From Candidatus Zambryskiibacteriota bacterium (GTDB lineage Bacteria; Patescibacteriota; Minisyncoccia; Phycocordibacterales; DATDWN01), in assembly GCA_003173855.1 (NCBI GenBank), contig PPGI01000008.1, positions 10,119 through 74,118 of the forward strand: a DNA stretch of 64,000 nt. The letters are read 5' to 3'. Below the pieces are notes generated by a model. The model did no database searches. It had not been told where the DNA came from and worked only from the letters and a program-made list of their open reading frames with translations. How positions within the stretch are numbered: position 1 is the stretch's first letter; the number at the start of each line of letters is the position of its first letter. This document shows positions 1 through 64,000 of the stretch, in pieces. The position numbers were made by a program, and so were the translations under genes.

Positions 1-102
1 AAGACCGCCAGTGAAATTTCAAAGGCTTCCACGTTGGGCGAAGTAACTAAGTCCAGAGAGTGGTGCGGAAAAAGTTTTGCAATTACAGTCGTGTCTGCCT
101 GA
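1..102 (+). CDS. 3' end of an upstream gene (partial); frame 1 runs from the window edge to TGA at 100-102
   Basis: Open frame from base 1 (...EWCGKSFAITVVSA*). The region is relatively GC-rich. Identity not determinable from this fragment. Confidence 0.25.
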   Translation, partial: KTASEISKASTLGEVTKSREWCGKSFAITVVSA

Positions 103-139
103 GCTGTTCTTTCACCTGGTTCTATATGGAACCCCATCC

Positions 140-172
140 ATCGCTTGCTTGGAGGAGCAAGCGATTTTTATT
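140..172 (+). terminator. Rho-independent terminator (atcgcttgc...gcaagcgat + T-run)
   Basis: Near-perfect 9-bp stem followed by TTTTTATTTG. Confidence 0.6.
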
Positions 173-201
173 TGTATGACTCGAAATCAAAAACCATTAT
201 G

Positions 202-230
202 TTGCAATATTGGCAATGATGTAATAGTAT
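202..230 (+). promoter_or_regulatory. Sigma70-like promoter TTGCAA-N17-TAGTAT upstream of rpsL
   Basis: -35 TTGCAA (202-207), 17-nt spacer, -10 TAGTAT (225-230), 9 nt before the rpsL ATG. Confidence 0.55.
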
Positions 231-239
231 ATCGAAGCA

Positions 240-650
240 ATGTCAACAATTAATCAGTTGGTACGACGAAATAGAAGCAAGGCGCGACCAAAGCCGAAAG
301 CCGTGGCCTTGACTCGCGGATTCAATAACCTGACTAACCGTCCGGTGTTTTATCCATCTCCATTTAAACGAGGAGTTTGCACAAAAGTAACTACAAAAAC
401 TCCAAAGAAACCTAACTCTGCTATTCGAAAAATTGCGCGTGTCAGATTAACAAACGGCATGGAAGTTACCGCATATATTCCTGGAATGGGCCACTCACTT
501 CAGGAACACTCTGTAGTTTTGCTTCGAGGAGGTAAAGTAAAAGATGTTGGTATTCGATACACTATTGTTCGAGGCAAACTTGATGCAACTGGAGTAGAAA
601 ATCGAAAAAAAGGTAGATCAATGTATGGTGCTAAAAGATCTAAGAAATAA
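240..650 (+). CDS. rpsL: 30S ribosomal protein S12
   Basis: 136 aa; conserved S12 motifs ([22 protein letters not shown]); in the str operon. Confidence 0.97.
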
Positions 651-652
651 TT

Positions 653-1120
653 ATGCGAAGAAAAGTTAAAAATCGAAATATTGTATCTCCTGACTTTAAA
701 TACGACTCAGCAAAAGTCTCTAAATTTATTAACTACGTAATGCAACGTGGGCAGAAAGAAACTGCAAGAAAAATTGTTTACTCTGCATTTAATGAAATAA
801 AAGAAAAAACGTCAGCAGAACCAATGGAAATTTTTGATGCTGCTCTTAAAAATACAGGACCAATGACTGAAGTCAGATCACGAAGAGTTGGTGGTGCAAA
901 CTATCAGATCCCTAGAGAGGTGAGACCTGAAAGACGATCATTTCTTTCGATGAAATGGATTATTGAAGCTGCACGAGAAGCAAAAGGAAAACCAATGGCA
1001 GAAAAGTTGGCTGACGAAATAATTCTAGCTTCAAAAAACGAAGGTAAGGCTGTTAAAAAGAGAGAGGATACTCATAAGATGGCTGAAGCCAACAAAGCCT
1101 TCGCGCACTTCGCCTGGTAG
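653..1120 (+). CDS. rpsG: 30S ribosomal protein S7
   Basis: 155 aa; S7-like sequence; directly follows rpsL. Confidence 0.95.
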   Translation: MRRKVKNRNIVSPDFKYDSAKVSKFINYVMQRGQKETARKIVYSAFNEIKEKTSAEPMEIFDAALKNTGPMTEVRSRRVGGANYQIPREVRPERRSFLSMKWIIEAAREAKGKPMAEKLADEIILASKNEGKAVKKREDTHKMAEANKAFAHFAW

Positions 1121-1135
1121 TTTTGTTTCTAAAAA

Positions 1136-1170
1136 GGCTCGACGAACATTAGTTCATCGAGCCAATTTTG
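1136..1170. terminator. Bidirectional hairpin terminator between rpsG and a convergent small gene
   Basis: ggctcgacgaac...gttcatcgagcc 12-bp stem with one mismatch, then AATTTTG. Confidence 0.5.
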
Positions 1171-1180
1171 TGGAAGACAT

Positions 1181-1402
1181 TTAGACCATCTCAAAATCTG
1201 CAGGGTCGAGAGGCTCAGTTTCTCTCCCGACATAGAGATGAGAGACTTCTCCATTCTGCAGGTCGCATTCGTTGATCTCGATTTTTTCTCCTGATTCCTT
1301 GTTTCTCACAGTTATTGGTCTCAAGAGTTCAATACGAAAGTTTGGCTTGCCCTTAACCTTCAACAGGCCGCCGGCTTTTTTTATCAAGTCAATTTCTGTC
1401 AT
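1181..1402 (-). CDS. Hypothetical 73-aa protein inserted antisense between rpsG and fusA
   Basis: ORF with a canonical SD (GGAGG, 4 nt before ATG) and its own TTGCAA-N17-TAAAAAT promoter. No recognisable family. Confidence 0.4.
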   Translation of the reverse strand: MTEIDLIKKAGGLLKVKGKPNFRIELLRPITVRNKESGEKIEINECDLQNGEVSHLYVGRETEPLDPADFEMV

Positions 1403-1507
1403 ATAACCTCCACAGTATTTTTATCATTGAAAGTACGTAATTGCAACGAAAGGGCTTTTAGTATATAGTTTGACTATTCCGTTTCGGAAATTTTTTTTAC
1501 TTAAAAT

Positions 1508-3649
1508 ATGAATCGCGACTACACATTAGAAAAAGTCAGAAATTTCGGAATTATTGCCCATATTGATGCTGGTAAAACGACGACTTCAGAACGTGTGCTT
1601 TTTTATACTGGAATGACTCACAAAATCGGAGAAGTGCACGAAGGTGAAACTGTTACTGATTGGATGGAGCAGGAGCGAGAGCGAGGCATCACCATTACGG
1701 CTGCTGCCATTACTTGTTTTTGGAATCCGACCTATATGGCAAAGGGGGCAAAGCCAGAATACCGATTTAATATTATTGATACTCCTGGACACATCGACTT
1801 TACTGCTGAAGTAAAGAGATCACTCCGAGTTCTTGACGGTGCTGTTGTAGTTTTTGATGGAGTTGCGGGAGTTGAACCACAATCAGAAACTAACTGGCGA
1901 TATGCCGATGACGGGAATGTGCCTCGAATTTGTTTTATTAACAAACTTGATCGTACAGGAGCTTCATTTGAAAGATCATATGCTTCGATTCTCGATCGTC
2001 TTACAAAAAATGCTGTCCGAGTTCAAATTCCGATTGGCCTAGAAGACAAACACGAAGGAGTGATTGATCTTTTGAAAATGAAAGCTTTTTATTTTGAGGG
2101 AAATATGGGAATGGCAATTCGCGAAGCAGAAATTCCACCAGAACTTGTTGATGATGCTAAAAAATTCCGAGGAGAATTGATTGAAAAAATTGTCGAACAA
2201 GATGACAGCTTAATGTCTGCATATCTTGAAGGCAAGGAACCAACTTTGGATGAATTAAAAACAACCCTTCGCAAGGCAACTCTTGCAGTAAAACTTGTAC
2301 CAGTTTTTGCAGGTAGTGCTTTAAAAAATAAAGGAGTTCAGCTTGTGCTCGATGGTGTTGTTGATTATCTACCTTCTCCACTTGATATTCCTCCAGTTCA
2401 CGGTATTGATCCGAAAACAGGTGAAGAAATTTTCCGTTCTGCCTCTGACACTGAGCCTTTCTCAGCTTTGGCATTCAAACTTCAGAATGATCCATTCGTC
2501 GGACAATTAACTTTCTTTAGAGTTTATTCTGGAACAATTGAAGCAGGTACTTATGTATATAACGCAACTACAAGTGAAAAAGAACGCCTTGGACGTATTG
2601 TTAGATTGCAAGCTGACAAGCGAGAAGAAGTGAAAAAAGTTTTTGCAGGAGAAATTGCTGCCGCTGTCGGATTAAAATCAGCAAAGACATCTCACACACT
2701 TTGTGATGAAAATAATCCAATTATTTTGGATCCGATTAAATTCGTTGATCCAGTTGTCTCTCTTAGAATTGAGCCAAAAACAAAAGCCGACCAGGAAAAA
2801 ATGGGTATGGCTTTGAAAAAACTTTCTGACGAAGATCCAACTTTTAAAATTTCTTCAAACTCTGACACAGGCGAGTCAATTATTTCTGGAATGGGTGAAT
2901 TACACTTGGAAATCATGGTTGATCGAATGAAGCGCGAATTCGGCGTTGAAGTAAATGTTGGCAAACCTCAAGTTGCATATCGTGAGACAATTCTTGGAAC
3001 TGCTGATGCAGAAAATAAGTACATCAAGCAAACTGGTGGAAAAGGCCAATATGGTCACGTAAAGATTACTCTTAAGCCAATGGAAAAACTGGAGGAAGGT
3101 GCAAAAATTCCTAAAAATGTTAAACGCTATGAAGATTTTGAATTCATTGATTCGATTAAAGGAGGTGTTATTCCACAAGAATTTATTCCAGCAGTTGAAA
3201 AGGGAGTTCATGAAGCAATGGATCGTGGAATTGTGGCTGGATACAAAATGGTCAATGTTTCTTGTGAACTGACTTTCGGTTCATATCATGATGTCGACTC
3301 ATCTGAAATCGCTTACAAAATTGCAGCTTCTCAGGCTTTCCAAGATGCAGCAAAGCGAGCAAAACCTGTTATTTTAGAGCCTATTATGAAAGTTGAAGCA
3401 GTTATGCCAGAGCAATTCATGGGAGATGTTACCGGTTCACTTTCAGGAAAGCGCGGACAAATCGAAGGAATGGATGAGAGGGGAATGCTTCGCGTAATTC
3501 ATGCAAAAGTTCCGCTTTCTGAAATGTTTGGATACACAACTGATATTCGATCAATGACACAAGGACGCGGTTCGGTGATGATGGAGTTTGATCATTACGA
3601 AGTGGTGCCATCTAACGTTGAGAAGCAAATTGTAGAGTCACGGAAATAA
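1508..3649 (+). CDS. fusA: Elongation factor G
   Basis: 713 aa; GTP-binding motifs AHIDAGKTT, DTPGH, NKLD; EF-G domain order. Confidence 0.97.
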   Translation: MNRDYTLEKVRNFGIIAHIDAGKTTTSERVLFYTGMTHKIGEVHEGETVTDWMEQERERGITITAAAITCFWNPTYMAKGAKPEYRFNIIDTPGHIDFTAEVKRSLRVLDGAVVVFDGVAGVEPQSETNWRYADDGNVPRICFINKLDRTGASFERSYASILDRLTKNAVRVQIPIGLEDKHEGVIDLLKMKAFYFEGNMGMAIREAEIPPELVDDAKKFRGELIEKIVEQDDSLMSAYLEGKEPTLDELKTTLRKATLAVKLVPVFAGSALKNKGVQLVLDGVVDYLPSPLDIPPVHGIDPKTGEEIFRSASDTEPFSALAFKLQNDPFVGQLTFFRVYSGTIEAGTYVYNATTSEKERLGRIVRLQADKREEVKKVFAGEIAAAVGLKSAKTSHTLCDENNPIILDPIKFVDPVVSLRIEPKTKADQEKMGMALKKLSDEDPTFKISSNSDTGESIISGMGELHLEIMVDRMKREFGVEVNVGKPQVAYRETILGTADAENKYIKQTGGKGQYGHVKITLKPMEKLEEGAKIPKNVKRYEDFEFIDSIKGGVIPQEFIPAVEKGVHEAMDRGIVAGYKMVNVSCELTFGSYHDVDSSEIAYKIAASQAFQDAAKRAKPVILEPIMKVEAVMPEQFMGDVTGSLSGKRGQIEGMDERGMLRVIHAKVPLSEMFGYTTDIRSMTQGRGSVMMEFDHYEVVPSNVEKQIVESRK

Positions 3650-3818
3650 TTTCTTACTCACTGCATTTCTCGAAGAGACCGTTTCGCTCCGCCAGCGCTA
3701 CGCTCACTAGTTCTCGGCTTTCCGACTTGTCAATGAGCCAGCAAGCTGGACGTTGACAAGACCGAGCTCTCGGCCTGCGAAGTCTCTCCTCGAAACGCAG
3801 TTCGACGAAATTATTTTC
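3642..3818 (+). repeat. GC-rich palindromic MITE-like repeat, copy A (terminal inverted repeats (TIRs) overlap the fusA stop codon)
   Basis: ~95% identical to the reverse complement of 51752..51920. The outer TIRs (gaaataatttc...gaaattattttc) bracket a GC-rich core (3667..3795) containing nested palindromes (ccgagagctcgg; cttgtcaa...ttgacaag). Confidence 0.65.
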
Positions 3819-3881
3819 TTGCTTTTTCATCTTTTAATTTGGGGAAAAGTTGGGCAAAACTTAGCTATTTGCATAAAATTT

Positions 3882-3890
3882 AAATGATAT
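3882..3890 (+). promoter_or_regulatory. Extended -10 promoter element (TGaTATAAT) 10 nt before the ATG at 3900
   Basis: TGnTATAAT match. This implies a very short or leaderless mRNA for the 410-aa ORF. Confidence 0.35.
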
Positions 3891-3899
3891 AATTTATGC

Positions 3900-5132
3900 A
3901 TGAGTACTTCTGTTGCCGAACAAGGTGTCGGTAGAAAAGATAATTATTTAGATATTTTGCATAGGCAGGCTGATGGCCCAGAGTACAAAATTCCTATTAA
4001 GAAAATTGATTTTCGTACGTTACGCAAGCCGACAGATATTGATCCTTTACCTCAAGAAAAAGAAGCCATATCTCCAGAAGAGAAATCAGGAGTAATTTTT
4101 GAAAGTACAGTTTCAAGTCAAAGTTATAAAACACCAAACAAATTAATTGAATATATAAATATTTTAATAAAAGAGAATAGACCTCTCAAAGGTCTGCGGT
4201 GGGATATAGAAGAAGCAAAGTCGCTTGATGAAATAGTCAGTCGACTAACAAAAACAAATTTATTGTCGAAAGAAGAATGTGATGAAGCTATTTCATGCTG
4301 CCAATATCCCAATAAAGAAATTAAATTACATGTTGCATATACTGATCCACATCATGAAAGCACAGATCTGACTTTAGCAAGAAAAGAATACGTTGAAGCA
4401 CTCGTTCCATATTTAAAGAAACTTGAAGAGAAAAAAATTTCTTATCGAAAATTGATGCAAGGTCTCGGTGCTCAAAAAGACATGCCTTTGCCAGGTGAAC
4501 CCAAGGAGCTTGTTAATGCACGAAATGATTATTATAAGGCTAGGAATAAAGATAAAAAATCAAGTGGCCAAATTGAAAAAATCTACGATATCATGGAAGT
4601 TTCAAATCTTCGCCAAGAGATTCTCGCTCTCCAAAGTGAAAGGACGCAAATCTTTATTGATAGAGCAAATAAAAAATGGGAAAAAATTTCAAGAATTGAT
4701 AATGTAAATGTTCTCACAGCATTACTTAGCGATCTAACTTTTTTGTCATATGTTCCTCCAAAAGATGAAAATTATGTTGGTCTTCGTCCAGAAAAAATAA
4801 ATATTCAAGAAGTTATAGAAGAAAAACCTGTTGAAACCAAATCAGAAGTAGTAGAAGAAAAACAAGAGCCAAAGGCAGATCATGCTATTCAGATTTCAAA
4901 TCTGACATTTGATGACAAACCTCTTCAAGTTATTCTAAATACAGATGCCGAACCACAAACTATTCAAGTAATATTTAATGATAATGAAATTGCTTCTGGT
5001 ACGTTGACAAGGAAGGGGCCAAGTATTAAAGTTCATTCCCGTTATAAAGCAGGATTCCTATTGGCAAAGACCATGGAAGAAAAAGCTTTTGAAAACGCGA
5101 ATTCTCTTATAATCAAGAATTTCAAAATCTAA
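3900..5132 (+). CDS. Hypothetical 410-aa cytoplasmic protein inserted between fusA and tuf
   Basis: Long ORF with no transmembrane segment or known motif; coiled-coil-like segment (EILALQSERTQIFIDRANKKWEK). Confidence 0.55.
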   Translation: MSTSVAEQGVGRKDNYLDILHRQADGPEYKIPIKKIDFRTLRKPTDIDPLPQEKEAISPEEKSGVIFESTVSSQSYKTPNKLIEYINILIKENRPLKGLRWDIEEAKSLDEIVSRLTKTNLLSKEECDEAISCCQYPNKEIKLHVAYTDPHHESTDLTLARKEYVEALVPYLKKLEEKKISYRKLMQGLGAQKDMPLPGEPKELVNARNDYYKARNKDKKSSGQIEKIYDIMEVSNLRQEILALQSERTQIFIDRANKKWEKISRIDNVNVLTALLSDLTFLSYVPPKDENYVGLRPEKINIQEVIEEKPVETKSEVVEEKQEPKADHAIQISNLTFDDKPLQVILNTDAEPQTIQVIFNDNEIASGTLTRKGPSIKVHSRYKAGFLLAKTMEEKAFENANSLIIKNFKI

Positions 5133-5428
5133 TGAATATTTTATCAAAGGATATAGTTAAAGAATGGAATATATCCAGTTTGCCGGAAGCAAAACAACAA
5201 GAAATGATTGATCGCATTGGTCGCATAATGTACCAAGCGATTTTGGTGAAATCTTTGGATATTCTTTCTCAAGATGAACAAGATGAACTCGATCAATTAC
5301 TCAATGTTGATTCAACAACTCCACAAGAAGTTTTATTGTTTTTGAAATCAAAAATTCCGACATTTGAACAGTTGGTAATAGAGGAGAGAAAAAATCTAAA
5401 AGAAGATTTGGTTATCGAAAACATCTAA
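5132..5428 (+). CDS. Hypothetical 98-aa acidic protein
   Basis: ORF overlapping the upstream stop (TAATG). No recognisable family. Confidence 0.45.
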   Translation: MNILSKDIVKEWNISSLPEAKQQEMIDRIGRIMYQAILVKSLDILSQDEQDELDQLLNVDSTTPQEVLLFLKSKIPTFEQLVIEERKNLKEDLVIENI

Positions 5429-5431
5429 GGC

Positions 5432-5460
5432 TTGACAGATATTCGCACTTTGTCTACTAT
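5432..5460 (+). promoter_or_regulatory. Promoter TTGACA-N17-TACTAT for tuf
   Basis: Exact TTGACA (5432-5437), 17-nt spacer, TACTAT (5455-5460). Confidence 0.55.
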
Positions 5461-5473
5461 TTAATTTGTCGCA

Positions 5474-5496
5474 CAGGCGATTTTTTTAATCGCCTG
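5474..5496 (+). promoter_or_regulatory. Hairpin in the tuf leader (caggcgat-TTTTTTTA-atcgcctg)
   Basis: 8-bp perfect stem. Shares the 14-mer GCGATTTTTTTAAT with the rplC leader hairpin at 8488..8509. Confidence 0.4.
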
Positions 5497-5597
5497 GAAA
5501 TTCCCAGAATTCAACGATATATAAGTTTCTCGAACGCTGAATTTTTGGAGTTTCCAAAATGGCAAAAGTTTATTATTAGCATTAATTAAAAAATATT

Positions 5598-6794
5598 ATG
5601 GCTGAGTTCGATCGTTCAAAGCCACATGTGAATGTGGGAACAATTGGTCACGTTGACCACGGTAAGACAACATTAACAGCAGCAATTTTGACTGTACTTG
5701 GACGCGCAGGCCAAGGCTTCGGCGCAAAAGTAAAAGGAGTTGATCAAATTGACTCTGCTCCTGAAGAAAAAGCACGAGGAATTACTATCGCGCTTTCTCA
5801 CAATGAGTACGAGACACCTACAAGACACTACGCTCACGTAGATGCTCCTGGACACGCTGACTATATTAAAAACATGATCACTGGTGCCGCTCAGATGGAC
5901 GGTGCAGTATTGGTAGTTGCCGCAACAGACGGTGTTATGCCTCAAACACGAGAGCACGTACTTTTGGCAAAACAAGTTGGTGTGCCAAAGATTATCGTTT
6001 TCCTAAACAAATGCGATATGGTGCCTGACAAAGAACTCATTGATTTGGTTGAGGAGGAAGTTCGAGAGCTCCTTACAAAACAAGGTTTCGATGGTGCAGG
6101 TGCTCCAGTTATTCGAGGTTCAGGTCTTAAAGCTCTTGAGTCAAAAGACAATAATGACGAATGGGCAGCAAAAATTCTAGAACTTGCAAACGCATTGGAT
6201 ACTTATTTCCCAATTCCAGAGAGAGATCTTGAAAAGCCATTCCTTATGCCAGTTGAAGACATTTTCTCAATCGAAGGACGAGGAACTGTGGTAACTGGAA
6301 GAATTGAACGAGGAATCGTAAAAGTTGGTGAAGAAGTAGAGTGTATTGGTTTGAAAGATACAGCAAAATACACTGTTACTGGTATTGAAATGTTCAACAA
6401 ATCACTTCAAGAAGGCCAGGCTGGAGACAACGCTGGAATTCTTCTTCGAGGTGCTAAAAAAGAAGACATTCATCGAGGACAAGTTTTGGCAAAGCCAAAG
6501 ACTGTAACTCCTCACACAGAATTTATGGCAGAAGTTTACATTCTAAAGAAAGAAGAAGGTGGACGACACACAGCATTCGTTACAGGTTACAAACCACAAT
6601 TCTACATTCGAACTACAGACGTAACAGGAGAAGTTTCTCTAAACGAAGGTGTTGAAATGGTTATGCCAGGAGACACAGTTACTTTCAAAGTTAAACTTGT
6701 TGCTCCAGTTGCTCTAGAAGAGAAGACTCGATTTGCGATCCGCGAGGGTGGTAAGACAGTCGGCGCAGGAGTTGTAACAAAAATCCTCGCTTAG
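5598..6794 (+). CDS. tuf: Elongation factor Tu
   Basis: 398 aa; [18 protein letters not shown] motifs. Confidence 0.98.
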
Positions 6795-6920
6795 TAAACT
6801 TCCAAATTTAGCGATCTCCTTGTTTCGAGTTTGAAAATGTTCGTCACTTTACTACTTGTAAAGCTTCTCACATTTTCAAACTCTCAACTTCGGATCTCAT
6901 CTAAATTCTGAAAGTTTAGA
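6795..6920 (+). repeat. Conserved ~125-nt structured 3'-UTR element, copy M1 (begins TAAACTTCCAAATTT at the tuf stop codon)
   Basis: Alignable to the element after rplB (11088..11210). Central hairpin ctttac-tactt-gtaaag (6847..6863) shows compensatory changes relative to ccttac/gtaagg in the other copies. Confidence 0.55.
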
Positions 6921-6922
6921 AA

Positions 6923-6947
6923 AATACCGCACTCGCGGTATTTTTTC
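6923..6947 (+). terminator. Rho-independent terminator after tuf (taccgcactcgcggta + T6)
   Basis: Perfect hairpin followed by TTTTTT. Confidence 0.7.
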
Positions 6948-7022
6948 CCTTACAGGGACTGTACACCTTTCGCACATAACAGTGCTCAAGGTCTTGCGAA
7001 GCTTCGCTTCTCACGCCTAACA

Positions 7023-7051
7023 TTGCATTCAAAATTGAAATTTTTTATAAT
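7023..7051 (+). promoter_or_regulatory. Promoter TTGCAT-N17-TATAAT driving a GC-rich non-coding unit
   Basis: Consensus -35 and -10 with a 17-nt spacer. No ORF >=60 aa in 6795..7378. Confidence 0.5.
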
Positions 7052-7057
7052 ACTAAA

Positions 7058-7338
7058 TGGAGCAGTCGACACACAACCACGCTGAAGTAAGCGAAACGGC
7101 ACTATGAAACGAGATCTCGGCCTCCGGAAGTTTCAAGCCAGCAAAGCGTGTGTGGGAGAGCAGCGAATCTGCTCGTTACATACCTCACAGTAGGCACGCA
7201 CCCCATGTGTCGGGGACTCGTTGAGAGCCGCAGTAGTGACTTCTCCATCGTCCGCATCGGTAGAAAACCAAATCGGTTTCTCCGAGGCGGTTTTCTTTTA
7301 TACTTTACCCCGTACTGAGCTTTGCTCTAGTACTGGGG
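7058..7338 (+). ncRNA. Candidate structured non-coding RNA (~280 nt, GC ~55%) between tuf and rpsJ
   Basis: GC-rich island in an AT-rich genome, with no ORF. It has its own consensus promoter and ends in a hairpin (ccccgtact...agtactgggg, 7308..7338). Identity unknown; it did not match my recall of RNase P, SRP or 6S RNAs. Confidence 0.3.
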
Positions 7339-7367
7339 TTGAACAAAATTTAAATCTCTGTTAGTAT
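7339..7367 (+). promoter_or_regulatory. Promoter TTGAAC-N17-TAGTAT for rpsJ
   Basis: TTGAAC (7339-7344), 17-nt spacer, TAGTAT (7362-7367), 11 nt before the ATG. Confidence 0.55.
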
Positions 7368-7378
7368 CGAGCTTACAA

Positions 7379-7807
7379 ATGCCAACAGCAAAAAAGGAAC
7401 CAAAAGCAAAAAAAGCAGCAGCTCCTAAAAAAACTGCAGCAAAAACTCCTGCAAAAGCTGCTGCTCCAAAGGTTACAAAAGCTAAAGCAGCTCAAGATGT
7501 TATTTCAAAGCTACGAATCCGAGTTCGAGCTTACGAATACAAAATCTTAGATCTTTCAGTAAAACAAATTATCGATACAGCACTTCGATATGATGCAAAA
7601 GTTGAAGGCCCTATTCCACTTCCAACAGAACACAAAAAATATACTGTAAACCGATCATCATTCGTTTACAAAAATGCTAGGGAACAATTTGAAATGAGAA
7701 TTCACAAGCGATTGATTGATATTTTAAATCCTACACCAAAAATCATGGAGGCTCTTACAAATATGTCTTTGCCTAGCGGAGTTAACATCGACGTAAAAAT
7801 AATTTAA
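7379..7807 (+). CDS. rpsJ: 30S ribosomal protein S10 with an ~45-aa Lys/Ala-rich N-terminal extension
   Basis: C-terminal ~100 aa match S10 (RIRVRAYEYKILD...HKRLIDIL). The N-terminus (AKKEPKAKKAAAPKKTAAKTPAKAAAPK) is histone-H1-like. Confidence 0.9.
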   Translation: MPTAKKEPKAKKAAAPKKTAAKTPAKAAAPKVTKAKAAQDVISKLRIRVRAYEYKILDLSVKQIIDTALRYDAKVEGPIPLPTEHKKYTVNRSSFVYKNAREQFEMRIHKRLIDILNPTPKIMEALTNMSLPSGVNIDVKII

Positions 7808-7810
7808 AGA

Positions 7811-7842
7811 CGAAACCACCTCACGATGAGGTGGTTTTGGTA
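7811..7842. terminator. Bidirectional terminator (accacctcacgatgaggtggt + TTTT)
   Basis: 8-bp perfect stem plus T-run, between rpsJ and a convergent membrane ORFan. Confidence 0.65.
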
Positions 7843-7843
7843 T

Positions 7844-8110
7844 TCATCGCCATGCAGACATGATGATTTTCTTTCTATGTCTGATAACGATATGGATGAG
7901 AATAAAACAGAGTGTGAGTAGTGACCAGATTGTTACACTAATGTAATCATTCAGATATACGCAAGCAGTTACTCCAGCTCCAACCATTGCTATGTAGGAC
8001 AAAAGAGTTCTTGTTGAATAATATGTACTTTTTTCCCTCCATATTCCGATAAGAGAGATGATGAAAACACAAAGCCAAAATATCCCAAAGGTTCGGAAAA
8101 GGAAAGTCAT
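7844..8110 (-). CDS. Hypothetical small membrane protein (2-3 transmembrane segments); the ORF track extends it to 8164 but the SD-supported start is at 8110
   Basis: Hydrophobic ORF. GGAGG SD 5 nt before the internal ATG (MTFLFRTF...). TTGACA-N17-TAATCT promoter upstream on the minus strand. Ends in TGA. Confidence 0.4.
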   Translation of the reverse strand: MTFLFRTFGIFWLCVFIISLIGIWREKSTYYSTRTLLSYIAMVGAGVTACVYLNDYISVTIWSLLTLCFILIHIVIRHRKKIIMSAWR

Positions 8111-8208
8111 TCTTGCCTCCGCACTTAGATTATTTCTGTTTATAATTAATGTCAATAAATACACTTGTTTTCGGTTTTTCTCTATGGTAGTTTCTTCTGG
8201 GAGGAAAA

Positions 8209-8421
8209 GTGTTTATTGCTTCAAAAAAACCTCATCGTATTGGAGACAAAGGACATGGTGCATATCCAACTTCTGATGGAAAGATTGGAAAAGCCCCATT
8301 TGTTGTTCTTCGAGAAGCTACATTTGAGGATTGGTTGAAACAAGGTCTTGAAGCGGGCTTCTCTGAACAAGAGATGATTTCTAAAAGGTTCACTTATTTT
8401 TATGAGGTAAGTGTGGACTGA
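8209..8421 (+). CDS. Hypothetical 70-aa protein (GTG start)
   Basis: GGGAGG SD 4 nt upstream; followed by a terminator hairpin at 8423..8447. No known family. Confidence 0.3.
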   Translation: MFIASKKPHRIGDKGHGAYPTSDGKIGKAPFVVLREATFEDWLKQGLEAGFSEQEMISKRFTYFYEVSVD

Positions 8422-8422
8422 G

Positions 8423-8447
8423 CCGAGCAGAAAACGCTCGGCTTTTC
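8423..8447 (+). terminator. Hairpin terminator (gccgagc-agaaaac-gctcggc + TTTTCT)
   Basis: 7-bp perfect stem plus T-rich tail. Forms the hairpin part of the hairpin-promoter module upstream of rplC. Confidence 0.55.
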
Positions 8448-8453
8448 TAAAAC

Positions 8454-8482
8454 TTGAACAAAAAATGGTTATCTGCTAGTAT
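8454..8482 (+). promoter_or_regulatory. Promoter TTGAAC-N17-TAGTAT for rplC
   Basis: TTGAAC (8454-8459), 17-nt spacer, TAGTAT (8477-8482). Confidence 0.55.
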
Positions 8483-8487
8483 GACCG

Positions 8488-8509
8488 AATCGCATTTGCG
8501 ATTTTTTTA
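8488..8509 (+). promoter_or_regulatory. Leader hairpin plus T7 (aatcgc-att-gcgatt-TTTTTTT) in the rplC 5' UTR; attenuator-like
   Basis: Intrinsic-terminator-like structure between the promoter and start codon. Shares GCGATTTTTTTAAT with the tuf leader. Confidence 0.4.
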
Positions 8510-8588
8510 ATGGTAGCTAGCGAAGGGCAATGTTGTGACGGATCTCGTCGCATTACTGTCCGCAAACCGCTACCGAGACAAAAATAAC

Positions 8589-9203
8589 ATGGGTAAATTC
8601 ATTTTGGCGACAAAACAAAACATGACACAAATCTTTGACGACAAAGGTTTAGTTCATCCTGTAACAGTTCTAAAAGCTGGCCCAATGACAGTGACACAAG
8701 TTAAAAATACAGCAAAAGACGCTTACAATGCTGTTCAATTTGGATATGGAGCTCGCCGAGAAAAAAATATCTCGAAAGCGCTGAAAGGTCATATGAAAGG
8801 TGGAAACTTTATGCATGTGAAGGAGATGAGAACAGAAGGTGAGAGTGAATTGAAGCTTGGTGATAGTGTTGATGTATCAACATTTTCAGTAGGTGACAAA
8901 GTAACTGTCTCTAGTATTTCAAAAGGAAAAGGTTTTCAAGGAGGTGTTAAGCGACATGGTTTCAAAGGGGGTCCACGATCACACGGTCAAAAACACTCTG
9001 AACGTGAACCAGGATCTCTAGGAGGAGGTGGAAGAGACGGAGGTCGAGTAGCAAAGGGTAAAAGAATGGCAGGTAGGATGGGAGGTGTAAGGATTACATC
9101 AAAGGGTCTTACAGTTGTTTCTGTAAAACCAGAAACAGGAGAAATTTTTATTCGAGGAGCTGTTCCTGGAAGACGGGGAACATTAGTTGAGATCAGAAGT
9201 TAA
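8589..9203 (+). CDS. rplC: 50S ribosomal protein L3 (the ORF track starts at GTG 8535; ATG 8589 matches the L3 N-terminus MGKFILATKQNMTQIF)
   Basis: L3-like sequence throughout; Gly-rich loop near the C-terminus. Confidence 0.9.
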   Translation: MGKFILATKQNMTQIFDDKGLVHPVTVLKAGPMTVTQVKNTAKDAYNAVQFGYGARREKNISKALKGHMKGGNFMHVKEMRTEGESELKLGDSVDVSTFSVGDKVTVSSISKGKGFQGGVKRHGFKGGPRSHGQKHSEREPGSLGGGGRDGGRVAKGKRMAGRMGGVRITSKGLTVVSVKPETGEIFIRGAVPGRRGTLVEIRS

Positions 9204-9222
9204 CAGTAAACAGTAATTAGTC

Positions 9223-9945
9223 ATGGCAGAAGCAAAGGTAAAAAAGAATACAAAAAAAGCAGAAGCTCCAAAATCAGGACTTGATGCAACTCTTTATACT
9301 CAAGCAGGAAAAGAGGCAAAGAAAATTTCTCTGCCAGAAACTGTTTTTGGACAAAGGTGGAATGCAGATTTGGTTCACCAGGTCGTTACTTCAATGAATT
9401 CAGAAGCACGAACTCCAGTAGCACATACAAAAAATCGAGGAGAAGTTTCTGGAGGAGGTAAAAAACCATGGCAACAGAAAGGAACTGGCCGTGCACGACA
9501 CGGATCTATCCGATCACCACTATGGGTAGGAGGAGGAGTAACTCATGGTCCACGAAACGACAAAGATTTTTCTCGCAAAGTAAATAAGAAAATGAAAGCA
9601 AAGGCACTCTACACCATCCTAAGTGCAAAGATGAAAAATGGTGAGATTCTCTTTGTTGATGATCTAAAAATTGCTGCTCCAAAAACAGCTGAAGCCCTAG
9701 GAATTTTGAACAGTCTTTCTAAAGTTTCAGGATTCGAATCTTTGCTAAACAAAAGAAAGAATTCTGCATTTATTGCTCTATCAGACAAAAATGTAACAGT
9801 CGAAAAAAGCTTTAGAAATTTTGGAAATTTAGAAGTAGATGAAATCAGAAATTTAAATCCGCTTCATTTGATGAAATATAAATATTTGGTTATTTCAAAT
9901 CCAGAAAAAGGTCTGCCACAGATTTCCGGAAAATTAGATAAGTAG
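9223..9945 (+). CDS. rplD: 50S ribosomal protein L4
   Basis: 240 aa; L4-like; position in the S10 operon. Confidence 0.9.
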   Translation: MAEAKVKKNTKKAEAPKSGLDATLYTQAGKEAKKISLPETVFGQRWNADLVHQVVTSMNSEARTPVAHTKNRGEVSGGGKKPWQQKGTGRARHGSIRSPLWVGGGVTHGPRNDKDFSRKVNKKMKAKALYTILSAKMKNGEILFVDDLKIAAPKTAEALGILNSLSKVSGFESLLNKRKNSAFIALSDKNVTVEKSFRNFGNLEVDEIRNLNPLHLMKYKYLVISNPEKGLPQISGKLDK

Positions 9946-9958
9946 TTGGAAAAATAAC

Positions 9959-10237
9959 ATGAAAGATTTAAACCGAGTTTTAATACGACCACGAGTTACA
10001 GAAAAGGCGACACTAGTCACTGAAAATTCAGTCTACACTTTTGTAATTGATCCAAAAGCTACTGTATATCAAGTCAAAAAAGCTTTCGTTGATCGATATA
10101 AATTTGTGCCAGTAAAAATCAATACAGTTACAATTCCAGCAAAAAAAGTTTTTGTTCGAGGAAAATCCGGAATGAAATCTGGTTACAAGAAAGCTTATGT
10201 TTATTTAAAGAAAGGAGACAAAATAGAAAATCTATAA
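9959..10237 (+). CDS. rplW: 50S ribosomal protein L23
   Basis: 92 aa; L23-like; position. Confidence 0.9.
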   Translation: MKDLNRVLIRPRVTEKATLVTENSVYTFVIDPKATVYQVKKAFVDRYKFVPVKINTVTIPAKKVFVRGKSGMKSGYKKAYVYLKKGDKIENL

Positions 10238-10250
10238 AAATATAAACAGC

Positions 10251-11090
10251 ATGAAAAGATACCGACCAACATCAAAATCACGCCGACAGATGACAACCAT
10301 TTCATTTGGTGATTTCATTACCACAAATGACCCAGTCAAGTCATTGACTCATGGCTATAAACGACAAATGGGCCGAAGTCATGGTGAAATAACTACTCGA
10401 CACAAAGGAGGCGGTCACAAGAGACTTTTCCGCGAAGTTGATTTTCTATACGACAAAATAAATATTCCTTACACAATCAAAACTGTTGAATACGACCCAA
10501 ACCGATCAGGTTTTATCGGACTTGCTCAATATGCTGATGGTGAAAAAAGATATGTTCTTGTTCCTCGAGGAATTAAAGTAGGGGAAACATTTTTAACTAG
10601 TGAAACTGCTGAACCAAAAACTGGAAATCGATTGCCTCTAAAAAACATAAATATTGGTACTTTTGTTTACAACGTAGAAATAAAACCAAATGGCGGAGCT
10701 AAACTTGCTCGATCTGCCGGAAACTATATTGAAGTTATTGCTAAAGATGGAGGAATGATTGATCTAAAAATGCCTTCAACTGAAGTTCGCAAAGTTCCAG
10801 AAACAGCTTGGGCATCTATCGGTGATGTTTCAAACAACGAAAACAGATTGGTAAATCTTGGTAAAGCTGGACGTTCACGATGGCTTGGAATCAGGCCTAC
10901 AGTTCGCGGTACAGCAATGAACCCTGTTGATCACAAATACGGTGGAGGAGAAGGCCGTCAGGGAAGAGGAACAAGACGTGCGATTTCTATTTATGGTAAG
11001 CCAACAGGTAAGGGTCAGAAGTCTAGAACTCCTAAGAAGTATTCGAATAAGTTTATTGTTTCTCGCCGACGCGTTGGCAAGCAACGCTAA
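10251..11090 (+). CDS. rplB: 50S ribosomal protein L2
   Basis: 279 aa; conserved L2 C-terminal region (GGGEGRQGRG...). Confidence 0.96.
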   Translation: MKRYRPTSKSRRQMTTISFGDFITTNDPVKSLTHGYKRQMGRSHGEITTRHKGGGHKRLFREVDFLYDKINIPYTIKTVEYDPNRSGFIGLAQYADGEKRYVLVPRGIKVGETFLTSETAEPKTGNRLPLKNINIGTFVYNVEIKPNGGAKLARSAGNYIEVIAKDGGMIDLKMPSTEVRKVPETAWASIGDVSNNENRLVNLGKAGRSRWLGIRPTVRGTAMNPVDHKYGGGEGRQGRGTRRAISIYGKPTGKGQKSRTPKKYSNKFIVSRRRVGKQR

Positions 11091-11210
11091 ACTTCCAAAT
11101 TTGGCGAACTCCTCGTTACCAAATTAAAAATACTCGTCACCTTACATTTGTAAGGCTCCTCGCATTTTTATTTCTCACGTCGGATTTCATCCAAATCTGA
11201 TAATTTTAGG
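11088..11210 (+). repeat. Conserved structured 3'-UTR element, copy M2 (TAAACTTCCAAATTT overlaps the rplB stop)
   Basis: Alignable to 6795..6920; contains hairpin ccttac-attt-gtaagg at 11140..11155. Confidence 0.55.
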
Positions 11211-11258
11211 GCGACCAAATCGGTCGCCTTTGACATTTAAAATTTTTTGTGATTAAAT
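11209..11258 (+). promoter_or_regulatory. Terminator/promoter module: hairpin GGGCGACC..GGTCGCC, then TTGACA-N17-TTAAAT
   Basis: Hairpin 11209..11228; TTGACA 11230..11235; -10 at 11253..11258; GAGGAG SD before the ATG at 11278. Confidence 0.55.
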
Positions 11259-11277
11259 ATACGCAGAGGAGTGAGAA

Positions 11278-11568
11278 ATGAATTCAACTTGTTACTTTTG
11301 CAAAAAACCTGGTCAATTTCGGAAAATGACCCTTTCTTCTCAATTAGGGAGCTGGGCCCCTGAACTGGGTCCCATTGATCACGTAGATGTTCACTCTCAT
11401 TGTTATTTTTGGCGGGCTAAACTTCCTGAAATAGGAATGGTAGTACCTGGTCTTCTGGTTTATGTCGGATTTTTTTTGAAATCAGAAACCATGGTAATAT
11501 ATACCATGTCCTTGGCTTTGCTTTTTGCGGGATGGGGTCTATACAACAGATTTCGTTTCAATTTCTAG
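11278..11568 (+). CDS. Hypothetical 96-aa protein (C-terminal hydrophobic segment) inserted between rplB and rpsS
   Basis: ORF with strong SD, own promoter and downstream terminator. No family recognised. Confidence 0.35.
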   Translation: MNSTCYFCKKPGQFRKMTLSSQLGSWAPELGPIDHVDVHSHCYFWRAKLPEIGMVVPGLLVYVGFFLKSETMVIYTMSLALLFAGWGLYNRFRFNF

Positions 11569-11574
11569 TGTGTA

Positions 11575-11624
11575 GGGCGGCAAAGTAGCCGCCCTTTGAC
11601 ATTTAAAAAATGAAGAATAGAGTT
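11575..11624 (+). promoter_or_regulatory. Terminator/promoter module: hairpin GGGCGGC..GCCGCCC, then TTGACA-N16-TAGAGT
   Basis: Hairpin 11575..11594; TTGACA 11596..11601; AAAGGAG SD before the ATG at 11660. Confidence 0.5.
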
Positions 11625-11659
11625 AATAATAGAGCCATTTTGACAGAAAGGAGTTTCTT

Positions 11660-12004
11660 ATGTGGGAAAGGCAAGCGTTTTTGGAAAAATTACTCAAGGC
11701 CTCGGAACAAGTAATAAAAATATCATCGAGGAGAGAGAAATTCACTTGGGCCGATATTTCTGCTAAGGCTGAAAGGAGTGTTGGCCTGCCTGTAGTTTGT
11801 CCGAATTCTCCACAAAAGTATCATCCAGTGGAGGAAGCTATCGAAACTCTTGCTCGTCATGGTCGTATAAAGCAAAAAATCAAAAGAGATCTATTCTGGG
11901 GTCCACTTATGACTTTGGAGGATCTTCAAAAGATCGAAGAAGCATGGCAACATGTTACAAGACCTTCAAAGATTCTTGAGGTTAAACTTCAGATTGCGTC
12001 CTGA
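11660..12004 (+). CDS. Hypothetical 114-aa protein inserted between rplB and rpsS
   Basis: ORF with strong SD; ends with tandem stops TGA-TAA. No family recognised. Confidence 0.4.
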   Translation: MWERQAFLEKLLKASEQVIKISSRREKFTWADISAKAERSVGLPVVCPNSPQKYHPVEEAIETLARHGRIKQKIKRDLFWGPLMTLEDLQKIEEAWQHVTRPSKILEVKLQIAS

Positions 12005-12012
12005 TAACTAAG

Positions 12013-12062
12013 GGCGGCGAATTGCGCCGCCCTTTGACATTTATAGGCAATTTGTATAGTAT
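12013..12062 (+). promoter_or_regulatory. Terminator/promoter module: hairpin GGGCGGCG..CGCCGCCC, then TTGACA-N17-TAGTAT
   Basis: Hairpin 12013..12033; TTGACA 12034..12039; TAGTAT 12057..12062. Confidence 0.55.
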
Positions 12063-12127
12063 AGGCCCTAAGTTAAGAGCCATTACCTCTAACTTGGTTT
12101 TGTTCGCGGTATTCAGTCAAGTCAGAT

Positions 12128-12153
12128 ACCACAAACAATGTGGTTTTTGTTTT
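12128..12153 (+). promoter_or_regulatory. Terminator-like hairpin in the rpsS leader (accaca-aacaa-tgtggt + TTTTTGTTTT)
   Basis: Perfect 6-bp stem plus T-run, 15 nt before the rpsS ATG. Possible attenuator. Confidence 0.35.
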
Positions 12154-12167
12154 GAACAAATTAAAAT

Positions 12168-12518
12168 ATGACACGTTCAAGCTATAAGGGCCCATATGTC
12201 GATCCTCGTCTATTGAAGAAGATCGAAGGAAAAAAGCATCTGGAAACAGGGGTTATTAAAACTTGGTCACGTGCATGTGTCATTTCTCCGGAAATGGTAG
12301 GCTTCACCTTCGGCGTCCACAATGGCAAGACCCATTTGGACGTTTTAGTTTCTGAAGACATGGTGGGCCATCGACTTGGCGAGTTTGCTCCGACAAAGAA
12401 ATTCATCAAACACGGAGGAAAGATGCAGAAAGAACTGGAACAAAAGAAGAAAGAGGGTGAAATTGCTGCTGCTCAAGCTGCAAAAACTGTAACAGAAGGA
12501 ACTGCAGCTAAAAAATAA
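12168..12518 (+). CDS. rpsS: 30S ribosomal protein S19 with a Lys/Glu/Ala-rich C-terminal extension
   Basis: The first ~90 aa match S19 (GPYVD...NGKTH). ~25-aa tail. Confidence 0.93.
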
Positions 12519-12529
12519 TAAGAACTACT

Positions 12530-12979
12530 ATGGCAACCGCTCAGGCAACACTAGGAAATTTTAGACAAGCACCTCGTAAAATGAGGATGGTTGCCAATAC
12601 AGTTAGAGGAAAAAAAGTTTCTGATGCTTTGGTTAATTTGGATTTCGTTGCAAAGAAGGCAGCATTTCCAATAAAAACTTTGCTTCTTTCTGCACTAGCT
12701 AATGCAAAAAATCTTGGCATTCCAACTGACAATTTGGTAGTCAAGAAAATTACAGTTGATGGCGGCAGCATTTTATACAGACGTCGACCAGCGGCCCGTG
12801 GCAGTGCTCATCCAATAAGGAAGCGAACATCAAGTGTTTTTATTGAATTAGGAGAACCAGAAACAAAAGTAAACAGTGAACAGGCAAGTGTAAAAATTCC
12901 AAAAGAAAAAACTGTAAAGACTGAAAAACACAAGGTCGAAAGAAAATCACGTTCAAAAAAGTCGACTGTTAACTCATAA
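12530..12979 (+). CDS. rplV: 50S ribosomal protein L22 with a basic C-terminal extension
   Basis: L22-like core; ~40-aa tail. Confidence 0.9.
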   Translation: MATAQATLGNFRQAPRKMRMVANTVRGKKVSDALVNLDFVAKKAAFPIKTLLLSALANAKNLGIPTDNLVVKKITVDGGSILYRRRPAARGSAHPIRKRTSSVFIELGEPETKVNSEQASVKIPKEKTVKTEKHKVERKSRSKKSTVNS

Positions 12980-12987
12980 CTATTTAT

Positions 12988-13644
12988 ATGACACACCAAG
13001 TCCACCCATATTCACATAGGTTAGGAATCATAAGAGATTGGAAATCTCGCTGGTTTGGCGTGAAAAATAAATACAAAGAATTTCTAAAAAGTGATGTGCT
13101 TTTGCGAGAATATTTAGAAAAAAAATTGCGAGGAAATTATGTTTCAAATATTGAAATGGAGAGAGGAGAAAAAATTCTTCGAATAATTATTGAAACTTCT
13201 CGACCAGGTATGATCATCGGACGATCAGGGGATGGAGCTGTAAAACTTAAAAACGATGTTCTCTCATATCTTCGAAAAAATAAACTTTCATCAGGAGGCG
13301 AAGTAAAAATTGATATCAAAGAAGTAAAATCCCCTGAATCAAATGCAATGATTGCTGCACAAATGATTGCTGATGGTTTAGAGAAAAGACTTCCATTCAG
13401 ACGCGTTGGCAAACAAATGCTGGAAAAAGTTATTGCCAATCGAGATGTTTCAGGAGTAAAAATCGAGCTTTCTGGCCGACTTGCCGGAGCTACAATGGCC
13501 CGAAAAGAAAAATTAAAGAAAGGACGAATTCCATTGCAAACTTTCCGAGCAGATGTAGATTTTGCTCGATATGAAGCTAGACTGCCATACGGCGGAATTG
13601 GAATAAAAGTTTGGATATACAAAGGAGAAATTTTTAAAAAATAA
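12988..13644 (+). CDS. rpsC: 30S ribosomal protein S3
   Basis: 218 aa with KH domain; S3-like sequence. Confidence 0.93.
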   Translation: MTHQVHPYSHRLGIIRDWKSRWFGVKNKYKEFLKSDVLLREYLEKKLRGNYVSNIEMERGEKILRIIIETSRPGMIIGRSGDGAVKLKNDVLSYLRKNKLSSGGEVKIDIKEVKSPESNAMIAAQMIADGLEKRLPFRRVGKQMLEKVIANRDVSGVKIELSGRLAGATMARKEKLKKGRIPLQTFRADVDFARYEARLPYGGIGIKVWIYKGEIFKK

Positions 13645-13645
13645 A

Positions 13646-14071
13646 ATGTTAATTCCAAAAAAAGTTAAATATAGGAAATGGCATACATTTCGAAAGAACG
13701 CGGACAAAGTCGGTGTAGCTACTCGTGGAACAACTGTTGCTTTTGGTTCACATGGATTGAAGGCACTTGCTGGAGCACGTATCATGTCAAATCAACTTGA
13801 GGCCGCACGAAAAGCCTTGTCACGAGAGGTGGGTAAAACTGGCCGAGTCTGGATTCGAGTTTTTCCTGATATGCCGCTTACTAAAAAACCTGCTGAAGTA
13901 AAGCTTGGAAAAGGTAAGGGAGATTTGTTCGGATACTGTGCGCCAGTGAAACCAGGTCGAGTTATTTTTGAAGTCGATGGGGTAAGTGATTCAGTAGCTC
14001 GAGAATCGCTTCGCAAAGCTGGAACAAAATTGCCAGTAAAAACAAAAGTGATCGCATCTCATCACCAATAA
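13646..14071 (+). CDS. rplP: 50S ribosomal protein L16
   Basis: 141 aa; L16-like. Confidence 0.93.
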   Translation: MLIPKKVKYRKWHTFRKNADKVGVATRGTTVAFGSHGLKALAGARIMSNQLEAARKALSREVGKTGRVWIRVFPDMPLTKKPAEVKLGKGKGDLFGYCAPVKPGRVIFEVDGVSDSVARESLRKAGTKLPVKTKVIASHHQ

Positions 14072-14081
14072 AAAAATAGAT

Positions 14082-14273
14082 ATGAAAAAGCAAATGAAAG
14101 AATTGAATAAGAAAAGTCCAAAGGAATTGGAAACAACGCTAAAAGAAAAGCGAGGAGCTTTGAGAAATTTTCGATTTCAAACTTCTGGAAGCAATGCAAA
14201 AAATGTGAAAGCTGGCCTTGCGCTTCGCAAAGATATCGCAAGAATTCTCACACTTCTAAATAACAAGAAATAA
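14082..14273 (+). CDS. rpmC: 50S ribosomal protein L29
   Basis: 63 aa; position and L29-like helix. Confidence 0.85.
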   Translation: MKKQMKELNKKSPKELETTLKEKRGALRNFRFQTSGSNAKNVKAGLALRKDIARILTLLNNKK

Positions 14274-14274
14274 A

Positions 14275-14535
14275 ATGGCAAAAGCTGCAGTACAAAATAA
14301 TAAAGTAGAGTCAAGAAAAAAAACAATGACTGGTGTTGTTGTTTCCGACAAAATGAAAGACACTGTTGTTGTTTTGGTTGATCGTTATGTTAAACACCCA
14401 AAGTATGGTAAATACATTGCGAAATCGAAGAAATTTAAAGCCCAAGATGCAGGAAACACAAAGAAAATAGGCGACAAAGTCATGATTGAGGAATGCGCAC
14501 CGATTTCAAAAGATAAACATTTTAAAGTAATTTAA
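14275..14535 (+). CDS. rpsQ: 30S ribosomal protein S17
   Basis: 86 aa; S17-like. Confidence 0.9.
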   Translation: MAKAAVQNNKVESRKKTMTGVVVSDKMKDTVVVLVDRYVKHPKYGKYIAKSKKFKAQDAGNTKKIGDKVMIEECAPISKDKHFKVI

Positions 14536-14540
14536 CTATC

Positions 14541-14918
14541 ATGGTACAACCACGTTCAATCGTTAAAATAGCTGACAACTCCGGAGGAAAAATCGGACGT
14601 GTGTTCAAGGTGCTTGGTTCATCAAAAAAGCGATATGCTTCGATTGGCGAGCTTGTGGTGATTTCAATACAAAAGGCAGAACCTCGAAAATCTACAAAGA
14701 AAAAAGATGTTGTTCGTGCAATTGTTGTCAGGCAGAAAGCTCCGTTTCGACGAAAAGATGGTTCATACATTCGATTTGATGAAAATGCAGTAGTTCTCGT
14801 AATGAAAGATGCAAAGAAAAAAGAACCTGTAGCTGGACGTGTTTTCGGCCCAATTCCTCGAGAAATTGGTGATGCTGGATATCAGAAGATTATTTCTCTT
14901 GCACCAGAGGTGGTTTAA
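14541..14918 (+). CDS. rplN: 50S ribosomal protein L14
   Basis: 125 aa; L14-like. Confidence 0.95.
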   Translation: MVQPRSIVKIADNSGGKIGRVFKVLGSSKKRYASIGELVVISIQKAEPRKSTKKKDVVRAIVVRQKAPFRRKDGSYIRFDENAVVLVMKDAKKKEPVAGRVFGPIPREIGDAGYQKIISLAPEVV

Positions 14919-14927
14919 AACAAAAAC

Positions 14928-15149
14928 ATGCACGTAAAAAAAGACGACAAAGTAATAGTTTTAACAGGAAAAGACAAGGGCAAAACTGGTACAGTGGTTA
15001 AAGCATTTCCAAAAATAAACAAGGTAATTGTTTCTGGCGTAAATATTTTAAAAACTCATCAAAAGCCACGACGCGGAGGAGAGAAGGGTCAAATAATTGA
15101 TAAAACAATGCCGATTCACGCTTCCAACGTAAGAAAGACTGGAAAATAA
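14928..15149 (+). CDS. rplX: 50S ribosomal protein L24
   Basis: 73 aa; KOW motif; position. Confidence 0.9.
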
Positions 15150-15150
15150 T

Positions 15151-15765
15151 ATGAAATCGATAAAAGAAAAAATAAAAGAATCCTACAAATCACTTTCCGG
15201 CGATCTAGGTTTGAAAAATGTGATGCAAGCTCCAAGAATCGAAAAAGTTGTAGTTTCAACTGGCGTTGGCTCTATTAAGGATAAGAAAAAACTTGATTTG
15301 GTTGAAGATAGACTTTCAAAAATCACTGGCCAAAAACCAGTGCGAAAAGGTGCAAAAGTTTCAATTTCTGCTTTTAAAGTTCGACAAGGAGAAACAGTTG
15401 GTATGCAAATAACTCTTCGAGGACAAAGAATGTACGATTTTCTAGATAGATTAATTAATATTGCACTTCCGCGAACAAAAGATTTTAGAGGTATTTCAGC
15501 ACGAGGCGTAGATGAAATGGGAAACTATACTGTTGGCATTAGAGAGCATACAATTTTCCCTGAAACATCAGACGAAGATCTCCGAGATGTTTTCGGGCTC
15601 TCAGTTACAGTTGTTACAAATCTTCGTGATCCAAAACAAACTCGAAAATTTTTAGAATATCTAGGCTTTCCATTTAAAAAAGTTGAAACTGGCAAAGAAG
15701 AGACGATTTCTATAATTACTGTGGCGAAGAAAGAGGATAAGAAAAAGAAAGCAAAAGTAGCGTAG
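15151..15765 (+). CDS. rplE: 50S ribosomal protein L5 (with a Lys-rich C-terminal tail)
   Basis: 204 aa; L5-like. Confidence 0.93.
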   Translation: MKSIKEKIKESYKSLSGDLGLKNVMQAPRIEKVVVSTGVGSIKDKKKLDLVEDRLSKITGQKPVRKGAKVSISAFKVRQGETVGMQITLRGQRMYDFLDRLINIALPRTKDFRGISARGVDEMGNYTVGIREHTIFPETSDEDLRDVFGLSVTVVTNLRDPKQTRKFLEYLGFPFKKVETGKEETISIITVAKKEDKKKKAKVA

Positions 15766-15825
15766 TTGATTTTTTCTATTTTTCGTATTTAATATGCTAG
15801 GAAGTTTTTTTGAAAGGAGCTAATA

Positions 15826-16245
15826 GTGATTGTATTGCTTTTGGCAGTAGCAGCATTAGTGTGGTTTCTCAGTCTTGTAACCAGAAGAAAGAGACGTCTA
15901 AAGCGCCTCAAGTTCCTAAGAAATGCCAGGTTTCAAGAGAAAATGTTTGGTGAACATTTTCTCAACATGGCACTTGAGAAACAAAAGGATATCAGGTGTT
16001 GGGTAATTTATAAGCACTATCCTTGGGGACATGGCTACAAAGTTCGTTTGGAAGATTTATGTGAACCAGACGATATACTTTCTGTAGTCGTGAACTTTTC
16101 TTTTCCAGAGAAGAAAAGAATTGCCATGGGGCTTTATTCTGACTACAGATATTTCTCAACCAGTCGAAATTCTCTCGATCGGGCAACAGAAGAGTTTGAA
16201 AGACGATTGATGCATTTGGTTTACGAAACTCAACGGGTACCTTAG
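15826..16245 (+). CDS. Hypothetical 139-aa protein (N-terminal transmembrane helix) inserted between rplE and rpsZ; GTG start
   Basis: AAGGAG SD 7 nt before the GTG; followed by the hairpin-promoter module. No family recognised. Confidence 0.45.
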   Translation: MIVLLLAVAALVWFLSLVTRRKRRLKRLKFLRNARFQEKMFGEHFLNMALEKQKDIRCWVIYKHYPWGHGYKVRLEDLCEPDDILSVVVNFSFPEKKRIAMGLYSDYRYFSTSRNSLDRATEEFERRLMHLVYETQRVP

Positions 16246-16282
16246 GTACCCGTTTGACTTAATATGGCTTCACTGCTAGTAT
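16234..16282 (+). promoter_or_regulatory. Terminator/promoter module: hairpin cgggtaccttaggtacccg, then TTGACT-N17-TAGTAT
   Basis: Hairpin 16234..16252 spans the stop codon; TTGACT 16254..16259; TAGTAT 16277..16282. Confidence 0.55.
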
Positions 16283-16288
16283 AAAGCG

Positions 16289-16310
16289 CGACTCGAAAGA
16301 GTGCTTTTTC
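16289..16310 (+). promoter_or_regulatory. Leader hairpin with GAAA tetraloop plus T5 in the rpsZ 5' UTR; attenuator-like
   Basis: gcgactc-GAAA-gagtgc followed by TTTTT, 8 nt before the ATG. Confidence 0.35.
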
Positions 16311-16317
16311 ATTAAAA

Positions 16318-16503
16318 ATGGCTAAAACATCTGTAAAAGCTAGGGCTCTAAAAAAGCCAAAATATAGTACTCGGGTAACAAACCGATGTTTTAGATGTGG
16401 TCGTGGGCGCGGATTTATGCGAGACTTCGGTCTTTGCCGAATCTGCTTCCGTGAACTAGCAAATGAGGGTAAGATTCCGGGAATTAAAAAAGCTTCGTGG
16501 TAA
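16318..16503 (+). CDS. rpsZ: 30S ribosomal protein S14, zinc-binding type Z
   Basis: 61 aa with CxxC...CxxC. Confidence 0.93.
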
Positions 16504-16553
16504 AACAAATCGTTTCGGCAAGTCTACGGAAACTACCGAGATAAAATAAAAAT

Positions 16554-16943
16554 ATGGATCCAATTGGAGATATGATCGTAGTAATGAAAAACGGAGGTGA
16601 TTCAAGAAAAGAATCTGTAATTTTTCCACATTCAAAATTAAAGTTGGCAATTCTTGAGGTTTTACAAAAAAATGGATATGTAAAATCTTTTTCAAAAAAG
16701 GGAAAGAAAATTGCAAAGTGGATTGAAGTTGAGCTTGCTTATGATAATGATGGTGCAAGTCGAATTCATGGAGTCGATCGGGTTTCAAAAACATCAAAAC
16801 GAGTTTATACAAAATCAAAAGATTTGCGTTCAGTTAAAAGTGGTTTCGGCAGCCTAATTATTTCAACTCCTAAGGGTATTATGACTGACAAAATGGCAAA
16901 AGTTGCGAATGTTGGAGGAGAAGCTTTGTTTAAAATTTGGTAA
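16554..16943 (+). CDS. rpsH: 30S ribosomal protein S8
   Basis: 129 aa; S8-like. Confidence 0.92.
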   Translation: MDPIGDMIVVMKNGGDSRKESVIFPHSKLKLAILEVLQKNGYVKSFSKKGKKIAKWIEVELAYDNDGASRIHGVDRVSKTSKRVYTKSKDLRSVKSGFGSLIISTPKGIMTDKMAKVANVGGEALFKIW

Positions 16944-16949
16944 ACGAAT

Positions 16950-17483
16950 ATGAGTAGAATTGGCAAAAAAGTAATATTGATTCCAGAGAAAACAGAAGCA
17001 AGCTTTGTTTCCGGAGTTTTTTCTGCAAAAGGCCCACTTGGAACACTAACAAAAGATTTTAAATCTGATATTGGAATTAAAATTGATGGAAAAGAAATTA
17101 CACTAGAACCAAAAAATATTACTCTAGAAAACAAAGCATTGTGGGGAACATATGCATCGCACATAAAAAATATGCTGAATGGTGTAAATACTTCATATGT
17201 TAAAAAATTAATTTTGGAAGGAATTGGATACAAATCTGAAGTGAAAGGAACAAATTTAGTTTTAGCTCTTGGCTTTTCTCATCCCGTTGTTGTTCCAATT
17301 CCAGAAGGACTTAAAGTAACTGCTGACAAAAATATTATTACCGTTACCGGAGCAAACAAAGAAATGGTCGGAGAATTTGCAGCTAATGTTCGTGCTCTTA
17401 AAAAACCAGAACCTTACAAAGGCAAAGGAATGAGGTATGAGGGCGAACATATTAAGCGTAAGCAAGGTAAGAAAACCGCCTAA
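16950..17483 (+). CDS. rplF: 50S ribosomal protein L6
   Basis: 177 aa; L6-like two-domain sequence. Confidence 0.92.
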   Translation: MSRIGKKVILIPEKTEASFVSGVFSAKGPLGTLTKDFKSDIGIKIDGKEITLEPKNITLENKALWGTYASHIKNMLNGVNTSYVKKLILEGIGYKSEVKGTNLVLALGFSHPVVVPIPEGLKVTADKNIITVTGANKEMVGEFAANVRALKKPEPYKGKGMRYEGEHIKRKQGKKTA

Positions 17484-17515
17484 CATAAAAATTATGATGT
17501 TAGGAAAATAAGAAC

Positions 17516-17866
17516 ATGAAATCATCATCACTAAAAAAAGCACAGAGAACACGACGACACGCAAGAATTCGCGCAAAGGTTTTTGGTACGGAATCTAAAC
17601 CTCGTTTGTCTGTATTTAAATCAAACACATCTATTTCCGCACAGTTGATTGATGATGTAAGCGGAAAAACATTGGCAGCTGTTCATTCACGAGAAGTTAA
17701 AGGCAAAACAATAATGGAGAAATCAGGATTGGTTGGCGAAGCTTTAGCCCAAAAAGCTAAAGCAAAGAAAATTTCTGCTGTTGTTTTTGATCGTGGAGGA
17801 TTTATTTACACAGGAAATGTTGAAGCTCTTGCAGAAGGTGCACGAAAGGGAGGACTCAAATTTTAA
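17516..17866 (+). CDS. rplR: 50S ribosomal protein L18
   Basis: 116 aa; L18-like. Confidence 0.9.
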   Translation: MKSSSLKKAQRTRRHARIRAKVFGTESKPRLSVFKSNTSISAQLIDDVSGKTLAAVHSREVKGKTIMEKSGLVGEALAQKAKAKKISAVVFDRGGFIYTGNVEALAEGARKGGLKF

Positions 17867-17871
17867 AAAAT

Positions 17872-18447
17872 ATGGAACAAGAAATATTAAATGAAGATGT
17901 AAAAGTTGAGGAAACAGGAGAAACGTCTGCTGAGGAAACTTCAGCACCTCAAACTCGAGAATTCAAGAAAAATCCTCGCAAATCCCAGCCTCGAAGAGAA
18001 GCTAGAACTCGGCCTGAATTTGATCAAAAAATCATTGATATTCGCCGTGTAACTCGAGTGGTTACTGGTGGTCGACGTTTTGCCTTCTCTGTAGCAATTG
18101 TCATTGGAGATCACAAGGGTCGAGTTGGTGTTGGTCTTGGAAAAGCAACAGACACTCCTCTTGCCATCGACAAAGCTGTGCGAGATGCAAAGAAAAATAT
18201 GATTAAAGTGAATCAAACTCAAAACGGTTCGATTCCTCACGAAGTTAGCGCAAAGTTCGGAGCGTCACGAGTTTTAATCATGCGAGCACCGGGCAAAGGA
18301 ATTCTTGCTGGTTCGTCTGTTCGAACAGTTTTGGAATTTGCCGGACTGAAAGAAGTAAGTTCAAAAATTTTCTCACGATCAAAAAATAAATTGAACAATG
18401 CTAAAGCTGCAATCCAAGCTCTAAAACAATTAACTCTAAAGAAATAA
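17872..18447 (+). CDS. rpsE: 30S ribosomal protein S5 with an acidic/basic N-terminal extension
   Basis: S5 core (VTRVVTGGRRF, GLKEVSSK); ~45-aa N-terminal extension. Confidence 0.93.
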   Translation: MEQEILNEDVKVEETGETSAEETSAPQTREFKKNPRKSQPRREARTRPEFDQKIIDIRRVTRVVTGGRRFAFSVAIVIGDHKGRVGVGLGKATDTPLAIDKAVRDAKKNMIKVNQTQNGSIPHEVSAKFGASRVLIMRAPGKGILAGSSVRTVLEFAGLKEVSSKIFSRSKNKLNNAKAAIQALKQLTLKK

Positions 18448-18448
18448 T

Positions 18449-18892
18449 ATGCAAGCACACACATTAAAAAGAGTTCACCCAAATAAAAAGCGCCGAATCG
18501 TCGGTCGTGGAGGAAAACACGCTAAAACTTCGGGTCGTGGTACTAAAGGTCAGAATGCCCGCGCAGGACACAAAAAACGTCCAGAAATAAGGGATTTTAT
18601 CAAACGATTGCCAAAGCTCCGAGGACGAGGAAAAAACATAAACACATCAATTGAAACAAAGCCACATGTTATTAATCTTTCCGCTCTGGATAAAAAATTT
18701 AAAGCAGGTGACATTGTTTCTCCACAGACACTTTTAGAAAAAGGAATGATTGGAACTGTTTCTGGTAAATTGCCAAAAGTAAAAATTCTTGGAAGTGGAA
18801 GCGTAACAAATAAATTGACTATTAAAGGTATGCGTGTTTCCGAATCTGCACGACTTGCACTTGAGAAAGCTGGTGGCACAATAGAGAAATAA
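18449..18892 (+). CDS. rplO: 50S ribosomal protein L15 (directly follows rpsE; no rpmD/L30 gene between them)
   Basis: 147 aa; L15-like Gly/Arg-rich N-terminus. Confidence 0.92.
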   Translation: MQAHTLKRVHPNKKRRIVGRGGKHAKTSGRGTKGQNARAGHKKRPEIRDFIKRLPKLRGRGKNINTSIETKPHVINLSALDKKFKAGDIVSPQTLLEKGMIGTVSGKLPKVKILGSGSVTNKLTIKGMRVSESARLALEKAGGTIEK

Positions 18893-18893
18893 T

Positions 18894-20168
18894 ATGAAAG
18901 AATTTTTTAATAAAATTGCTCTCGTTTTCCAAGATAGAATTCTTCGAAAACGAATTCTTTTTACGCTTTTTGCTCTCGTTCTTTTTCGCGCGCTAGCTTC
19001 GATTCCAGTTCCAGGAGTTGATCACGGACGTTTGGCACAGTTTTTCTCTTCAAACGAATTTTTTGGCTTACTTAACCTCTTTTCTGGCGGTGGTCTTGCC
19101 CAACTTTCGATTGTGATGCTTGGCGTTGGTCCATTTATTACAGGCTCAATTATCATGCAGCTCTCGACAATGATGTCGAAAAAACTAAAGGAAATGTACC
19201 AAGAAGAAGGTGAAGCAGGTCGCCGAAAATTTGCACAATACGGTCGAATTCTTACTATTCCGCTTGCTATGCTACAGTCATTTACATTTATAAAAATTTT
19301 GCAAACTCAGCAAGTTATTCCACAGATTTCAACGTTAGCATTTGTTACAAATATTTTGGTTATCACTGCCGGTTCAGTTCTTCTAATGTGGATCGGTGAA
19401 CTTATTTCGGAATATGGAATTGGCAACGGAGTTAGTTTAATTATTTTTGCTGGAATCGTGGCAGCTCTGCCAACAGAGATTGGCCAACTGGCATTTTCAT
19501 TTGATGCATCACAAATTCCAGTATTTCTAGCAGCTTTGGTAATTGCAGCAATTGTTATTGTGACGGTTGTTGTTATTACAGAAGCCGAGCGGCCGATTCC
19601 AATTACTTATGCAAAGCAAGTGAGAGGCAATAAGATTTACGGAGGAACATCAACTTATCTTCCATTGCGAATTAATCAAGCAGGAGTTATTCCAATCATT
19701 TTTGCTCTTTCAATTCTTTCTTTCCCACAAATGATTTTAAAATTCTTGCAAAATATTTCTTCACACCCAGCACTTCAATCTGTTTCAACAACATTACTTA
19801 ATTTTCTAGCAAATGTTTGGTTTTATGATATTGCTTATTTCTTTTTAGTTTTTGTTTTTACATATTTCTATACAGCAGTGACATTTGATCCAGATCAGAT
19901 TTCTACAAACCTTCAAAAAAATGGTGCTTTCATTCCGGGAGTTCGGCCAGGCAAATCAACCTCAGAACACATTTCGCGAATTCTAACTCGACTGACTCTT
20001 GTCGGCGCACTTTTCCTTGGTTTTATAGCAGTTTTGCCTCTGATTATGCGTAATGTCACTGGAATTACGGCTGTTTCCATTGGCGGTACGGCACTACTTA
20101 TCGTTGTTTCCGTAGTTATCGACCTAATCAAAAAGATAGACGCCCAAATTTCAATCAGGGAATACTAA
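18894..20168 (+). CDS. secY: Preprotein translocase SecY
   Basis: 424 aa with 10 transmembrane segments; SecY-like. Confidence 0.95.
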   Translation: MKEFFNKIALVFQDRILRKRILFTLFALVLFRALASIPVPGVDHGRLAQFFSSNEFFGLLNLFSGGGLAQLSIVMLGVGPFITGSIIMQLSTMMSKKLKEMYQEEGEAGRRKFAQYGRILTIPLAMLQSFTFIKILQTQQVIPQISTLAFVTNILVITAGSVLLMWIGELISEYGIGNGVSLIIFAGIVAALPTEIGQLAFSFDASQIPVFLAALVIAAIVIVTVVVITEAERPIPITYAKQVRGNKIYGGTSTYLPLRINQAGVIPIIFALSILSFPQMILKFLQNISSHPALQSVSTTLLNFLANVWFYDIAYFFLVFVFTYFYTAVTFDPDQISTNLQKNGAFIPGVRPGKSTSEHISRILTRLTLVGALFLGFIAVLPLIMRNVTGITAVSIGGTALLIVVSVVIDLIKKIDAQISIREY

Positions 20169-20300
20169 TTACAGCTCAGGTCTTTTTGTCTGATTTCTTT
20201 GTCACTCGCTCCGGTACTCCCTCACCTTACATTTGTAAGGCTCGGTTCGTTCCTCACTCGTTTCGCGAACTCAAACAAAAATCCTCTGAGTTTCATACTT
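20169..20300 (+). repeat. Structured intergenic element, copy M3 (diverged), after secY
   Basis: Hairpin ccttac-attt-gtaagg at 20225..20240 flanked by tCAC...CTC, as in M1, M2 and M4. Confidence 0.4.
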
Positions 20301-20324
20301 TATCGTTCGTGTTAATATAGAAGG

Positions 20325-20915
20325 ATGCCTCCACAAACTTTTATATTTATCGGACGATCTGGCTGCGGCAAGGGAACACAAGCAGATCTTTTAAAAAAAT
20401 TACTCAAAGAAAAAGATCCAAATGGAGAAATTTTATATGTTGAAACAGGAAACAATTTTCGTGAATTTATAAAAGGTGACAAATATTCAAACAAACTTTC
20501 AGCTGAAATTTATAAAAATGGTGATCGTCAGCCGGATTTTCTAGCAATTTGGATGTGGGCACATGTGGTACTTAATGAATTTAAAGGAACAGAACACTTA
20601 TTTTTTGATGGAACTCCTCGTTCACTTCCAGAAGCAATGGCTCTTACAACCGCACTTGAGTTTTATAATCGAAAAGGAATTGTTATCGACATAAATGTTT
20701 CTCGAGAGTGGTCAATTGAGCGAATGAAAGCTCGTGGACGTTTTGATGATTCAACGGAAGAGTTAATGATAAAAAGATTAAACTGGTTTGACAGAGACAC
20801 TTCACCGGCCGAGGCCTATTTTAGAGCAAATAATAATTATACTGTCATTGGATTGAATGGTGAACGTACTATTGATGAAATTCATAACGAGATTGTAAGT
20901 AGGTTAAAATGGTAG
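20325..20915 (+). CDS. adk: Adenylate kinase
   Basis: P-loop GRSGCGKGTQ; 196 aa. Confidence 0.9.
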   Translation: MPPQTFIFIGRSGCGKGTQADLLKKLLKEKDPNGEILYVETGNNFREFIKGDKYSNKLSAEIYKNGDRQPDFLAIWMWAHVVLNEFKGTEHLFFDGTPRSLPEAMALTTALEFYNRKGIVIDINVSREWSIERMKARGRFDDSTEELMIKRLNWFDRDTSPAEAYFRANNNYTVIGLNGERTIDEIHNEIVSRLKW

Positions 20916-20927
20916 TAGTATCACCTC

Positions 20928-21698
20928 GTGATTAACTTAAAAAGCCCAGAGGAAATAACGATTTTAAAAGAAGGCGGCAGGAGGCATGCTTATATTCTCG
21001 CGCAGTTAGGATCGAAAGTGAAACCTGGGATATCCACCCAAGATCTTGAGGATTATGCCCGGAAATTAATTCACGAGGGAGGAGACAAGGCAACACTCAT
21101 TAACTACACGCCTCGAGGGGCAAAAAGACCATACCCCGCAGCGCTTTGTGTTTCCATTAACGATGAAATTGTGCATGGAATCCCAAATGAAAATCCAAAA
21201 ATTCTAAAAGAAGGTGATGTTGTCTCAATTGATCTCTGTTTAACACACGAAGGGTTGATTACTGACGGAACTATTACAGTTGGTGTTGGGAAAATTGATT
21301 CGGAAGATAAAAAATTATTGGAAGTTTGCAAGGAAGCTCTCAATCGTGGAGTGAAAGCTGCTCGTGGCGGAGCCCACATCGGAGATATAAGTCATGCAAT
21401 CGAATCATTTGTTCGAGAACAAGGTTTTGGCATTGCAGCGGGTCTAGCAGGACACGGAGTCGGTTACAAAGTTCACGAGGAGCCATTTGTTCCAAACGAG
21501 GGGAGAGCAGGGCAAGGTGAGAAACTGGTACCAGGAATGGTTTTGGCAATTGAGCCGATGATTACTCGCGGCGGAGACAAAATTGTTCTCGCTAGTGATG
21601 GTTATACGTACAAAACTCGCGATGGTTCAAATGCAGCACACTTTGAACACACTGTAGCCATTACTGATGGTGATACTCTTGTGCTAACTAAAGAATAA
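20928..21698 (+). CDS. map: Methionine aminopeptidase type I
   Basis: 256 aa; pita-bread fold metal ligands; position after adk. Confidence 0.9.
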   Translation: MINLKSPEEITILKEGGRRHAYILAQLGSKVKPGISTQDLEDYARKLIHEGGDKATLINYTPRGAKRPYPAALCVSINDEIVHGIPNENPKILKEGDVVSIDLCLTHEGLITDGTITVGVGKIDSEDKKLLEVCKEALNRGVKAARGGAHIGDISHAIESFVREQGFGIAAGLAGHGVGYKVHEEPFVPNEGRAGQGEKLVPGMVLAIEPMITRGGDKIVLASDGYTYKTRDGSNAAHFEHTVAITDGDTLVLTKE

Positions 21699-21715
21699 GT
21701 TAAAATAAAATTCTT

Positions 21716-22321
21716 ATGGCGCACGCAAAAAAAGAAAGAACGCTAGTTATCATTAAACCTGATGGAGTTCAAAGAACTTTGATCGGCGAAATAATTTCTC
21801 GTTTTGAACGAGTAGGTTTAAAACTTGTGGCAATTAAAATGATGGTAGCCAGTGAAGATCATGTGGAAAAACACTATACTCTTGATCCAGAATGGCGACG
21901 AATTACAGGAGAAAAAACCATCGCAAGTTATATAAAAAAAGGCGAGACGCCTTGGACAACAGATCCGCTTGAAGTTACAGATCAAGTTTTGAAAACTTTA
22001 AAAAAATACATCACTTCTGGTCCAGTTGTTGTGATGGTTTGGGAAGGAGCACATGCAGTCGAGTTAGTACGAAAACTTGTTGGTGGAACAGAACCGCGAT
22101 CCTCTGATGTTGGAACTATTCGAGGAGATTACGTTTTGGATTCTTATCTAATGGCAGATAGCGATAAACGTTCAGTCAGGAATTTAATTCATGCATCGGG
22201 GACAGTTAAAGAAGCAGAAATGGAAATCAAACATTGGTTTCATTCAAATGAACTTATTGAGTATAAACTTGTTCAGGAACAAATACTATATGATGTAAAT
22301 ATGGATGGTATCTTTGAATAA
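21716..22321 (+). CDS. ndk: Nucleoside diphosphate kinase (long form with an internal insertion)
   Basis: Opens LVIIKPDGV, with an NDK-like TSGPVVVMVWEG; 201 aa versus ~140 aa typical. Confidence 0.8.
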   Translation: MAHAKKERTLVIIKPDGVQRTLIGEIISRFERVGLKLVAIKMMVASEDHVEKHYTLDPEWRRITGEKTIASYIKKGETPWTTDPLEVTDQVLKTLKKYITSGPVVVMVWEGAHAVELVRKLVGGTEPRSSDVGTIRGDYVLDSYLMADSDKRSVRNLIHASGTVKEAEMEIKHWFHSNELIEYKLVQEQILYDVNMDGIFE

Positions 22322-22382
22322 TTCATATTTAATTAAATTTTCAGAAAAAAAGCGATACAGCACAAGAAAAAAATTTAACAAG

Positions 22383-22410
22383 TTGTTAATTTTTTTAGCG
22401 GCAGTATAAT
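22383..22410 (+). promoter_or_regulatory. Promoter TTGTTA-N16-TATAAT
   Basis: Near-consensus sigma70 elements at 22383-22388 and 22405-22410. Confidence 0.5.
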
Positions 22411-22416
22411 CAAAAT

Positions 22417-22586
22417 TGGTTACGTTAGATATTTTCCGACTAAATATATTTCAGGGAGCCTCATATCTTTGCACCACGATGAGCGTTAATTCGTTCTGAC
22501 GAGTGCAATTGCGGGCACCCACCTAGTATTTAAACTAGGGAAATATCAGCGTAACCATTTAAAAATCCCACAAATGTGGGATTTTT
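22417..22586 (+). ncRNA. Candidate small RNA or structured 5' leader (~170 nt) ending in an intrinsic terminator
   Basis: Transcribed from the promoter above. Closing helix ggttacg...cgtaacc (22419-22425 with 22548-22554). Terminator aaatcccacaaatgtgggattttt at 22563..22586, which overlaps the annotated ATG at 22576. Confidence 0.3.
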
Positions 22587-22596
22587 AAATACTTTA

Positions 22597-23010
22597 ATGT
22601 ACAATTGGGCAATGTTAAGAAAGCCGCTTTTTAGATCAGCTTTTGGTCTTTTACTTGTTATTTGGGCAATATTTATTATTGGCTATGAATTTTCATTAAA
22701 TTACTTTTTTTGGTGGTACGATTGCATTTTACATTTTCTTTCTGGTGGTTGTGTAGCAATGGGAACTATTTGGCTATGGGATTATTTTTTTCCGACAAAC
22801 AATAAACACAAATTAATTCTCGTTGGATTTATCGGCACTTTAATAGTTGGCCTTATTTGGGAAATTTTTGAAATTCATTACGGTTTAACATTTTTATCTG
22901 ACGGCATTATATATATTAGAGATACCGCTTCAGATTTATTGTTAGACGTTTGCGGAGGATATTTTGCAACGCTTTATTCGTTTAAAATTTTATTTAAAAA
23001 TGTTAAGTAA
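22597..23010 (+). CDS. Small 4-transmembrane protein, VanZ-like (tentative); start uncertain (22576, 22597 or 22612)
   Basis: Hydrophobic; D-x3-HF and D-x3-G motifs reminiscent of the VanZ family. Confidence 0.4.
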   Translation: MYNWAMLRKPLFRSAFGLLLVIWAIFIIGYEFSLNYFFWWYDCILHFLSGGCVAMGTIWLWDYFFPTNNKHKLILVGFIGTLIVGLIWEIFEIHYGLTFLSDGIIYIRDTASDLLLDVCGGYFATLYSFKILFKNVK

Positions 23011-24379
23011 AGAATTACAGCTAACTTTTTTTTCTGGCGTTGGGACAGTCACAGGTGCAAATTTTTTGCTTGAGACAATTTCGACTGGAATTTTAGTGGA
23101 TTGTGGTTTAACTCAGGGAACAGAAGAAGCAACAAAATTAAATCACGAACCATTTGGTTACGATCCGAAAATTGTGGATTTTCTTTTTATTACTCATGCT
23201 CATATGGATCATATTGGCCGAGTGCCGAAACTCGTTCATGACGGATTTTCTGGAACAATTTATTCAACTCCCGAAACAAAACAAATTTCAGAACTAATGT
23301 TTGCCGATGCTCTGAAAATCATGAATTCAAAGGAAAAAGAATTTAGTGATGGTACGCGAGAAAAACCTCTGTACGATGAAAATGATGTAAATCAAACGAT
23401 GTCACTTTGGAAAACCATTCCGTATCACGAATCTACAAAACTAAATGATGAGTTTGTAGTAAATTTATTGGATGCGGGTCATATTTTAGGCTCATCAATG
23501 ATCGAGTTTACATTCAATGGCAAAAAGATAACTTTTACAGGGGATAGTGGCAATTCGCCATCACCTTTACTTCGCGACACAGAAGCTATTACAAATACTG
23601 ATTACCTCATAATGGACAGTGTTTATGGAGACAGAAATCACGAGCCAAAAAAAGAAAGAGATGCAAAATTTAGGGAAATAGTAAGACAGTCAATTCAAGC
23701 CGGGGGCGCTCTAGTTATCCCTGCATTTTCGGTTGAGAGAACTCAAGTCATTCTTTATGAATTAAATAATTTGGTTGAACATGGCCAGATTCCAAAAGTG
23801 CCAATATTTCTCGACTCTCCTTTAGGTTCAAAAGTGACAGAAATTTATCGCGAAACTTATCGTGATTTTAATAGCGAAGCTCAAGGGCAAATCAAATCTG
23901 GTGATGATTTGTTTGATTTCCCAAAACTCTCCATCACTCATTCATCTCGCGAATCAAAAGACATCGAAAATACTCCAAATCCAAAAATAATCATCGCAGG
24001 ATCAGGCATGTCATCTGGCGGGCGAGTAGTCGGGCATGAAATAGCATTCCTGCCGGATCCTCGCAGTACAATTTTAATCGCCGGATACCAAGCACCAGGA
24101 ACGCTGGGTAAGCAAATCGAAGAAAAACCAAAAGAAATTGAAATAAATGGTGAAATTATTCCAGTTCGAGCAAAAATCGAGACAATTTCAGGCTATTCTT
24201 CTCACAAAGATTCAGATAACTTAGTCAAAATGGCGTCTGATACAGCTAAAACTGTTAAGAAAGTTTTTGTCGTAATGGGAGAACCCAAATCATCACAGTA
24301 TCTAGCTCAACGACTTCGTGACGAATTAAATGTTGATGCAATTGTTCCCGAACGCGCTAAGCCATACAAACTTTCATAG
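23000..24379 (+). CDS. Metallo-beta-lactamase-fold beta-CASP ribonuclease (RNase J/CPSF-like)
   Basis: HxHxDH motif (THAHMDH); ~460 aa; beta-CASP-like C-terminal half. Confidence 0.75.
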   Translation: MLSKELQLTFFSGVGTVTGANFLLETISTGILVDCGLTQGTEEATKLNHEPFGYDPKIVDFLFITHAHMDHIGRVPKLVHDGFSGTIYSTPETKQISELMFADALKIMNSKEKEFSDGTREKPLYDENDVNQTMSLWKTIPYHESTKLNDEFVVNLLDAGHILGSSMIEFTFNGKKITFTGDSGNSPSPLLRDTEAITNTDYLIMDSVYGDRNHEPKKERDAKFREIVRQSIQAGGALVIPAFSVERTQVILYELNNLVEHGQIPKVPIFLDSPLGSKVTEIYRETYRDFNSEAQGQIKSGDDLFDFPKLSITHSSRESKDIENTPNPKIIIAGSGMSSGGRVVGHEIAFLPDPRSTILIAGYQAPGTLGKQIEEKPKEIEINGEIIPVRAKIETISGYSSHKDSDNLVKMASDTAKTVKKVFVVMGEPKSSQYLAQRLRDELNVDAIVPERAKPYKLS

Positions 24380-24435
24380 TTGGCACATCCCACTATTTAC
24401 CTTTCCGCCTAGAACATCCAACTATGAAAGTTTGT
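24366..24435 (+). terminator. Perfect 18-bp inverted repeat (acaaactttcatagttgg / ccaactatgaaagtttgt) with a 34-nt loop, spanning the RNase stop codon
   Basis: Seen directly in the sequence; followed by a T-rich tract. Confidence 0.5.
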
Positions 24436-24457
24436 TTAATTCGTTATAATTAAAATC

Positions 24458-25678
24458 ATGGAACCTGAACAACCTATTGTTTCTCCTCCAATTCCAACAA
24501 TAAAATTCCCATGGGCAATGGCCGCACTTCTGATTTTCTTTACAATTTCAGGTATATTATTTTTTCTTACTCCACACAATTCACAAAAAGAATTAGCAGT
24601 AACAGATACTTCGAGTTGGAAAACGTATAATAATAATCAATTTGGTTTTAGTTTTAAATATCCTGACGGGTATATTGTTAGTAAGGAAAACGTTGTTATG
24701 GAACATAAATTTGTGAATAATGTTGATACATATGGATATGTTGGATTAAGTTTAAACAAGTCTGAAAATGGGGAAAATTTTCTACTATCATTCTATAGAA
24801 TACGTACAGATAAATCTTTGAATGAATTATCATCGGAAGATGAACAAGATTTTAATAAAGATAAACTTTTGGTTGACTCGTTCAAAAAAATTAAAATTGA
24901 TGGAATTGATGCAGTAAGAATTTATAATGATGATCCAACTGTAGATCAAGACACAGTTTATTTTGTTAAAGATAATTATGTATATAATTTTGATTATTTT
25001 GGATCAAAAACGAATTCAAATGATTTTGACGAAATAATCTCAACTTTTAAATTCATTTCCACTTCGACTCCGGATACTTCCGGTTGGAAAACTTATAGAA
25101 ATGATGAATTTGGTTTTGAAATAAAAATTCCAAATAATTGGATAATTCAAAAACAAAATCCAGATAAGTTGGAAGGAGACTTGGTGTTTATTTCTCCAGA
25201 GACTAAAGCTTCTGAAGATCAAAATGACAAAAATTGTGAGATATCAATAATCAAAAATTGCGTAATGGAACATTACGTAGGTATAGCTGGTGAAATTATT
25301 TTTTATGGAAAAGATTCTGAAGATGGGAAGGATCAAACAAATATTGTTTCAGCAGATGGAATAAAATTTAAGGTTTATAGAGAAGATTTGGGGGATGGTA
25401 TGTATGGTCCTCCAACCTACACAATTAGAAAAGGCGAAAAACTATTCAATTTTATTGCTGTTGACGATATAAGTACAAGGATTCTCTCAACTTTTAAATT
25501 CATTTCCACGCCAAATCAAACCCCAGAGCCTACACCTTCACCCACACCAACTCCGACAGGAGATGCGACAGGACAGCATTGTGGGGGCTTTATTAAAAAC
25601 CCACCACAATGCCCAACAGGGTACCAATGTGTGCTTAATAAAATTGCTGATTTAGGTGGAACTTGCCAAAAAATATAA
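24458..25678 (+). CDS. Membrane-anchored secreted protein with internal tandem ~150-aa repeats, a Pro/Thr linker and a Cys-rich C-terminal knot
   Basis: N-terminal transmembrane segment; repeated WKTY(N/R)N(N/D)(Q/E)FGF and STFKFIST motifs; PEPTPSPTPTPTG linker; 6 Cys in the last 40 aa. Confidence 0.55.
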   Translation: MEPEQPIVSPPIPTIKFPWAMAALLIFFTISGILFFLTPHNSQKELAVTDTSSWKTYNNNQFGFSFKYPDGYIVSKENVVMEHKFVNNVDTYGYVGLSLNKSENGENFLLSFYRIRTDKSLNELSSEDEQDFNKDKLLVDSFKKIKIDGIDAVRIYNDDPTVDQDTVYFVKDNYVYNFDYFGSKTNSNDFDEIISTFKFISTSTPDTSGWKTYRNDEFGFEIKIPNNWIIQKQNPDKLEGDLVFISPETKASEDQNDKNCEISIIKNCVMEHYVGIAGEIIFYGKDSEDGKDQTNIVSADGIKFKVYREDLGDGMYGPPTYTIRKGEKLFNFIAVDDISTRILSTFKFISTPNQTPEPTPSPTPTPTGDATGQHCGGFIKNPPQCPTGYQCVLNKIADLGGTCQKI

Positions 25679-25683
25679 TAAAA

Positions 25684-25709
25684 TCCCGGAAGTTCCGGGA
25701 TTTTTACTT
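25684..25709. terminator. Bidirectional terminator (aaatcccggaagttccgggattttt)
   Basis: Perfect stem plus T-run between convergent genes. Confidence 0.65.
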
Positions 25710-26048
25710 TGCGAGGGCGACTACTTTTTTGAAAACCTCTGGATTTTCAGTAGCAAGTGTTGCTAGAATTTTTCGATCTAAACCAACATTTGATTTCTTA
25801 AGCCCTCCCATTACTTTTGAATAAGATTTATTCATTCCTTTTAATGCGTAAGAGATTTTTGTATTCCACATCATTCGGCGATCAGATTTTTTATCTCTAC
25901 GATGATTAAAAGCATATGCTCCTGCATGGAGTAGGGCATCCTTTGCTTGTCGTTCCTTTTTAGATAATCCATGTCGAAAACCCTTTGTTCGAAACAATAT
26001 TGATCGGCGTCGCTTTAGGGCGTTTACTGCTTTCTTTACTCTTGTCAT
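25704..26048 (-). CDS. rplT: 50S ribosomal protein L20
   Basis: 114 aa; L20-like. Confidence 0.93.
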   Translation of the reverse strand: MTRVKKAVNALKRRRSILFRTKGFRHGLSKKERQAKDALLHAGAYAFNHRRDKKSDRRMMWNTKISYALKGMNKSYSKVMGGLKKSNVGLDRKILATLATENPEVFKKVVALAK

Positions 26049-26049
26049 G

Positions 26050-26238
26050 TTAGTTTTTTATGTAGAAGGCTCGGTCTTTGTTTGAAATATTCCAGCTGTA
26101 GCTTCGGTTTTTAGCTAATTGAGAGCGTCTTGATTCCTTTGCATTGAAATGATTTCGGCCCGTTCGACGTGCCAAAATCTTGCCACTTTTTGTGACTTTT
26201 AGTCTTTTTGTAAATGATTTGTTTGTTTTCGTGCTCAT
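26050..26238 (-). CDS. rpmI: 50S ribosomal protein L35
   Basis: 62 aa, basic; lies between infC and rplT. Confidence 0.88.
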   Translation of the reverse strand: MSTKTNKSFTKRLKVTKSGKILARRTGRNHFNAKESRRSQLAKNRSYSWNISNKDRAFYIKN

Positions 26239-26287
26239 GTTTCCTGTTACTATCTACTGTTTACTGCTCACTTAAATTACTGTTCAC

Positions 26288-26797
26288 TTAAGCCCTTTCG
26301 ATTATTACACTTAATCCCTTCGGACTTTTCTTAGCTGGATCGGCAATTTTATAGTCCTCAGTGATTAATTTCAATACGCGTTCCATGCGTTCCCTTAGGA
26401 ACTTTTCGTCCATAAATTTGGTTCTACCTGGGAGAAAAAGGTCGATTTTAATGCGATTTCCTTCCTTTAACCATACCGACGCCTTCTTAGCCTTAAGAGA
26501 TAGATCGTGGTCTCCAGTGCCTACTTTTACCTGAATATTCTTGATTTCAACCGTGTGAGCTTTGTTTTTTGCTACCTTAAGCTTCTTTGATTCAGCGTAT
26601 TGAAATTTACCATAATCCATGATTTTTGCAACCGGAGGGTTGGCTTTAGGGCTTATTTCAATAAGATCTAAGCCTGCTTCTTTTGCTTTCTCGATAGCAT
26701 CACGAAATGAAAGTACTCCAAAGTTTTCTCCATTGGCTCCAATTACTCGGAGTTCAGGAGCAGTTATCTGGTTATTTATTCTTATATTTACTGACAA
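26288..26797 (-). CDS. infC: Translation initiation factor IF-3 (non-ATG start, TTG)
   Basis: 169 aa; IF3 N- and C-domains; the usual infC-rpmI-rplT operon. Confidence 0.92.
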   Translation of the reverse strand: MSVNIRINNQITAPELRVIGANGENFGVLSFRDAIEKAKEAGLDLIEISPKANPPVAKIMDYGKFQYAESKKLKVAKNKAHTVEIKNIQVKVGTGDHDLSLKAKKASVWLKEGNRIKIDLFLPGRTKFMDEKFLRERMERVLKLITEDYKIADPAKKSPKGLSVIIERA

Positions 26798-26950
26798 TTT
26801 CTCTTTTATTATTAATTAATATTGCCAAAACAATAACATATTTTGACTATATTACAAATTAGATTTATTCATATCCACAGCTATAAGACTTAGCCTATCA
26901 TTTATTGATATAATATCTTTAAGAAGATTTATTATTTATTTAAATTTATT

Positions 26951-28006
26951 ATGAAAAAAATTATCTCAACCCTGGTAGTTTCTCTTACGCTTTTAGCTCC
27001 GGAAATGATCCAAGCGGATATTCTTTCTACTGTTCCTCTGGCTCCTGCAGCAACTACTACTCCAGCTTCAAGCCCATTATCATGTTTTAATTTTACTAGG
27101 ACTTTGAAGTCGGGAAGTACATTATATGATGTTCGTGCCTTGCAATATGCAATGCAGAAAGAGGGTTTCAGCATTCCAGTTTCAGAATACGGCAGATTCG
27201 GAGACGCAACTCTAGCTGCGGTAAATGCATTTCAGCAAAAATATGCAAGTGATATTTTAACAAATGGACAGTCTCCAACGGGAATGGTTGGTCTGAATAC
27301 CAGAAGGAAACTAAATTCATTATATGGTTGCGATGTTGTTGTTCCAGTTGCTCCAATGACGGTTCCTACCAATGTTTCATTACAAATTAAAAATGTGACG
27401 ATCGATAGCAATGGAGTTACTGCAACATTCTGCAATCAAAGTCCAACTGCCATTCCGGTATTTCCTGCTCGTGTAAGATTAAACGGAATCATTCGTGATT
27501 TCGATATCACAGCTGCTAGGGGGCAGGGAGCATGTGATACGGTTACATTTCCTTATGCAACGTGGGGTCTAACTTTTGATCCATCTTCAACTTACGGGGT
27601 GGTTACTGCACTTGACCCAAATGGAATGTATAAAACAAGTTCTATTGTATACCCATTAAGTACAACAACAACATTGGCAATTCCTGCTATTGACGGTGCT
27701 CATCTGTCAGTTCGAGGTGTCTTTATTAAATCGAGTGGTTTGCAAGGAACTTTTTGTAACTTAGGAACTACAGACCTAGCTTCTTATCCAGTTAGGGTAG
27801 TCCTTAATGGAGTTACAAAAGATTTTGAGGTTCCTGGCGCATATATGCATGGCAAATGTTCAACCGTTACTTGGACATATGATAATTGGGGAGTTTCATC
27901 TACTACAGGTACGTATGTTTCAGCTACTGTAAATATTGATCCTAATAATATTATTAAGGAAACAAACGAGTACGATAACTCAGCTTCTATTTCTGGAACG
28001 ATATAA
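26951..28006 (+). CDS. Secreted protein with a peptidoglycan-binding (PG_binding_1-like) domain and two CARDB-like repeats
   Basis: Signal peptide; PG-binding-like helix bundle (LYDVRALQYAMQKEGF...GDATLAAVNAFQQ); two ~110-aa repeats with conserved Cys pairs. Confidence 0.6.
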   Translation: MKKIISTLVVSLTLLAPEMIQADILSTVPLAPAATTTPASSPLSCFNFTRTLKSGSTLYDVRALQYAMQKEGFSIPVSEYGRFGDATLAAVNAFQQKYASDILTNGQSPTGMVGLNTRRKLNSLYGCDVVVPVAPMTVPTNVSLQIKNVTIDSNGVTATFCNQSPTAIPVFPARVRLNGIIRDFDITAARGQGACDTVTFPYATWGLTFDPSSTYGVVTALDPNGMYKTSSIVYPLSTTTTLAIPAIDGAHLSVRGVFIKSSGLQGTFCNLGTTDLASYPVRVVLNGVTKDFEVPGAYMHGKCSTVTWTYDNWGVSSTTGTYVSATVNIDPNNIIKETNEYDNSASISGTI

Positions 28007-28031
28007 TTAAGCTTAAGCTTATGTTATTAAA

Positions 28032-28058
28032 AACAAAAACCGCCTTCGCGGTTTTTGT
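28032..28058. terminator. Bidirectional terminator (aaaaccgccttcgcggttttt); terminates ssrA on the minus strand
   Basis: Perfect hairpin flanked by A and T runs. Confidence 0.7.
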
Positions 28059-28068
28059 TTTGTATTTG

Positions 28069-28451
28069 TGGAGATGGTGGTATCGAAACCACGTCCATAT
28101 ATAGAATTGAAACGAATCTACAGTGCTTAGGATATTTAATTGTTTAAAACACAAAGCTTAGAACAGCCAAAATACTTTGTATTCGAGTTCCTATTTTTCG
28201 GAAGTTTCCGGAACAAGGAACTTCTATAACCTCAATTTATATCAATCAACTTCTCGTATGAGATATGAGAGAAGCGACCGTCCCTTAGGCTAAAGCGTAA
28301 GAGAAAGTATAGGCTCCGTAAGGAGAAACTACACCCTTAGACAAGTTTTTTACACTTAATCTTTCCAAACCGTTTTAGGAGAATTTGGTGCTCCGCATTG
28401 CACGTATCAATGTCGAATATATGTCAAAACCTGTCATCCCCGCTCTTTGTA
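28069..28451 (-). ncRNA. ssrA: tmRNA (ssrA), ~383 nt
   Basis: 5' GGGGAUG pairs with 3' CAUCUCC, including the G3:U70 pair that marks alanine charging. tRNA-like T-arm (GUGG-UUUCGAUA-CCAC); discriminator A; CCA not encoded. Internal tag reading frame GCC UAU ACU UUC UCU UAC GCU UUA GCC UAA (AYTFSYALA*) at 28285..28314. Adjacent to smpB. Confidence 0.75.
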
Positions 28452-28688
28452 CGCGACTACAGAAAGTGCCACATATAAATTATTTCTTTTATTTTTGTGT
28501 TTACTGCACTAACAATTTCGTGTCCAAAGAGCGGGGCAGGCCCCTACAATAAACCTCGTTGAACTATGACTTTTTCAGCATCGCGGAGTGCATGAAGCAC
28601 GAGCGCGAGGAAAATTTTTAGCAAAAAATTATTCCGGTGATGAAAAAGTTATGGTGAAAAAGAGATTTACTCTAGGCCGAATCAGGTT

Positions 28689-29132
28689 TTATTTGTCAGA
28701 GAACTCTCGACTGATCTCACGGTCAGTGTCACGCTTTTTGATTGTTTGTCGTTTATCAAATTTTTTCTTTCCGCGAACTGTTGCGAGACCAAGTTTCAGC
28801 TTGCGGCCTTTATTGTACACTGAAATTGGGATGATTGTCAAGCCCTTTGTACCTTCGTTTTTTGACAATTTAGTTAACTCTTCCTTTGTAAGTAATAATC
28901 TTCTGTTTCTATATGGATCGTAGTCAGCTGGAGTGTTATTTACTTGGTATGGTGGCACAAACATGCCTGTAACGTAAGCTTCATTTCCGCGGATAGTTAT
29001 GTAAGCTCCCTCAAGTGACCCTTTGCCAGATTTTAGAGATTTCACTTCAAAACCAAAAAGCTCAATACCAGCAGTATATTTATCTAGGATTTCGTAATTA
29101 AATTGCGTCTTGCGGTTTGTGACTAATGACAT
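28689..29132 (-). CDS. smpB: SsrA-binding protein SmpB
   Basis: 147 aa; SmpB-like (FNYEILDKYTAGIELFGFEVKS...). Confidence 0.92.
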   Translation of the reverse strand: MSLVTNRKTQFNYEILDKYTAGIELFGFEVKSLKSGKGSLEGAYITIRGNEAYVTGMFVPPYQVNNTPADYDPYRNRRLLLTKEELTKLSKNEGTKGLTIIPISVYNKGRKLKLGLATVRGKKKFDKRQTIKKRDTDREISREFSDK

Positions 29133-29220
29133 AAAAGAAATAGTAACATAGTTTAAATACTCTTTACTTATAAGTATAGTGGAGTATAGTTAATTTTGGA
29201 CAATCTCTCAGGGAGGTGGT

Positions 29221-29433
29221 ATGGACCGAAAGTCGATCTCGATCATGAAAGCGTGCGAGTTGGTGGGCGTTTCTCGGCGGACGATTTACAACTGGCTCTC
29301 GAGTGGCAAGATCGAGTACGTTCGGACTGCTGGGGGGTCGGTACGAATCTTCGTCGACTCGTTGTGGCGCGATCCGCATAAGGTCGATCGGCCAGCAGTT
29401 CAGACTGTCTTGCAGGCTGAAGGGCGGAGCTAG
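29221..29433 (+). CDS. Excisionase-family helix-turn-helix DNA-binding protein, GC-rich (~58% GC)
   Basis: ELVGVSRRTIYNWLSSGKIEY is an Xis/MerR-type HTH. GGGAGG SD. Local GC far above the genome background. Confidence 0.65.
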   Translation: MDRKSISIMKACELVGVSRRTIYNWLSSGKIEYVRTAGGSVRIFVDSLWRDPHKVDRPAVQTVLQAEGRS

Positions 29434-29467
29434 CCTTTCAGAACAGAACTACGATAGCACGAAAATC

Positions 29468-29491
29468 TAAGGGGCGGCTTAACCGCCCCTT
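29468..29491 (+). terminator. Terminator hairpin (ggggcggcttaaccgcccc + TTT)
   Basis: GC stem plus T tail after the xis-like gene. Confidence 0.55.
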
Positions 29492-29555
29492 TCTGTACAT
29501 CTAATTTTCACTTTTATTTTGATTAAATTCATGTATACTGTGCCTTATTAAATAT

Positions 29556-31502
29556 ATGGCATTACCTGAAAACAAAGACAAAAAGAAGATCATAATAAAG
29601 AAGTCTTCCAATGGAAACAGCAAAGGACCGAAAGAAAGTTCTATAATGAACTACATTCTATCGATCCTTCTCGTTTTTATTGTTATTTCAACTATTTATT
29701 CTTTTGTTTCAAATACTACGAGCAAGAAAACTCCAGAAATTCCACTTTCAACTCTTGCTCAAGATATAAAAGGTGGAGCTGTTAAAGAAATTACCGTAAA
29801 TGGAGATGATTTAAACGTTGAATATAAAACTGGTGACAAGAAAAATTCTAGGAAAGAAGATGCAGTGGCTCTATCACAATCTCTTGATAATTTGGGAGTG
29901 AGCAAAGAACAATTAAGCCAAATAGGCATTAATATTCAAAATCAAAATGGACTTGGTTACTGGTTGCTAAATCTTGCTCCAATTATTTTCCCAATATTAT
30001 TTATTTTGATTTTTGTTTGGTTTCTATCTCGTCAAGTTAAAGGTGCAGGAATTCAAGCATTAACTTTTGGTCAATCGAAAGCACGAATGATTGATCCAAA
30101 TGACAAAAGTCAGAGAGTAACATTTAAAGATGTCGCAGGAGCAAAAGAAGCAAAAGAAGAACTGCTTGAAATTGTTGATTTCCTCCGAAATCCGAAAAAA
30201 TTTCTTGATATTGGTGCTAGGATTCCAAAAGGAATTCTCTTAATGGGTGCACCTGGAACTGGAAAAACTTTGCTCGCACGAGCAGTAGCTGGGGAAGCGG
30301 GAGTAGCATTCTTTTCAATTTCTGGATCAGAATTCGTAGAAATGTTCGTCGGTGTCGGTGCTTCACGTGTAAGAGATTTATTTTTAATGGCCAAGAAAAA
30401 CGCACCAGCAATTATTTTCGTAGATGAGATTGATGCTGTCGGACGTGTCCGAGGAGTTGGTGCTGGTGGTGGAAACGATGAACGAGAGCAAACACTGAAT
30501 CAGATTCTAGTTGAAATGGATGGATTTGAACCAAACGAAAAAGTAATTGTCATGGCTGCAACAAACAGACCAGATGTTCTTGATCCAGCTCTGCTTCGAC
30601 CAGGACGATTTGATCGACGAGTGACTCTTGATTTGCCGGACAGGCGAGACAGAGAAGAAATTTTGCGAGTTCACAGTGGTAAAAAACCATTTGCCGAAGA
30701 TGTTAATCTAAAAGTTATCGCCGAAAGAACGCCAGGTTTTTCCGGAGCTGATCTTTATTCTTTAATGAACGAAGGAGCAATTTTAGCAGCGCGAGAAAAT
30801 AGAACAAAAATTTCTCAATTCGATTTGATTCGTTCGATTGAAAAAGTAATGCTTGGTCCTGAACGACGCAGTCATATTTTGTCGAAAAAAGAAAAAGAAA
30901 TTACTGCATATCACGAAGCAGGTCATGCGGTACTTGCTTCACTTCTCCCATATGCTGATCCAGTGCACAAAATTTCAATCATAGCTCGCGGTCGTGCTGC
31001 AGGTTATGTTTTAAAACTTCCACTTGAAGATACAAAACTCCAATCACGAAAAGAGTTTCTTGATGATATTGCAGTGTCTCTTGGAGGATATGTTACAGAA
31101 AAAATGCTTTTTGATGATTTAACTACTGGTCCATCAAATGATTTGCAAGTTTCGACTGCTCTTGCTCGGGATATGGTTACAAAATACGGAATGTCTGATT
31201 CTGTTGGTCCAATTGCTCTTGAAGGAGCAGGTGGAAAGGTTTTATTTGGAAGGGGAGTTGAAGAACAAGGTTTTTCAGAAAAAGTTGCTTCAGATATTGA
31301 TGCAGAAGTTTCGCGTATTATGAAAGAAGCACTTGAGAAAGCAAAGAAAGTCATTACTGAAAATAGAAAACTTCTTGATGCAATTGCAAAACGACTGATG
31401 GAAGTAGAAACAATTGAACGTGCAGAATTTGAAAATATTTTAATTACTCACGGAGTTAGCCCAAAACAAAAAATGGATATTGAGCATCAACCATTAGTTT
31501 GA
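29556..31502 (+). CDS. ftsH: ATP-dependent zinc metalloprotease FtsH
   Basis: N-terminal transmembrane region; AAA Walker A/B ([16 protein letters not shown]); HEAGHA zinc motif; TGA stop. Confidence 0.96.
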
Positions 31503-31545
31503 CACCAATTTTATTTCTGGTACTATTTTTTGTGGAGGTGTAAGA

Positions 31546-31758
31546 GTGAGTTCTCCTGAACGTACAATTACAAGACAAATGGCGCTGATTTTTGTCGAGC
31601 AGATGAGACACGAAGTTTCAATGCTCGGTGACACCCAGTGTGCCGTGGACATTAACAATGTTCTCGAACTGCTTCGTCGAGGAGCGTACCCTCCCGATGT
31701 CGCTCACTTTCTGGTGACAATGATGAGGAATGGAGCAAAACTTCAAACCTCAATGTAA
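31546..31758 (+). CDS. Hypothetical 70-aa protein in a GC-rich islet (GTG start)
   Basis: GGAGG SD; GC ~50%; followed by a GC hairpin terminator at 31775..31797. Confidence 0.35.
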   Translation: MSSPERTITRQMALIFVEQMRHEVSMLGDTQCAVDINNVLELLRRGAYPPDVAHFLVTMMRNGAKLQTSM

Positions 31759-31807
31759 GCAGTGTTCACGCAAAAGGCCGGCAACCCGCCGGCCTTTCCT
31801 ATACATG

Positions 31808-31881
31808 TCCGCCTGCTTGGACTCGAACCAAGGACCCCAGAGGTATAAGCTCTGTGCTCTAACCAACTGAGCTACAGGCGG
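31808..31881 (-). tRNA. tRNA with anticodon UAU (predicted Ile, AUA-reading)
   Basis: Canonical cloverleaf: acceptor CCGCCUG/CAGGCGG; D-arm GCUC-AGUUGGUUA-GAGC; anticodon stem CAGAG/CUCUG with loop CUUAUAC; T-arm CUUGG-UUCGAGU-CCAAG; discriminator A; CCA not encoded. Confidence 0.75.
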
Positions 31882-31977
31882 AAAACATATTTAAAATTAA
31901 CACATTTTGATAAATAAAAAAACTTCTATTGACAAATATAATTTAAATACTATTGTAATGGCGGAAGGAGTTTTCTG

Positions 31978-32322
31978 ATGGCTGAGAATTTACCGAAGGA
32001 TATGTCGAGAATAGTTTTGCGGATCTCGACAGAGAAGGACAATCCACAAAAGCTTCGCAATGTCGAATTTCGGATCGATCCGAAAAACGACGATGCTATT
32101 CGAATCCTTGATCGTGACTTGCACGATGTTTTCTCGGTCACAGTTCGAAAGACATGGACCAATATGCCAGAGAGGATGGTTCAAAGTTATGCGAACGAAG
32201 CGTTAATCGATGCTGTCATTCGGGCATTCTATGCTGTACTGGTTGCGGGTCCACTTACACCAGTACAAGAGAAAGCAATCCATCGTGCTGTTCCTGATCT
32301 CGTCATCACTCTACCCAAGTAG
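31978..32322 (+). CDS. Hypothetical 114-aa protein in the GC-rich islet
   Basis: TTGACA promoter and AAGGAG SD upstream; own hairpin terminator. Confidence 0.4.
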   Translation: MAENLPKDMSRIVLRISTEKDNPQKLRNVEFRIDPKNDDAIRILDRDLHDVFSVTVRKTWTNMPERMVQSYANEALIDAVIRAFYAVLVAGPLTPVQEKAIHRAVPDLVITLPK

Positions 32323-32409
32323 TCCACAAGAAAAAGTTCTCAAGACTTCTTGTGGACTTTTTCATTGACATAGAAATTTCGGGTGATATCTTTAAATCTC
32401 GGAGGTTCT

Positions 32410-32607
32410 ATGAATTCAGATGAGAACCGAACGACTACGTTTGGTCAAGTTCCAGTTGGCGGTGAGTTCTATGGTGAGGGGACAGACACCAAATTCAAAA
32501 AGGAATCCTACAACGAGTGTATTGTTGTTGAGGGTCCGGGAAAAGGACGGACGTTTCCAGTGTACGATCCTGGATGGATCGTCGAACCGGCAATTATTGA
32601 GTTGTAG
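32410..32607 (+). CDS. Hypothetical 65-aa protein (the ORF track starts at 32383; the SD-supported ATG is at 32410)
   Basis: GGAGG SD 4 nt before the ATG; terminator hairpin at 32612..32636. Confidence 0.35.
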   Translation: MNSDENRTTTFGQVPVGGEFYGEGTDTKFKKESYNECIVVEGPGKGRTFPVYDPGWIVEPAIIEL

Positions 32608-32693
32608 TTAGCTGAGGGGCCCGCATGTGCGGGCTCTTTACATAATTATGAATTTGACTATAGTAATTTTAGAAACATTAGATAGGAGGTCCG

Positions 32694-33026
32694 ATGACAC
32701 CAGGTGCAGCTCGTTTCTCGAAGAGCATCATGGCTATAAGCCAAAGCCTCAAGTCCGGAGTTCCGAGTGACGCTGAGCTCTCTCGGCTTCTCAGAGAAAC
32801 AGGAGCGGTGGTAAACGAGAAATCCAAAACCATTCTCCTCAATACTTTATTCGACATACGGGGACGTGAGAACCGTCTTGCGACAATCAACATTGTTGCA
32901 AGGTGCTTCAAGAGTCTAACCAAACCTGTTCCCGCTGAGCCTGAGAGAATGGCCGACATCGATTACGACGATTTCACAGAAATCGATCCGACTGCAGTGG
33001 AAGTTCCAACAGGCGAGTGGCGATAA
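32694..33026 (+). CDS. Hypothetical 110-aa acidic protein in the GC-rich islet
   Basis: AGGAGG SD; terminator hairpin at 33033..33057. Confidence 0.4.
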   Translation: MTPGAARFSKSIMAISQSLKSGVPSDAELSRLLRETGAVVNEKSKTILLNTLFDIRGRENRLATINIVARCFKSLTKPVPAEPERMADIDYDDFTEIDPTAVEVPTGEWR

Positions 33027-33068
33027 ACAAAAGGGAGCAGGTAATCTGCTCCCTTTGTTCTATATTTT

Positions 33069-35243
33069 TTATTCAAAATGGATTTTGTTATTTTTATTTT
33101 GCAAAGCTTCTTTTAATTTTGGATAATTTTTTAATTCTGGATCTTCATCTAGTATTCGCATAGCTTCAGTCCGACTGGCTTCAACCATTTTTATATTTTT
33201 AATTCCTTCCATAGCCAAGTCGGAGAGTCCCCATTGTTTTCTCCCATACAATTCTCCCGCTCCGCGTTGTTCTAAATCAAATTCAGCTAATTCGAATCCA
33301 TTTTTGGCGGTAGTCAGGGCTTTCAGGCGATCGCGAGTTTTTTGGCCTTGGCTTTCGGCAAATACGTAACAATATGCTTGATGATTTGATCTGATAACTC
33401 GTCCGCGAAGCTGATGAAGTTGAGACAATCCAAATCGTTCAGCCCCCTCGATAATAATCATTGTTGCGTTAGGAACATTGACTCCGACTTCAACAACAGA
33501 TGTTGCTACGAGAATTTTTGTTTCTCCATGTGAAAATTTATCCATCACTTTTTCTTTTTCCTGCGGAGTCATTTTGGAATGCAAAATATCTATAGTGAAT
33601 TCAGAAAAAACTTCCTTTTTAAGTCGTTCTGCTTCGAGAGTTACAGATTTTGCAATAACTGCTAATTCTTTTGTTGGGTCAGGTTCATCAATTCTCGGAC
33701 AAATAACATAAAGTTGTCTTCCGGTTCGCAATTCTTTTTTAATTTCCTCGTAGGTTTGTGCTCGAGCTTGCGGCAAAATTATTTTTGTAATAATCGGTTT
33801 TCGTCCATGTGGCATCTGATCAAGTAAAGTGAGATCAAGATCGCCATAAATTGTAAGCGAAAGCGTTCGAGGAATAGGAGTGGCTGTCATCGAAAGTAAA
33901 TGAGGAGTCAATTCGTTTTTAGTAAGTAATTTTTGTCTCTGTAGAGTTCCAAAACGATGTTGTTCATCAATCACTACATAAGCCAAATGTTTAAAAGCTA
34001 CAGTTTTTTGAATAAGTGTATGAGTACCAATTAGTATTGGCACTTCACCATTTGAAACCCAATTCAATAATTGTGCGCGAGAAATTTTTGTTGGTTTGGT
34101 TGCATCAGTTTTTGATGGAAAAATTTTACATTCACTTCCGGTAATTAGTCCAATTTTTATTGGTAGGTGATTAAAATAGGAAATAAAGTTTTCATAATGC
34201 TGCTTTGCAAGAATTTCTGTTGGGCACATGTATGCAGTCTGGAGATTTCCATAATCTTTTCCATCAGGTCGTGCCATAGTTACAGCATAAATTGTAGTTG
34301 CCGCTACGGCAGTTTTTCCTGAACCGACATCTCCTTCCAATAGGCGAGACATTGGATAACCTCGGCGAAAATCTGAAACGATTGCTTCTATTGCTTTTTT
34401 TTGCGAATCTGTAGCTTTAAATGGAAATCTTTTAATAAAATCAGAGATATCTTTTGTACTTGTTTTAATATTGAATGCACTTTTATCTTGCCAAGTTATT
34501 TTGTTTTTCTGCTTTTCAAGCTGAATAAAAAATATTTCTTGGAAAGCAAATCGTTTTCTTGCTGAAAGTGCATCGCGATCATTTTTTGGTGTATGGATCC
34601 AAATTAAAGCTGTTCGAATATTTGGCAGAGAATATTTTTTTAAAATTTCTTCTGGAATAGGATCAACTATATTTTCAATTATACCCATGCGAAAAATATC
34701 TTGGATTTTATGAAATATCCAATTTGAAGTAATGCCTTTGGTTTCTGCGTACACTGGATAGAGAATATGATCATCTGATCCCTTTCCAAACAGTTCTCCA
34801 GTATCAGGAATTTGATCAATGGCTTCAATTTTCGGATTGCTCATGTAAAGTTCACCTTTGCGCTCTGTGACTTTTCCTTCGGCTCTCACTAATTGTCCTT
34901 CTCGAATCATTTTGGCAATGTATGGTTGATTGAACCAGACGAGTTTGATTTTGCCGGTCTCGTCCGAAATAAATCCATCAGACATTGGTATTTTTTTTAC
35001 CCAAGCTTTCGAAGTTTTAAGTCCAGAAACTTTTCCAAAAATAGTTACTTGATCTCCTTTAACTAATCCTTCGATCCGCTTTACTTGATTAGGATCTCCG
35101 TATCGAAAAGGGAAGTAGTAGAGCAAATCCTCAATTGTCACTAAACCAAGTTTTCCTAGTGCTTTTTTTTGAAATTCACTGAGTCGGAATGTTTCAGAAA
35201 GTTTAGAGTCTAACTGCATGTCGCTAGTGTAGCATGTGTTCAT
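33069..35243 (-). CDS. recG: ATP-dependent DNA helicase RecG
   Basis: 724 aa; wedge domain plus helicase motifs (GDVGSGKT, DEQHRFG). Confidence 0.93.
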   Translation of the reverse strand: MNTCYTSDMQLDSKLSETFRLSEFQKKALGKLGLVTIEDLLYYFPFRYGDPNQVKRIEGLVKGDQVTIFGKVSGLKTSKAWVKKIPMSDGFISDETGKIKLVWFNQPYIAKMIREGQLVRAEGKVTERKGELYMSNPKIEAIDQIPDTGELFGKGSDDHILYPVYAETKGITSNWIFHKIQDIFRMGIIENIVDPIPEEILKKYSLPNIRTALIWIHTPKNDRDALSARKRFAFQEIFFIQLEKQKNKITWQDKSAFNIKTSTKDISDFIKRFPFKATDSQKKAIEAIVSDFRRGYPMSRLLEGDVGSGKTAVAATTIYAVTMARPDGKDYGNLQTAYMCPTEILAKQHYENFISYFNHLPIKIGLITGSECKIFPSKTDATKPTKISRAQLLNWVSNGEVPILIGTHTLIQKTVAFKHLAYVVIDEQHRFGTLQRQKLLTKNELTPHLLSMTATPIPRTLSLTIYGDLDLTLLDQMPHGRKPIITKIILPQARAQTYEEIKKELRTGRQLYVICPRIDEPDPTKELAVIAKSVTLEAERLKKEVFSEFTIDILHSKMTPQEKEKVMDKFSHGETKILVATSVVEVGVNVPNATMIIIEGAERFGLSQLHQLRGRVIRSNHQAYCYVFAESQGQKTRDRLKALTTAKNGFELAEFDLEQRGAGELYGRKQWGLSDLAMEGIKNIKMVEASRTEAMRILDEDPELKNYPKLKEALQNKNNKIHFE

Positions 35244-35313
35244 TTTTTGCTATAGGTCGCGAACGTTTTTGTCTTAATGTGAAAGGGCAAGTCCGTAGAC
35301 CTGCCCTCTAGAC

Positions 35314-36306
35314 TTACTTTGTTGCGTGCACCTTCGGTCGGTTGGTGAAAGATGGATCGGCATCGATCGCGTTGCCCGACGGATTGTACACCGTTGGGCA
35401 ACTGTAGTTCGTGATTTTGTTCGTGATCATCTTGTCGTTGTTGCCTTGATCGGAGATTGCCGCAACATACGAGGTGTTGTAGCAATAGTCGTTTGTGATG
35501 GTGTTGTTCACGACTTTGTTGTTCGTCTGGTCGTCTGGAGCACTGATGCAGTCAGCAGCCACATTGGACAGATACGCTCCCACATCATTGTTTTTGAGCG
35601 TGTTCTGAACAATCTGAACCCCAGATACGAGAGCGCTTCCATAACAAGCTCCTCCAACTACCAGAATTCCGCCTGAAGCGGAACCATCACCGGGAAATCC
35701 GATGTAGGAATTTCCGCTTACAGTGTTTCTCATGACGGACGCTGATGCGGCGAAACCAACTTGGATGCCGTTCTGGGCAATGTAGTTTACATGCCCCTGA
35801 CCGATGACGTTGTTGTCGCTTACCGTTACCTGGGAAGCTGGACCGTTCACCACGACCCCGCCTTTTTGGTAATTGTAAATCGTGTTTCCGGAAACTTTTC
35901 CAGTCACGGCGCTCGTGTCCGAGAAACCACGGTAGTAGATGCCCACACCATGCTGGGTACCATTCAATGGCACTTCGCCGATGTCATGAATCGAGCTCGT
36001 CAAAACGTCAACCGAGACGATTCCAGCGTCGCCGTTCACTAGCACACCGAAATAGTTCGATCCGAAGATGTTTGCCGATTTCACCGTGCCGCCGACGCCT
36101 GCTGCGTCGTAGTAGATCGCCACGTTGCAGCCGGTCGAGTCGACATTTCCCGACACCGTGCCGACAGGATTGATAAGAGCCGCGGTCATGTTGATCGAGT
36201 CTCTGAAGAAACCAGTTGGCATGCAAGTTGCCGCCTTGATCGAAACCTCCTTGATGGAAGTTCCCATGAGAACAATTGCCAGTGCGAACACAAACCTTTT
36301 CATCAC
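35314..36306 (-). CDS. Secreted right-handed parallel beta-helix (pectate-lyase-fold) protein, GC-rich (~55%)
   Basis: Signal peptide; repetitive G/N/V/T-rich ~22-aa turns typical of beta-helix; GAGGAG SD; GC far above background. Confidence 0.55.
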   Translation of the reverse strand: MMKRFVFALAIVLMGTSIKEVSIKAATCMPTGFFRDSINMTAALINPVGTVSGNVDSTGCNVAIYYDAAGVGGTVKSANIFGSNYFGVLVNGDAGIVSVDVLTSSIHDIGEVPLNGTQHGVGIYYRGFSDTSAVTGKVSGNTIYNYQKGGVVVNGPASQVTVSDNNVIGQGHVNYIAQNGIQVGFAASASVMRNTVSGNSYIGFPGDGSASGGILVVGGACYGSALVSGVQIVQNTLKNNDVGAYLSNVAADCISAPDDQTNNKVVNNTITNDYCYNTSYVAAISDQGNNDKMITNKITNYSCPTVYNPSGNAIDADPSFTNRPKVHATK

Positions 36307-36377
36307 TCACTCCTCATTCAAATAGTACGGGTTTCCACCAGGAAACTCCGTAGCTAAATTTACATGTTATTTTACTC

Positions 36378-36707
36378 TTGTCAATGTGTAGAACTTGTGT
36401 TAAAAATATGATTATGAAATGGATAAAAAATAATTGGATCAAGCTCCTAGCAGTTCTAAGTTTGGCTGGAGCAATATGGGGCAATTTCCCATATGTTTAT
36501 TATCAACTAATGAATTGGATAGTTGTCGGTGCAGCAATTGTTACAGCAATGCAAGCATCACGCAAAAATAATATTGCAGTAATGTGGTTCTTTCTTTTTG
36601 TAGCAGTTATATTTAATCCTGTTGCTCCACTTTATTTAGATCAGAATGTTTGGAGAACAGTCGATATGGTTACAGGTTTAGTTTTTCTTCTCGCTTTGTT
36701 TGTCTAA
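36378..36707 (+). CDS. Small membrane protein (3 transmembrane segments), hypothetical
   Basis: Hydrophobic ORF followed by the bidirectional terminator at 36721..36746. Confidence 0.4.
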   Translation: MSMCRTCVKNMIMKWIKNNWIKLLAVLSLAGAIWGNFPYVYYQLMNWIVVGAAIVTAMQASRKNNIAVMWFFLFVAVIFNPVAPLYLDQNVWRTVDMVTGLVFLLALFV

Positions 36708-36756
36708 TTAAATGCAAAAAATCCCGGATCTCTCCGGGATTTTTTGTTTAACTTAA

Positions 36757-38143
36757 TTAATATTGAGAACTCCACTGTGCGGTTAGATTTCCAATACCAT
36801 TGTCGGCTACAACTTTAATTGAGATTATATCTCCTGCACTAAATGCAACATTGTGTGTTACATCTGAACAAGAACTTGCTCCGCTAGTGATTGTACACGT
36901 TACAGGCTGACTTACGCCATTTTTATCAACAGTGAACACGATATTTTTACCAGAGCCGCCGACATTAGAACTCAATCTCACAAAGAAGTTCTTTATTGTT
37001 CCTGCAACTGGCATTGCTACTTGCTCTGAGCTTTCAGTTGTTGAATTACTTCCAACAAATGTGCCCATGTATGTTGTAGCATTAGCTTGAACGCTTGCAC
37101 CACTGCCTCCACCTATAAATGAGATTCCGTTAGTTCCATTTATACCTGGGTTACCTTGTATTCCTTGGATACCCTGTATACCTTGAGAACCAGTGTCACC
37201 CTTATCTCCCTTTACACCCTGAATACCTTGGATGCCCTGTATTCCTTGATCTCCTTTATCACCCTTTGGACCAATAAGTGATGTTAACCATTGAGTTACA
37301 GTGCCACCAAAACTATTATCAACAGCAACTTGGTAAGCACTTTTTCCATCAACACCAGTGTCTCCTTTGTCTCCTTTATCACCCTTATCACCTTGAATTC
37401 CTTGTATTCCTTGATCTCCTTTGTCTCCTTTTAAGCCTTGTGGACCTTGAGAACCAGTATCACCTTTATCTCCCTTTGGACCTTGTGGACCAGTATCGCC
37501 GGTATCTCCCTTCAAACCTTGTGGGCCTGGTACACCTTGAATACCTTGTTCTCCTTTTTCACCTTGTTGACCAGTTTCTCCTTGGATTCCTTGCTCACCT
37601 TGAGCACCAGTCTCTCCTTTTTCACCCTGAACTCCTTGAATACCCTGATCTCCTTTGTCACCTTTATCTCCCTTTGGACCTTGGATTCCTTGTTGACCTT
37701 GTGGACCAGCAGGACCTATTGGACCTACATCACCTTGAGCACCTATAGGACCAGCAGCTCCCGTATCTCCTTTAGGACCTTGATCTCCGGTATCACCCTT
37801 GTCTCCTTTTTCTCCATTAGTTCCGTTTGTTCCAGGATCCCCCTTTGGACCTTGTGGACCAACTGAACCTTGTATACCTTGTGGACCTTGAGCACCAGTC
37901 TCTCCTTTAGGACCCGCAGGGCCTGTGTCACCAGTATCACCCTTTGGACCGGTTGCTCCATCAGCACCATTTTGACCAGCAGGACCGATTGGACCTTGGA
38001 TTCCTTGAATTCCTTGTGGGCCAGCAGGACCTTGAATATTTCCTACATCTTGGAAGTGAGTTAAATCAGTACATACATATAAATGTCCACCAATTAAATA
38101 TCCATCACCAATATTACATGATGAAGGTAGAAGGGAGTATCAT
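36757..38143 (-). pseudogene. Collagen-like (GxY)n protein, C-terminal segment: ~110 GxY triplets, a phage tail-fibre/BclA-like SAYQVAVDNSFGGTVTQWLTSL motif, and a C-terminal globular domain. The frame is open from 38143 with no ATG; it continues the 38094..38627 ORF after a frameshift
   Basis: In-frame GxY repeats traced by eye from 38041 to ~37100. The ORF-track entry 36757..37515 merely starts at an internal TTG. Confidence 0.6.
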
Positions 38144-38627
38144 CAAATGATCCGAGAATTTTTACACTTGTTCCAGCTTCTCCTTTTTCTCCTTGTGGAC
38201 CTTGTGGACCAGCAGGGCCTTGAGCACCTGTTGCACCAGGAGCACCATCAGCACCAGCCGGACCGGTTGAGCCTGTATCTCCTTTATCTCCTTTTGAACC
38301 TTGTATTCCTTGAGCACCTATTGAACCAGCAGGACCTGTGGCACCAGTATTACCAGTGTCACCCTTGTCTCCTTTTTCTCCTTGTGGACCGATAGGACCG
38401 ATTGGACCTTGTGGGCCGATAGGACCAGGAACTCCTTGAATTCCTTGTGGACCTTGTGGACCTGCAGGACCTTGTGGACCAACTGTTGAACCGACACTAA
38501 TAAAAGTATTTCCTGAACCAGTACACTGTGAGGCAGAACTTACAACCGTCACTTTTCCGTTCGGACTTGAAACACAAAGATTAATTGTTGTAGCAGATGC
38601 ATTTGCAAGTGGAATTAATGCAAACAA
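38094..38627 (-). CDS. Collagen-like protein, N-terminal segment (signal peptide + N-domain + ~40 GxY triplets), ending prematurely after a frame change
   Basis: [12 protein letters not shown] signal-like; [16 protein letters not shown]... repeats. The ORF ends in the non-collagen tail ...[24 protein letters not shown], while the GxY frame resumes downstream in another frame. Confidence 0.6.
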
Positions 38628-38938
38628 ACTTATTCCAGCAATCGTTGTGACAACCCTATAAGAAATTTTTTCATTGAAAATCTGTTTATAAAATTAATAA
38701 GCTACTAATAAATGAAATGCATCTCAGTGCATACTACATTATAAGAGGGTAGTGTCAAACCTATCGGAAATTCAAAAAAAATTGTAGAAAATCTATTTTA
38801 TCCACACATAATCCCCAAAAAATCGAGAATTTTCGTCAAATTCAGAAAAAATTTGAAAATTTTGTGATTTGCAAAAAATTTTGGATGTTATACTGACAAA
38901 GATTATAAATTAAATAGTAAATTAAAAAATAATTTTTT

Positions 38939-41113
38939 ATGATAAAAAATTTTCTGAGAATAATGTTTTCAGTAGGATTGTTCGGATTTGCAACGGTCGC
39001 ATTTGCTGGAACTGGAATTGGAACAACAGTTACGCTTCCTTCGACAGTTACAGTAGGTGATACTGGAGTTGCAGCAAGTATTCAGTTTGTTAATACATCG
39101 ACAGCACCAGATAATGTAAATACAATTTCTATTTCAAATATTACGTTGTCTACAACAGCAGGTAACACGGGTGTTTTTTCAATCAGTGCATCAGGTAGTC
39201 AGCATGCAGGTACTTCTTGTGGAGCAGCAAGCTTTACAATTACACCAGGTGCTCCTGGAACATGGACAGTTACACCAAATACTACTCTTCAACCTGTCGG
39301 CATAACTGGAACATGTCAGATTGATTTTACAGTTAATATTCTTTCATACCCTTCTACTGACGATAACGGAGCATTTGCTGGAACACAAGCATTCCTTAAG
39401 GTAAATGGAGATGCAGTTAATACTTTTACTGGGACACCAGGAAATGCTGCAGGAACAGGACAAACAACAGTTAGCAAAGCCTCACCTTCAATTGCAACAG
39501 TTCCATCAGCTGGTGGACCGGTTGGAACAGTATTAAATGATACTGCTACACTTTCTGGAGGAGCATCTCCTACAGGAAATGTGACATTCAAACTTTTTGC
39601 TCCATCTGATGCAAGTTGCTCTGCTTCAGCACTTTACACTGACACTGATGGATCAGCACCTTATGGAACAAGTCCTGGATTTACAAGTCTTGTAGCAGGT
39701 ACATATCATTGGACAGCAGATTATGCTGGAGATGCAAACAATAATGCAACTTCAAGTCCATGTTCAGCAGAAACAGTTACAGTTACAAAACGTTCTTCCT
39801 CTGTTACAACTACAATTCACGATGTTGGACATAATGCAACAACATCTGTTGCAGTCGGAACAGGAGTTCACGATAACGCAGTTGTTTCTGGGTCTGGACC
39901 AACACCAACAGGGACAATCTCATTTAGCATTTACCCAAGCTCAAGTTGTGCAGTCGCTTCAACAAGTTCACAAACTGTTGTATTAGTAGGTGGAGTTGCA
40001 GAAACAGGAACAACAACAGTAACTTCAACAGGTCTAGCTTACAAAGCATTCTATGCGGGTGATTCAAATTACAGTTCTTCAGTAGGAGATTGCGAAACTT
40101 TGCAAGCTGTAAAATTAACTCCAAATGTTTCGACGGATGTTCATAACTCACTTCATCAAATCGTAACAACAGTTCCAGCAGGTTCAATAGTTCACGACAG
40201 TGCAACTGTAACAGGTTCTGGAGGAACTCCTACTGGAACAGTTAATTTTACAGTCTTTCCAAATGGAGTTTGTACAAATGACACAGGAAGTCCAGCAGGT
40301 AGTCACGCATTAAATGGAAGTGGTATTGCTGATGGATCAAATCCAGAAGGGCCATTATCACCTGGATCGTATTCATTCATGGCAAATTACCTTGGTGATG
40401 ATACTTATCTACCTAAAACAGGATCTTGCGAGCCTTTAACTGTTGGCAAACAAAGTCCATCAATTTCGACAACATTATCGACTACAACATCAGTAACTAC
40501 AGGAACAGCAGTTCACGATAGTGCAGCACTTTCTGGTGCAACATCTGATGCTGGTGGAACAGTAACTTATAATGTTTATTCTGGTTCAGTTTGTTCTGGC
40601 TCACCAGTATTTACGAGCGGACCTCATACAGTATCACTCGGAGTTGTTCCAAATTCTAATAATTTCACATCACTTTCTGCCGGAACATACAATTGGCAAG
40701 CTATTTATTCTGGCGACGCAAACAATAACGCTACATCAAGCCCATGTCAGACCGAAATACTAGTTGTTACAGCTCCACCAGCAGGTCAGTGGTGTTCACA
40801 CGGATATTGGAAGCAATCACAACACTTTGATAGCTGGGTAGGATACTTGCCATCACAGTTATTCTCATCAGTATTTGAAAATGCATTTCCAGGAAAAACT
40901 CTACTTCAAGTATTGCAACAAGGTGGCGGAGGATTGAACGCACTTGGTCGTGATACAGTTGGAGAGCTTCTAAACACTGCAGCAGGATTGAATACAGGAT
41001 TTACTACAAGTCAGATAATTGCAAACTTTAGTGCAGTATTCCCAGGCTCAAACAGCCAATACGATACATTGCATGCAACGTTTGTAGCTCCTGAAAACTG
41101 TCCTCTTAACTAA
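38939..41113 (+). CDS. Large secreted protein (724 aa) of ~7 tandem Ig-like/'big' domains, Thr/Ser/Gly-rich
   Basis: Signal peptide; each ~100-aa repeat ends Y-x-(A)-x-Y-x-GD-x-N-x(2-3)-S-x-C-x-(T/E)-x-(T/L)-V; unique C-terminal domain. Confidence 0.65.
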   Translation: MIKNFLRIMFSVGLFGFATVAFAGTGIGTTVTLPSTVTVGDTGVAASIQFVNTSTAPDNVNTISISNITLSTTAGNTGVFSISASGSQHAGTSCGAASFTITPGAPGTWTVTPNTTLQPVGITGTCQIDFTVNILSYPSTDDNGAFAGTQAFLKVNGDAVNTFTGTPGNAAGTGQTTVSKASPSIATVPSAGGPVGTVLNDTATLSGGASPTGNVTFKLFAPSDASCSASALYTDTDGSAPYGTSPGFTSLVAGTYHWTADYAGDANNNATSSPCSAETVTVTKRSSSVTTTIHDVGHNATTSVAVGTGVHDNAVVSGSGPTPTGTISFSIYPSSSCAVASTSSQTVVLVGGVAETGTTTVTSTGLAYKAFYAGDSNYSSSVGDCETLQAVKLTPNVSTDVHNSLHQIVTTVPAGSIVHDSATVTGSGGTPTGTVNFTVFPNGVCTNDTGSPAGSHALNGSGIADGSNPEGPLSPGSYSFMANYLGDDTYLPKTGSCEPLTVGKQSPSISTTLSTTTSVTTGTAVHDSAALSGATSDAGGTVTYNVYSGSVCSGSPVFTSGPHTVSLGVVPNSNNFTSLSAGTYNWQAIYSGDANNNATSSPCQTEILVVTAPPAGQWCSHGYWKQSQHFDSWVGYLPSQLFSSVFENAFPGKTLLQVLQQGGGGLNALGRDTVGELLNTAAGLNTGFTTSQIIANFSAVFPGSNSQYDTLHATFVAPENCPLN

Positions 41114-41264
41114 TATTTGGACCAAAAAACTTATCAGTATACCTGATAGGTTTTTTGTTTGAATAAAAAGGTCGAATTATTAATAAGTTTTCATTTTTCA
41201 CTTTGAGTTCATTGTTTTCTATTAGAATGGTCCTCGTTCGTGTTTATAAGTTAATTAAATATAA

Positions 41265-41972
41265 ATGCAAAAATTTTTATCAAAATTAGCAATAACAGGG
41301 TTAATATTGGGCTCGATGGTTGGAATTGCTCAAGCAGCAACAAGTCCGGCTACAGCAAATGAATGTAAAAACGGCGGATGGAAAACTTTCACTGCTCCTG
41401 CATTCAAAAATCAAGGACAATGTGTAAGTTATGTTGAACACTTAAAGAAAAATCCACCACAAACTAACAATCTAACATGTTTTTCAGGTCCAACAGATCT
41501 TTCAATTTACGGAGGAACATGTTCGATAACTAATGGTGTGGCAACATTAAACAATTCTGATAGCAATCCAAATGGCGATTATTCGGGAGTTTATTATCCA
41601 ACAAATGCGTCTTCTGGACAGTTATTGAGTAGTATTACATCACTTGGATACACCTATTCAGGAACAGTCTCCCCAACGCCAGGAGATTTAAGCCTCAACA
41701 TTCCAGTTGATACAGATATCAATGGAACAACAGACGCTTATGCCTTTGTCGATGCATTCTATTGTCCGGGAACAGCTGGAACAGTGGATGTAATCCACGA
41801 TCCTGTCTGTGGAATCTGGGTAAATAGCATTGAATATCCAAATTGGGCAGCACTAATTGCAGCTAATCCAACATGGAAGGTCTCATCTGACGTGCCATTT
41901 ATCGTTGCAGAGAGAACGCCAAGTGAACCATCTGCAGTTTGGACAGTATCAAACGTTCAATTAGGACAATAG
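41265..41972 (+). CDS. Secreted hypothetical protein (235 aa, Cys-containing)
   Basis: Signal peptide AQA|A; no known motif. Confidence 0.45.
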   Translation: MQKFLSKLAITGLILGSMVGIAQAATSPATANECKNGGWKTFTAPAFKNQGQCVSYVEHLKKNPPQTNNLTCFSGPTDLSIYGGTCSITNGVATLNNSDSNPNGDYSGVYYPTNASSGQLLSSITSLGYTYSGTVSPTPGDLSLNIPVDTDINGTTDAYAFVDAFYCPGTAGTVDVIHDPVCGIWVNSIEYPNWAALIAANPTWKVSSDVPFIVAERTPSEPSAVWTVSNVQLGQ

Positions 41973-41990
41973 TTTAAACTAACAAATAAA

Positions 41991-42020
41991 AATAAAAATC
42001 CGCTTCAGCGGATTTTTATT
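41991..42020. terminator. Bidirectional terminator (aaaatccgcttcagcggatttt)
   Basis: Perfect hairpin with flanking A and T runs. Confidence 0.65.
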
Positions 42021-43455
42021 TTTTCACAACATGAAATCCAGGAGAAGGCTTAAAAACAGCCATTAGAACTCCCACGCCTTCCATAAAACTAAAGGCCGGT
42101 AAGAAAATAATTTGTGCCAAGTACCATTTTATTCTAGTAAAAATATTTGTAACACCATATTCATCTAGATTTGCTTTAAGTCCAATCAGATAAAGTGTAC
42201 CAAATGTTGCAAATGAAAAATTAGCTAAAAATCTAATTACAGGATTAATTTCTACTCCATAAAATAGATGCACCACTGTATACATAATTGCAAATGGAGC
42301 AACTGTCCATAAAAGGGTATTAATTCCCAAAGAAATGCGCCACTTAATATCTACTGGAGCGTGAATAGCTACTTTGGCTAAACCTTGATACCATCGACGT
42401 CTTTGTTTAACGAAATCTTCAACAGATTGTGTTGATTGTTCTTCAAGATAACCTTCTACCCATCGACATCGATGACCTCTTTCCATCGCCATAAGCGCCC
42501 AAAAAGCATCTTCAGTAATAGAACCTTTTGGGCCAAGATCAAACCCGATAGCTTTTTCAATATCATTTCGTACGACAATATATGAACCATGTAACCCGAA
42601 AATTGTAATTCCAATTCTGTGTTGAAGATGAAAACGTGCGAAATCATCACCAGTTCGGACATTGTCAGCAAGAGTTAAAAATGGATGTTTTTGCCATTTT
42701 CTGTGATAAAGTATTGCTCCTTGACCAATTCTTAATTCACCGGATTTTTCTTCTTCTGAAATCATAGCTGCTATTCCTTTTATTCCGGATGGTGTTGGTT
42801 GAGTTTCTTCATCTAAGTGCACGATCCAAGCATCATCAGGTAGTGTTGAATTTAAAGTTGCATAGTGAAGAGCTCGAGCTTTGTACAATGTATTGTTTGA
42901 AGTTCTGTAATCAGATGGGACAGTAATGTATCGGATATCATAATTTGGTGGTAAAAATTTTATGTTTTTTGTATCAGTAACAACTTCGATTACATATTTA
43001 AAAAGAGGAAGTTTAGTCATTTCCTTTTGACAACGTCTAACTGTTTCTTCTAGAGCTTCTATATTAGTACCTCTAGATACTATTCAAAAGGAAACCAGAT
43101 TATTAATTGGTTTAACACTATCTAGTTTTTCTGGATGGCGATACCGAAGCATTCCCATTAATCCAAAAGTTCCTGGAATGACTGCAGTAATCCAAACTAT
43201 GCTTAACCAGGCCCAAATTTTTTCGAAAATTGTTATAGCTTCTCGACTATTTGGCCAAATCCACATTTGAAGAAGATATAGGGCAATTGTTATTGAAATC
43301 ATCCAAAAAACCACTAATACCCGGTGTCCTGTAAGTAGACTAAAAGCCCAGTCTCTAACCGGTTCCTTTTTATGAACAGTTTTTGGTTTAACTCTAGGAT
43401 TTATAATCTCAGCCATTTTCCTAGGCGAGACAATTCGTATTGCTATTTCTGCCAT
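42016..43455 (-). pseudogene. Family-2 glycosyltransferase (processive type, QxxRW motif) interrupted by a single in-frame TGA at 43084..43086
   Basis: ORF 43084..43455 encodes 2 transmembrane helices. The 63 nt after its TGA are in frame and read IVSRGTNIEALEETV (start of the GT-A domain), continuing into ORF 42016..43020 (HLDEET, EDAFW, QRRRW, C-terminal transmembrane segments). Confidence 0.6.
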
Positions 43456-43585
43456 ATAAAAAACTCCCTATAGGAGCTCGATTCACACTAGCACATAATT
43501 ATTATTTGTCAATAGATAAATATGCTTAATTGATTTTTCAGAGGTTTAGATGTATATATAGGTAAATAATTTAAAAAATAAAAAA

Positions 43586-44851
43586 ATGATAAATAAAAAG
43601 ATCGGAATAGCAGTTGTTTTAGGGATTTTATTATTAGTTGGTGCAGGTCAAGTCTTAGCAAAACAAAAGGATGACACGATTCCCGGACAATATATTGTTG
43701 TTCTGAAGGATTCAGTAGCCGATTCAGATGTTGACTCTGTTGTTTCTGATTTGGTCTCAAAACACAATGCAGGGGAGTTATATTCATATCATAAAGCTGT
43801 TAAAGGATTTACGGCAACAATTTCTGATTCTGAAGTAGACAAAATTAAAAAAGATCCGCGAGTGGATTTCGTTAGCGAAGACAGAGTTGTTTCAATTGAT
43901 AAAGTTAATGTCGAAAAAATTGGACAAGTAACTGCCCAATCGGAAACTATTCCAACAGGAGTTTCTCGAGTGGCAGCAACAAATACAGTTAACAAAGGAC
44001 AAGGAGTAAATATTGCTGTAATCGATACCGGAATTTATTCAGCACACCCAGATCTTCAAGGTGCAATTCTAAATAGTGGAACAAGCTGTATTAGAAGAAC
44101 TTCATCTCAAGATGATAATGGTCATGGAACACACGTTTCTGGAACAATAGCAGCACGAAATAACGGCATTGGTGTTGTTGGAGTCGCTCCAAGTGCAAAA
44201 CTTGTGCCTGTAAAAGTTCTTGATCGAAATGGGTCTGGAACATGGTCATCAGTTATTTGCGGAATTGATTGGGTAACAAATCACGCAGCTCAATACAATA
44301 TTAAAGTTGCAAACATGAGTTTGGGTGGAGGTGGTACATCGGATAACAATTGTGGAAATACAAACAACGATGCTCTTCACAAAGCAATCTGCCGTTCACG
44401 AGATGCAGGTGTGACATACGTTGTAGCTGCAGGAAATTCGGCAGCTGATGCTGCAAATTCCGTACCTAGCGCTTATGATGATGCGGTGATTACAGTTTCG
44501 GCACTAGCTGATTCTGATGGTAATGCGGGAGGAGTAGGAGCAGCAACTTCATACGGAAATGATGATACATTTGCTTCGTTTTCTAACTTTGGATCAGTTG
44601 TTGATCTTGGTGCGCCAGGAGTTGATATTCTTTCAACCTGGAAAGGTGGTGGATACGCAATTCTTTCTGGAACTTCAATGGCTACGCCACATGTTACTGG
44701 AGCAGCAGCACTTTATCTTGATGCTCACCCAGGATCTACTTGGACACAAGTTCGAGATGGTTTAATGACTATTGGTGAGGAGAAAGGTTTTGGGCACACA
44801 GATCCTTCAGGTTTGCATCCAGAGATAGTTCTAAATGTAAATAGTTTGTAA
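43586..44851 (+). CDS. Secreted subtilisin-like serine protease (S8) with an I9-like propeptide
   Basis: Catalytic triad motifs AVIDTG, HGTHVSG, GTSMATPHV; signal peptide. Confidence 0.9.
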   Translation: MINKKIGIAVVLGILLLVGAGQVLAKQKDDTIPGQYIVVLKDSVADSDVDSVVSDLVSKHNAGELYSYHKAVKGFTATISDSEVDKIKKDPRVDFVSEDRVVSIDKVNVEKIGQVTAQSETIPTGVSRVAATNTVNKGQGVNIAVIDTGIYSAHPDLQGAILNSGTSCIRRTSSQDDNGHGTHVSGTIAARNNGIGVVGVAPSAKLVPVKVLDRNGSGTWSSVICGIDWVTNHAAQYNIKVANMSLGGGGTSDNNCGNTNNDALHKAICRSRDAGVTYVVAAGNSAADAANSVPSAYDDAVITVSALADSDGNAGGVGAATSYGNDDTFASFSNFGSVVDLGAPGVDILSTWKGGGYAILSGTSMATPHVTGAAALYLDAHPGSTWTQVRDGLMTIGEEKGFGHTDPSGLHPEIVLNVNSL

Positions 44852-44858
44852 AATAAAA

Positions 44859-44885
44859 ACTCCCGCTTTGGCGGGAGTTTTTATT
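44859..44885. terminator. Bidirectional terminator (aaactcccgctttggcgggagttt)
   Basis: Perfect hairpin. Confidence 0.65.
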
Positions 44886-44893
44886 TAGGAAAT

Positions 44894-45823
44894 TTACTGT
44901 GACTGGGTCACAAACGAATTTTGACTTGATGTCGCAGTGTTTCCACTAAAGTCAGTTGATCCAACTACGAAATAATATGTGGTCGACGTTGATAATCCTG
45001 AAAGCAACACTGAATGGTTCGTTACTCCGCCTACAATTGAAGTCATTGTTGCAGTCGAGAAATTTATTGGAGTTGTTGAACTAAACCAAACAGAACTTGT
45101 TGAGTTTTCGTCTGTATTCCATTTAATTGTTGAAGTTGTGACTGTAGTTGAAGCGGAAATGTTTGAAATTATAGGAGCAGTTGTATCAGAGGTTGGAGGT
45201 GTAGTTGTTCCGAACATTGGATGCTTGTTCAGTATTCCTGGAGGAAGTGTTTGACATGGTGGCACAATAGGCATTTCGTTACCTTCATGTTTTAACCATC
45301 CAGGTGCGATTAAGTGTCCAGGAGGAATTTTAGCGCAAAGTCTTTTATGTTCACCATGGTCCTCATCTCTTTCAGTGCTAGTTGCCTCAATATCCAAACC
45401 AAGATTATCTTTTTCTTCGTTCAATTTTCTAAGTGTTTGTGGGCCAACAAAGCCAAGAGCTTCGATGCCGTGCTTCTTCTGGAACTTTTTAACTGCTTCT
45501 GATGTCATTTGTCCAAAAAATCCTGTGATTAGACCTTGAGGATAAACAGTTGGATCTGCTGCAAGAATCGCTTGTAGTGCTTTCACGTCATCACCGCTCA
45601 TTCCTTGGCGCAAACTCCTAATTAGAGACAAAGTTCCAGATATGTTTTGAACAGTAGTTTGAACCTGTTGCTGGGCTGAATGCAGGGCTTCGATCTGCGC
45701 TTGCAGAGTCTGGATTTGAGTTAATAATGCTTGGATTTGAGTACTAGTGCTTGTATCGGCAATAGCCAGTGTTGGTCCAACAACCAACGAAAAAACTACG
45801 AATATTCTTGTTATTGTTTTCAT
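44894..45823 (-). CDS. Secreted protein: coiled-coil, peptidoglycan-binding (PG_binding_1-like) domain, and a C-terminal FN3-like Thr/Ser-rich domain
   Basis: Signal peptide; DDVKALQAILAADPTVYPQGLITGFFGQMTSEAVKKFQ. Confidence 0.55.
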   Translation of the reverse strand: MKTITRIFVVFSLVVGPTLAIADTSTSTQIQALLTQIQTLQAQIEALHSAQQQVQTTVQNISGTLSLIRSLRQGMSGDDVKALQAILAADPTVYPQGLITGFFGQMTSEAVKKFQKKHGIEALGFVGPQTLRKLNEEKDNLGLDIEATSTERDEDHGEHKRLCAKIPPGHLIAPGWLKHEGNEMPIVPPCQTLPPGILNKHPMFGTTTPPTSDTTAPIISNISASTTVTTSTIKWNTDENSTSSVWFSSTTPINFSTATMTSIVGGVTNHSVLLSGLSTSTTYYFVVGSTDFSGNTATSSQNSFVTQSQ

Positions 45824-45933
45824 TTAAAATTGAATTATTAATAATCCTACTTACTAAGACGGTAAATAACCGATCTTAATTACATTTTAGCAATAATAAA
45901 CAAAAAAGCCCGGGAGTTTTCCCGAGCTTTTCA

Positions 45934-46398
45934 CTATCGTATTACACAGAGGGGAGTAGGAGATCCGAGAGCTGTTTCTTGTGATTTAGGAGCACAAACC
46001 ATTATCTGATTACTTGTAGTTGAGGAGATTGTATAACCTGTGTTTGCAGTTGTTCCGCCATCAGGGTCCATTGGAATTCCAGCGGCAATATATGTTGTTG
46101 CAAGGCAGCTGAGGTCAGAAAATGTAGGACCAACAGTTGTTCCGATCGTTGTACTTGCTGAAGAAGCTTTAAAATATACACCATTGCATGTCCAAATCCC
46201 TTTATTATCAGCAATATTCTGGCCAATAGCATTTAGAATTGTATTAATATTGCTTAATCTCTGCGTATTACGAGCTTGAGCAAATTGTCTTGAAGGATTG
46301 ATGGCAATGATAACTATTGTTGCCAAGATTGCGATGATTCCAATAACGACAAGGATTTCGATCAATGTAAAACCACTATTTTGGTTTACTTTTTTCAT
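45934..46398 (-). CDS. Type IV pilin (major pilin candidate)
   Basis: Prepilin N-terminus MKKVNQNSG|FTLIEILVVIGIIAILA with Glu5; C-terminal Cys pair. Confidence 0.85.
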   Translation of the reverse strand: MKKVNQNSGFTLIEILVVIGIIAILATIVIIAINPSRQFAQARNTQRLSNINTILNAIGQNIADNKGIWTCNGVYFKASSASTTIGTTVGPTFSDLSCLATTYIAAGIPMDPDGGTTANTGYTISSTTSNQIMVCAPKSQETALGSPTPLCVIR

Positions 46399-46478
46399 AA
46401 AATTTTTTATTACTAATAACTGTAGTATCAGTGCAAAATATCACAAATAATTTTTCTTGCAAAATAGACAGCTCTCGA

Positions 46479-46877
46479 TTAATAGGTTGCTATTTCTTCC
46501 CAAGAAACGATGCTCAAATCATTTGGGTGAACACTAATTTTAAGATTAGTGTAAAAATTAAAAACATTTGATTGAACATAAAAAATTCTTGGATCTCCTG
46601 AAGATTGAATTGGCCCAAGCTTGCAGGTATTTCCTGAACTAATAGTTATTGTCGTTGTGCTTAAGTTAACTGTGTTATTTGCGATAAGTAAAAGTCCTTC
46701 TCGGGCACAAGCTTCTGCATTTGTCACACTTCGTTCTTTAAATTCTGAATCAAGAATTGCATAACGTTCAAAAAAATTACTGACTGAAAGCGTTACAGCA
46801 ATGAGTAAAAGAATAGCAGAAACCAAAATGACAGATATGAGAGCAATAAAACCTGATTTTTTGTTTTTCTTTTTCAT
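46479..46877 (-). CDS. Minor pilin / pseudopilin-like protein
   Basis: N-terminal KKSGFIALISVILVSAILLLIAV hydrophobic helix; adjacent to other pilins. Confidence 0.6.
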   Translation of the reverse strand: MKKKNKKSGFIALISVILVSAILLLIAVTLSVSNFFERYAILDSEFKERSVTNAEACAREGLLLIANNTVNLSTTTITISSGNTCKLGPIQSSGDPRIFYVQSNVFNFYTNLKISVHPNDLSIVSWEEIATY

Positions 46878-47345
46878 TTAGTTGCGCATATATCTCGTCA
46901 CAGTAATTACATTGCCATTTACAGTAACGTTCGCAGTAATTCCAGCAGGGGAAGCAGAGCTTATGAAATTGAGGCAAGAGACAGTTACATTTGCCGTTGA
47001 AATTGGATAATATGAAACGCCATCATCTTCGATTTCTATATAATTTATTCCGCTAACTTGATGCAATCGAACACTGACTGGGTTAGGCAAGTCCGTTCGA
47101 TAAGTTGTTAAATTTTGGTTACAAGCAGTTCCGGAAATGACTGGAGAAGTAACTGGATCAAGACTGCTTAAACTCCAAGCAATTTTGTGCAAAATAAAAT
47201 TTCCTTCTTCTTCTGTGCGCAATTTTGAATCCAAATTATCTCCACTTTTAATTATTTGGAAAGCAGCAGTAAATCCGCTCGTTAATAAGATAGTAAAAAG
47301 TGCAATATAAACGATCATTTCGATTAATGTGAATCCTCTGTTCAT
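46878..47345 (-). CDS. Minor type IV pilin
   Basis: MNRG|FTLIEMIVYIALFTIL prepilin motif. Confidence 0.8.
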   Translation of the reverse strand: MNRGFTLIEMIVYIALFTILLTSGFTAAFQIIKSGDNLDSKLRTEEEGNFILHKIAWSLSSLDPVTSPVISGTACNQNLTTYRTDLPNPVSVRLHQVSGINYIEIEDDGVSYYPISTANVTVSCLNFISSASPAGITANVTVNGNVITVTRYMRN

Positions 47346-47346
47346 A

Positions 47347-48822
47347 TTATGGACTATAAATTATTTGAAGATTTGGAGTTGATTGGCCAGTCGAATAAAT
47401 AAAATCTGGATCATAATCAATTCCACGATTAACAACATTACCGAAATTGTAAGTTTGGACAACACTAATGTTTGTAGGATCGGAAATATCCAAAATTTGA
47501 AATTCCTTTGTCACTTTTGGTGTAGCGATGAAAGCAAATCTGCCAGCAACGCGGATTGCCTGGACTCCCGTACCAACATCTTTTGACCCAAGAAGCGTTA
47601 ATCCGGCTGACGGATTCGAAATATCATAAACATACAATTCAGATCCTCCTGGAGTAGATTGTCGACCAAAATATAATTTATTTCCTGAAGCAAACACACT
47701 TAAACCATTTTGAATTCCAGGCAAATCTTGATTTGCTGCAGTCACTTCTAATATGCTCAATGGGTTTGTGACATCAAAAACGCGCAATTCTTTATCATCC
47801 TCGTCGGTAGCCATGTAAGCGTAGCGTTTTATAACGCCATTGATTAATTGATCTTGGATAACCATGTCATTTACAGAGTCGCCAAGATCTAATCCTTTAC
47901 ATCCCACACTGCCAATTGAATATTCAGTTGGATTAGCTGGGTTTGAAACATCAAAAATATGAAATTCCGGGCCTGCGGTAAATAGAGTAGTTAGGTAAAG
48001 AGTGTTTTTATAAAAATAAACCAGATTTCCTTGTGGTTCTGAACCAGTAACACAAGCAGATAATCCGCGAAATACTGCTGTCGGTTTTAAAATATTTGTA
48101 ACATCGATTGATGCAAGTTGCTGCGTTGATGAATTAATGGCAGCAAATGCATAATTTTTATTTAAAGACGGATATCGAACTGCGTCAATTGAATTTATTT
48201 CGTGTCCAGCATCAAAACCATTTGTAAAACTCACTAACAAACCAGAATTTTGCCCCAGAAATGCACCATCTGTGTCAGCTATTGCCAGGAATGGAGATTT
48301 ATCAACTCCCAAATAAACAATTTTATTTAATTCATCTAGTGCAAGTGGCTTGCCAGGACTTGTTGTATCTGATGCAAATCGAGTAGGATTATTCCAGTTC
48401 GATGTTGGTGGGTCAGTTATGCAATCTCCGCCAAGAGCAAGAGCAGTTTGACCATCAACTAAGTAAGTATTGAATTCAATTTTTTGCGGACGAAGTGGGC
48501 CTAGTGACCAAGTTGTTGTAACTTTCGCTTGTTTTTTACATTGTGTTAAATCAGAAACTGAGAGAGTTTTTAAATAGGTGATTGGTCCGGAAATTTCCTG
48601 AGTAGTACTAGATTCGACAGACAGGAAATTTTGTTTTGCTAAAGCAAATGTGCCCTCAAGAACCTTTTCCGTTTTGTACATTGCCTCATGGTTTGTTTGC
48701 GTGTCGACCGAAACTGATTGATTGCTAAAAATTATTAAAATGACTGCAGAAAGTGTCATAATAAGCACAGTAAAAGCAATCAAGATCTCAATTGTGCTGC
48801 TGCCTCCGTTAAATTTGTTTTT
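47347..48822 (-). CDS. Large pilin-like protein: prepilin-type N-terminal helix fused to an LVIVD-repeat beta-propeller (tip adhesin candidate). The ORF track extends it to 48879, overlapping the upstream gene
   Basis: GGSSTIEILIAFTVL N-terminus; repeated (F/L)D(V/I)(S/T)NP and LVIVD-like motifs (FDVSNPANP, FDVTNPLSI, YDISNPSAG, LDISDPTNI). Confidence 0.6.
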   Translation of the reverse strand, partial: KNKFNGGSSTIEILIAFTVLIMTLSAVILIIFSNQSVSVDTQTNHEAMYKTEKVLEGTFALAKQNFLSVESSTTQEISGPITYLKTLSVSDLTQCKKQAKVTTTWSLGPLRPQKIEFNTYLVDGQTALALGGDCITDPPTSNWNNPTRFASDTTSPGKPLALDELNKIVYLGVDKSPFLAIADTDGAFLGQNSGLLVSFTNGFDAGHEINSIDAVRYPSLNKNYAFAAINSSTQQLASIDVTNILKPTAVFRGLSACVTGSEPQGNLVYFYKNTLYLTTLFTAGPEFHIFDVSNPANPTEYSIGSVGCKGLDLGDSVNDMVIQDQLINGVIKRYAYMATDEDDKELRVFDVTNPLSILEVTAANQDLPGIQNGLSVFASGNKLYFGRQSTPGGSELYVYDISNPSAGLTLLGSKDVGTGVQAIRVAGRFAFIATPKVTKEFQILDISDPTNISVVQTYNFGNVVNRGIDYDPDFIYSTGQSTPNLQIIYSP

Positions 48823-48826
48823 CATA

Positions 48827-49375
48827 TTACCAGTCAATTTGACCTGCATGGTTAAGAGAAATAAGTGACGTTCTGCCATCTTTAGTTATCGCAATTTGCA
48901 CTGTTTGAGTATCTCCAGAAAGTTGCAGAAAAACTACTCCTCCAAGGGAGCACGGAAAAATATTTGGTGTGGAACTTACTGTGACACCCGCATTGCCAGC
49001 AATCTGCTCGTTATTTGGACTGGGACTGTAAGTTAAACCTCGAAACAACACATAGGTTGGGCTTTTTGGATTTGAATTGTCGTAACAGAGCCCACTGGGA
49101 GACTGGAAATAATTATTCATCGATCTTTCGCGTGCACGGCTCAAAGCGCTGACAAGAATTGATCTTTCCGATCTAAAAATTGTTCGTTTGTAGGAATCAG
49201 TCGTCACTAAAATGCCAAAACTCATGATAAGAAATACGATTCCGATAGTAATCATTGTTTCAAGCAAAGTAAACCCGGACACCAAATTTGGCATTTTTGA
49301 ATCTTTGTTGCGAATACGCAACGATGCCAAACTTGGTGTACGGGTAAACCCAGAATTGTTTTTTCTTAAACTCAT
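48827..49375 (-). CDS. Minor type IV pilin with an unusually long leader, or starting at the internal ATG at 49294
   Basis: MPNLVSG|FTLLETMITIGIVFLI prepilin motif at residue 28 of the ORF. Confidence 0.7.
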   Translation of the reverse strand: MSLRKNNSGFTRTPSLASLRIRNKDSKMPNLVSGFTLLETMITIGIVFLIMSFGILVTTDSYKRTIFRSERSILVSALSRARERSMNNYFQSPSGLCYDNSNPKSPTYVLFRGLTYSPSPNNEQIAGNAGVTVSSTPNIFPCSLGGVVFLQLSGDTQTVQIAITKDGRTSLISLNHAGQIDW

Positions 49376-50478
49376 TATTTTGGAGTCAAATGCTGAGTAA
49401 TGCTGTAAATTGGAGTAATAATTGATATTGCAATAAATCCAACAAGCAATCCCATAAAAATCATCAGTGCCGGTTCAATAGTATTTCCTAAATTTTTTGT
49501 AAAATCTTCAATTTCAGCTTCATAAAGTTCAGAGAGATATGCGAGTGAATTAGAAAGATTTCCGCTTCTCTCACCAACATTAATTATGTGAACCATCATA
49601 TCAGGGAAGAGACCAATTTGAGATTTAAGGTAAGTAGACATTCTTTCACCGTTAGAAACAATGATCGAAGCATTTTTTAATTCCTTTTTATAAACTAAAT
49701 TTGTATGAGTTTTTTCAGCAATTGGTAGAGCATCGCTGATAGTTACTCCGCTTTTTAATAATAAACTTAATGTTCGAGTTATATTTGTTAGATTGTAGTC
49801 GCGAATAATCTGACCTATCAGGGGAATTTTTAAAATTAATTTATCAAAATAATAGTGAACATTTTTATTTTTCTTTATTGTAACAACAATAGCTAATAAA
49901 AATATAATTAGAGCGGCGAGCAGAATAAAAATATATTTCTTTAAAAAATTGCTTATCGACATAACAATAAGAGTTGATAGAGGCAATTGGGCGTGGATGC
50001 TTTCAAAAATAGGCGTGATCTTTGGAAACAAATAAAGCATTAAAAATGCCGTGATGGCGAGTGTTGCCGCAATAACGATCGAGGGATAAATAAATGCTCC
50101 AATGATTTTTTTCTTAAGTGCTTGTTTTTTCTTTAATTCCTCTGCAAGATATTCCAAGTTTTCAGAAAGTATTCCTGTTGTTTCTCCAAAGCCGATAATA
50201 TTTATTGAAAAATCTCCAAATACTCTTCTGTACTTTAATAAGCTTGTAGCCAAAAATTGTCCATTGGAAACATCGTAAATGACAGAATCAAGAATTTTCC
50301 TGTGATTTTTCTTTTTAGTTTGTTCGCGGATTAAATGCAAGCTCTCCAACACTGGAACGCCGGCTTTAATAAGAAATGATAGACGTTTTATGAGAAAAAT
50401 TTGCTCACGAAGCGGCATTTTTCTCACAGACAAATCTTTTAGAGATGAAAGCTTTGATTTTTTCTTTTCCTCCGACAT
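49375..50478 (-). CDS. pilC: Type IV pilus inner-membrane platform protein PilC (GspF family)
   Basis: 367 aa; two T2SS_F repeats; 3 transmembrane segments. Confidence 0.88.
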   Translation of the reverse strand: MSEEKKKSKLSSLKDLSVRKMPLREQIFLIKRLSFLIKAGVPVLESLHLIREQTKKKNHRKILDSVIYDVSNGQFLATSLLKYRRVFGDFSINIIGFGETTGILSENLEYLAEELKKKQALKKKIIGAFIYPSIVIAATLAITAFLMLYLFPKITPIFESIHAQLPLSTLIVMSISNFLKKYIFILLAALIIFLLAIVVTIKKNKNVHYYFDKLILKIPLIGQIIRDYNLTNITRTLSLLLKSGVTISDALPIAEKTHTNLVYKKELKNASIIVSNGERMSTYLKSQIGLFPDMMVHIINVGERSGNLSNSLAYLSELYEAEIEDFTKNLGNTIEPALMIFMGLLVGFIAISIITPIYSITQHLTPK

Positions 50479-50479
50479 T

Positions 50480-51703
50480 TTATTCGTTAATTACTCGGAG
50501 AACTTCTTCGAGAGTTGTTTGTCCGGACAAAGCTTTGCCTAAGCCATCTTCAAGCATCGTGGTCATTCCTTGTTTCGTTGCCAAGTTTTTTATTTCAGCG
50601 GCTGATGCTTTGCGTAAGATGGCTTCACGTATCACATCATTTGCTACAAGCACTTCGTTAATGCAAATTCTTCCTGAGTATCCGCTTTTGTTGCACTTAT
50701 CACAGCCCTTTCCTTTGTATAAAGTTTCGTCATTATATTTTTTCCCAAGCTGATAAAGAGTTTCTTTCATCGATTTTGTAATTTCGATTTTTTCTTTGCA
50801 GTGAGTGCAAATTTTTCGAACTAGTCTTTGGCCAATTGCAATTGAAACAGTCGAAGCGACTAAATATTCTTCTATGCCCATATCGAGCAAACGGGGAAGA
50901 GTTGTAGCGGCATCATTTGTGTGCAAAGTTGAGAGCAAAAGATGGCCTGTTAGAGCGGTATTTACGGCAATGCCTGCTGTTTCAGAGTCGCGAATTTCAC
51001 CAACCATAATAATATTTGGATCTTGTCGCAGAATTGAACGCAAGCCATTGGCAAATGACAGTCCAGTTTTGGCATTCACTTGGATTTGCTCGATATCAGA
51101 AACTGCATATTCGATAGGATCTTCGATAGTAATAATGGAAACTTCAGGAGAATTAAGCATCTTGATCAAAGTGTAAAGCGTAGTTGTCTTTCCAGAGCCA
51201 GTCGGACCTGTTGCAAGAATCATTCCGCTTGATTTTTTCATTGCTTCTAGAATTTTTTTGCGATCATTTTCTGAAAAACCGAGCATCTCGAGCGTATATT
51301 GTTCCGCTTTGTCAGACAAAAGCCTCAAAACTGCATTTTCACCATGGTAAGTTGGCACAATTGAAACACGAAGATCAACAAATGTTTTTCCATCTGGAAA
51401 AGTATGTCGGAATCTTCCATCTTGAGTAGCTTGATGCTCGTCCGTTCGAAGTTTTGAGAGAACTTTTATGCGAGAAATTATTTCGTTATGAATTGTTTTT
51501 GGAAAAGAAAATGCTTCTTGGAGTACTCCATCGATTCTAAATCGAACTCGAATGTCGTCTAGTCTTGGATCAATGTGAATGTCAGAAACATGAGTCTCGT
51601 GTGCTTTCTCAACTAAATAGTCAACCAGATTGATTATTGAAACATCTTTACCACGTGTAATTTCTTTTTCTAATTTGTCCCATTTTTCCTTAGTAGTTGT
51701 CAT
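50480..51703 (-). CDS. Type IV pilus assembly ATPase, short GspE/PilB family with a tetracysteine motif
   Basis: Walker A GPTGSGKTT, Asp box, His box; CxxC...CxxC. Confidence 0.85.
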   Translation of the reverse strand: MTTTKEKWDKLEKEITRGKDVSIINLVDYLVEKAHETHVSDIHIDPRLDDIRVRFRIDGVLQEAFSFPKTIHNEIISRIKVLSKLRTDEHQATQDGRFRHTFPDGKTFVDLRVSIVPTYHGENAVLRLLSDKAEQYTLEMLGFSENDRKKILEAMKKSSGMILATGPTGSGKTTTLYTLIKMLNSPEVSIITIEDPIEYAVSDIEQIQVNAKTGLSFANGLRSILRQDPNIIMVGEIRDSETAGIAVNTALTGHLLLSTLHTNDAATTLPRLLDMGIEEYLVASTVSIAIGQRLVRKICTHCKEKIEITKSMKETLYQLGKKYNDETLYKGKGCDKCNKSGYSGRICINEVLVANDVIREAILRKASAAEIKNLATKQGMTTMLEDGLGKALSGQTTLEEVLRVINE

Positions 51704-51751
51704 ACTATTATTGGGCGTACTTTACTATACGGTTTTTAAAATAACAAGCTT

Positions 51752-51920
51752 AAATTTCTCTGGTTAGTATGTTTTGAAAAGAGACTTCGCAGGCCGAGAG
51801 CTCGGTCTTGTCAACGTCCAGCTTCGCTGGTTCATTGACAAGTCGGAGAGCCGAGAACTAGTGAGCGTAGCGCTGGCGGAGCGAAACGGTCTCTTGAAAA
51901 ATATACTAACCAGAGAAATT
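51752..51920 (-). repeat. GC-rich palindromic MITE-like repeat, copy B (the right TIR overlaps the stop codon of the SDR gene)
   Basis: Reverse complement ~95% identical to 3642..3818. ~19-bp TIRs (aaatttctctggttagtat / atactaaccagagaaatt). GC-rich core 51781..51895. Confidence 0.65.
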
Positions 51921-52653
51921 ATAAATTCTGTCCTTGGTCAATTGGATAAACGTAGCCGGAAGCCATTGTGATTTCTGACAAATACAAAGCAAGTTTTGCA
52001 AATTGTTCAACCGCTTCTTCATCGCTAATTCGGTATTTAAGAGGGGATTCATCGCGGATTGCCTGCCATTCAATCTTCGAAATATCTTCTGGACGAAGAA
52101 TTGGACCGGGAGCGATGGCGTTTACGAAAATTCCTTTACCTGCGAGTTCTGTGGCCAGAGCTTTGGTCATATTTGCGATCGCAGCTTTGGTTACAACGTA
52201 AGGAAGATAGCCAGAATAAATTTTACCAAGAGATGTTCTGTCAGCCACATTTATAATATGTCCGCCATTTGGCATTATTTTTGATCCAATTTGTGATGGC
52301 CAGAATGTTCCAAAAATATGTGCATCTAAATTTCTCTGCCAATCTTTCTCGCTAATGTTTTCAAATTTAACAGGAGTAAAAACTGAAGCAAGATTAATTA
52401 AAATATCAATTTTTCCAAATTTCTTTTTTATTTCACTAACAGTCTTTTCAACACTCTCGCGATTTGAGACATCGCATTGTATTGCAAGACCCTGAACTTT
52501 ATATTTTTTTGCATTTTTTACAATTTTTTCTGATTCGTGAGCAGAACTTCTATAACTTGTGACAATATTTACTCCATTTTGTGCAAGAACTTCAGCAATT
52601 CTCTGGCCAATTCGCTTTCCACCAGTAATCCAAGCAGTTTTTCCTTTGAGCAT
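51919..52653 (-). CDS. Short-chain dehydrogenase/reductase (SDR) family oxidoreductase
   Basis: TGGKRIG Rossmann motif; catalytic YxxxK (YVVTK). Confidence 0.8.
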   Translation of the reverse strand: MLKGKTAWITGGKRIGQRIAEVLAQNGVNIVTSYRSSAHESEKIVKNAKKYKVQGLAIQCDVSNRESVEKTVSEIKKKFGKIDILINLASVFTPVKFENISEKDWQRNLDAHIFGTFWPSQIGSKIMPNGGHIINVADRTSLGKIYSGYLPYVVTKAAIANMTKALATELAGKGIFVNAIAPGPILRPEDISKIEWQAIRDESPLKYRISDEEAVEQFAKLALYLSEITMASGYVYPIDQGQNL

Positions 52654-52737
52654 CTATCCATATTATCTCTAATATTATTCTTTGTCGAAAATATTGATTT
52701 TTGTTTTTAAATTTGTAATATCGAGATAGGAGGCTAT

Positions 52738-52983
52738 ATGCCTGATGAAAATATTCACAAACGTTTCCTGCTTGTCTATACTTTCGGCAATCGTGAAAGG
52801 ACGGATGAAATAGACAATGCCACTCTTGAAGAAGCGAAACACAAAGCAGTTCGAATCTTGAATAATAAACATGCGGAATTGGCCGCTCATGCAACAGAGG
52901 GTACTGTTGTAGAAGTCAAAGGAGAACTATTTCAAAGAATCCAGTGTTTCAACAGTAAGGATTTTTTCCACCCACCTTTTTGA
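52738..52983 (+). CDS. Hypothetical 81-aa protein
   Basis: TAGGAGG SD; tandem TGA-TAA stops. No known family. Confidence 0.35.
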   Translation: MPDENIHKRFLLVYTFGNRERTDEIDNATLEEAKHKAVRILNNKHAELAAHATEGTVVEVKGELFQRIQCFNSKDFFHPPF

Positions 52984-53009
52984 TAAGGCACCCATTAGGC
53001 GCCTTTCGT

Positions 53010-53576
53010 TTATCTAGATTCGCCTTCGAAATTAGGCATTACGATGCTCCACTGCATAGTTTGGGTGTTTAGTTTCAAATAAGCACTTTTACCAACTGAT
53101 GGTCTAGCAGTCATTGGTTCATCTGGTTTTCGAACAGCATAATTTACGACAATTACATTTTTTTGTATTGGATTTGGACTCAAGTTTATTGTTTGTGGAG
53201 CAATCCTGTCACCTAAAAAATATCCGTCGGAACCGATGTAACCATCAGGTGTATTTAATGCAGCGACAGCATAGTAAAATGTTCCTGAACCACCGCGATT
53301 TTGAGTAAGAAGAAAAACTACATCTTCTCTTCCATCGTTATTTAAATCTGTTTTAAAATCATTTCCAAAATAAGTCGTTACAATTTTTGTAGATGAACCA
53401 GGAGCTGCTTCACTTTCTGCATTTCCATTAATAAGTTTTACATTTACTCCATCAATTGAGTACTCAGCATTTTTATAATCAGTTATTTTTTCATAATTTA
53501 TTTGTCCACTAAATTTCGAAAGAAAATAACCTCCTATTAAAAACAAAACAATAGCTACAATAATTTTTTTATACAT
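53010..53576 (-). CDS. Membrane-anchored/secreted hypothetical protein (188 aa)
   Basis: N-terminal transmembrane segment; DLNNDGREDVV (FG-GAP/VCBS-like Asp-rich loop). Confidence 0.45.
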   Translation of the reverse strand: MYKKIIVAIVLFLIGGYFLSKFSGQINYEKITDYKNAEYSIDGVNVKLINGNAESEAAPGSSTKIVTTYFGNDFKTDLNNDGREDVVFLLTQNRGGSGTFYYAVAALNTPDGYIGSDGYFLGDRIAPQTINLSPNPIQKNVIVVNYAVRKPDEPMTARPSVGKSAYLKLNTQTMQWSIVMPNFEGESR

Positions 53577-53603
53577 ATATTTATTCTACTATAGTTTTGT
53601 AAG

Positions 53604-53635
53604 TTAAAGGGCAGTGGCCTAAGCCATTGCCCTTT
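53604..53635. terminator. Terminator hairpin (aagggcagtggcctaagccattgcccttt)
   Basis: 10-bp stem plus T tail. Confidence 0.55.
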
Positions 53636-53897
53636 GTCTTACTCTGTTACCACCACGACTTGAAATTTCTGCGAGCTTCTCTGGAGTTAGCCTGGCAAAA
53701 CCTCGCCGCTTTGGATGAAGGATATCTTCGTCTTCTATTACGAGATATCTCATAGCAGCACGAAGTGATGACAAGAGGATACGGCGCTTACCCATGACTT
53801 TCACAGTTTCGAAACGTCGTGCTTTCATCAAAATATAAACACCTGTTGTGCTTATTCCCATTTTTCGGGCCGTTTCTGATTGAGTACAAGATCTCAT
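53619..53897 (-). CDS. Helix-turn-helix DNA-binding protein (92 aa), relatively GC-rich
   Basis: SETARKMGISTTGVYILMKARRFETVK is an HTH. Its start overlaps the stop of the upstream AlpA-like ORF (ATGA). Confidence 0.5.
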   Translation of the reverse strand: MRSCTQSETARKMGISTTGVYILMKARRFETVKVMGKRRILLSSLRAAMRYLVIEDEDILHPKRRGFARLTPEKLAEISSRGGNRVRQRAMA

Positions 53898-54049
53898 CCA
53901 ATCTTTTTTATCTGGAAAATTTTGTATTGATTTGAAAGGTCTTCACGCTTTAGATTGCCCTTCCGTATCCATCTCCAAACAGTTGCTTCGCTGACACCTA
54001 TGTACTTCGCAAAGTTTGTTACACGTTCTGAAAATAAAGGTTCATCCAT
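53894..54049 (-). CDS. AlpA/excisionase-family HTH protein, 51 aa (below the ORF-track length cut-off)
   Basis: Read by hand: MDEPLFSERVTNFAKYIGVSEATVWRWIRKGNLKREDLSNQYKIFQIKKIG*. VSEATVWRWIRKG is an AlpA-type HTH. Sits immediately 3' of tRNA-Ser. Confidence 0.55.
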   Translation of the reverse strand: MDEPLFSERVTNFAKYIGVSEATVWRWIRKGNLKREDLSNQYKIFQIKKIG

Positions 54050-54103
54050 ATGAAATCCTTTCCGAAAGTACTGTATACCTGACTTTTTATTTGGTCAAAA
54101 TTG

Positions 54104-54192
54104 CGGAGACGGATGGATTCGAACCATCGGTGCCTTTTAAGGGGCACACCTCTTTAGCAAAGAGGCACGTTAGACCACTCCGACACGTCTCC
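54104..54192 (-). tRNA. tRNA-Ser (anticodon GCU), type II with a long variable arm
   Basis: Acceptor GGAGACG/CGUCUCC; anticodon stem CCUCU/AGAGG with loop UUGCUAA; 20-nt variable arm; T-arm GAUGG-UUCGAAU-CCAUC; discriminator G. Confidence 0.8.
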
Positions 54193-54243
54193 AATTGTTT
54201 GTTAGATTAACATAATTTTGATGCGGGGTATACTTAATATATT

Positions 54244-54594
54244 ATGAAGATTAAATATCACATCTACGGAGCTTTGTTGGGAATAGTTGTCGGATTTATT
54301 AGTGTCCACACTTTATTTATCGGTTCGGCATGGGCAATTGTTTTCTGGGGAATTGTTGGATTGGTTCTTGGATGGTTTACGGAAAAAGAAAATGTGAGAA
54401 TAATCGGAGTGCATTATGGTTTTATGCTTGTACTCTCGTTTCTTCTTTTTGGATTTCATGGAAAAAGCGAAGTTTTTTTGAAATTTTTACTTGCTTCAAT
54501 CGGTGCAAGTATAATTGGTGGGCTTTGTGGATGGTTAAATATCTATGTTGGTAATTGGTTAAAAAATAAATTATGGAGAAAAAATATTATTTAA
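54244..54594 (+). CDS. Membrane protein (4 transmembrane segments), hypothetical
   Basis: Hydrophobic ORF. Confidence 0.45.
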   Translation: MKIKYHIYGALLGIVVGFISVHTLFIGSAWAIVFWGIVGLVLGWFTEKENVRIIGVHYGFMLVLSFLLFGFHGKSEVFLKFLLASIGASIIGGLCGWLNIYVGNWLKNKLWRKNII

Positions 54595-54878
54595 TAAAAC
54601 TTATCGGTCCGCGACAAAATTTTGCTCTGACTATTACTGATTCAGAGAAAAATTTGATGATGGAGCATGGAAAATATTGGCAGGATATTATAAAAGCAGG
54701 ACATGTTGTTATTTTCGGTCCAGTCTTTGATGCAAATGATCAATGGGGAATAGTGATTGTTGAAACAGAAGATGGAAGCAAACCAAAAGAGTGGATTGAA
54801 GGCGATCCGACAATAAAATCAAATACAGGATTTAGCTACACTATTTCTCAAATTAAGGCAGGATTTGTCAGAAAGTAG
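54573..54878 (+). CDS. YciI-like small protein
   Basis: 101 aa; H..Y......AG.VV.FGP motif pattern typical of the YciI family. Confidence 0.5.
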   Translation: MEKKYYLIKLIGPRQNFALTITDSEKNLMMEHGKYWQDIIKAGHVVIFGPVFDANDQWGIVIVETEDGSKPKEWIEGDPTIKSNTGFSYTISQIKAGFVRK

Positions 54879-54919
54879 AGTGTTTTTCGTCTGTGATATA
54901 ATACAAAGAATAAAAAAGT

Positions 54920-55477
54920 ATGAGCGGAAAAATTAAAGACAAAGTTGGCTTAGTTATTGGAATTCTAATATTAATTGTTATTGGTGCAGCAATTTATTTT
55001 ACTCCTGTAAAAAAGCCTGGAACTTCGACACCTACACCAACTCCTTCAACTCCAACGCCGACACCAAATTTAACTGGTATTTATTATAAAAATGATAAAT
55101 ATGGATTTGCCATATCTCTTCCAGATTCTTGGAAAGGATACACAATAATTGATGATGAATGGGATGGTGATACAATCGATGCCCAAGGCCAAGTTCATAC
55201 AGGAACAATTCACGGTCCACTAATTTCAGTTCGTCATCCAGATTGGGATTACAAGGCACCACGACAAGATATTCCGATAATGGTTTTTACAATCAAGCAG
55301 TGGAACGATATGCAAGCGGATAAATTCCACATTGGTGCAGCACCTATTAACCCAAGCGAACTTGGACGAAATAAAAATTATGTTTTTGCCGTACCAGCTC
55401 GATATAACTATGCGTATCTCACTGGATACGAAGAGGTTGATCAGATTCTCAAAGGTGACAACTTTGTTGCGTTTTAA
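54920..55477 (+). CDS. Membrane-anchored secreted protein with a Pro/Thr linker (TPTPTPSTPTPTP)
   Basis: N-terminal transmembrane segment, PT linker, globular domain. Confidence 0.45.
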   Translation: MSGKIKDKVGLVIGILILIVIGAAIYFTPVKKPGTSTPTPTPSTPTPTPNLTGIYYKNDKYGFAISLPDSWKGYTIIDDEWDGDTIDAQGQVHTGTIHGPLISVRHPDWDYKAPRQDIPIMVFTIKQWNDMQADKFHIGAAPINPSELGRNKNYVFAVPARYNYAYLTGYEEVDQILKGDNFVAF

Positions 55478-55530
55478 AATTTGACCTTGTAATTTTTTCT
55501 GATAGAGTCTGATTTCAGAAAGGAGGATGC

Positions 55531-55839
55531 ATGGATTTTGTACTTTGGCTTGTTCACTTAACCGTAATTACACTTATAGTCTTCCTGATTTTGGTTTTGA
55601 TGAGAATCAAATATCCAAACTTTAAGCGATTTAAAGTGCCAGTGTTTGAAATTGGAATGGTTGATTCCTTCCTAATCATTACTAAATGGCACCTCCATTT
55701 CTTCAAAGCAACCATTATTGTAACAGCGATATTATTCCCGTTAATTTCTATATGGAAAGTAAGGAATGTGGTACTTTGTTCGAAGTACGTTATTGGATGG
55801 ATTTTGGTGTTCGTGTTTGTGGTCATGTGCCTCTCATAA
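55531..55839 (+). CDS. Small membrane protein (102 aa), hypothetical
   Basis: AAAGGAGG SD; 3 transmembrane segments. Confidence 0.4.
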   Translation: MDFVLWLVHLTVITLIVFLILVLMRIKYPNFKRFKVPVFEIGMVDSFLIITKWHLHFFKATIIVTAILFPLISIWKVRNVVLCSKYVIGWILVFVFVVMCLS

Positions 55840-55859
55840 AAATATGCGGGGCACTTTTT

Positions 55860-56504
55860 CTAATGAGCGATTGTAAATGCAAAAACATCTCTAGCTCCTG
55901 TGTTCAATAAAGTTTTTCTTGCTTCAGAAAATGTGCTCCCCGTTGTTACAACGTCATCTATTAAAATAATATATTTTCCAGAAACTTGAGGGTTAGCTTC
56001 AAAACAGTTATGTAAATTCTTTTTTCTTTCTTCGCGAGATTCACTGTGACTTTGCCGTGGCGTTTCTTTTATTTTTTGAAACCACTGTGGAGCGTAGGTC
56101 AAAATATGTGGCAAATCACAGTTTAGGATTTCTTTAGCAATTAATTCACTTTGATTGTAACCTCGTTCACGTCTGCGCTCAGTTGTAATTGGAATTGGAA
56201 TCAAAAGAAATTGAGCATCAGATTCAAACATCAATAAATCTCCGATCAGAGCAACGATTTCTTCATAAAGTAACTGTCCAATGTGTTCAAGAAGCTTGGT
56301 GTTTCTTTGGTATTTTAATTCCCAGACTAGAGCTTTAACTCGCGAATCTTTGTATTGAAATAGTGGATGGATCCAGCGCATATCCTTGACTTCATTTGCT
56401 TTTGGCAATAAATCTATTGTCTTTTCGTCTAAATTATTGACAATAGCGAAATTTCGGCGAGGAGGAATGAGAAAATCCAAGATTTTTGTAAGAATTTCCC
56501 TCAT
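55860..56504 (-). CDS. comFC: ComF-family phosphoribosyltransferase (competence protein ComFC)
   Basis: C-terminal PRTase motif ILIDDVVTTGSTF; ~214 aa. Confidence 0.75.
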   Translation of the reverse strand: MREILTKILDFLIPPRRNFAIVNNLDEKTIDLLPKANEVKDMRWIHPLFQYKDSRVKALVWELKYQRNTKLLEHIGQLLYEEIVALIGDLLMFESDAQFLLIPIPITTERRRERGYNQSELIAKEILNCDLPHILTYAPQWFQKIKETPRQSHSESREERKKNLHNCFEANPQVSGKYIILIDDVVTTGSTFSEARKTLLNTGARDVFAFTIAH

Positions 56505-56568
56505 ATGTAGTTACTCTTACTTTAATCATGCTATAATATTTTACAAGTAAGAGCCGGAAGAATTTTTT

Positions 56569-57693
56569 ATGCCACCTTTTCTTTCCAATCTGTTCAAAAA
56601 AAGAGCCAAAAGCGTAATTGGAGTAGATATTGGCTCTTCCTCTATAAAAATTGTTCAACTGACTAAAAAAAGCGGTCATCCCGTACTCGAAACATACGGG
56701 GAACTTTCGCTTGGCCCTTATGCTGGTAAAGAAGTCGGGGAAGCGACTAATTTGCCAATTGAAAAAATTATTGCGGCGGTAACCGATATGCTTCGGGAGA
56801 AAGAAGTCAATATTACAACTAGAGTTGCAGGTCTTTCGATCCCATTTGCATCAAGCTTAATGGCTGTAATTGAATTGCCGGCATTGTCAGCTAAAGAAAT
56901 TTCCGATATGGTGCCGATCGAATCAAGAAAATATATTCCCGTTCCAATTTCAGAAGTGACACTGGATTGGTATCCGATTCCAAAAGATAAGTCTCCTGAT
57001 TCAGAAGCTGTGCCGATTCCTGACCCAAACTTTCCTCCGCCTGCGCCAAAACAGGAAGTGCTGATAGTTGCTTTGCACAATGATACGATCAATCAGTACA
57101 AAGATATTGTTACAAAAAGCGGACTGGAAGCTAGCTTTTTTGAAATCGAAATTTTCAGCACTATGCGATCAATTCTTGATCAAGATGTAACGCCAGTGCT
57201 TTTGATCGACATGGGAGCAACATCAACCAAGCTTTACATAGTTGAGCGGGCCATCCTGCGTAGTTCGCATATGATCAATCGCGGTTCGCAGAAAATTACA
57301 GACGAACTTTCTAAATCACTCGGCATTTCCATAACTGATGCAGAATATTTGAAACGAGAAAAAGGATTGATGGGTGAAATAAACGGAATTCCTGTACGAA
57401 ATGTAATGACAATCACATTAAATTATATTTTCTCGGAAGCCAACCAAGTTTTGCTTGCATATCAGAAAAAATACAACAAAAACGTTTCGAAAGTGCTTTT
57501 GGTTGGCGGCGGTAGTGCGCTAAAGGGAATAGTTGACGTTGCAAAGTCTATTTTTAATGTAGAAGTTCTTGCGGGAGACCCATTTGGTAAGGTTGTTGCA
57601 CCGGCTTTTTTAGAAAAAGTTCTGCGCGATACTGGACCTGAATTTGCTGTAGCAGTAGGCGTCGCCTTAAGAGTATTACAGGAGAAGGGATAG
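56569..57693 (+). CDS. pilM: Type IV pilus assembly protein PilM (actin-like ATPase fold)
   Basis: SVIGVDIGSSSIKIVQL N-terminus; FtsA/PilM-like. Confidence 0.8.
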   Translation: MPPFLSNLFKKRAKSVIGVDIGSSSIKIVQLTKKSGHPVLETYGELSLGPYAGKEVGEATNLPIEKIIAAVTDMLREKEVNITTRVAGLSIPFASSLMAVIELPALSAKEISDMVPIESRKYIPVPISEVTLDWYPIPKDKSPDSEAVPIPDPNFPPPAPKQEVLIVALHNDTINQYKDIVTKSGLEASFFEIEIFSTMRSILDQDVTPVLLIDMGATSTKLYIVERAILRSSHMINRGSQKITDELSKSLGISITDAEYLKREKGLMGEINGIPVRNVMTITLNYIFSEANQVLLAYQKKYNKNVSKVLLVGGGSALKGIVDVAKSIFNVEVLAGDPFGKVVAPAFLEKVLRDTGPEFAVAVGVALRVLQEKG

Positions 57694-57799
57694 AACTTCG
57701 AAAACTTGCGCATTTCGTTGTTGCAGTTCAATTTTGCTGTTCACCTTACTACAAGTAAGGCTCACTCACAAAATTTCCTGCGCCTAGAACTGCATCCAG
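57694..57799 (+). repeat. Structured intergenic element, copy M4: central hairpin ccttac-tacaa-gtaagg inside nested long-range helices
   Basis: Outer perfect 12-bp inverted repeat acttcgaaaact / agttttcgaagt (57695-57706 with 57787-57798). Inner tgcagttc/gaactgca and gcgca/tgcgc pairings. Central hairpin 57744..57760 matches the M1-M3 family. Confidence 0.55.
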
Positions 57800-57837
57800 T
57801 TTTCGAAGTTCGAGATTGTTATGTTTGACGGAATTTT

Positions 57838-58098
57838 TTGGAATGGTACTATCAAGTCCGGAGGCATTCTATGGAGACCAATGAAATTAAGACTCCAGTA
57901 CCAGAGGAAACAATCTGGGAAGCCACAGATCTCTGCGAAATTGGTGGGCGACAACAGGAGCCGTCAGTGAAAAAAGAAGTTACCGATTATGATGAAACCC
58001 CTCCCTCAAGATGGGTTGGGATCGTTCTCGGAACGACTATCATTTCTTTTATCGTCTTAGGCACACGCTACGCATTTTTTAAAGGTTGGATCAGCTGA
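57838..58098 (+). CDS. Hypothetical 86-aa protein with a C-terminal transmembrane segment
   Basis: ORF followed by the terminator at 58113..58141; TGA stop. Confidence 0.35.
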   Translation: MEWYYQVRRHSMETNEIKTPVPEETIWEATDLCEIGGRQQEPSVKKEVTDYDETPPSRWVGIVLGTTIISFIVLGTRYAFFKGWIS

Positions 58099-58202
58099 CT
58101 GACTCTGCAAGAAAAAGGCCAATTTCTTGCGGGGTCTTTTTCTTTATTTTTTCCCCAACTTGCGCTGTTTTTTTAAATATAGCTGTAATATAATTAAATG
58201 GA

Positions 58203-58808
58203 ATGGAACCCAAATTCAATACATCGTTCATTCCTAAAAAACCGATTGTCGAAACTCCAGCAGTATCTGGAAAGCGTTCCGGATCTTTCAATATTCTCTC
58301 TGCTCTATCCACCCTTATTTTTATTGTTACAATCCTAGCCGCAGGAGGGCTTTTTGTATATAAAAATGTTTTAAACGGACAAATTGCTAAAGCTGAACAA
58401 GAGGTAAATGATGCAAGAGAAGCATTTCAAACTCAAAAAATCCAAGATTTACTTGATGCCAATGCCCGTATTGTTGCCACGAAAAATCTAATGAATAGCC
58501 ACGTTGCTGTTTCAGAGCTTGTGGCATTACTGCAAAATTTAACACTAAAAACTGTTAAATATACGAAACTGACATACAACAGTGAAAAAGGTGCGCCAAC
58601 CTTAAACATTGATGCCGAAGCTCGAAGTTATAATGCTCTAGCTGATCTATCTGATCAATTTTTGAAAAATGATTTTGTAAAAGGTCAAATTTTTTCTAAT
58701 TTCAATTTAGTAGACAATGGAAATGTCAAAGTAAATATTTTTGCCACACTTGACCCAAGCCTAACGTCGTATAAAAGAGCTTTGGATGTAAAAGGAGCCA
58801 CACAATAA
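58203..58808 (+). CDS. pilN: PilN-like bitopic pilus assembly protein
   Basis: Single transmembrane segment after ~35 aa, then coiled-coil and periplasmic domain; follows pilM. Confidence 0.5.
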   Translation: MEPKFNTSFIPKKPIVETPAVSGKRSGSFNILSALSTLIFIVTILAAGGLFVYKNVLNGQIAKAEQEVNDAREAFQTQKIQDLLDANARIVATKNLMNSHVAVSELVALLQNLTLKTVKYTKLTYNSEKGAPTLNIDAEARSYNALADLSDQFLKNDFVKGQIFSNFNLVDNGNVKVNIFATLDPSLTSYKRALDVKGATQ

Positions 58809-58809
58809 C

Positions 58810-59379
58810 ATGAAATCATTTCTTCCATTCGCCATGATTGCAATCTGTGTAGGTAGCTACTATATGTATATTTCACCTATGTGGTCTGATGTCGATAGTT
58901 TGATTGCCAAAAAGGCTGAATACGAAAATGTTCTTCTCAAAACGAAGGAAATTGCCCAAGAACGTGATGCGGCAATTGCTTCCTACAACAGCATTCCCCA
59001 AGAGGACCTGGATAAACTCAATAAGATTGTTCCAGAAACTTTTAATGAAGCTTTTGTAGCAAACACAATTAGTTCGCTTGCTGCAAAATATGGCATGTCT
59101 CTTTCTGAATTTAGTGCGAATCTACCTGTAACACAAGAAAGAACAGACGAAAATAGCACTGATACAACTAATGATAATAAATTGTACAAAACTGAAACTA
59201 TAAAATTAAAGCTGAAGGGACAATTTGGCCAATTTACAAATTTCCTAAATGATCTTGAGTCCAGCTTGCATCTAATGGACATCAAAAACATTGTAATTTC
59301 AGCAAATTCCGGTGGAAAAAATCCTAGTGATTTAAATATGGAATATGATTTAGATATAAATACATATTCTTTGAAATAA
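58810..59379 (+). CDS. pilO: PilO-like bitopic pilus assembly protein
   Basis: N-terminal transmembrane segment, coiled-coil, C-terminal domain; gene order pilM-N-O. Confidence 0.5.
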   Translation: MKSFLPFAMIAICVGSYYMYISPMWSDVDSLIAKKAEYENVLLKTKEIAQERDAAIASYNSIPQEDLDKLNKIVPETFNEAFVANTISSLAAKYGMSLSEFSANLPVTQERTDENSTDTTNDNKLYKTETIKLKLKGQFGQFTNFLNDLESSLHLMDIKNIVISANSGGKNPSDLNMEYDLDINTYSLK

Positions 59380-59380
59380 T

Positions 59381-59731
59381 ATGTCAAATTCATCTAAAAT
59401 TTTAATCGGAGTTCTCTTAATCGCAATCATTGGCGCCGCAGCATACTATTTCTTTTCTGGAAGCAATCAGTCAGATGCAAGTTCTACTCAAAGTGAAGTG
59501 GTTGGACAAGATATTTTGGTATTGGCGGAAAAATTGCAAACGCTTTCAATCGATCAAAGTGTTTTTACCGGCGCTGTCTTCGAGAGTCTAAGTGATCGCG
59601 ATGCGATTATCCAACCAGAAGCACAAGGAAGATTCAATCCATTTTCTAATATTGGTTCTGAGGCAGTTGGAGTTATTCCTCGACTGCCATACAAAACTTC
59701 AGCAAACGCTACGAGCACAACAACTCCGTAA
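59381..59731 (+). CDS. Small membrane-anchored protein (PilP-like position), hypothetical
   Basis: N-terminal transmembrane segment; Ser/Thr-rich tail. Confidence 0.35.
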   Translation: MSNSSKILIGVLLIAIIGAAAYYFFSGSNQSDASSTQSEVVGQDILVLAEKLQTLSIDQSVFTGAVFESLSDRDAIIQPEAQGRFNPFSNIGSEAVGVIPRLPYKTSANATSTTTP

Positions 59732-59742
59732 GCTAAAATAAT

Positions 59743-61470
59743 ATGGATATTCTTGAAGCACTTGTACAAAAGGGCATACTGCCAAAACAAGAGGTAAAAA
59801 CTGTTACTGATGAAGCCGTTTCCTCGGGCCTTACATTGGAAGAAGTTTTAATTAAACGCGGAGTTTCCCCGTACGATATTTTGGCGGCCAAAGGAGAATT
59901 TTTTGATGTGCCTGTTAGAAACTTGGGTGAGGGAGTAGATATTCCGCGTAAAACTCTCGAATATATTCCAGAAGATTCAGCAACACATTACAGAGTAGTT
60001 CCGCTCGGTGTTAATGACGGAGTGCTAGAAGTTGGTATGACTGATCCGGATGATATCGAGGCAAGAGATGCACTCAATTTTATTTCAACAAAAATTGGAA
60101 TGCCTTTTAAGATTTTTTTGATTACTGAAGCTGATTTTAATAAAGTTCTAGCTCTTTACAAAGGACTAACTGGAGAAATTTCAAAATCACTTTCAGAAAT
60201 TGAACTTGAACTTAAAAATGAAATTACAGGTGATGAGGATAAAGACAAAGTTGATGACGATACTGCTCTTGGCCAAGGAAAAAATATTAAAGAAGATGCG
60301 CCTGTTACAAAAATCGTGGCCACAATTCTTCGTTATGCTACAGACGGCAACGCTTCTGATATTCACATTGAACCGCGACGAGACAATGTTCGAGTGAGAT
60401 TTCGTGTTGACGGCATTATGAATACTTCTCTTACTCTTCCATCAAAGGTACACTCGGCAGTGATCGCTCGTATAAAAATTCTCTGCAACATGAGGCTTGA
60501 TGAAAAAAGAAAACCTCAAGACGGCCGTTTTACAGCTCGAATTGAAGGCCGCAAAATTGATTTTCGTGTTTCAACATTTCCAACTTTTTTTGGTGAGAAA
60601 GTGGTGATGAGGCTTCTTGATCAGCAAAAAGGTGTTAAAAAATTGGATCAACTTGGACTTTCAGCTTCAAATCTTGAAACAATAAGAAAAGCAATAAATA
60701 AATCATACGGATTAATTTTAATTTCCGGTCCTACTGGATCAGGAAAAACTACTACGCTGTATTCAATGCTCAATGAAATGGATTTAGAACACCAGAATGT
60801 GCTTTCTCTTGAAGACCCAATTGAATACAACATTGATGGAATGTCGCAGTCTCAAGTTCAAGGGGATATCGGTTACACCTTTGCTTCAGGTTTGCGTACA
60901 ACACTTCGACAAGATCCTGACGTCATCATGGTGGGTGAGATTCGAGATAAGGAAACTGCGGAGCTGGCTATTCAAGCGGCCCTTACTGGCCATTTGGTGC
61001 TTTCAACAATTCACACGAACGGTGCTATCGGAGTTATTCCGCGATTAATTGATATGGGTATTGATCCATATTTAATTGCCCCAACACTTATTTTAGCAAT
61101 CGCTCAGCGTTTGACTCTAAGCCTTTGTGAGGGTGCCGGAACAGAAATGCCAATTGAAGGAAGCTTAAAATTGATGATTGATAAGCAATTTAGCGATTTA
61201 CCGCAAAAATATTTAAGCGAATTGGATTTTACAAAAGTTGTTTATAAGGCTAGCGGGACAAGTGATTGTCCGAGCGGCACTCGAGGAAGAATTGCCGTTA
61301 TGGAAGTGATGGAAATGGATAAGGATGTCGAAAATATAATATTAAAAAATCCAACAGAGCCTGAACTGACAAAATTGATGAGAACTAAGGGCATGCTCAT
61401 GATGAAAGAGGATGCCATTATAAAAGCCATGCATAGGCTGATTCCGTTCGAAGAGGTTAATATGTTATAA
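59743..61470 (+). CDS. pilB: Type IV pilus assembly ATPase PilB (full-length GspE family with an N-terminal T2SSE_N domain)
   Basis: 575 aa; Walker A GPTGSGKTT; Asp and His boxes. Confidence 0.9.
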   Translation: MDILEALVQKGILPKQEVKTVTDEAVSSGLTLEEVLIKRGVSPYDILAAKGEFFDVPVRNLGEGVDIPRKTLEYIPEDSATHYRVVPLGVNDGVLEVGMTDPDDIEARDALNFISTKIGMPFKIFLITEADFNKVLALYKGLTGEISKSLSEIELELKNEITGDEDKDKVDDDTALGQGKNIKEDAPVTKIVATILRYATDGNASDIHIEPRRDNVRVRFRVDGIMNTSLTLPSKVHSAVIARIKILCNMRLDEKRKPQDGRFTARIEGRKIDFRVSTFPTFFGEKVVMRLLDQQKGVKKLDQLGLSASNLETIRKAINKSYGLILISGPTGSGKTTTLYSMLNEMDLEHQNVLSLEDPIEYNIDGMSQSQVQGDIGYTFASGLRTTLRQDPDVIMVGEIRDKETAELAIQAALTGHLVLSTIHTNGAIGVIPRLIDMGIDPYLIAPTLILAIAQRLTLSLCEGAGTEMPIEGSLKLMIDKQFSDLPQKYLSELDFTKVVYKASGTSDCPSGTRGRIAVMEVMEMDKDVENIILKNPTEPELTKLMRTKGMLMMKEDAIIKAMHRLIPFEEVNML

Positions 61471-61482
61471 TTTTAAATTAAT

Positions 61483-61869
61483 ATGACTGATAATCCACTG
61501 AAAATACTTTTGATTGATGATGACCGATTTCTTCTTGATATGTATTCGTTAAAATTTAAGAAATCAAATCTTGATGTCGACACTTCTTCTACAGCTCAGG
61601 CAGCACTTGGTAAAATTAAAGATGATGACAAATACGATATAATTCTTCTTGATATCATTATGCCTGGAATGGATGGCTTAGAGTTTCTAAAAAATTTAAG
61701 AGAACAAAAATTGGCAATGAAAGCTACAATTATAATGCTTACAAACCAAGCAGATGATTTTGAAAAAGCCAAAGCTTTTGATGTTGATGGCTATATTATA
61801 AAAGCAACGACAATTCCATCCGAAGTTGTTGAGCAAGTTCTTGCAATTTACAAAAATAAAAAAAGATAA
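61483..61869 (+). CDS. Stand-alone response-regulator receiver domain (CheY/PilH-like)
   Basis: DD...D phospho-acceptor pocket (LLIDDD, ILLDIIMPGMDG), K near the C-terminus. Confidence 0.8.
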   Translation: MTDNPLKILLIDDDRFLLDMYSLKFKKSNLDVDTSSTAQAALGKIKDDDKYDIILLDIIMPGMDGLEFLKNLREQKLAMKATIIMLTNQADDFEKAKAFDVDGYIIKATTIPSEVVEQVLAIYKNKKR

Positions 61870-62933
61870 TGGCAGATTACAAGAAAATATTTGAAGATTT
61901 GATTGCAACAGTCTTGCGTGAAGATGCATCAGACCTTCACCTGGGGGAGGGACGACAACCAATACTTCGTGTCTCAAGTTTTCTCATTCCTTTAACAAAC
62001 CATCCAGCGCTTTCACGTACAGACTTAAAAGCAATGCTTGATGAATTGTTGGATCCTTCAAAAAAAGAAATTTTTTTAGAAAAAAAAGAAGTTGATTTTG
62101 CTTATAGCCACAATAACATGGAACGTTTTCGATGCAACGCTTTTTTCCAATCTGGAAAAATCGGCATTGCAATGAGATACATTCCTAAAAAAATAAAAAC
62201 TTTTGAGGAATTAAATCTTCCGCCAATTTTAAATACGTTCGTTAATAAACAGCAAGGGTTTTTCCTGGTTGTAGGTCCGACAGGACAGGGAAAATCGACA
62301 ACGCTAGCAGCTATGATTGATCGAATCAATGAACAGCGGCTAGAACATATTATTACTATAGAAGACCCGATTGAATATATTTTTGAATCGAAAAAATCAA
62401 TCATTGATCAACGTGAAGTGCTTCAAGATACTCCAGATTTCCATTCCGGACTTCAGGGAATGTTCCGGCAAGACGTTGATGTAATGATGATTGGTGAAAT
62501 GAGAAGTCCAGAAGATATTTCAACTGCCGTCACTGCGGCAGAAACCGGTCACTTAGTTTTTTCTACCTTGCATACTAACACTGCATCTCAAACTATTGAT
62601 CGTATTATTGACTCGTTTCAGGCTGGCCAACAAGAACAAATTAGTTTGCAGCTTTCAGCGAGTTTAATCGGCATTCTTTCACAGCGATTGATTCCGAGAA
62701 TTTCTGGAGGACTTATTCCAGCATGTGAACTGCTAATCAATACAACGGCAGTGGCAAATCTTATTCGAGACAAGCGAACACATGAGATCAATTCAATTAT
62801 TGAAACAAGTGCTGAAGCAGGCATGATTGACCTCAATCGATGTTTAACTGATCTCGTAAGAGCAGGTGAAATTACAATAGAGAATGCATATTTGTATTCT
62901 CAAAATCCAAAAGGATTAGAAAGAACACTTTAA
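61869..62933 (+). CDS. pilT: Twitching-motility retraction ATPase PilT
   Basis: 354 aa; Walker A GPTGQGKST; PilT-like AIRNLIRE-type motif (AVANLIRD). Confidence 0.88.
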   Translation: MADYKKIFEDLIATVLREDASDLHLGEGRQPILRVSSFLIPLTNHPALSRTDLKAMLDELLDPSKKEIFLEKKEVDFAYSHNNMERFRCNAFFQSGKIGIAMRYIPKKIKTFEELNLPPILNTFVNKQQGFFLVVGPTGQGKSTTLAAMIDRINEQRLEHIITIEDPIEYIFESKKSIIDQREVLQDTPDFHSGLQGMFRQDVDVMMIGEMRSPEDISTAVTAAETGHLVFSTLHTNTASQTIDRIIDSFQAGQQEQISLQLSASLIGILSQRLIPRISGGLIPACELLINTTAVANLIRDKRTHEINSIIETSAEAGMIDLNRCLTDLVRAGEITIENAYLYSQNPKGLERTL

Positions 62934-62937
62934 AATT

Positions 62938-64000
62938 ATGATTTTCATTTATAAAGCAATCAATCCGAACGGTACGATAACTGAAGGTACAGTTGAGGCC
63001 ATTAATTCTGATGTTGCAATCAGCACACTTCAGAAAAAAGGTCTAACTATTTCACAAATCAAGGAAAAAGACGAAAAAAAATATCAGTTTAATTTTTCCT
63101 TTTTCAACAAAGTAACAAATAAAGATATTGTTTTAATTTCTCGCCAAATGTCTACTCTTTTCGAAGCGCAAGTTTCAGCACTTCGAGTCTTTAACTTAAT
63201 TGCAGCCCAAGTTGATAAGCCAATTCTAAAAAAGTACATAACGGAAGTATCAGACGATATTCAAGGCGGAAGTTCGATTTCAAACGCACTTGCCAAGCAT
63301 CCAGACGCTTTTTCGGATTTTTATGTGAGTATGGTCAAATCTGGGGAGGAATCCGGCAAACTTGATCAAACTTTTACATATTTGGCAGATTATCTTGATA
63401 GAACATACGAAGTTATTACAAAAGCCCGAAATGCCTTAATTTATCCATCATTTGTTATTGTCACTTTTTTGGGAGTGATGATTTTAATGTTTACAGTTAT
63501 TATTCCAAAAATTGCTGTAATGATTACTGATTCTGGTCAAGAAGTTCCTATTTATACAAAAATTGTTTTAGTTTTAAGCAGTTTTTTGGTTCATCAGGGT
63601 CTTTGGATTGCCGTGGGAGCAATATTTTTTGGATATAGTGTTCTGAAATACAGACATACTGAAGCTGGTGCAAAAAGAATTGATCAAATAATTTTAGATA
63701 TTCCTTACATCGGCGATTTGTATAAAAAATTATATTTGTCGCGTATTGCTGATAACCTAAACACGATGATTGTGAGTGGAATTCCCATTTTGCGAGCTCT
63801 TGAAATTACGTCGTCGGTTGTTGATAACTTAGTTTATAAAGAAGTAATCGAGAAAGCTCTAACAGATGTCAAAGGTGGTGCTCCGCTATCTTCTTCATTT
63901 GGACAATTTAAAGAAATTCCAAGCATTATGGTTCAAATGATAAAAGTGGGTGAGGAAACTGGACAATTGGGGAGTATTTTAAAAACTATGGCAAAATTTT
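62938..64000 (+). CDS. pilC: Second PilC/GspF-family platform protein (3'-partial, runs off the window)
   Basis: ATG at 62938. T2SS_F repeats and transmembrane segments read by hand; no stop before the window end. Confidence 0.75.
   Translation, partial: MIFIYKAINPNGTITEGTVEAINSDVAISTLQKKGLTISQIKEKDEKKYQFNFSFFNKVTNKDIVLISRQMSTLFEAQVSALRVFNLIAAQVDKPILKKYITEVSDDIQGGSSISNALAKHPDAFSDFYVSMVKSGEESGKLDQTFTYLADYLDRTYEVITKARNALIYPSFVIVTFLGVMILMFTVIIPKIAVMITDSGQEVPIYTKIVLVLSSFLVHQGLWIAVGAIFFGYSVLKYRHTEAGAKRIDQIILDIPYIGDLYKKLYLSRIADNLNTMIVSGIPILRALEITSSVVDNLVYKEVIEKALTDVKGGAPLSSSFGQFKEIPSIMVQMIKVGEETGQLGSILKTMAKF

Follow-up and report, generated by a model that had tools for sequence, protein, structure and literature searches.

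The window, that is, the whole 64,000-nucleotide stretch of DNA that was analysed, carries on its minus strand, from 51703 to 45934, a single tight pilus operon of seven genes, and the DNA comes from an ultra-small bacterium of the Parcubacteria type. The first two genes of the operon specify a short ATPase of the PilB/GspE type and a platform protein of the PilC/GspF type, and the remaining five specify pilins, four of them minor and one a candidate for the major pilin. A preliminary description of the DNA had proposed this composition, and all seven genes were confirmed by their open reading frames (ORFs), each at the coordinates listed here, together with HMM matches for most of them. Slashes in motifs denote the cleavage site.

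50480..51703, minus strand: PilB/GspE-type assembly ATPase, short, 407 aa (Pfam T2SSE, E 2.1e-122, residues 20-403)
49375..50478, minus strand: PilC/GspF-type inner-membrane platform, 367 aa (Pfam T2SSF, E 2.7e-48, two stretches)
48827..49375, minus strand: minor pilin, 182-aa ORF, first, 'H-like' position (Pfam N_methyl, E 0.023, weak)
48385..48825, minus strand: propeller pilin, predicted stem module, residues 1-147 with Met as 1 (AF2 and conserved cleavage motif)
47347..48384, minus strand: propeller pilin, predicted seven-bladed LVIVD head, residues 148-492 and stop codon
46878..47345, minus strand: minor pilin, 155 aa, third, 'J-like' position (Pfam N_methyl, E 5.1e-7)
46479..46877, minus strand: candidate K-type cap minor pilin, 132 aa, site KKSG/FIALIS (predicted pilin fold, GspK-like)
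45934..46398, minus strand: major-pilin candidate, 154 aa, site NQNSG/FTLIE (Pfam N_methyl, E 8.4e-8)
45903..45932, minus strand: terminator-like hairpin, stem of 13 bp including 6 GC pairs and then a T-run, 2 bases past the last pilin stop

Neighbouring genes abut or overlap, with at most one base between reading frames; the sole exception is the 80-nt gap that precedes the gene for the major pilin. The stop codon of the PilC gene lies across the start annotated for the 182-aa ORF, and at its 3' end the operon is closed by the strong predicted hairpin. Since the T2SSE domain fills residues 20-403, the 407-aa ATPase lacks an N-terminal MshEN/GSPII_E_N domain, and it is by the absent MshEN that it differs from the 575-aa PilB of a second cluster in the same window. 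Its translation contains the CxxC...CxxC zinc motif found in assembly ATPases, and against NCBIfam it scored 497 bits for GspE, 470 for PilB and 259 for ComGA, each under the curated cutoff. The 367-aa platform reached 281 bits for GspF, likewise under the cutoff. Both genes are retained in 35 of 37 related loci, where the ATPase lies upstream of the propeller pilin at 45-77% identity.

Among the small pilins, the 182-aa ORF has a canonical leader and cleavage site (MPNLVSG/FTLLE) that begins at Met28, so its true start may be 49294; homologs of 150-171 aa occupy the same position at related loci, and its NCBIfam matches are weak (ComGE 2.9e-4, GspH 8e-4). The 155-aa pilin (MNRG/FTLIE) is syntenic in most loci and weakly matches ComGF, ComGE and GspJ. 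The 154-aa major-pilin candidate, which matched TIGR02532 at 2.6e-7 and GspG at 2.8e-6, shows the highest conservation among the small pilins, with 42-82% identity in related loci. Between the first and third minor pilin lies the largest gene of the set. The preliminary description had placed it at 47347-48822 and counted 490 aa; its ATG occupies 48825-48823, one base past the TAA of the upstream gene, and the gene therefore spans 47347-48825 and encodes 492 aa. A longer ORF of 510 aa, starting at 48879, was considered as the true gene and found no support in the homolog alignment.

We then addressed whether this protein is a prepilin, as had been proposed from its N-terminal helix. It begins with a class III signal peptide composed of the 8-residue leader MKNKFNGG, the cleavage site G/SSTIE and Glu at +5. 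When 111 homologs were aligned, Gly-1 was kept in 104 of 108 and Glu+5 in 107 of 108, Lys or Arg stood at -2 in 68 of 111, and the +1 residue in most homologs was Ser, Gln, Ala or Val, not Phe or Met. Neither PF07963 (N_methyl) nor TIGR02532 matched the window protein at E<=0.1, and only 7 of 30 homologs matched N_methyl at E<=1 (best 5e-4). The prepilin identity of the protein thus rests on the conserved G/xS(T)(L/I)E motif and on the predicted structure. AF2 models the stem as a lollipop pilin fold with a 55-residue alpha-1 helix and a four-stranded antiparallel sheet (helix 10-64, strands 72-122, pLDDT 88-97; this numbering omits Met). A short, Cys-bridged linker, ALGGDC, joins stem and propeller; Cys95 and Cys134, located between sheet and linker, are co-conserved in 97 of 111 homologs, and W105 and W143 are invariant. 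Among the window ORFs scanned, no prepilin peptidase (Peptidase_A24) was found.

The missing Pfam N_methyl match and the non-canonical +1 residue would also suit a protein that is no part of a filament, either held in the membrane by its uncleaved helix or displaying a lyase or hydrolase propeller, and merely co-transcribed with the pilus genes. We consider this very improbable, as nothing would keep Gly-1 and Glu+5 nearly invariant in a plain membrane anchor, the full pilin fold (alpha-1, sheet and Cys bridge) is predicted at high confidence, and the gene always lies between pilin genes, after PilB and PilC. Moreover, no catalytic family in Pfam or NCBIfam matched the window protein or the 30 homologs.

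The head belongs to the LVIVD propellers. PF08309 matched with an E value of 2.3e-14 and 52.9 bits (gathering cutoff 20.2), and a Pfam search found LVIVD in 27 of 30 homologs; Choice-of-anchor B (TIGR04312) was rejected, scoring 19.9 bits where the cutoff is 100. In the AF2 model of the whole chain (pLDDT 94.7, pTM 0.89), residues 147-489 form a closed seven-bladed propeller whose blades are made of LVIVD repeats, each with a strand-C motif of the type h-x-[IV]-x-D-[IV]-[ST]-[ND]-P, and strand 147-153 probably closes blade 7. All four blade-like strings singled out in the preliminary description are present, as FDVSNPANP, FDVTNPLSI, YVYDISNPSAG and LDISDPTNI fall one apiece in blades 3-6. Its central idea of a propeller carried on a pilin stem is likewise supported by the model at this confidence, and neither of the two outcomes named there as refuting it was observed, a propeller fold being predicted and the cleavage motif being conserved in orthologs. 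Propeller and stem are equally conserved, and no face of the propeller is more variable than another, with top and bottom loops assigned from general propeller topology rather than from model coordinates. The propeller is acidic in essentially all homologs (median pI 4.7; net charge -11, range -27 to 0). Together, uniform conservation and acidity give no sign of host-specific diversification, and the acidity argues weakly against DNA binding.

We recovered 233 full-length homologs, and with the pilin module alone as query 282 clusters (50% identity, E<=1e-10), almost all of 470-530 aa, and because of these numbers we regard the pairing of pilin and propeller, as judged from the sequences, as more than chance. 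The order PilB-PilC-p182-LVIVD-p155-p132-p154 is maintained in 35 of 37 related loci, spread over the Parcubacteria-type lineages Minisyncoccia, Giovannoni-, Zambryski-, Taylor-, Vogel-, Yanofsky- and Doudnabacteria. Longer homologs retain the propeller and gain Big_3_5 or MBG_3 domains, and at one related locus (L006) the cap pilin bears SpaA_2 domains. RecO is encoded immediately upstream in the related loci L003 and L004. No PilM/N/O or PilT was found in or beside the operon, either in the window or in L001-L006, and the window separately carries a PilM/N/O-PilB-PilT system.

Such a gene content raises the possibility of a competence-type filament for DNA uptake, in which the propeller would be a tip DNA receptor feeding DNA or nucleotides to a non-synthesising cell. 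With its platform, its five pilins and a short ATPase devoid of an N-terminal domain, the operon amounts to a minimal Com-like set, and both the lack of PilM/N/O and PilT and the RecO gene of two loci would fit. However, the ATPase and platform fall short of the Com models (ComGA 258.7 bits, cutoff 300; ComGB 144.4 bits, cutoff 240) and are outscored there by GspE/GspF and PilB/PilC models, though these too stay under their cutoffs. In addition, an acidic propeller is poorly suited to general DNA binding, and the TM7x pilus with a propeller pilin made no contribution to competence (PMC11623550). We therefore judge DNA uptake to be a distinctly unlikely function.

The neighbouring pilin genes bear on where in the filament the propeller would reside. 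The 132-aa ORF gave no N_methyl match, and its protein has a predicted pilin fold whose nearest structural relatives are GspK and S. sanguinis PilA; none of its 22 homologs has Glu5, and two cysteines are invariant. The operon thus resembles an HIJK set in grouping the genes of four minor pilins, of which the 132-aa one has no Glu5 and would form the cap; the H, I and J labels of the other three derive from gene order and weak HMM matches only. Tip roles of HIJK and PilABC complexes have been described (PMC9934059). By analogy, the propeller pilin is probably located at the pilus tip, because its head is bulky and rigidly attached, and because the minor-pilin set is HIJK-like with an adjacent cap that lacks Glu5 and resembles GspK. 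The pilus-tip architecture anticipated in the preliminary description accordingly gains indirect support from these three features.

On the basis of sequence, structural model and analogy, we favour, as reasonably likely, that the protein acts at the tip as a minor type IV pilin of the modular kind, with its propeller as a putative ligand-binding effector of the pilus. Following HIJK and S. sanguinis PilABC, the four minor pilins would come together on the PilC platform as a priming complex, capped by the GspK-like 132-aa pilin lacking Glu5, and the short PilB would then polymerise the 154-aa major pilin beneath the capped complex. The propeller would thereby be placed at the filament tip, since the filament body could not accommodate its bulk, and may recognise some conserved component on the surface of a partner cell or a substrate. 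The adhesin or host-contact function put forward in the preliminary description would be of this kind. In this it would parallel two propeller proteins, namely PilY1, an adhesin of diderm T4aP that is itself no pilin, and the minor pilin PilX2 of Nanosynbacter lyticus TM7x. We favour an effector role because related operons graft Ig-like, MBG and SpaA-type modules onto the same pilins, and because S. sanguinis uses PilB and PilC as adhesins and PilX2 of TM7x serves host binding. The uniform conservation of the propeller is an indirect caution, as a host-tracking adhesin would be expected to vary.

The same uniformity, with faces conserved on a par with the stem, would suit a purely structural head with no external ligand, that is, a cap or plug that nucleates and stabilises the tip complex or gates passage through the cell wall. 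PilY1 likewise primes assembly, the protein is almost always present at a fixed operon position, and stem and head appear rigidly coupled (Cys95-Cys134, the invariant W105 and W143, pTM 0.89). On the other hand, PilX2 of TM7x is dispensable for filament extrusion and needed for binding, adhesin-type Ig-like, MBG and SpaA modules are appended in related proteins, and a 38-kDa propeller would be a costly cap in a genome-reduced organism. We hold a structural or priming function as the only role to be unlikely. The structural and effector roles can coexist.

A tip-located effector pilin would take its place among the modular type IV pilins catalogued by Raynaud et al. 2021 (PMC8179133), a concept shared by Shahin et al. 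2023 (PMC9934059). Like the window protein, modular pilins combine a small class III/Glu5 pilin module with a bulky C-terminal functional module and are predicted at the tip; the window protein falls under the definition of Raynaud et al. 2021, with the IPR012902 signature itself undetected. In S. sanguinis, the modular pilins PilB (vWA) and PilC (lectin) are adhesins (PMC8179133, PMC9934059). Their vWA or lectin heads contrast with a seven-bladed LVIVD propeller in the window protein, their flexible loop with a rigid-looking, Cys-bridged linker, and three minor pilins with four. Dataset S1 of PMC8179133 lists architectures of IPR012902 plus IPR013211 (LVIVD) in about 30 proteins. Only 2 of 120 members of the propeller-pilin family carry a precomputed N_methyl signature, and most would therefore have escaped the 2021 InterPro survey.

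HIJK sets (GspH/I/J/K, FimU/PilV/PilW/PilX, ComGD-GG) resemble the operon in that four minor pilin genes are encoded with machinery and presumably specify a tip-located assembly primer. Unlike in HIJK, where the Glu5-less subunit is the bulkiest, here it is the smallest and has no alpha-domain insertion, and the bulk is carried by the Glu5-containing second-position subunit. PilY1/PilC of Pseudomonas, Neisseria and Myxococcus form a tip propeller, held via core minor pilins, that acts in adhesion and assembly priming (PMC8179133, PMC9934059). The presumed presentation of a beta-propeller at the pilus tip is shared, but PilY1 is a non-pilin that docks on minor pilins, whereas the window propeller is covalently part of a pilin. 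Membership in the PilY1 family was rejected, as neither the window protein nor the 30 homologs matched it (IPR008707-type) at the thresholds used. LVIVD (PF08309) surface proteins and the seven-bladed YncE/Lp49 propellers share only 10-11% identity and have no pilin stem, and generic WD40 propellers score no differently against the window head than these do.

PilX2 of TM7x is, like the window protein, patescibacterial (Saccharibacteria), with a C-terminal seven-bladed propeller on a pilin stem, and no other minor pilin of its pilus, a second and accessory type IV system, is as large; its deletion halves host binding, and filament extrusion does not require it (PMC11623550 / ISME J 2025). In both TM7x and the window, a PilM/N/O-PilB-PilT system is present separately. 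By its description, PilX2 is set apart by a propeller of RCC1 repeats instead of LVIVD, and no RCC1 family in Pfam matched the window protein or the 30 homologs. Furthermore, PilX2 was reported without a predicted PilD signal peptide, whereas Gly-1 and Glu+5 are conserved in the window family, and the TM7x pilin locus lies apart from PilB2/PilC2, whereas the window genes form one operon. The novelty implied in the preliminary description was thus overstated, given the N_methyl plus LVIVD entries in Dataset S1 and the propeller minor pilin of PMC11623550: the design was already known, and the window protein adds a further member.

The propeller pilin is a real, well-defined feature of the window, and we assign its architecture and operon membership with high confidence. 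The preliminary description had read a minus-strand operon encoding a short PilB-type ATPase, PilC, four prepilin-like proteins and a major-pilin candidate, and all seven ORFs were found, running from 51703 to 45934:

50480-51703, minus strand: assembly ATPase (short PilB), 407 aa, T2SSE match with E 2e-122, domain at residues 20-403
49375-50478, minus strand: platform protein (PilC), T2SSF match with E 3e-48
48827-49375, minus strand: minor pilin ORF of 182 aa (p182), canonical G↓FTLLE site
47347-48825, minus strand: propeller pilin
Fifth gene, minus strand: ORF of 155 aa (p155), MNRG↓FTLIE, N_methyl E 5e-7
Sixth gene, minus strand: ORF of 132 aa (p132), KKSG↓FIALIS, lacking Glu5
Seventh gene, minus strand: ORF of 154 aa (p154), the major-pilin candidate, NQNSG↓FTLIE, N_methyl E 8e-8, weakly GspG-like

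Neighbouring reading frames abut or overlap, with at most one base between them and an 80-nt gap before the last gene as the sole exception, and a GC-rich 13-bp hairpin with a T-run (45932-45903) begins two bases past the last stop codon. Judged by this layout, the seven genes are predicted to be a single transcription unit; a promoter scan was uninformative (24 sites vs 21 expected). As annotated, the 182-aa ORF begins in overlap with the PilC stop codon, and a 27-residue N-terminal extension, which holds a degenerate second leader-like string (KNNSGFT), precedes its canonical MPNLVSG↓FTLLE. Homologs of this minor pilin are 150-171 aa long, so translation probably begins at the internal Met at 49294. 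As the T2SSE domain fills residues 20-403 of the short ATPase, there is no N-terminal MshEN-type domain by Pfam, whereas the 575-aa PilB of a second type IV pilus machinery cluster has one. This second cluster lies on the plus strand at window 56569-62933 (56.5-62.9 kb):

56569-57693, plus strand: PilM
58203-58808, plus strand: possible PilN, without a Pfam match
58810-59379, plus strand: PilO-like protein
59743-61470, plus strand: long PilB with MshEN domain
61483-61869, plus strand: response regulator
61869-62933, plus strand: PilT-like ATPase

The propeller-pilin operon itself lacks PilM/N/O and PilT. On its proteins, the curated NCBIfam models for GspE/F, PilB/C and ComGA/GB fall short of their cutoffs without exception, so the filament subtype has no assignable name. 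Naming p182, the propeller pilin and p155 as H, I and J through NCBIfam was likewise rejected, the matches being dominated by the N-terminal helix and far under the cutoffs.

The gene upstream of the propeller pilin stops with TAA at 48829-48827, an ATG follows at 48825 and homologs align starting from this Met. We therefore define the gene as 47347-48825 (492 aa), correcting the earlier start by one codon; on the same alignment, a 510-aa version starting at 48879 was discarded as an over-extension. The protein matches Pfam LVIVD over the gathering score (E 2.3e-14), and the LVIVD-like motifs quoted in the preliminary description fall one per blade in blades 3-6. AlphaFold2, run on a 111-sequence alignment, returned a model with mean pLDDT 94.7 and pTM 0.89 (residue numbers in the model omit Met). 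The predicted stem consists of an alpha helix at residues 10-64 and four strands within 72-122, which in the model is the classical pilin lollipop, and a short linker joins it to the propeller. Residues 147-489 form 25 strands of at least three residues, plus shorter bridges, that make up seven blades, and the third strand is LVIVD-like in every one of them; strand 147-153 probably closes blade 7. The earlier structural reading of an LVIVD propeller carried on a pilin stem is thus borne out by the structure prediction. Foldseek searches of the PDB with the model retrieved only generic WD40 and DDB1 propellers. Searching PDB sequences with the family profile likewise yielded no solved relative, the only hits being non-significant alpha-1 helix matches to Geobacter pilin (E 0.09). 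Strand C repeatedly opens with Glu (E286 and E345, with H288); an active or metal site was rejected here because the Glu recurs across blades 3-6 as part of the repeat.

Of the two HMM searches that had been proposed, that with LVIVD was positive and that with N_methyl negative: Pfam N_methyl does not match the propeller pilin, and it reaches 7/30 of its homologs at E<=1. The prepilin cleavage motif itself is conserved among orthologs, with Gly at position -1 in 104/108 and Glu at +5 in 107/108 homologs; position -2 is Lys or Arg in 68/111, and +1 is variable (Ser 41, Phe 20 and Gln 15). Neither of the two results that the preliminary description named as refuting it, a missing propeller fold or an unconserved cleavage motif, was thus obtained. 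Two cysteines, Cys95 of the sheet and Cys134 of the linker motif GGDC, are found together in 97/111 homologs; the pair recalls the disulfide by which classical pilins pin their C-terminal region. The near-invariance of W105 and W143 suggests that the stem-head junction is rigid.

A word-indexed search recovered 233 full-length homologs of 470-520 aa, with named members in Minisyncoccia, Zambryskibacteria and Brennerbacteria. When the 146-residue pilin module alone was used in an exhaustive HMMER search, 598 clusters at 50% identity were found at E<=1e-3 and 282 at E<=1e-10. Nearly all of these are 470-530 aa long; stem and propeller therefore form a fixed pair, and heads are not exchanged on a common stem. 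The few longer members retain LVIVD and gain C-terminal Big_3_5 or MBG_3 domains. Scanning species-representative genomes yielded 31 loci from Minisyncoccia, Giovannoni-, Zambryski-, Taylor-, Vogel-, Yanofsky- and Doudnabacteria and Paceibacterota. In tblastn comparisons of the seven window proteins with 37 loci, the common order and strand were short PilB, PilC, p182, propeller pilin, p155, p132 and p154. PilB and PilC lie upstream of the propeller pilin in 35/37 loci. No PilM/N/O or PilT adjoins these operons; in the window they occur in the separate cluster. GIY-YIG nuclease domains are called in-frame directly upstream of some pilin genes, namely before the p132 homolog in two related loci (L001, 8122-8820; L002, 8000-8728) and before the propeller pilin in one homologous protein (P0280, 612 aa). 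Insertion of small mobile GIY-YIG genes between the pilin genes could explain them, as could mis-called starts.

Other features of the window are as follows:

44894-45823, minus strand: 309-aa protein with PG_binding_1 and FN3-like Pur_ac_phosph_N, directly past the pilin-operon terminator
43586-44851, plus strand: secreted subtilase (Peptidase_S8 with Inhibitor_I9 propeptide), just past the pilus operon and encoded on the other strand
38939-41113, plus strand: 724-aa protein with three Big_3_5 Ig-like domains, adjoining the collagen-repeat ORFs
36757-37515 and 38094-38627, both minus strand: two ORFs with collagen triple-helix repeats (E about 1e-18), in the GC-richest stretch of the window (0.44 at 36-38 kb)
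31807-31881, minus strand: tRNA-Ile with anticodon TAT
26951-28006, plus strand; 28068-28441, minus strand; 28689-29132, minus strand: surface protein with PG_binding_1 and CARDB domains, tmRNA gene (tag peptide ...FSYALA) and the adjoining smpB

The tRNA is unusual because in most bacteria AUA is decoded by a CAU tRNA carrying lysidine. Homologs of the 309-aa protein occupy the same place in five related loci (L001, L002, L007, L011 and L015), and the protein may partner the pilus at the cell wall.

The 22 detectable homologs of p132 all carry G↓(F/Y)(I/V/A)AL(I/M)S; Glu at +5 is absent in 22/22 and two cysteines are invariant. An AF2 model of p132 (pLDDT 86.5) shows a helix at 7-66 and a five-stranded sheet. 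In complexes of the core minor pilins GspH/I/J/K (HIJK), the tip is capped by the Glu5-less K subunit, and in S. sanguinis a PilA without Glu5 nucleates the tip complex on which the modular pilins PilB and PilC present their bulky modules (PMC9934059). By analogy with both, p132 would cap the filament and the propeller pilin would sit in the tip complex under or beside it; we hold the tip location of the propeller pilin to be likely, with moderate confidence. The related locus L006 encodes a 1503-aa protein (10051-14562, plus strand) that starts with a p132 homolog (32% identity, E 7e-21); this Glu5-less cap pilin is followed by a ~1370-aa extension with three SpaA_2 prealbumin-like stretches. 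The fusion is a giant modular K-type pilin, so the lineage grafts adhesin-type modules onto more than one putative tip subunit.

The propeller is acidic family-wide (median pI 4.7; net charge -11, range -27 to 0), which speaks weakly against a DNA receptor, even with a minimal operon of Com-like composition and a YncE match. Conservation is uniform along the propeller pilin, presumed top-face loops, bottom-face loops and strands being alike with no face-specific signal (loops assigned by general propeller topology, not model coordinates), and is more in keeping with a conserved ligand or structural role than with a host-specific adhesin that diversifies rapidly. An exposed, adhesive role is favoured by the Ig-like, MBG and SpaA modules appended in relatives. 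We consider the chances of a ligand-binding or adhesin role to be about even, and the host-contact function put forward in the preliminary description plausible, if putative. A wider proposal, which we regard as rather unlikely, is that the operon represents a distinct minimal type IV filament class conserved across Parcubacteria and the general host-recognition organ of these ultra-small bacteria. Such a class would be marked by a short ATPase, by the absence of dedicated PilM/N/O and PilT, and by an HIJK-like set whose bulky member is a Glu5-containing subunit with a rigidly attached LVIVD propeller, not K. Its hosts would include those of lineages parasitising methanogenic archaea, and the propeller would bind one conserved ligand as a PilY1-like tip adhesin reinvented as a pilin fusion.

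Parcubacteria-type Patescibacteria are a very large, almost wholly uncultivated group. Given at least 282 clusters, a fixed operon position, a very confident model and predicted exposure at the pilus tip, the propeller pilin is a concrete candidate that can be cloned, screened for ligands and, in the few co-cultures available, labelled with antibodies or nanobodies. The current picture of type IV filaments stays unchanged.

Modular pilins are well established, with >1,200 in 264 architectures, many from candidate-phyla bacteria (Raynaud et al. 2021, PMC8179133). That survey draws attention to a Falkowbacteria protein of 860 residues in which IPR013211, the LVIVD repeat, occurs 12 times, and about 30 proteins in its Dataset S1 have IPR012902 followed by IPR013211 in 1-13 copies (PMC8179133). 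The combination is hence already catalogued, as a "motif of unknown function" only, and a propeller-bearing minor pilin has been described in Saccharibacteria, which limits the novelty implied earlier. Our literature searches found no published description of the propeller-pilin family, and nothing specific on LVIVD with pilins, pili or Patescibacteria past the 2021 table. A precomputed N_methyl signature is present in 2/120 homologs and most members have no detectable one; the InterPro-based survey would therefore have passed them over. This shows that whole families with a degenerate N_methyl motif go unseen when modular pilins are surveyed by signature. The Saccharibacteria protein, PilX2 of Nanosynbacter lyticus TM7x, carries a heptabladed RCC1-type propeller, and its deletion roughly halves host binding without abolishing filaments (PMC11623550). 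PilY1 is the classical non-pilin propeller at T4aP tips (PMC8179133, PMC9934059). Like TM7x, the window organism has two type IV pilus systems. The present family is set apart by four features: its propeller is of the LVIVD type, it keeps the Gly-1/Glu+5 signal, it belongs to a fixed seven-gene operon and it ranges over Parcubacteria-type lineages.

Follow-up and report, generated by a model that had tools for sequence, protein, structure and literature searches.

The locus considered here raises a simple question: what are two short helix-turn-helix (HTH) open reading frames doing immediately 3′ of a tRNA-Ser(GCU) gene, and do they mark the end of an integrative element? The window (the whole stretch of DNA analysed, 64,000 nt from a Candidatus Zambryskiibacteriota bacterium) carries on its minus strand a 51-aa ORF (53894 to 54049) and a 92-aa ORF (53619 to 53897), which overlap in ATGA and each start with an ATG of their own. 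A preliminary description, whose positions, strand and overlap for the two ORFs agree with the ORF list, had read them as an AlpA/Xis-type gene followed by a second HTH gene, at the attL side of a tRNA-inserted island. We think it probable that they are instead the two parts of one gene, which encodes a DNA-binding protein of 143 aa and is split by a 1-nt deletion (A7 to A6), and that this gene lies in a flexible, tRNA-flanked stretch in which no integrative element is recognisable.

The case for one gene begins with its homologues. An exhaustive phmmer scan with the 92-aa ORF as the query, run against 1.84 billion representatives, returned 26 proteins; the query aligned to residues ~54 to 141 of the best full-length homologues (~150 to 230 aa), and homologues P0002 to P0013 are single ORFs whose N termini resemble the 51-aa ORF. 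An HMM built for the family matches the two window ORFs in succession, the first at profile positions 3 to 54 and the second at positions 53 to 147. The family was recovered by the exhaustive HMMER scan alone; when the query was the 92-aa ORF, the repaired protein or the family alignment, word-indexed searches returned only the query itself or six proteins. Exact look-up of the products of the 92-aa ORF and of its 188-aa neighbor found no contig on record, PHROGs and NCBIfam yielded nothing for the separate ORFs beyond weak matches of a generic kind (HTH, excisionase or transposase-HTH), and a search of the literature found nothing relevant.

The addition of one A to a run of six (A6, 53904 to 53909) joins both frames into a gene of 143 codons (53619 to 54049, minus strand; restored stretch FQIKKDWMRSCTQ), the extent of which is set by the exhaustive phmmer scan, the family HMM and the alignment of the repaired product. 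The 51-aa ORF is the N-terminal fragment, contains the first winged helix and ends at a premature TGA (53894 to 53896); the 92-aa ORF is the C-terminal fragment, with the second winged helix and a basic tail. When repaired, the protein aligns with the family from end to end, keeping all six invariant and all nine nearly invariant positions, and a BLASTP alignment with the homologue from locus L010 crosses the junction unbroken. Against Pfam HTH_17 (cut-off, 27 bits) the repaired protein scores 42.7 bits in two stretches, as opposed to 25.7 bits for the 51-aa ORF and 20.9 bits for the 92-aa ORF, both below the cut-off. The AlphaFold2 (AF2) model of the repaired protein has a pLDDT of 86, and its helix 41 to 53 (pLDDT, 93 to 95) spans the break. 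We favor the single-gene reading because the homologues are single ORFs, the HMM matches the ORFs in succession, the alignment spans the junction, the HTH_17 score rises upon repair and a helix runs across the break.

The similarity to HTH proteins noted in the preliminary description is therefore upheld, while the separateness of the genes is not. That these are two separate, translationally coupled small HTH genes (one AlpA-like, the other HTH) was a natural first impression, as ATGA overlaps and 1-nt gaps are common between genes of this genome, each ORF has its own ATG and the source record annotates the 92-aa ORF by itself. However, the homologues recovered are single ORFs covering both halves, neither ORF reaches the HTH_17 threshold alone, and the model places one continuous helix over the junction. 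Two separate genes would also leave a pair of conserved codons between them: the restored residues D50 and W51 (53898 to 53903) fall on family-conserved columns, W51 being nearly invariant, and are encoded past the shift site but before the second ATG, outside the 92-aa ORF, whose frame is open upstream of that ATG and reads ...KKDW-MRSCTQ. The two-gene reading was already disfavored, and we regard it as extremely improbable.

How the break arose is a separate matter. In the reading that we prefer, loss of one A from a poly-A tract (A7 to A6, 53904 to 53909) would have divided the gene into the 51-aa and 92-aa ORFs, so that in this genome it would be either a recent pseudogene or the product of an assembly error, expressed at most in two parts, translation of the second beginning anew at the ATGA overlap. 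Neither half has any lesion besides the 1-nt shift, and all conserved residues are retained, which suggests that the event was recent. As for the alternative of an assembly artifact, 136 A/T runs of at least 6 nt lie within 44 intact long ORFs of the window; the assembly is thus not riddled with homopolymer errors, and a real mutation is somewhat more likely.

A third possibility is that the shift is neither a lesion nor an error but is programmed. At the break, the A6 run is followed by G (53903 to 53909, minus strand), giving A_AAA_AAG when read in frame with the 51-aa ORF, and A_AAA_AAG is the classical −1 slippery heptamer of dnaX and of IS3-type elements. Ribosomes slipping by −1 at this site (53909 to 53903) would produce a 143-aa tandem protein alongside a 51-aa single-HTH peptide, in the manner of dnaX or of IS3-type orfAB. 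The resemblance extends to details: the X_XXY_YYZ heptamer lies exactly in the zero frame with a TGA two codons on, the slipped product (...IKK-DWMRSCTQ...) matches the family consensus, and the halves, lesion-free and with every conserved residue present, would suit a functional recoding site. Yet an A7G stretch that loses one A yields the heptamer in frame automatically, so that its presence is not independent evidence and the A7-to-A6 deletion explains the site fully. Moreover, four further long ORFs of the window, all of them ordinary, also contain A_AAA_AAG in frame. Unlike the dnaX and IS3-family sites, with which it shares the identical heptamer, the correct frame and a nearby zero-frame stop, the site in the window lacks stimulatory elements: there is no downstream RNA structure (fold z = −0.66), and no upstream Shine-Dalgarno-like (GGAGG-like) stimulator is seen in the sequence. 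Nor is there conservation to point to, since every homologue recovered is one ORF running over the junction (although in L010 no canonical start is in frame with the first domain) and no close relative that could show conservation of the shift was recovered. We consider programmed frameshifting very unlikely here. Were it true, a candidate-phyla-radiation (CPR) bacterium would make products of 51 aa and 143 aa from one gene and, through their ratio, would adjust a regulator whose linkage to the tRNA-Ser locus recurs in three genomes (those of the window, L010 and L082).

The repaired protein and its family share an architecture of two winged helices of the excisionase/MerR type, joined by a helix and followed by a basic, KGG-like tail, which defines a small uncharacterized family. 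The HTH domains have the winged-helix fold of the Xis/MerR type; at the level of TIGR01764 (cut-off, 28.8 bits), P0003 (46 bits) and P0007 (43.3 bits) of the family pass, and the repaired window protein, at 26.9 bits, falls just short. The most conserved part of the family is the RRGFARLTPEKLAEISSRGG motif (53649 to 53708, minus strand), which resembles the KGG stress-protein repeat and belongs to a C-terminal segment (RRGFARLTPEK..EIS.RGG) in which the columns G117, F118 and A119 are invariant. Taken alone, this motif has no direct match in Pfam; phmmer links it to the small proteins P0015 and P0017, which pass Pfam KGG (PF10685). When intact, the protein would presumably bind DNA as an "intramolecular dimer" at two adjoining half-sites and might serve as a local transcriptional or architectural factor.

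Several known proteins invite comparison. The excisionase class (HTH_17, PF12728/TIGR01764), represented by the Xis of mycobacteriophage Pukovnik (PDB 4j2n), shares the excisionase/MerR-type winged-helix domain; however, the present protein has two such domains per chain and a KGG-like tail, and has no partner integrase or att site. Indeed, neither a cognate recombinase nor att sites, as would accompany an excisionase or recombination directionality factor, were found in the window or in eight genomic contexts of the family. The likeness to AlpA (PF05930), which is known from P4-like tRNA-inserted islands, fares less well. Pfam Phage_AlpA was absent for either ORF (E ≤ 1) and for the repaired protein (E ≤ 0.05), the matches going to HTH_17 instead; there is no adjacent tyrosine integrase, and the structural match is poorer than that to Xis, BldC or MerR. 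The "AlpA/Xis-type" 51-aa gene of the preliminary description is accordingly better regarded as the front half of a broken gene, for which the Xis/MerR fold class holds and the AlpA assignment does not. BldC of Streptomyces and RacA of Bacillus are chromosomal MerR-like or Xis-like DNA binders that are unconnected with mobile elements. Both have a single domain and multimerize on DNA, whereas the window protein carries two domains fused into a single polypeptide, and its membership in either group was not found at the sequence level. TraN of plasmid pIP501 (PDB 4p0y/4p0z), with two tandem excisionase-like winged HTH domains, was the sole tandem-domain match, and a weak one; unlike the window protein, it lacks a KGG-like tail and is part of a type IV secretion system for conjugation, of which there is none here.

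The neighboring tRNA-Ser(GCU) gene was placed correctly on the minus strand in the preliminary description. Both ARAGORN and Infernal (RF00005, 53 bits) find it intact at 54103 to 54192, and its 3′ half is identical to those of its orthologues in L004 and L005. A promoter-like motif upstream of the tRNA is common to the window and its relatives (ATGTTAATCT in the former, ATATGCTAATCT in the latter). Between the tRNA and the broken gene, a consensus scan found a weak sigma-70-like promoter match (TTGACC, a 17-nt spacer and TACAGT; 9 of 12 positions; 54070 to 54098, minus strand), although a consensus match alone is no evidence of function. A permissive Rfam search over 51.6 to 54.3 kb returned the tRNA and otherwise chance matches only. 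On the 5′ side of the tRNA lie a 116-aa membrane ORF and a YCII-domain ORF (54244 to 54878, plus strand), which are absent from the loci of the relatives; several of these have a tRNA-Ser(ACU) in their place.

To what extent the 3′ side is variable became apparent from a PilB-anchored scan of 77 loci from Nomurabacteria/Paceibacteria-type genomes, in which PilB was set on the plus strand (the reverse of its orientation in the window). A common frame emerged, ComF/PilM, then tRNA-Ser(GCU), then PilB/PilC, with varying content in between, and the tRNA gene is the anchor of this variable region. The distance from tRNA to PilB ranges from 4 bp in L003, where the tRNA ends just before PilB, to 9.7 kb in L006. 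A short-chain dehydrogenase (SDR) gene follows the tRNA after 16 bp in L004 and is itself followed by PilB; L010 and L073 have a protein of 1,235 to 1,347 aa and a malic enzyme between tRNA-Ser(GCU) and PilB. L002 has, on the tRNA 3′ side, an S24/LexA-like repressor and what looks from its sequence like a restriction-modification (R-M-like) pair, a Dam-type methylase with a nuclease. In L022, a SocA/Panacea pair lies 3′ of the partner gene, tRNA-Ser(ACU). The clearest case is L006, whose content between tRNA-Ser(GCU) and PilB amounts to about 8.3 kb; its first gene encodes a large serine recombinase (549 aa, with Resolvase and Recombinase domains) whose 3′ end overlaps that of the tRNA, and some 8 kb of cargo comes next, with an Mrr-like nuclease and other genes. 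The 80 nt 3′ of the tRNA differ in all 10 loci compared, and the downstream flank of the window is unique.

These sequences show the 3′ flank of tRNA-Ser(GCU) to be a hot spot of variation in this clade. It would appear to have been remodelled repeatedly between the ComF-PilM and (SDR-)PilB-PilC blocks, in L006 by a serine-recombinase island. Relative to L004, the window has ~1.45 kb of extra sequence that includes the broken HTH gene, a 188-aa ORF with a hydrophobic N terminus (53010 to 53576, minus strand) and an 81-aa ORF (52738 to 52983, plus strand), for which the relatives have no counterpart at this place. Neither of the two additional ORFs belongs to a known family or occurs in the loci of the relatives, and the 188-aa product forms a singleton cluster. 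The preliminary description had proposed that the segment from 51.9 to 54.1 kb be compared with related genomes for presence or absence, and the outcome is divided: the content of 52.66 to 54.10 kb is missing at this site in L003, L004 and L005 (in which PilB is only 77 to 78% identical and every flank differs); several relatives keep the SDR gene beside PilB. The interval between ComF/PilM and PilB/PilC is in this way shown to be a recombination hot spot in Paceibacteria-like genomes, and the L006 island could be used for studying mobile elements in reduced genomes.

Does the window itself contain what is left of such an element? A remnant might comprise the two orphan ORFs together with an Xis-like gene in decay (52.66 to 54.10 kb), left at the 3′ end of tRNA-Ser(GCU) after the recombinase and the far att site were lost. 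The resemblance to tRNA-flanked islands is real in that variable content starts right from the tRNA 3′ end, in that an outright island occurs in L006, its large serine recombinase overlapping the 3′ end of this same tRNA and accompanied by Mrr-like cargo, and in that R-M or toxin-antitoxin-like cargo appears elsewhere (the R-M-like pair and S24/LexA-like repressor on the same flank in L002, and SocA/Panacea at tRNA-Ser(ACU) in L022). The domains are of the excisionase fold, the gene is frameshifted and much more diverged than the flanking core genes, its 188-aa and 81-aa neighbors are orphans, and the family is patchy. The comparison with L004, with its SDR gene 16 bp from the tRNA, leaves ~1.45 kb to be accounted for in the window; however, the PilB proteins of the relatives are only 72 to 80% identical, so that an insertion is indistinguishable from a deletion.

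What sets the window apart from these islands is that it has no recombinase, att repeat, compositional shift or recognizable mobile-element gene. The absence of an integrase, remarked upon at the outset, is confirmed by the lack of any recombinase or integrase among the ORFs between 49 and 58 kb. A direct repeat of the tRNA 3′ end had been put forward as the feature to look for; exact k-mers gave no match of at least 13 nt in the whole 64 kb, the terminal 23-mer and 16-mer of the tRNA gave none with up to 3 mismatches (pattern search; blastn-short was also used), and the relatives likewise lack an att-like copy of this end. Because a large serine recombinase can do without long att repeats, the missing repeat is weak evidence against an element of that class. 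The region had also been called richer in GC than its background, which does not hold. The two ORFs have a GC fraction of 0.418, as opposed to a window mean of 0.381 (standard deviation among equally long segments, 0.043), and 18% of these segments reach or exceed the fraction of the ORFs; the value for the whole region described (0.431) is raised by the tRNA (0.556), and that of the 188-aa ORF is 0.325.

The distribution of the family bears on the same point. It is rare, and its placeable members are from Parcubacteria, for example a Taylorbacteria MAG. No match was found in IMG/VR or in phage and plasmid collections (tblastn for the latter two), and a search for relatives in IMG/VR and JGI metagenomes gave none, or one weak fragment. 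All eight family contexts are chromosomal, with mostly housekeeping neighbors, and none has a recombinase: the gene occurs with LigA and pilins (L078), LigA and ComF (L079), LigA and another multi-HTH_17 protein (L081), ThrC and SWIB (L084), S12/S7/EF-G (L087) and YidC/Jag (L088), and, in L010 and L082, as an intact copy between divergent tRNA-Ser(GCU) and tRNA-Ser(ACU) genes, adjoining ComF/PilM. The L006 island, although it is the one with a recombinase, has no member of the family. Among the 77 PilB loci the family is present in one, a patchiness among close relatives that fits accessory or mobile cargo.

Three family copies thus sit beside tRNA-Ser(GCU), namely, those of the window, L010 and L082. 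The window copy lies on the 3′ side of the tRNA and on the same strand, that is, on the other side of the tRNA from the copies in L010 and L082, and it belongs to a different subgroup. It is 30% identical to the L010 copy, whereas identity reaches 66% between the L010 and L082 copies and 77% between the PilB proteins of the window and L010. Given the low identity and the opposite side of the tRNA, the window copy may be a separately acquired paralogue rather than a resident gene. An inversion was also considered as the origin of the window layout, and no single inversion converts the order in L010 and L082 into the one observed.

Taking these results together with the position of the SDR gene and the inverted repeat, both of which fall outside any such segment (see below), we consider it unlikely that the window holds the remnant of an inserted element. 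Of the attL reading, what survives is a variable region flanked by a tRNA; its alpA/xis gene at an att end, its cargo as far as the SDR gene and its far boundary at the repeat do not. Our preferred reading is the ordinary one, an accessory gene that is broken and lies in a variable region beside a tRNA, where nothing indicates that a mobile element inserted. By way of correction, an Xis-type fold and a neighboring tRNA are insufficient grounds on which to call an integrative element.

The far side of the proposed island was likewise reconsidered. Its cargo had been thought to reach the SDR gene (51919 to 52653, minus strand; Pfam adh_short_C2, 1.8e−40), with an adjacent MITE-like repeat at 51752 to 51920 as a possible boundary. 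The SDR gene adjoins PilB in L004, L005, L075 and L076 (65 to 74% identity), and because its position is kept beside PilB in these four relatives, it is not island cargo. The repeat (51753 to 51920, minus strand) lies directly after the SDR stop codon and is an inverted repeat with 23-nt arms that are 96% complementary; it folds into a long branched hairpin (−72 kcal/mol, z = −7.8) and has no match in Rfam. Its terminal inverted repeats and several copies agree with the earlier description of it as a MITE-like, dispersed element. However, since it recurs at unrelated positions, it is no island boundary; given synteny and the distribution of copies, we reject both a cargo role for the SDR gene and a boundary role for the repeat. 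Further copies lie at 3646 to 3796 of the window (90% identical) and at 1794 to 1921 of L002, with a weak match at 8 to 129 of L076, and each of the copies immediately follows a stop codon and has one and the same orientation with respect to the gene before it.

In seven of the relatives, tRNA-Ser(GCU) does not stand alone but lies head-to-head with a second class-II tRNA, which is not present in the window. This partner lies at 8655-8742 in L002, 7-94 in L004, 7968-8057 in L005, 3552-3639 in L010, 6834-6923 in L022, 4469-4556 in L073 and 1661-1748 in L082 (handles denote loci in relatives' genomes, each numbered in its own coordinates). All seven copies have the anticodon ACU in a TTACTAA anticodon loop, and they score 56 to 57 bits with Infernal, higher than the GCU tRNA. 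A tRNA-Ser with a wobble A is unusual in bacteria; if that base were modified to inosine, the partner could read AGA as well. In the window, a membrane ORF and a YCII ORF occupy the position expected for the partner.

In most relatives, tRNA-Ser(GCU) is preceded, at a distance of approximately 10 to 25 nt, by a conserved motif with the sequence (A)ATATGCTAATCT or ATGTTAATCT; this motif is found at 54205-54225 in the window and at the equivalent position in L002, L004, L005, L010, L073 and L082. It is probably the −10 region of the tRNA promoter. L010 and L082 also have a similar TAGGTATAAT box 5′ of their HTH genes.

In L010, the copy of the tandem-HTH gene is otherwise intact, yet the region ahead of the first HTH (4260-4341, minus strand) contains no in-frame ATG, GTG or TTG. 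An ATG with a Shine-Dalgarno sequence ahead of it does exist, but it is out of frame with the HTH gene and reaches a stop after 6 codons. Given the lack of a usable in-frame start, this is therefore a second copy of the family at the tRNA-Ser locus with a translation problem in the first domain.

Cargo of a defence or mobile type adjoins the tRNA-Ser pair in L002 (6116-8425) and L022 (8152-9133). The former encodes an S24/LexA-like repressor (Pfam), and the ORFs adjoining it resemble, judging from their sequences, genes for a Dam-type methylase and a nuclease; the latter encodes a SocA/Panacea antitoxin and its 124-aa partner. In L006, a 549-aa large serine recombinase with Resolvase and Recombinase domains (261-1910, minus strand) is encoded at tRNA-Ser(GCU), its gene overlapping the tRNA 3′ end by 40 nt, and is followed by ca. 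8 kb that include an Mrr-like nuclease and reach the malic-enzyme gene. A search for a tRNA-derived repeat found none. This L006 segment (208-8600), from a Minisyncoccia MAG, is a candidate for an integrated element.

Elsewhere in the window, we found a tmRNA (28066-28441) and a tRNA-Ile with the anticodon UAU (tat; 31807-31881, minus strand); this tRNA would decode AUA directly rather than through a CAU tRNA modified with lysidine. The window also carries a second gene for a PilB-type ATPase, in diverged form, at approximately 60350-62440 (plus strand), besides the PilB gene at 50480-51703; inverted matches of 59 to 60 nt (75%) link it to 51100-51590 (minus strand) within the latter. Two copies of this type IV pilus or competence ATPase gene lie within 10 kb.

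The dispersed repeat is present at 51753-51920 (minus) and 3646-3796 (plus) in the window, at 1794-1921 (minus) in L002 and at 8-129 (minus) in L076. It spans ca. 125 to 170 nt, folds into a strong, branched structure (−72 kcal/mol; z = −7.8) and has a conserved core; it had no match in Rfam. The outer stem retains its self-complementarity even though its sequence differs between the two window copies. All four copies come directly after the stop codon ending the upstream gene, and their orientation relative to that gene is the same throughout; the repeat could be a terminator-targeting MITE or a 3′-UTR RNA.
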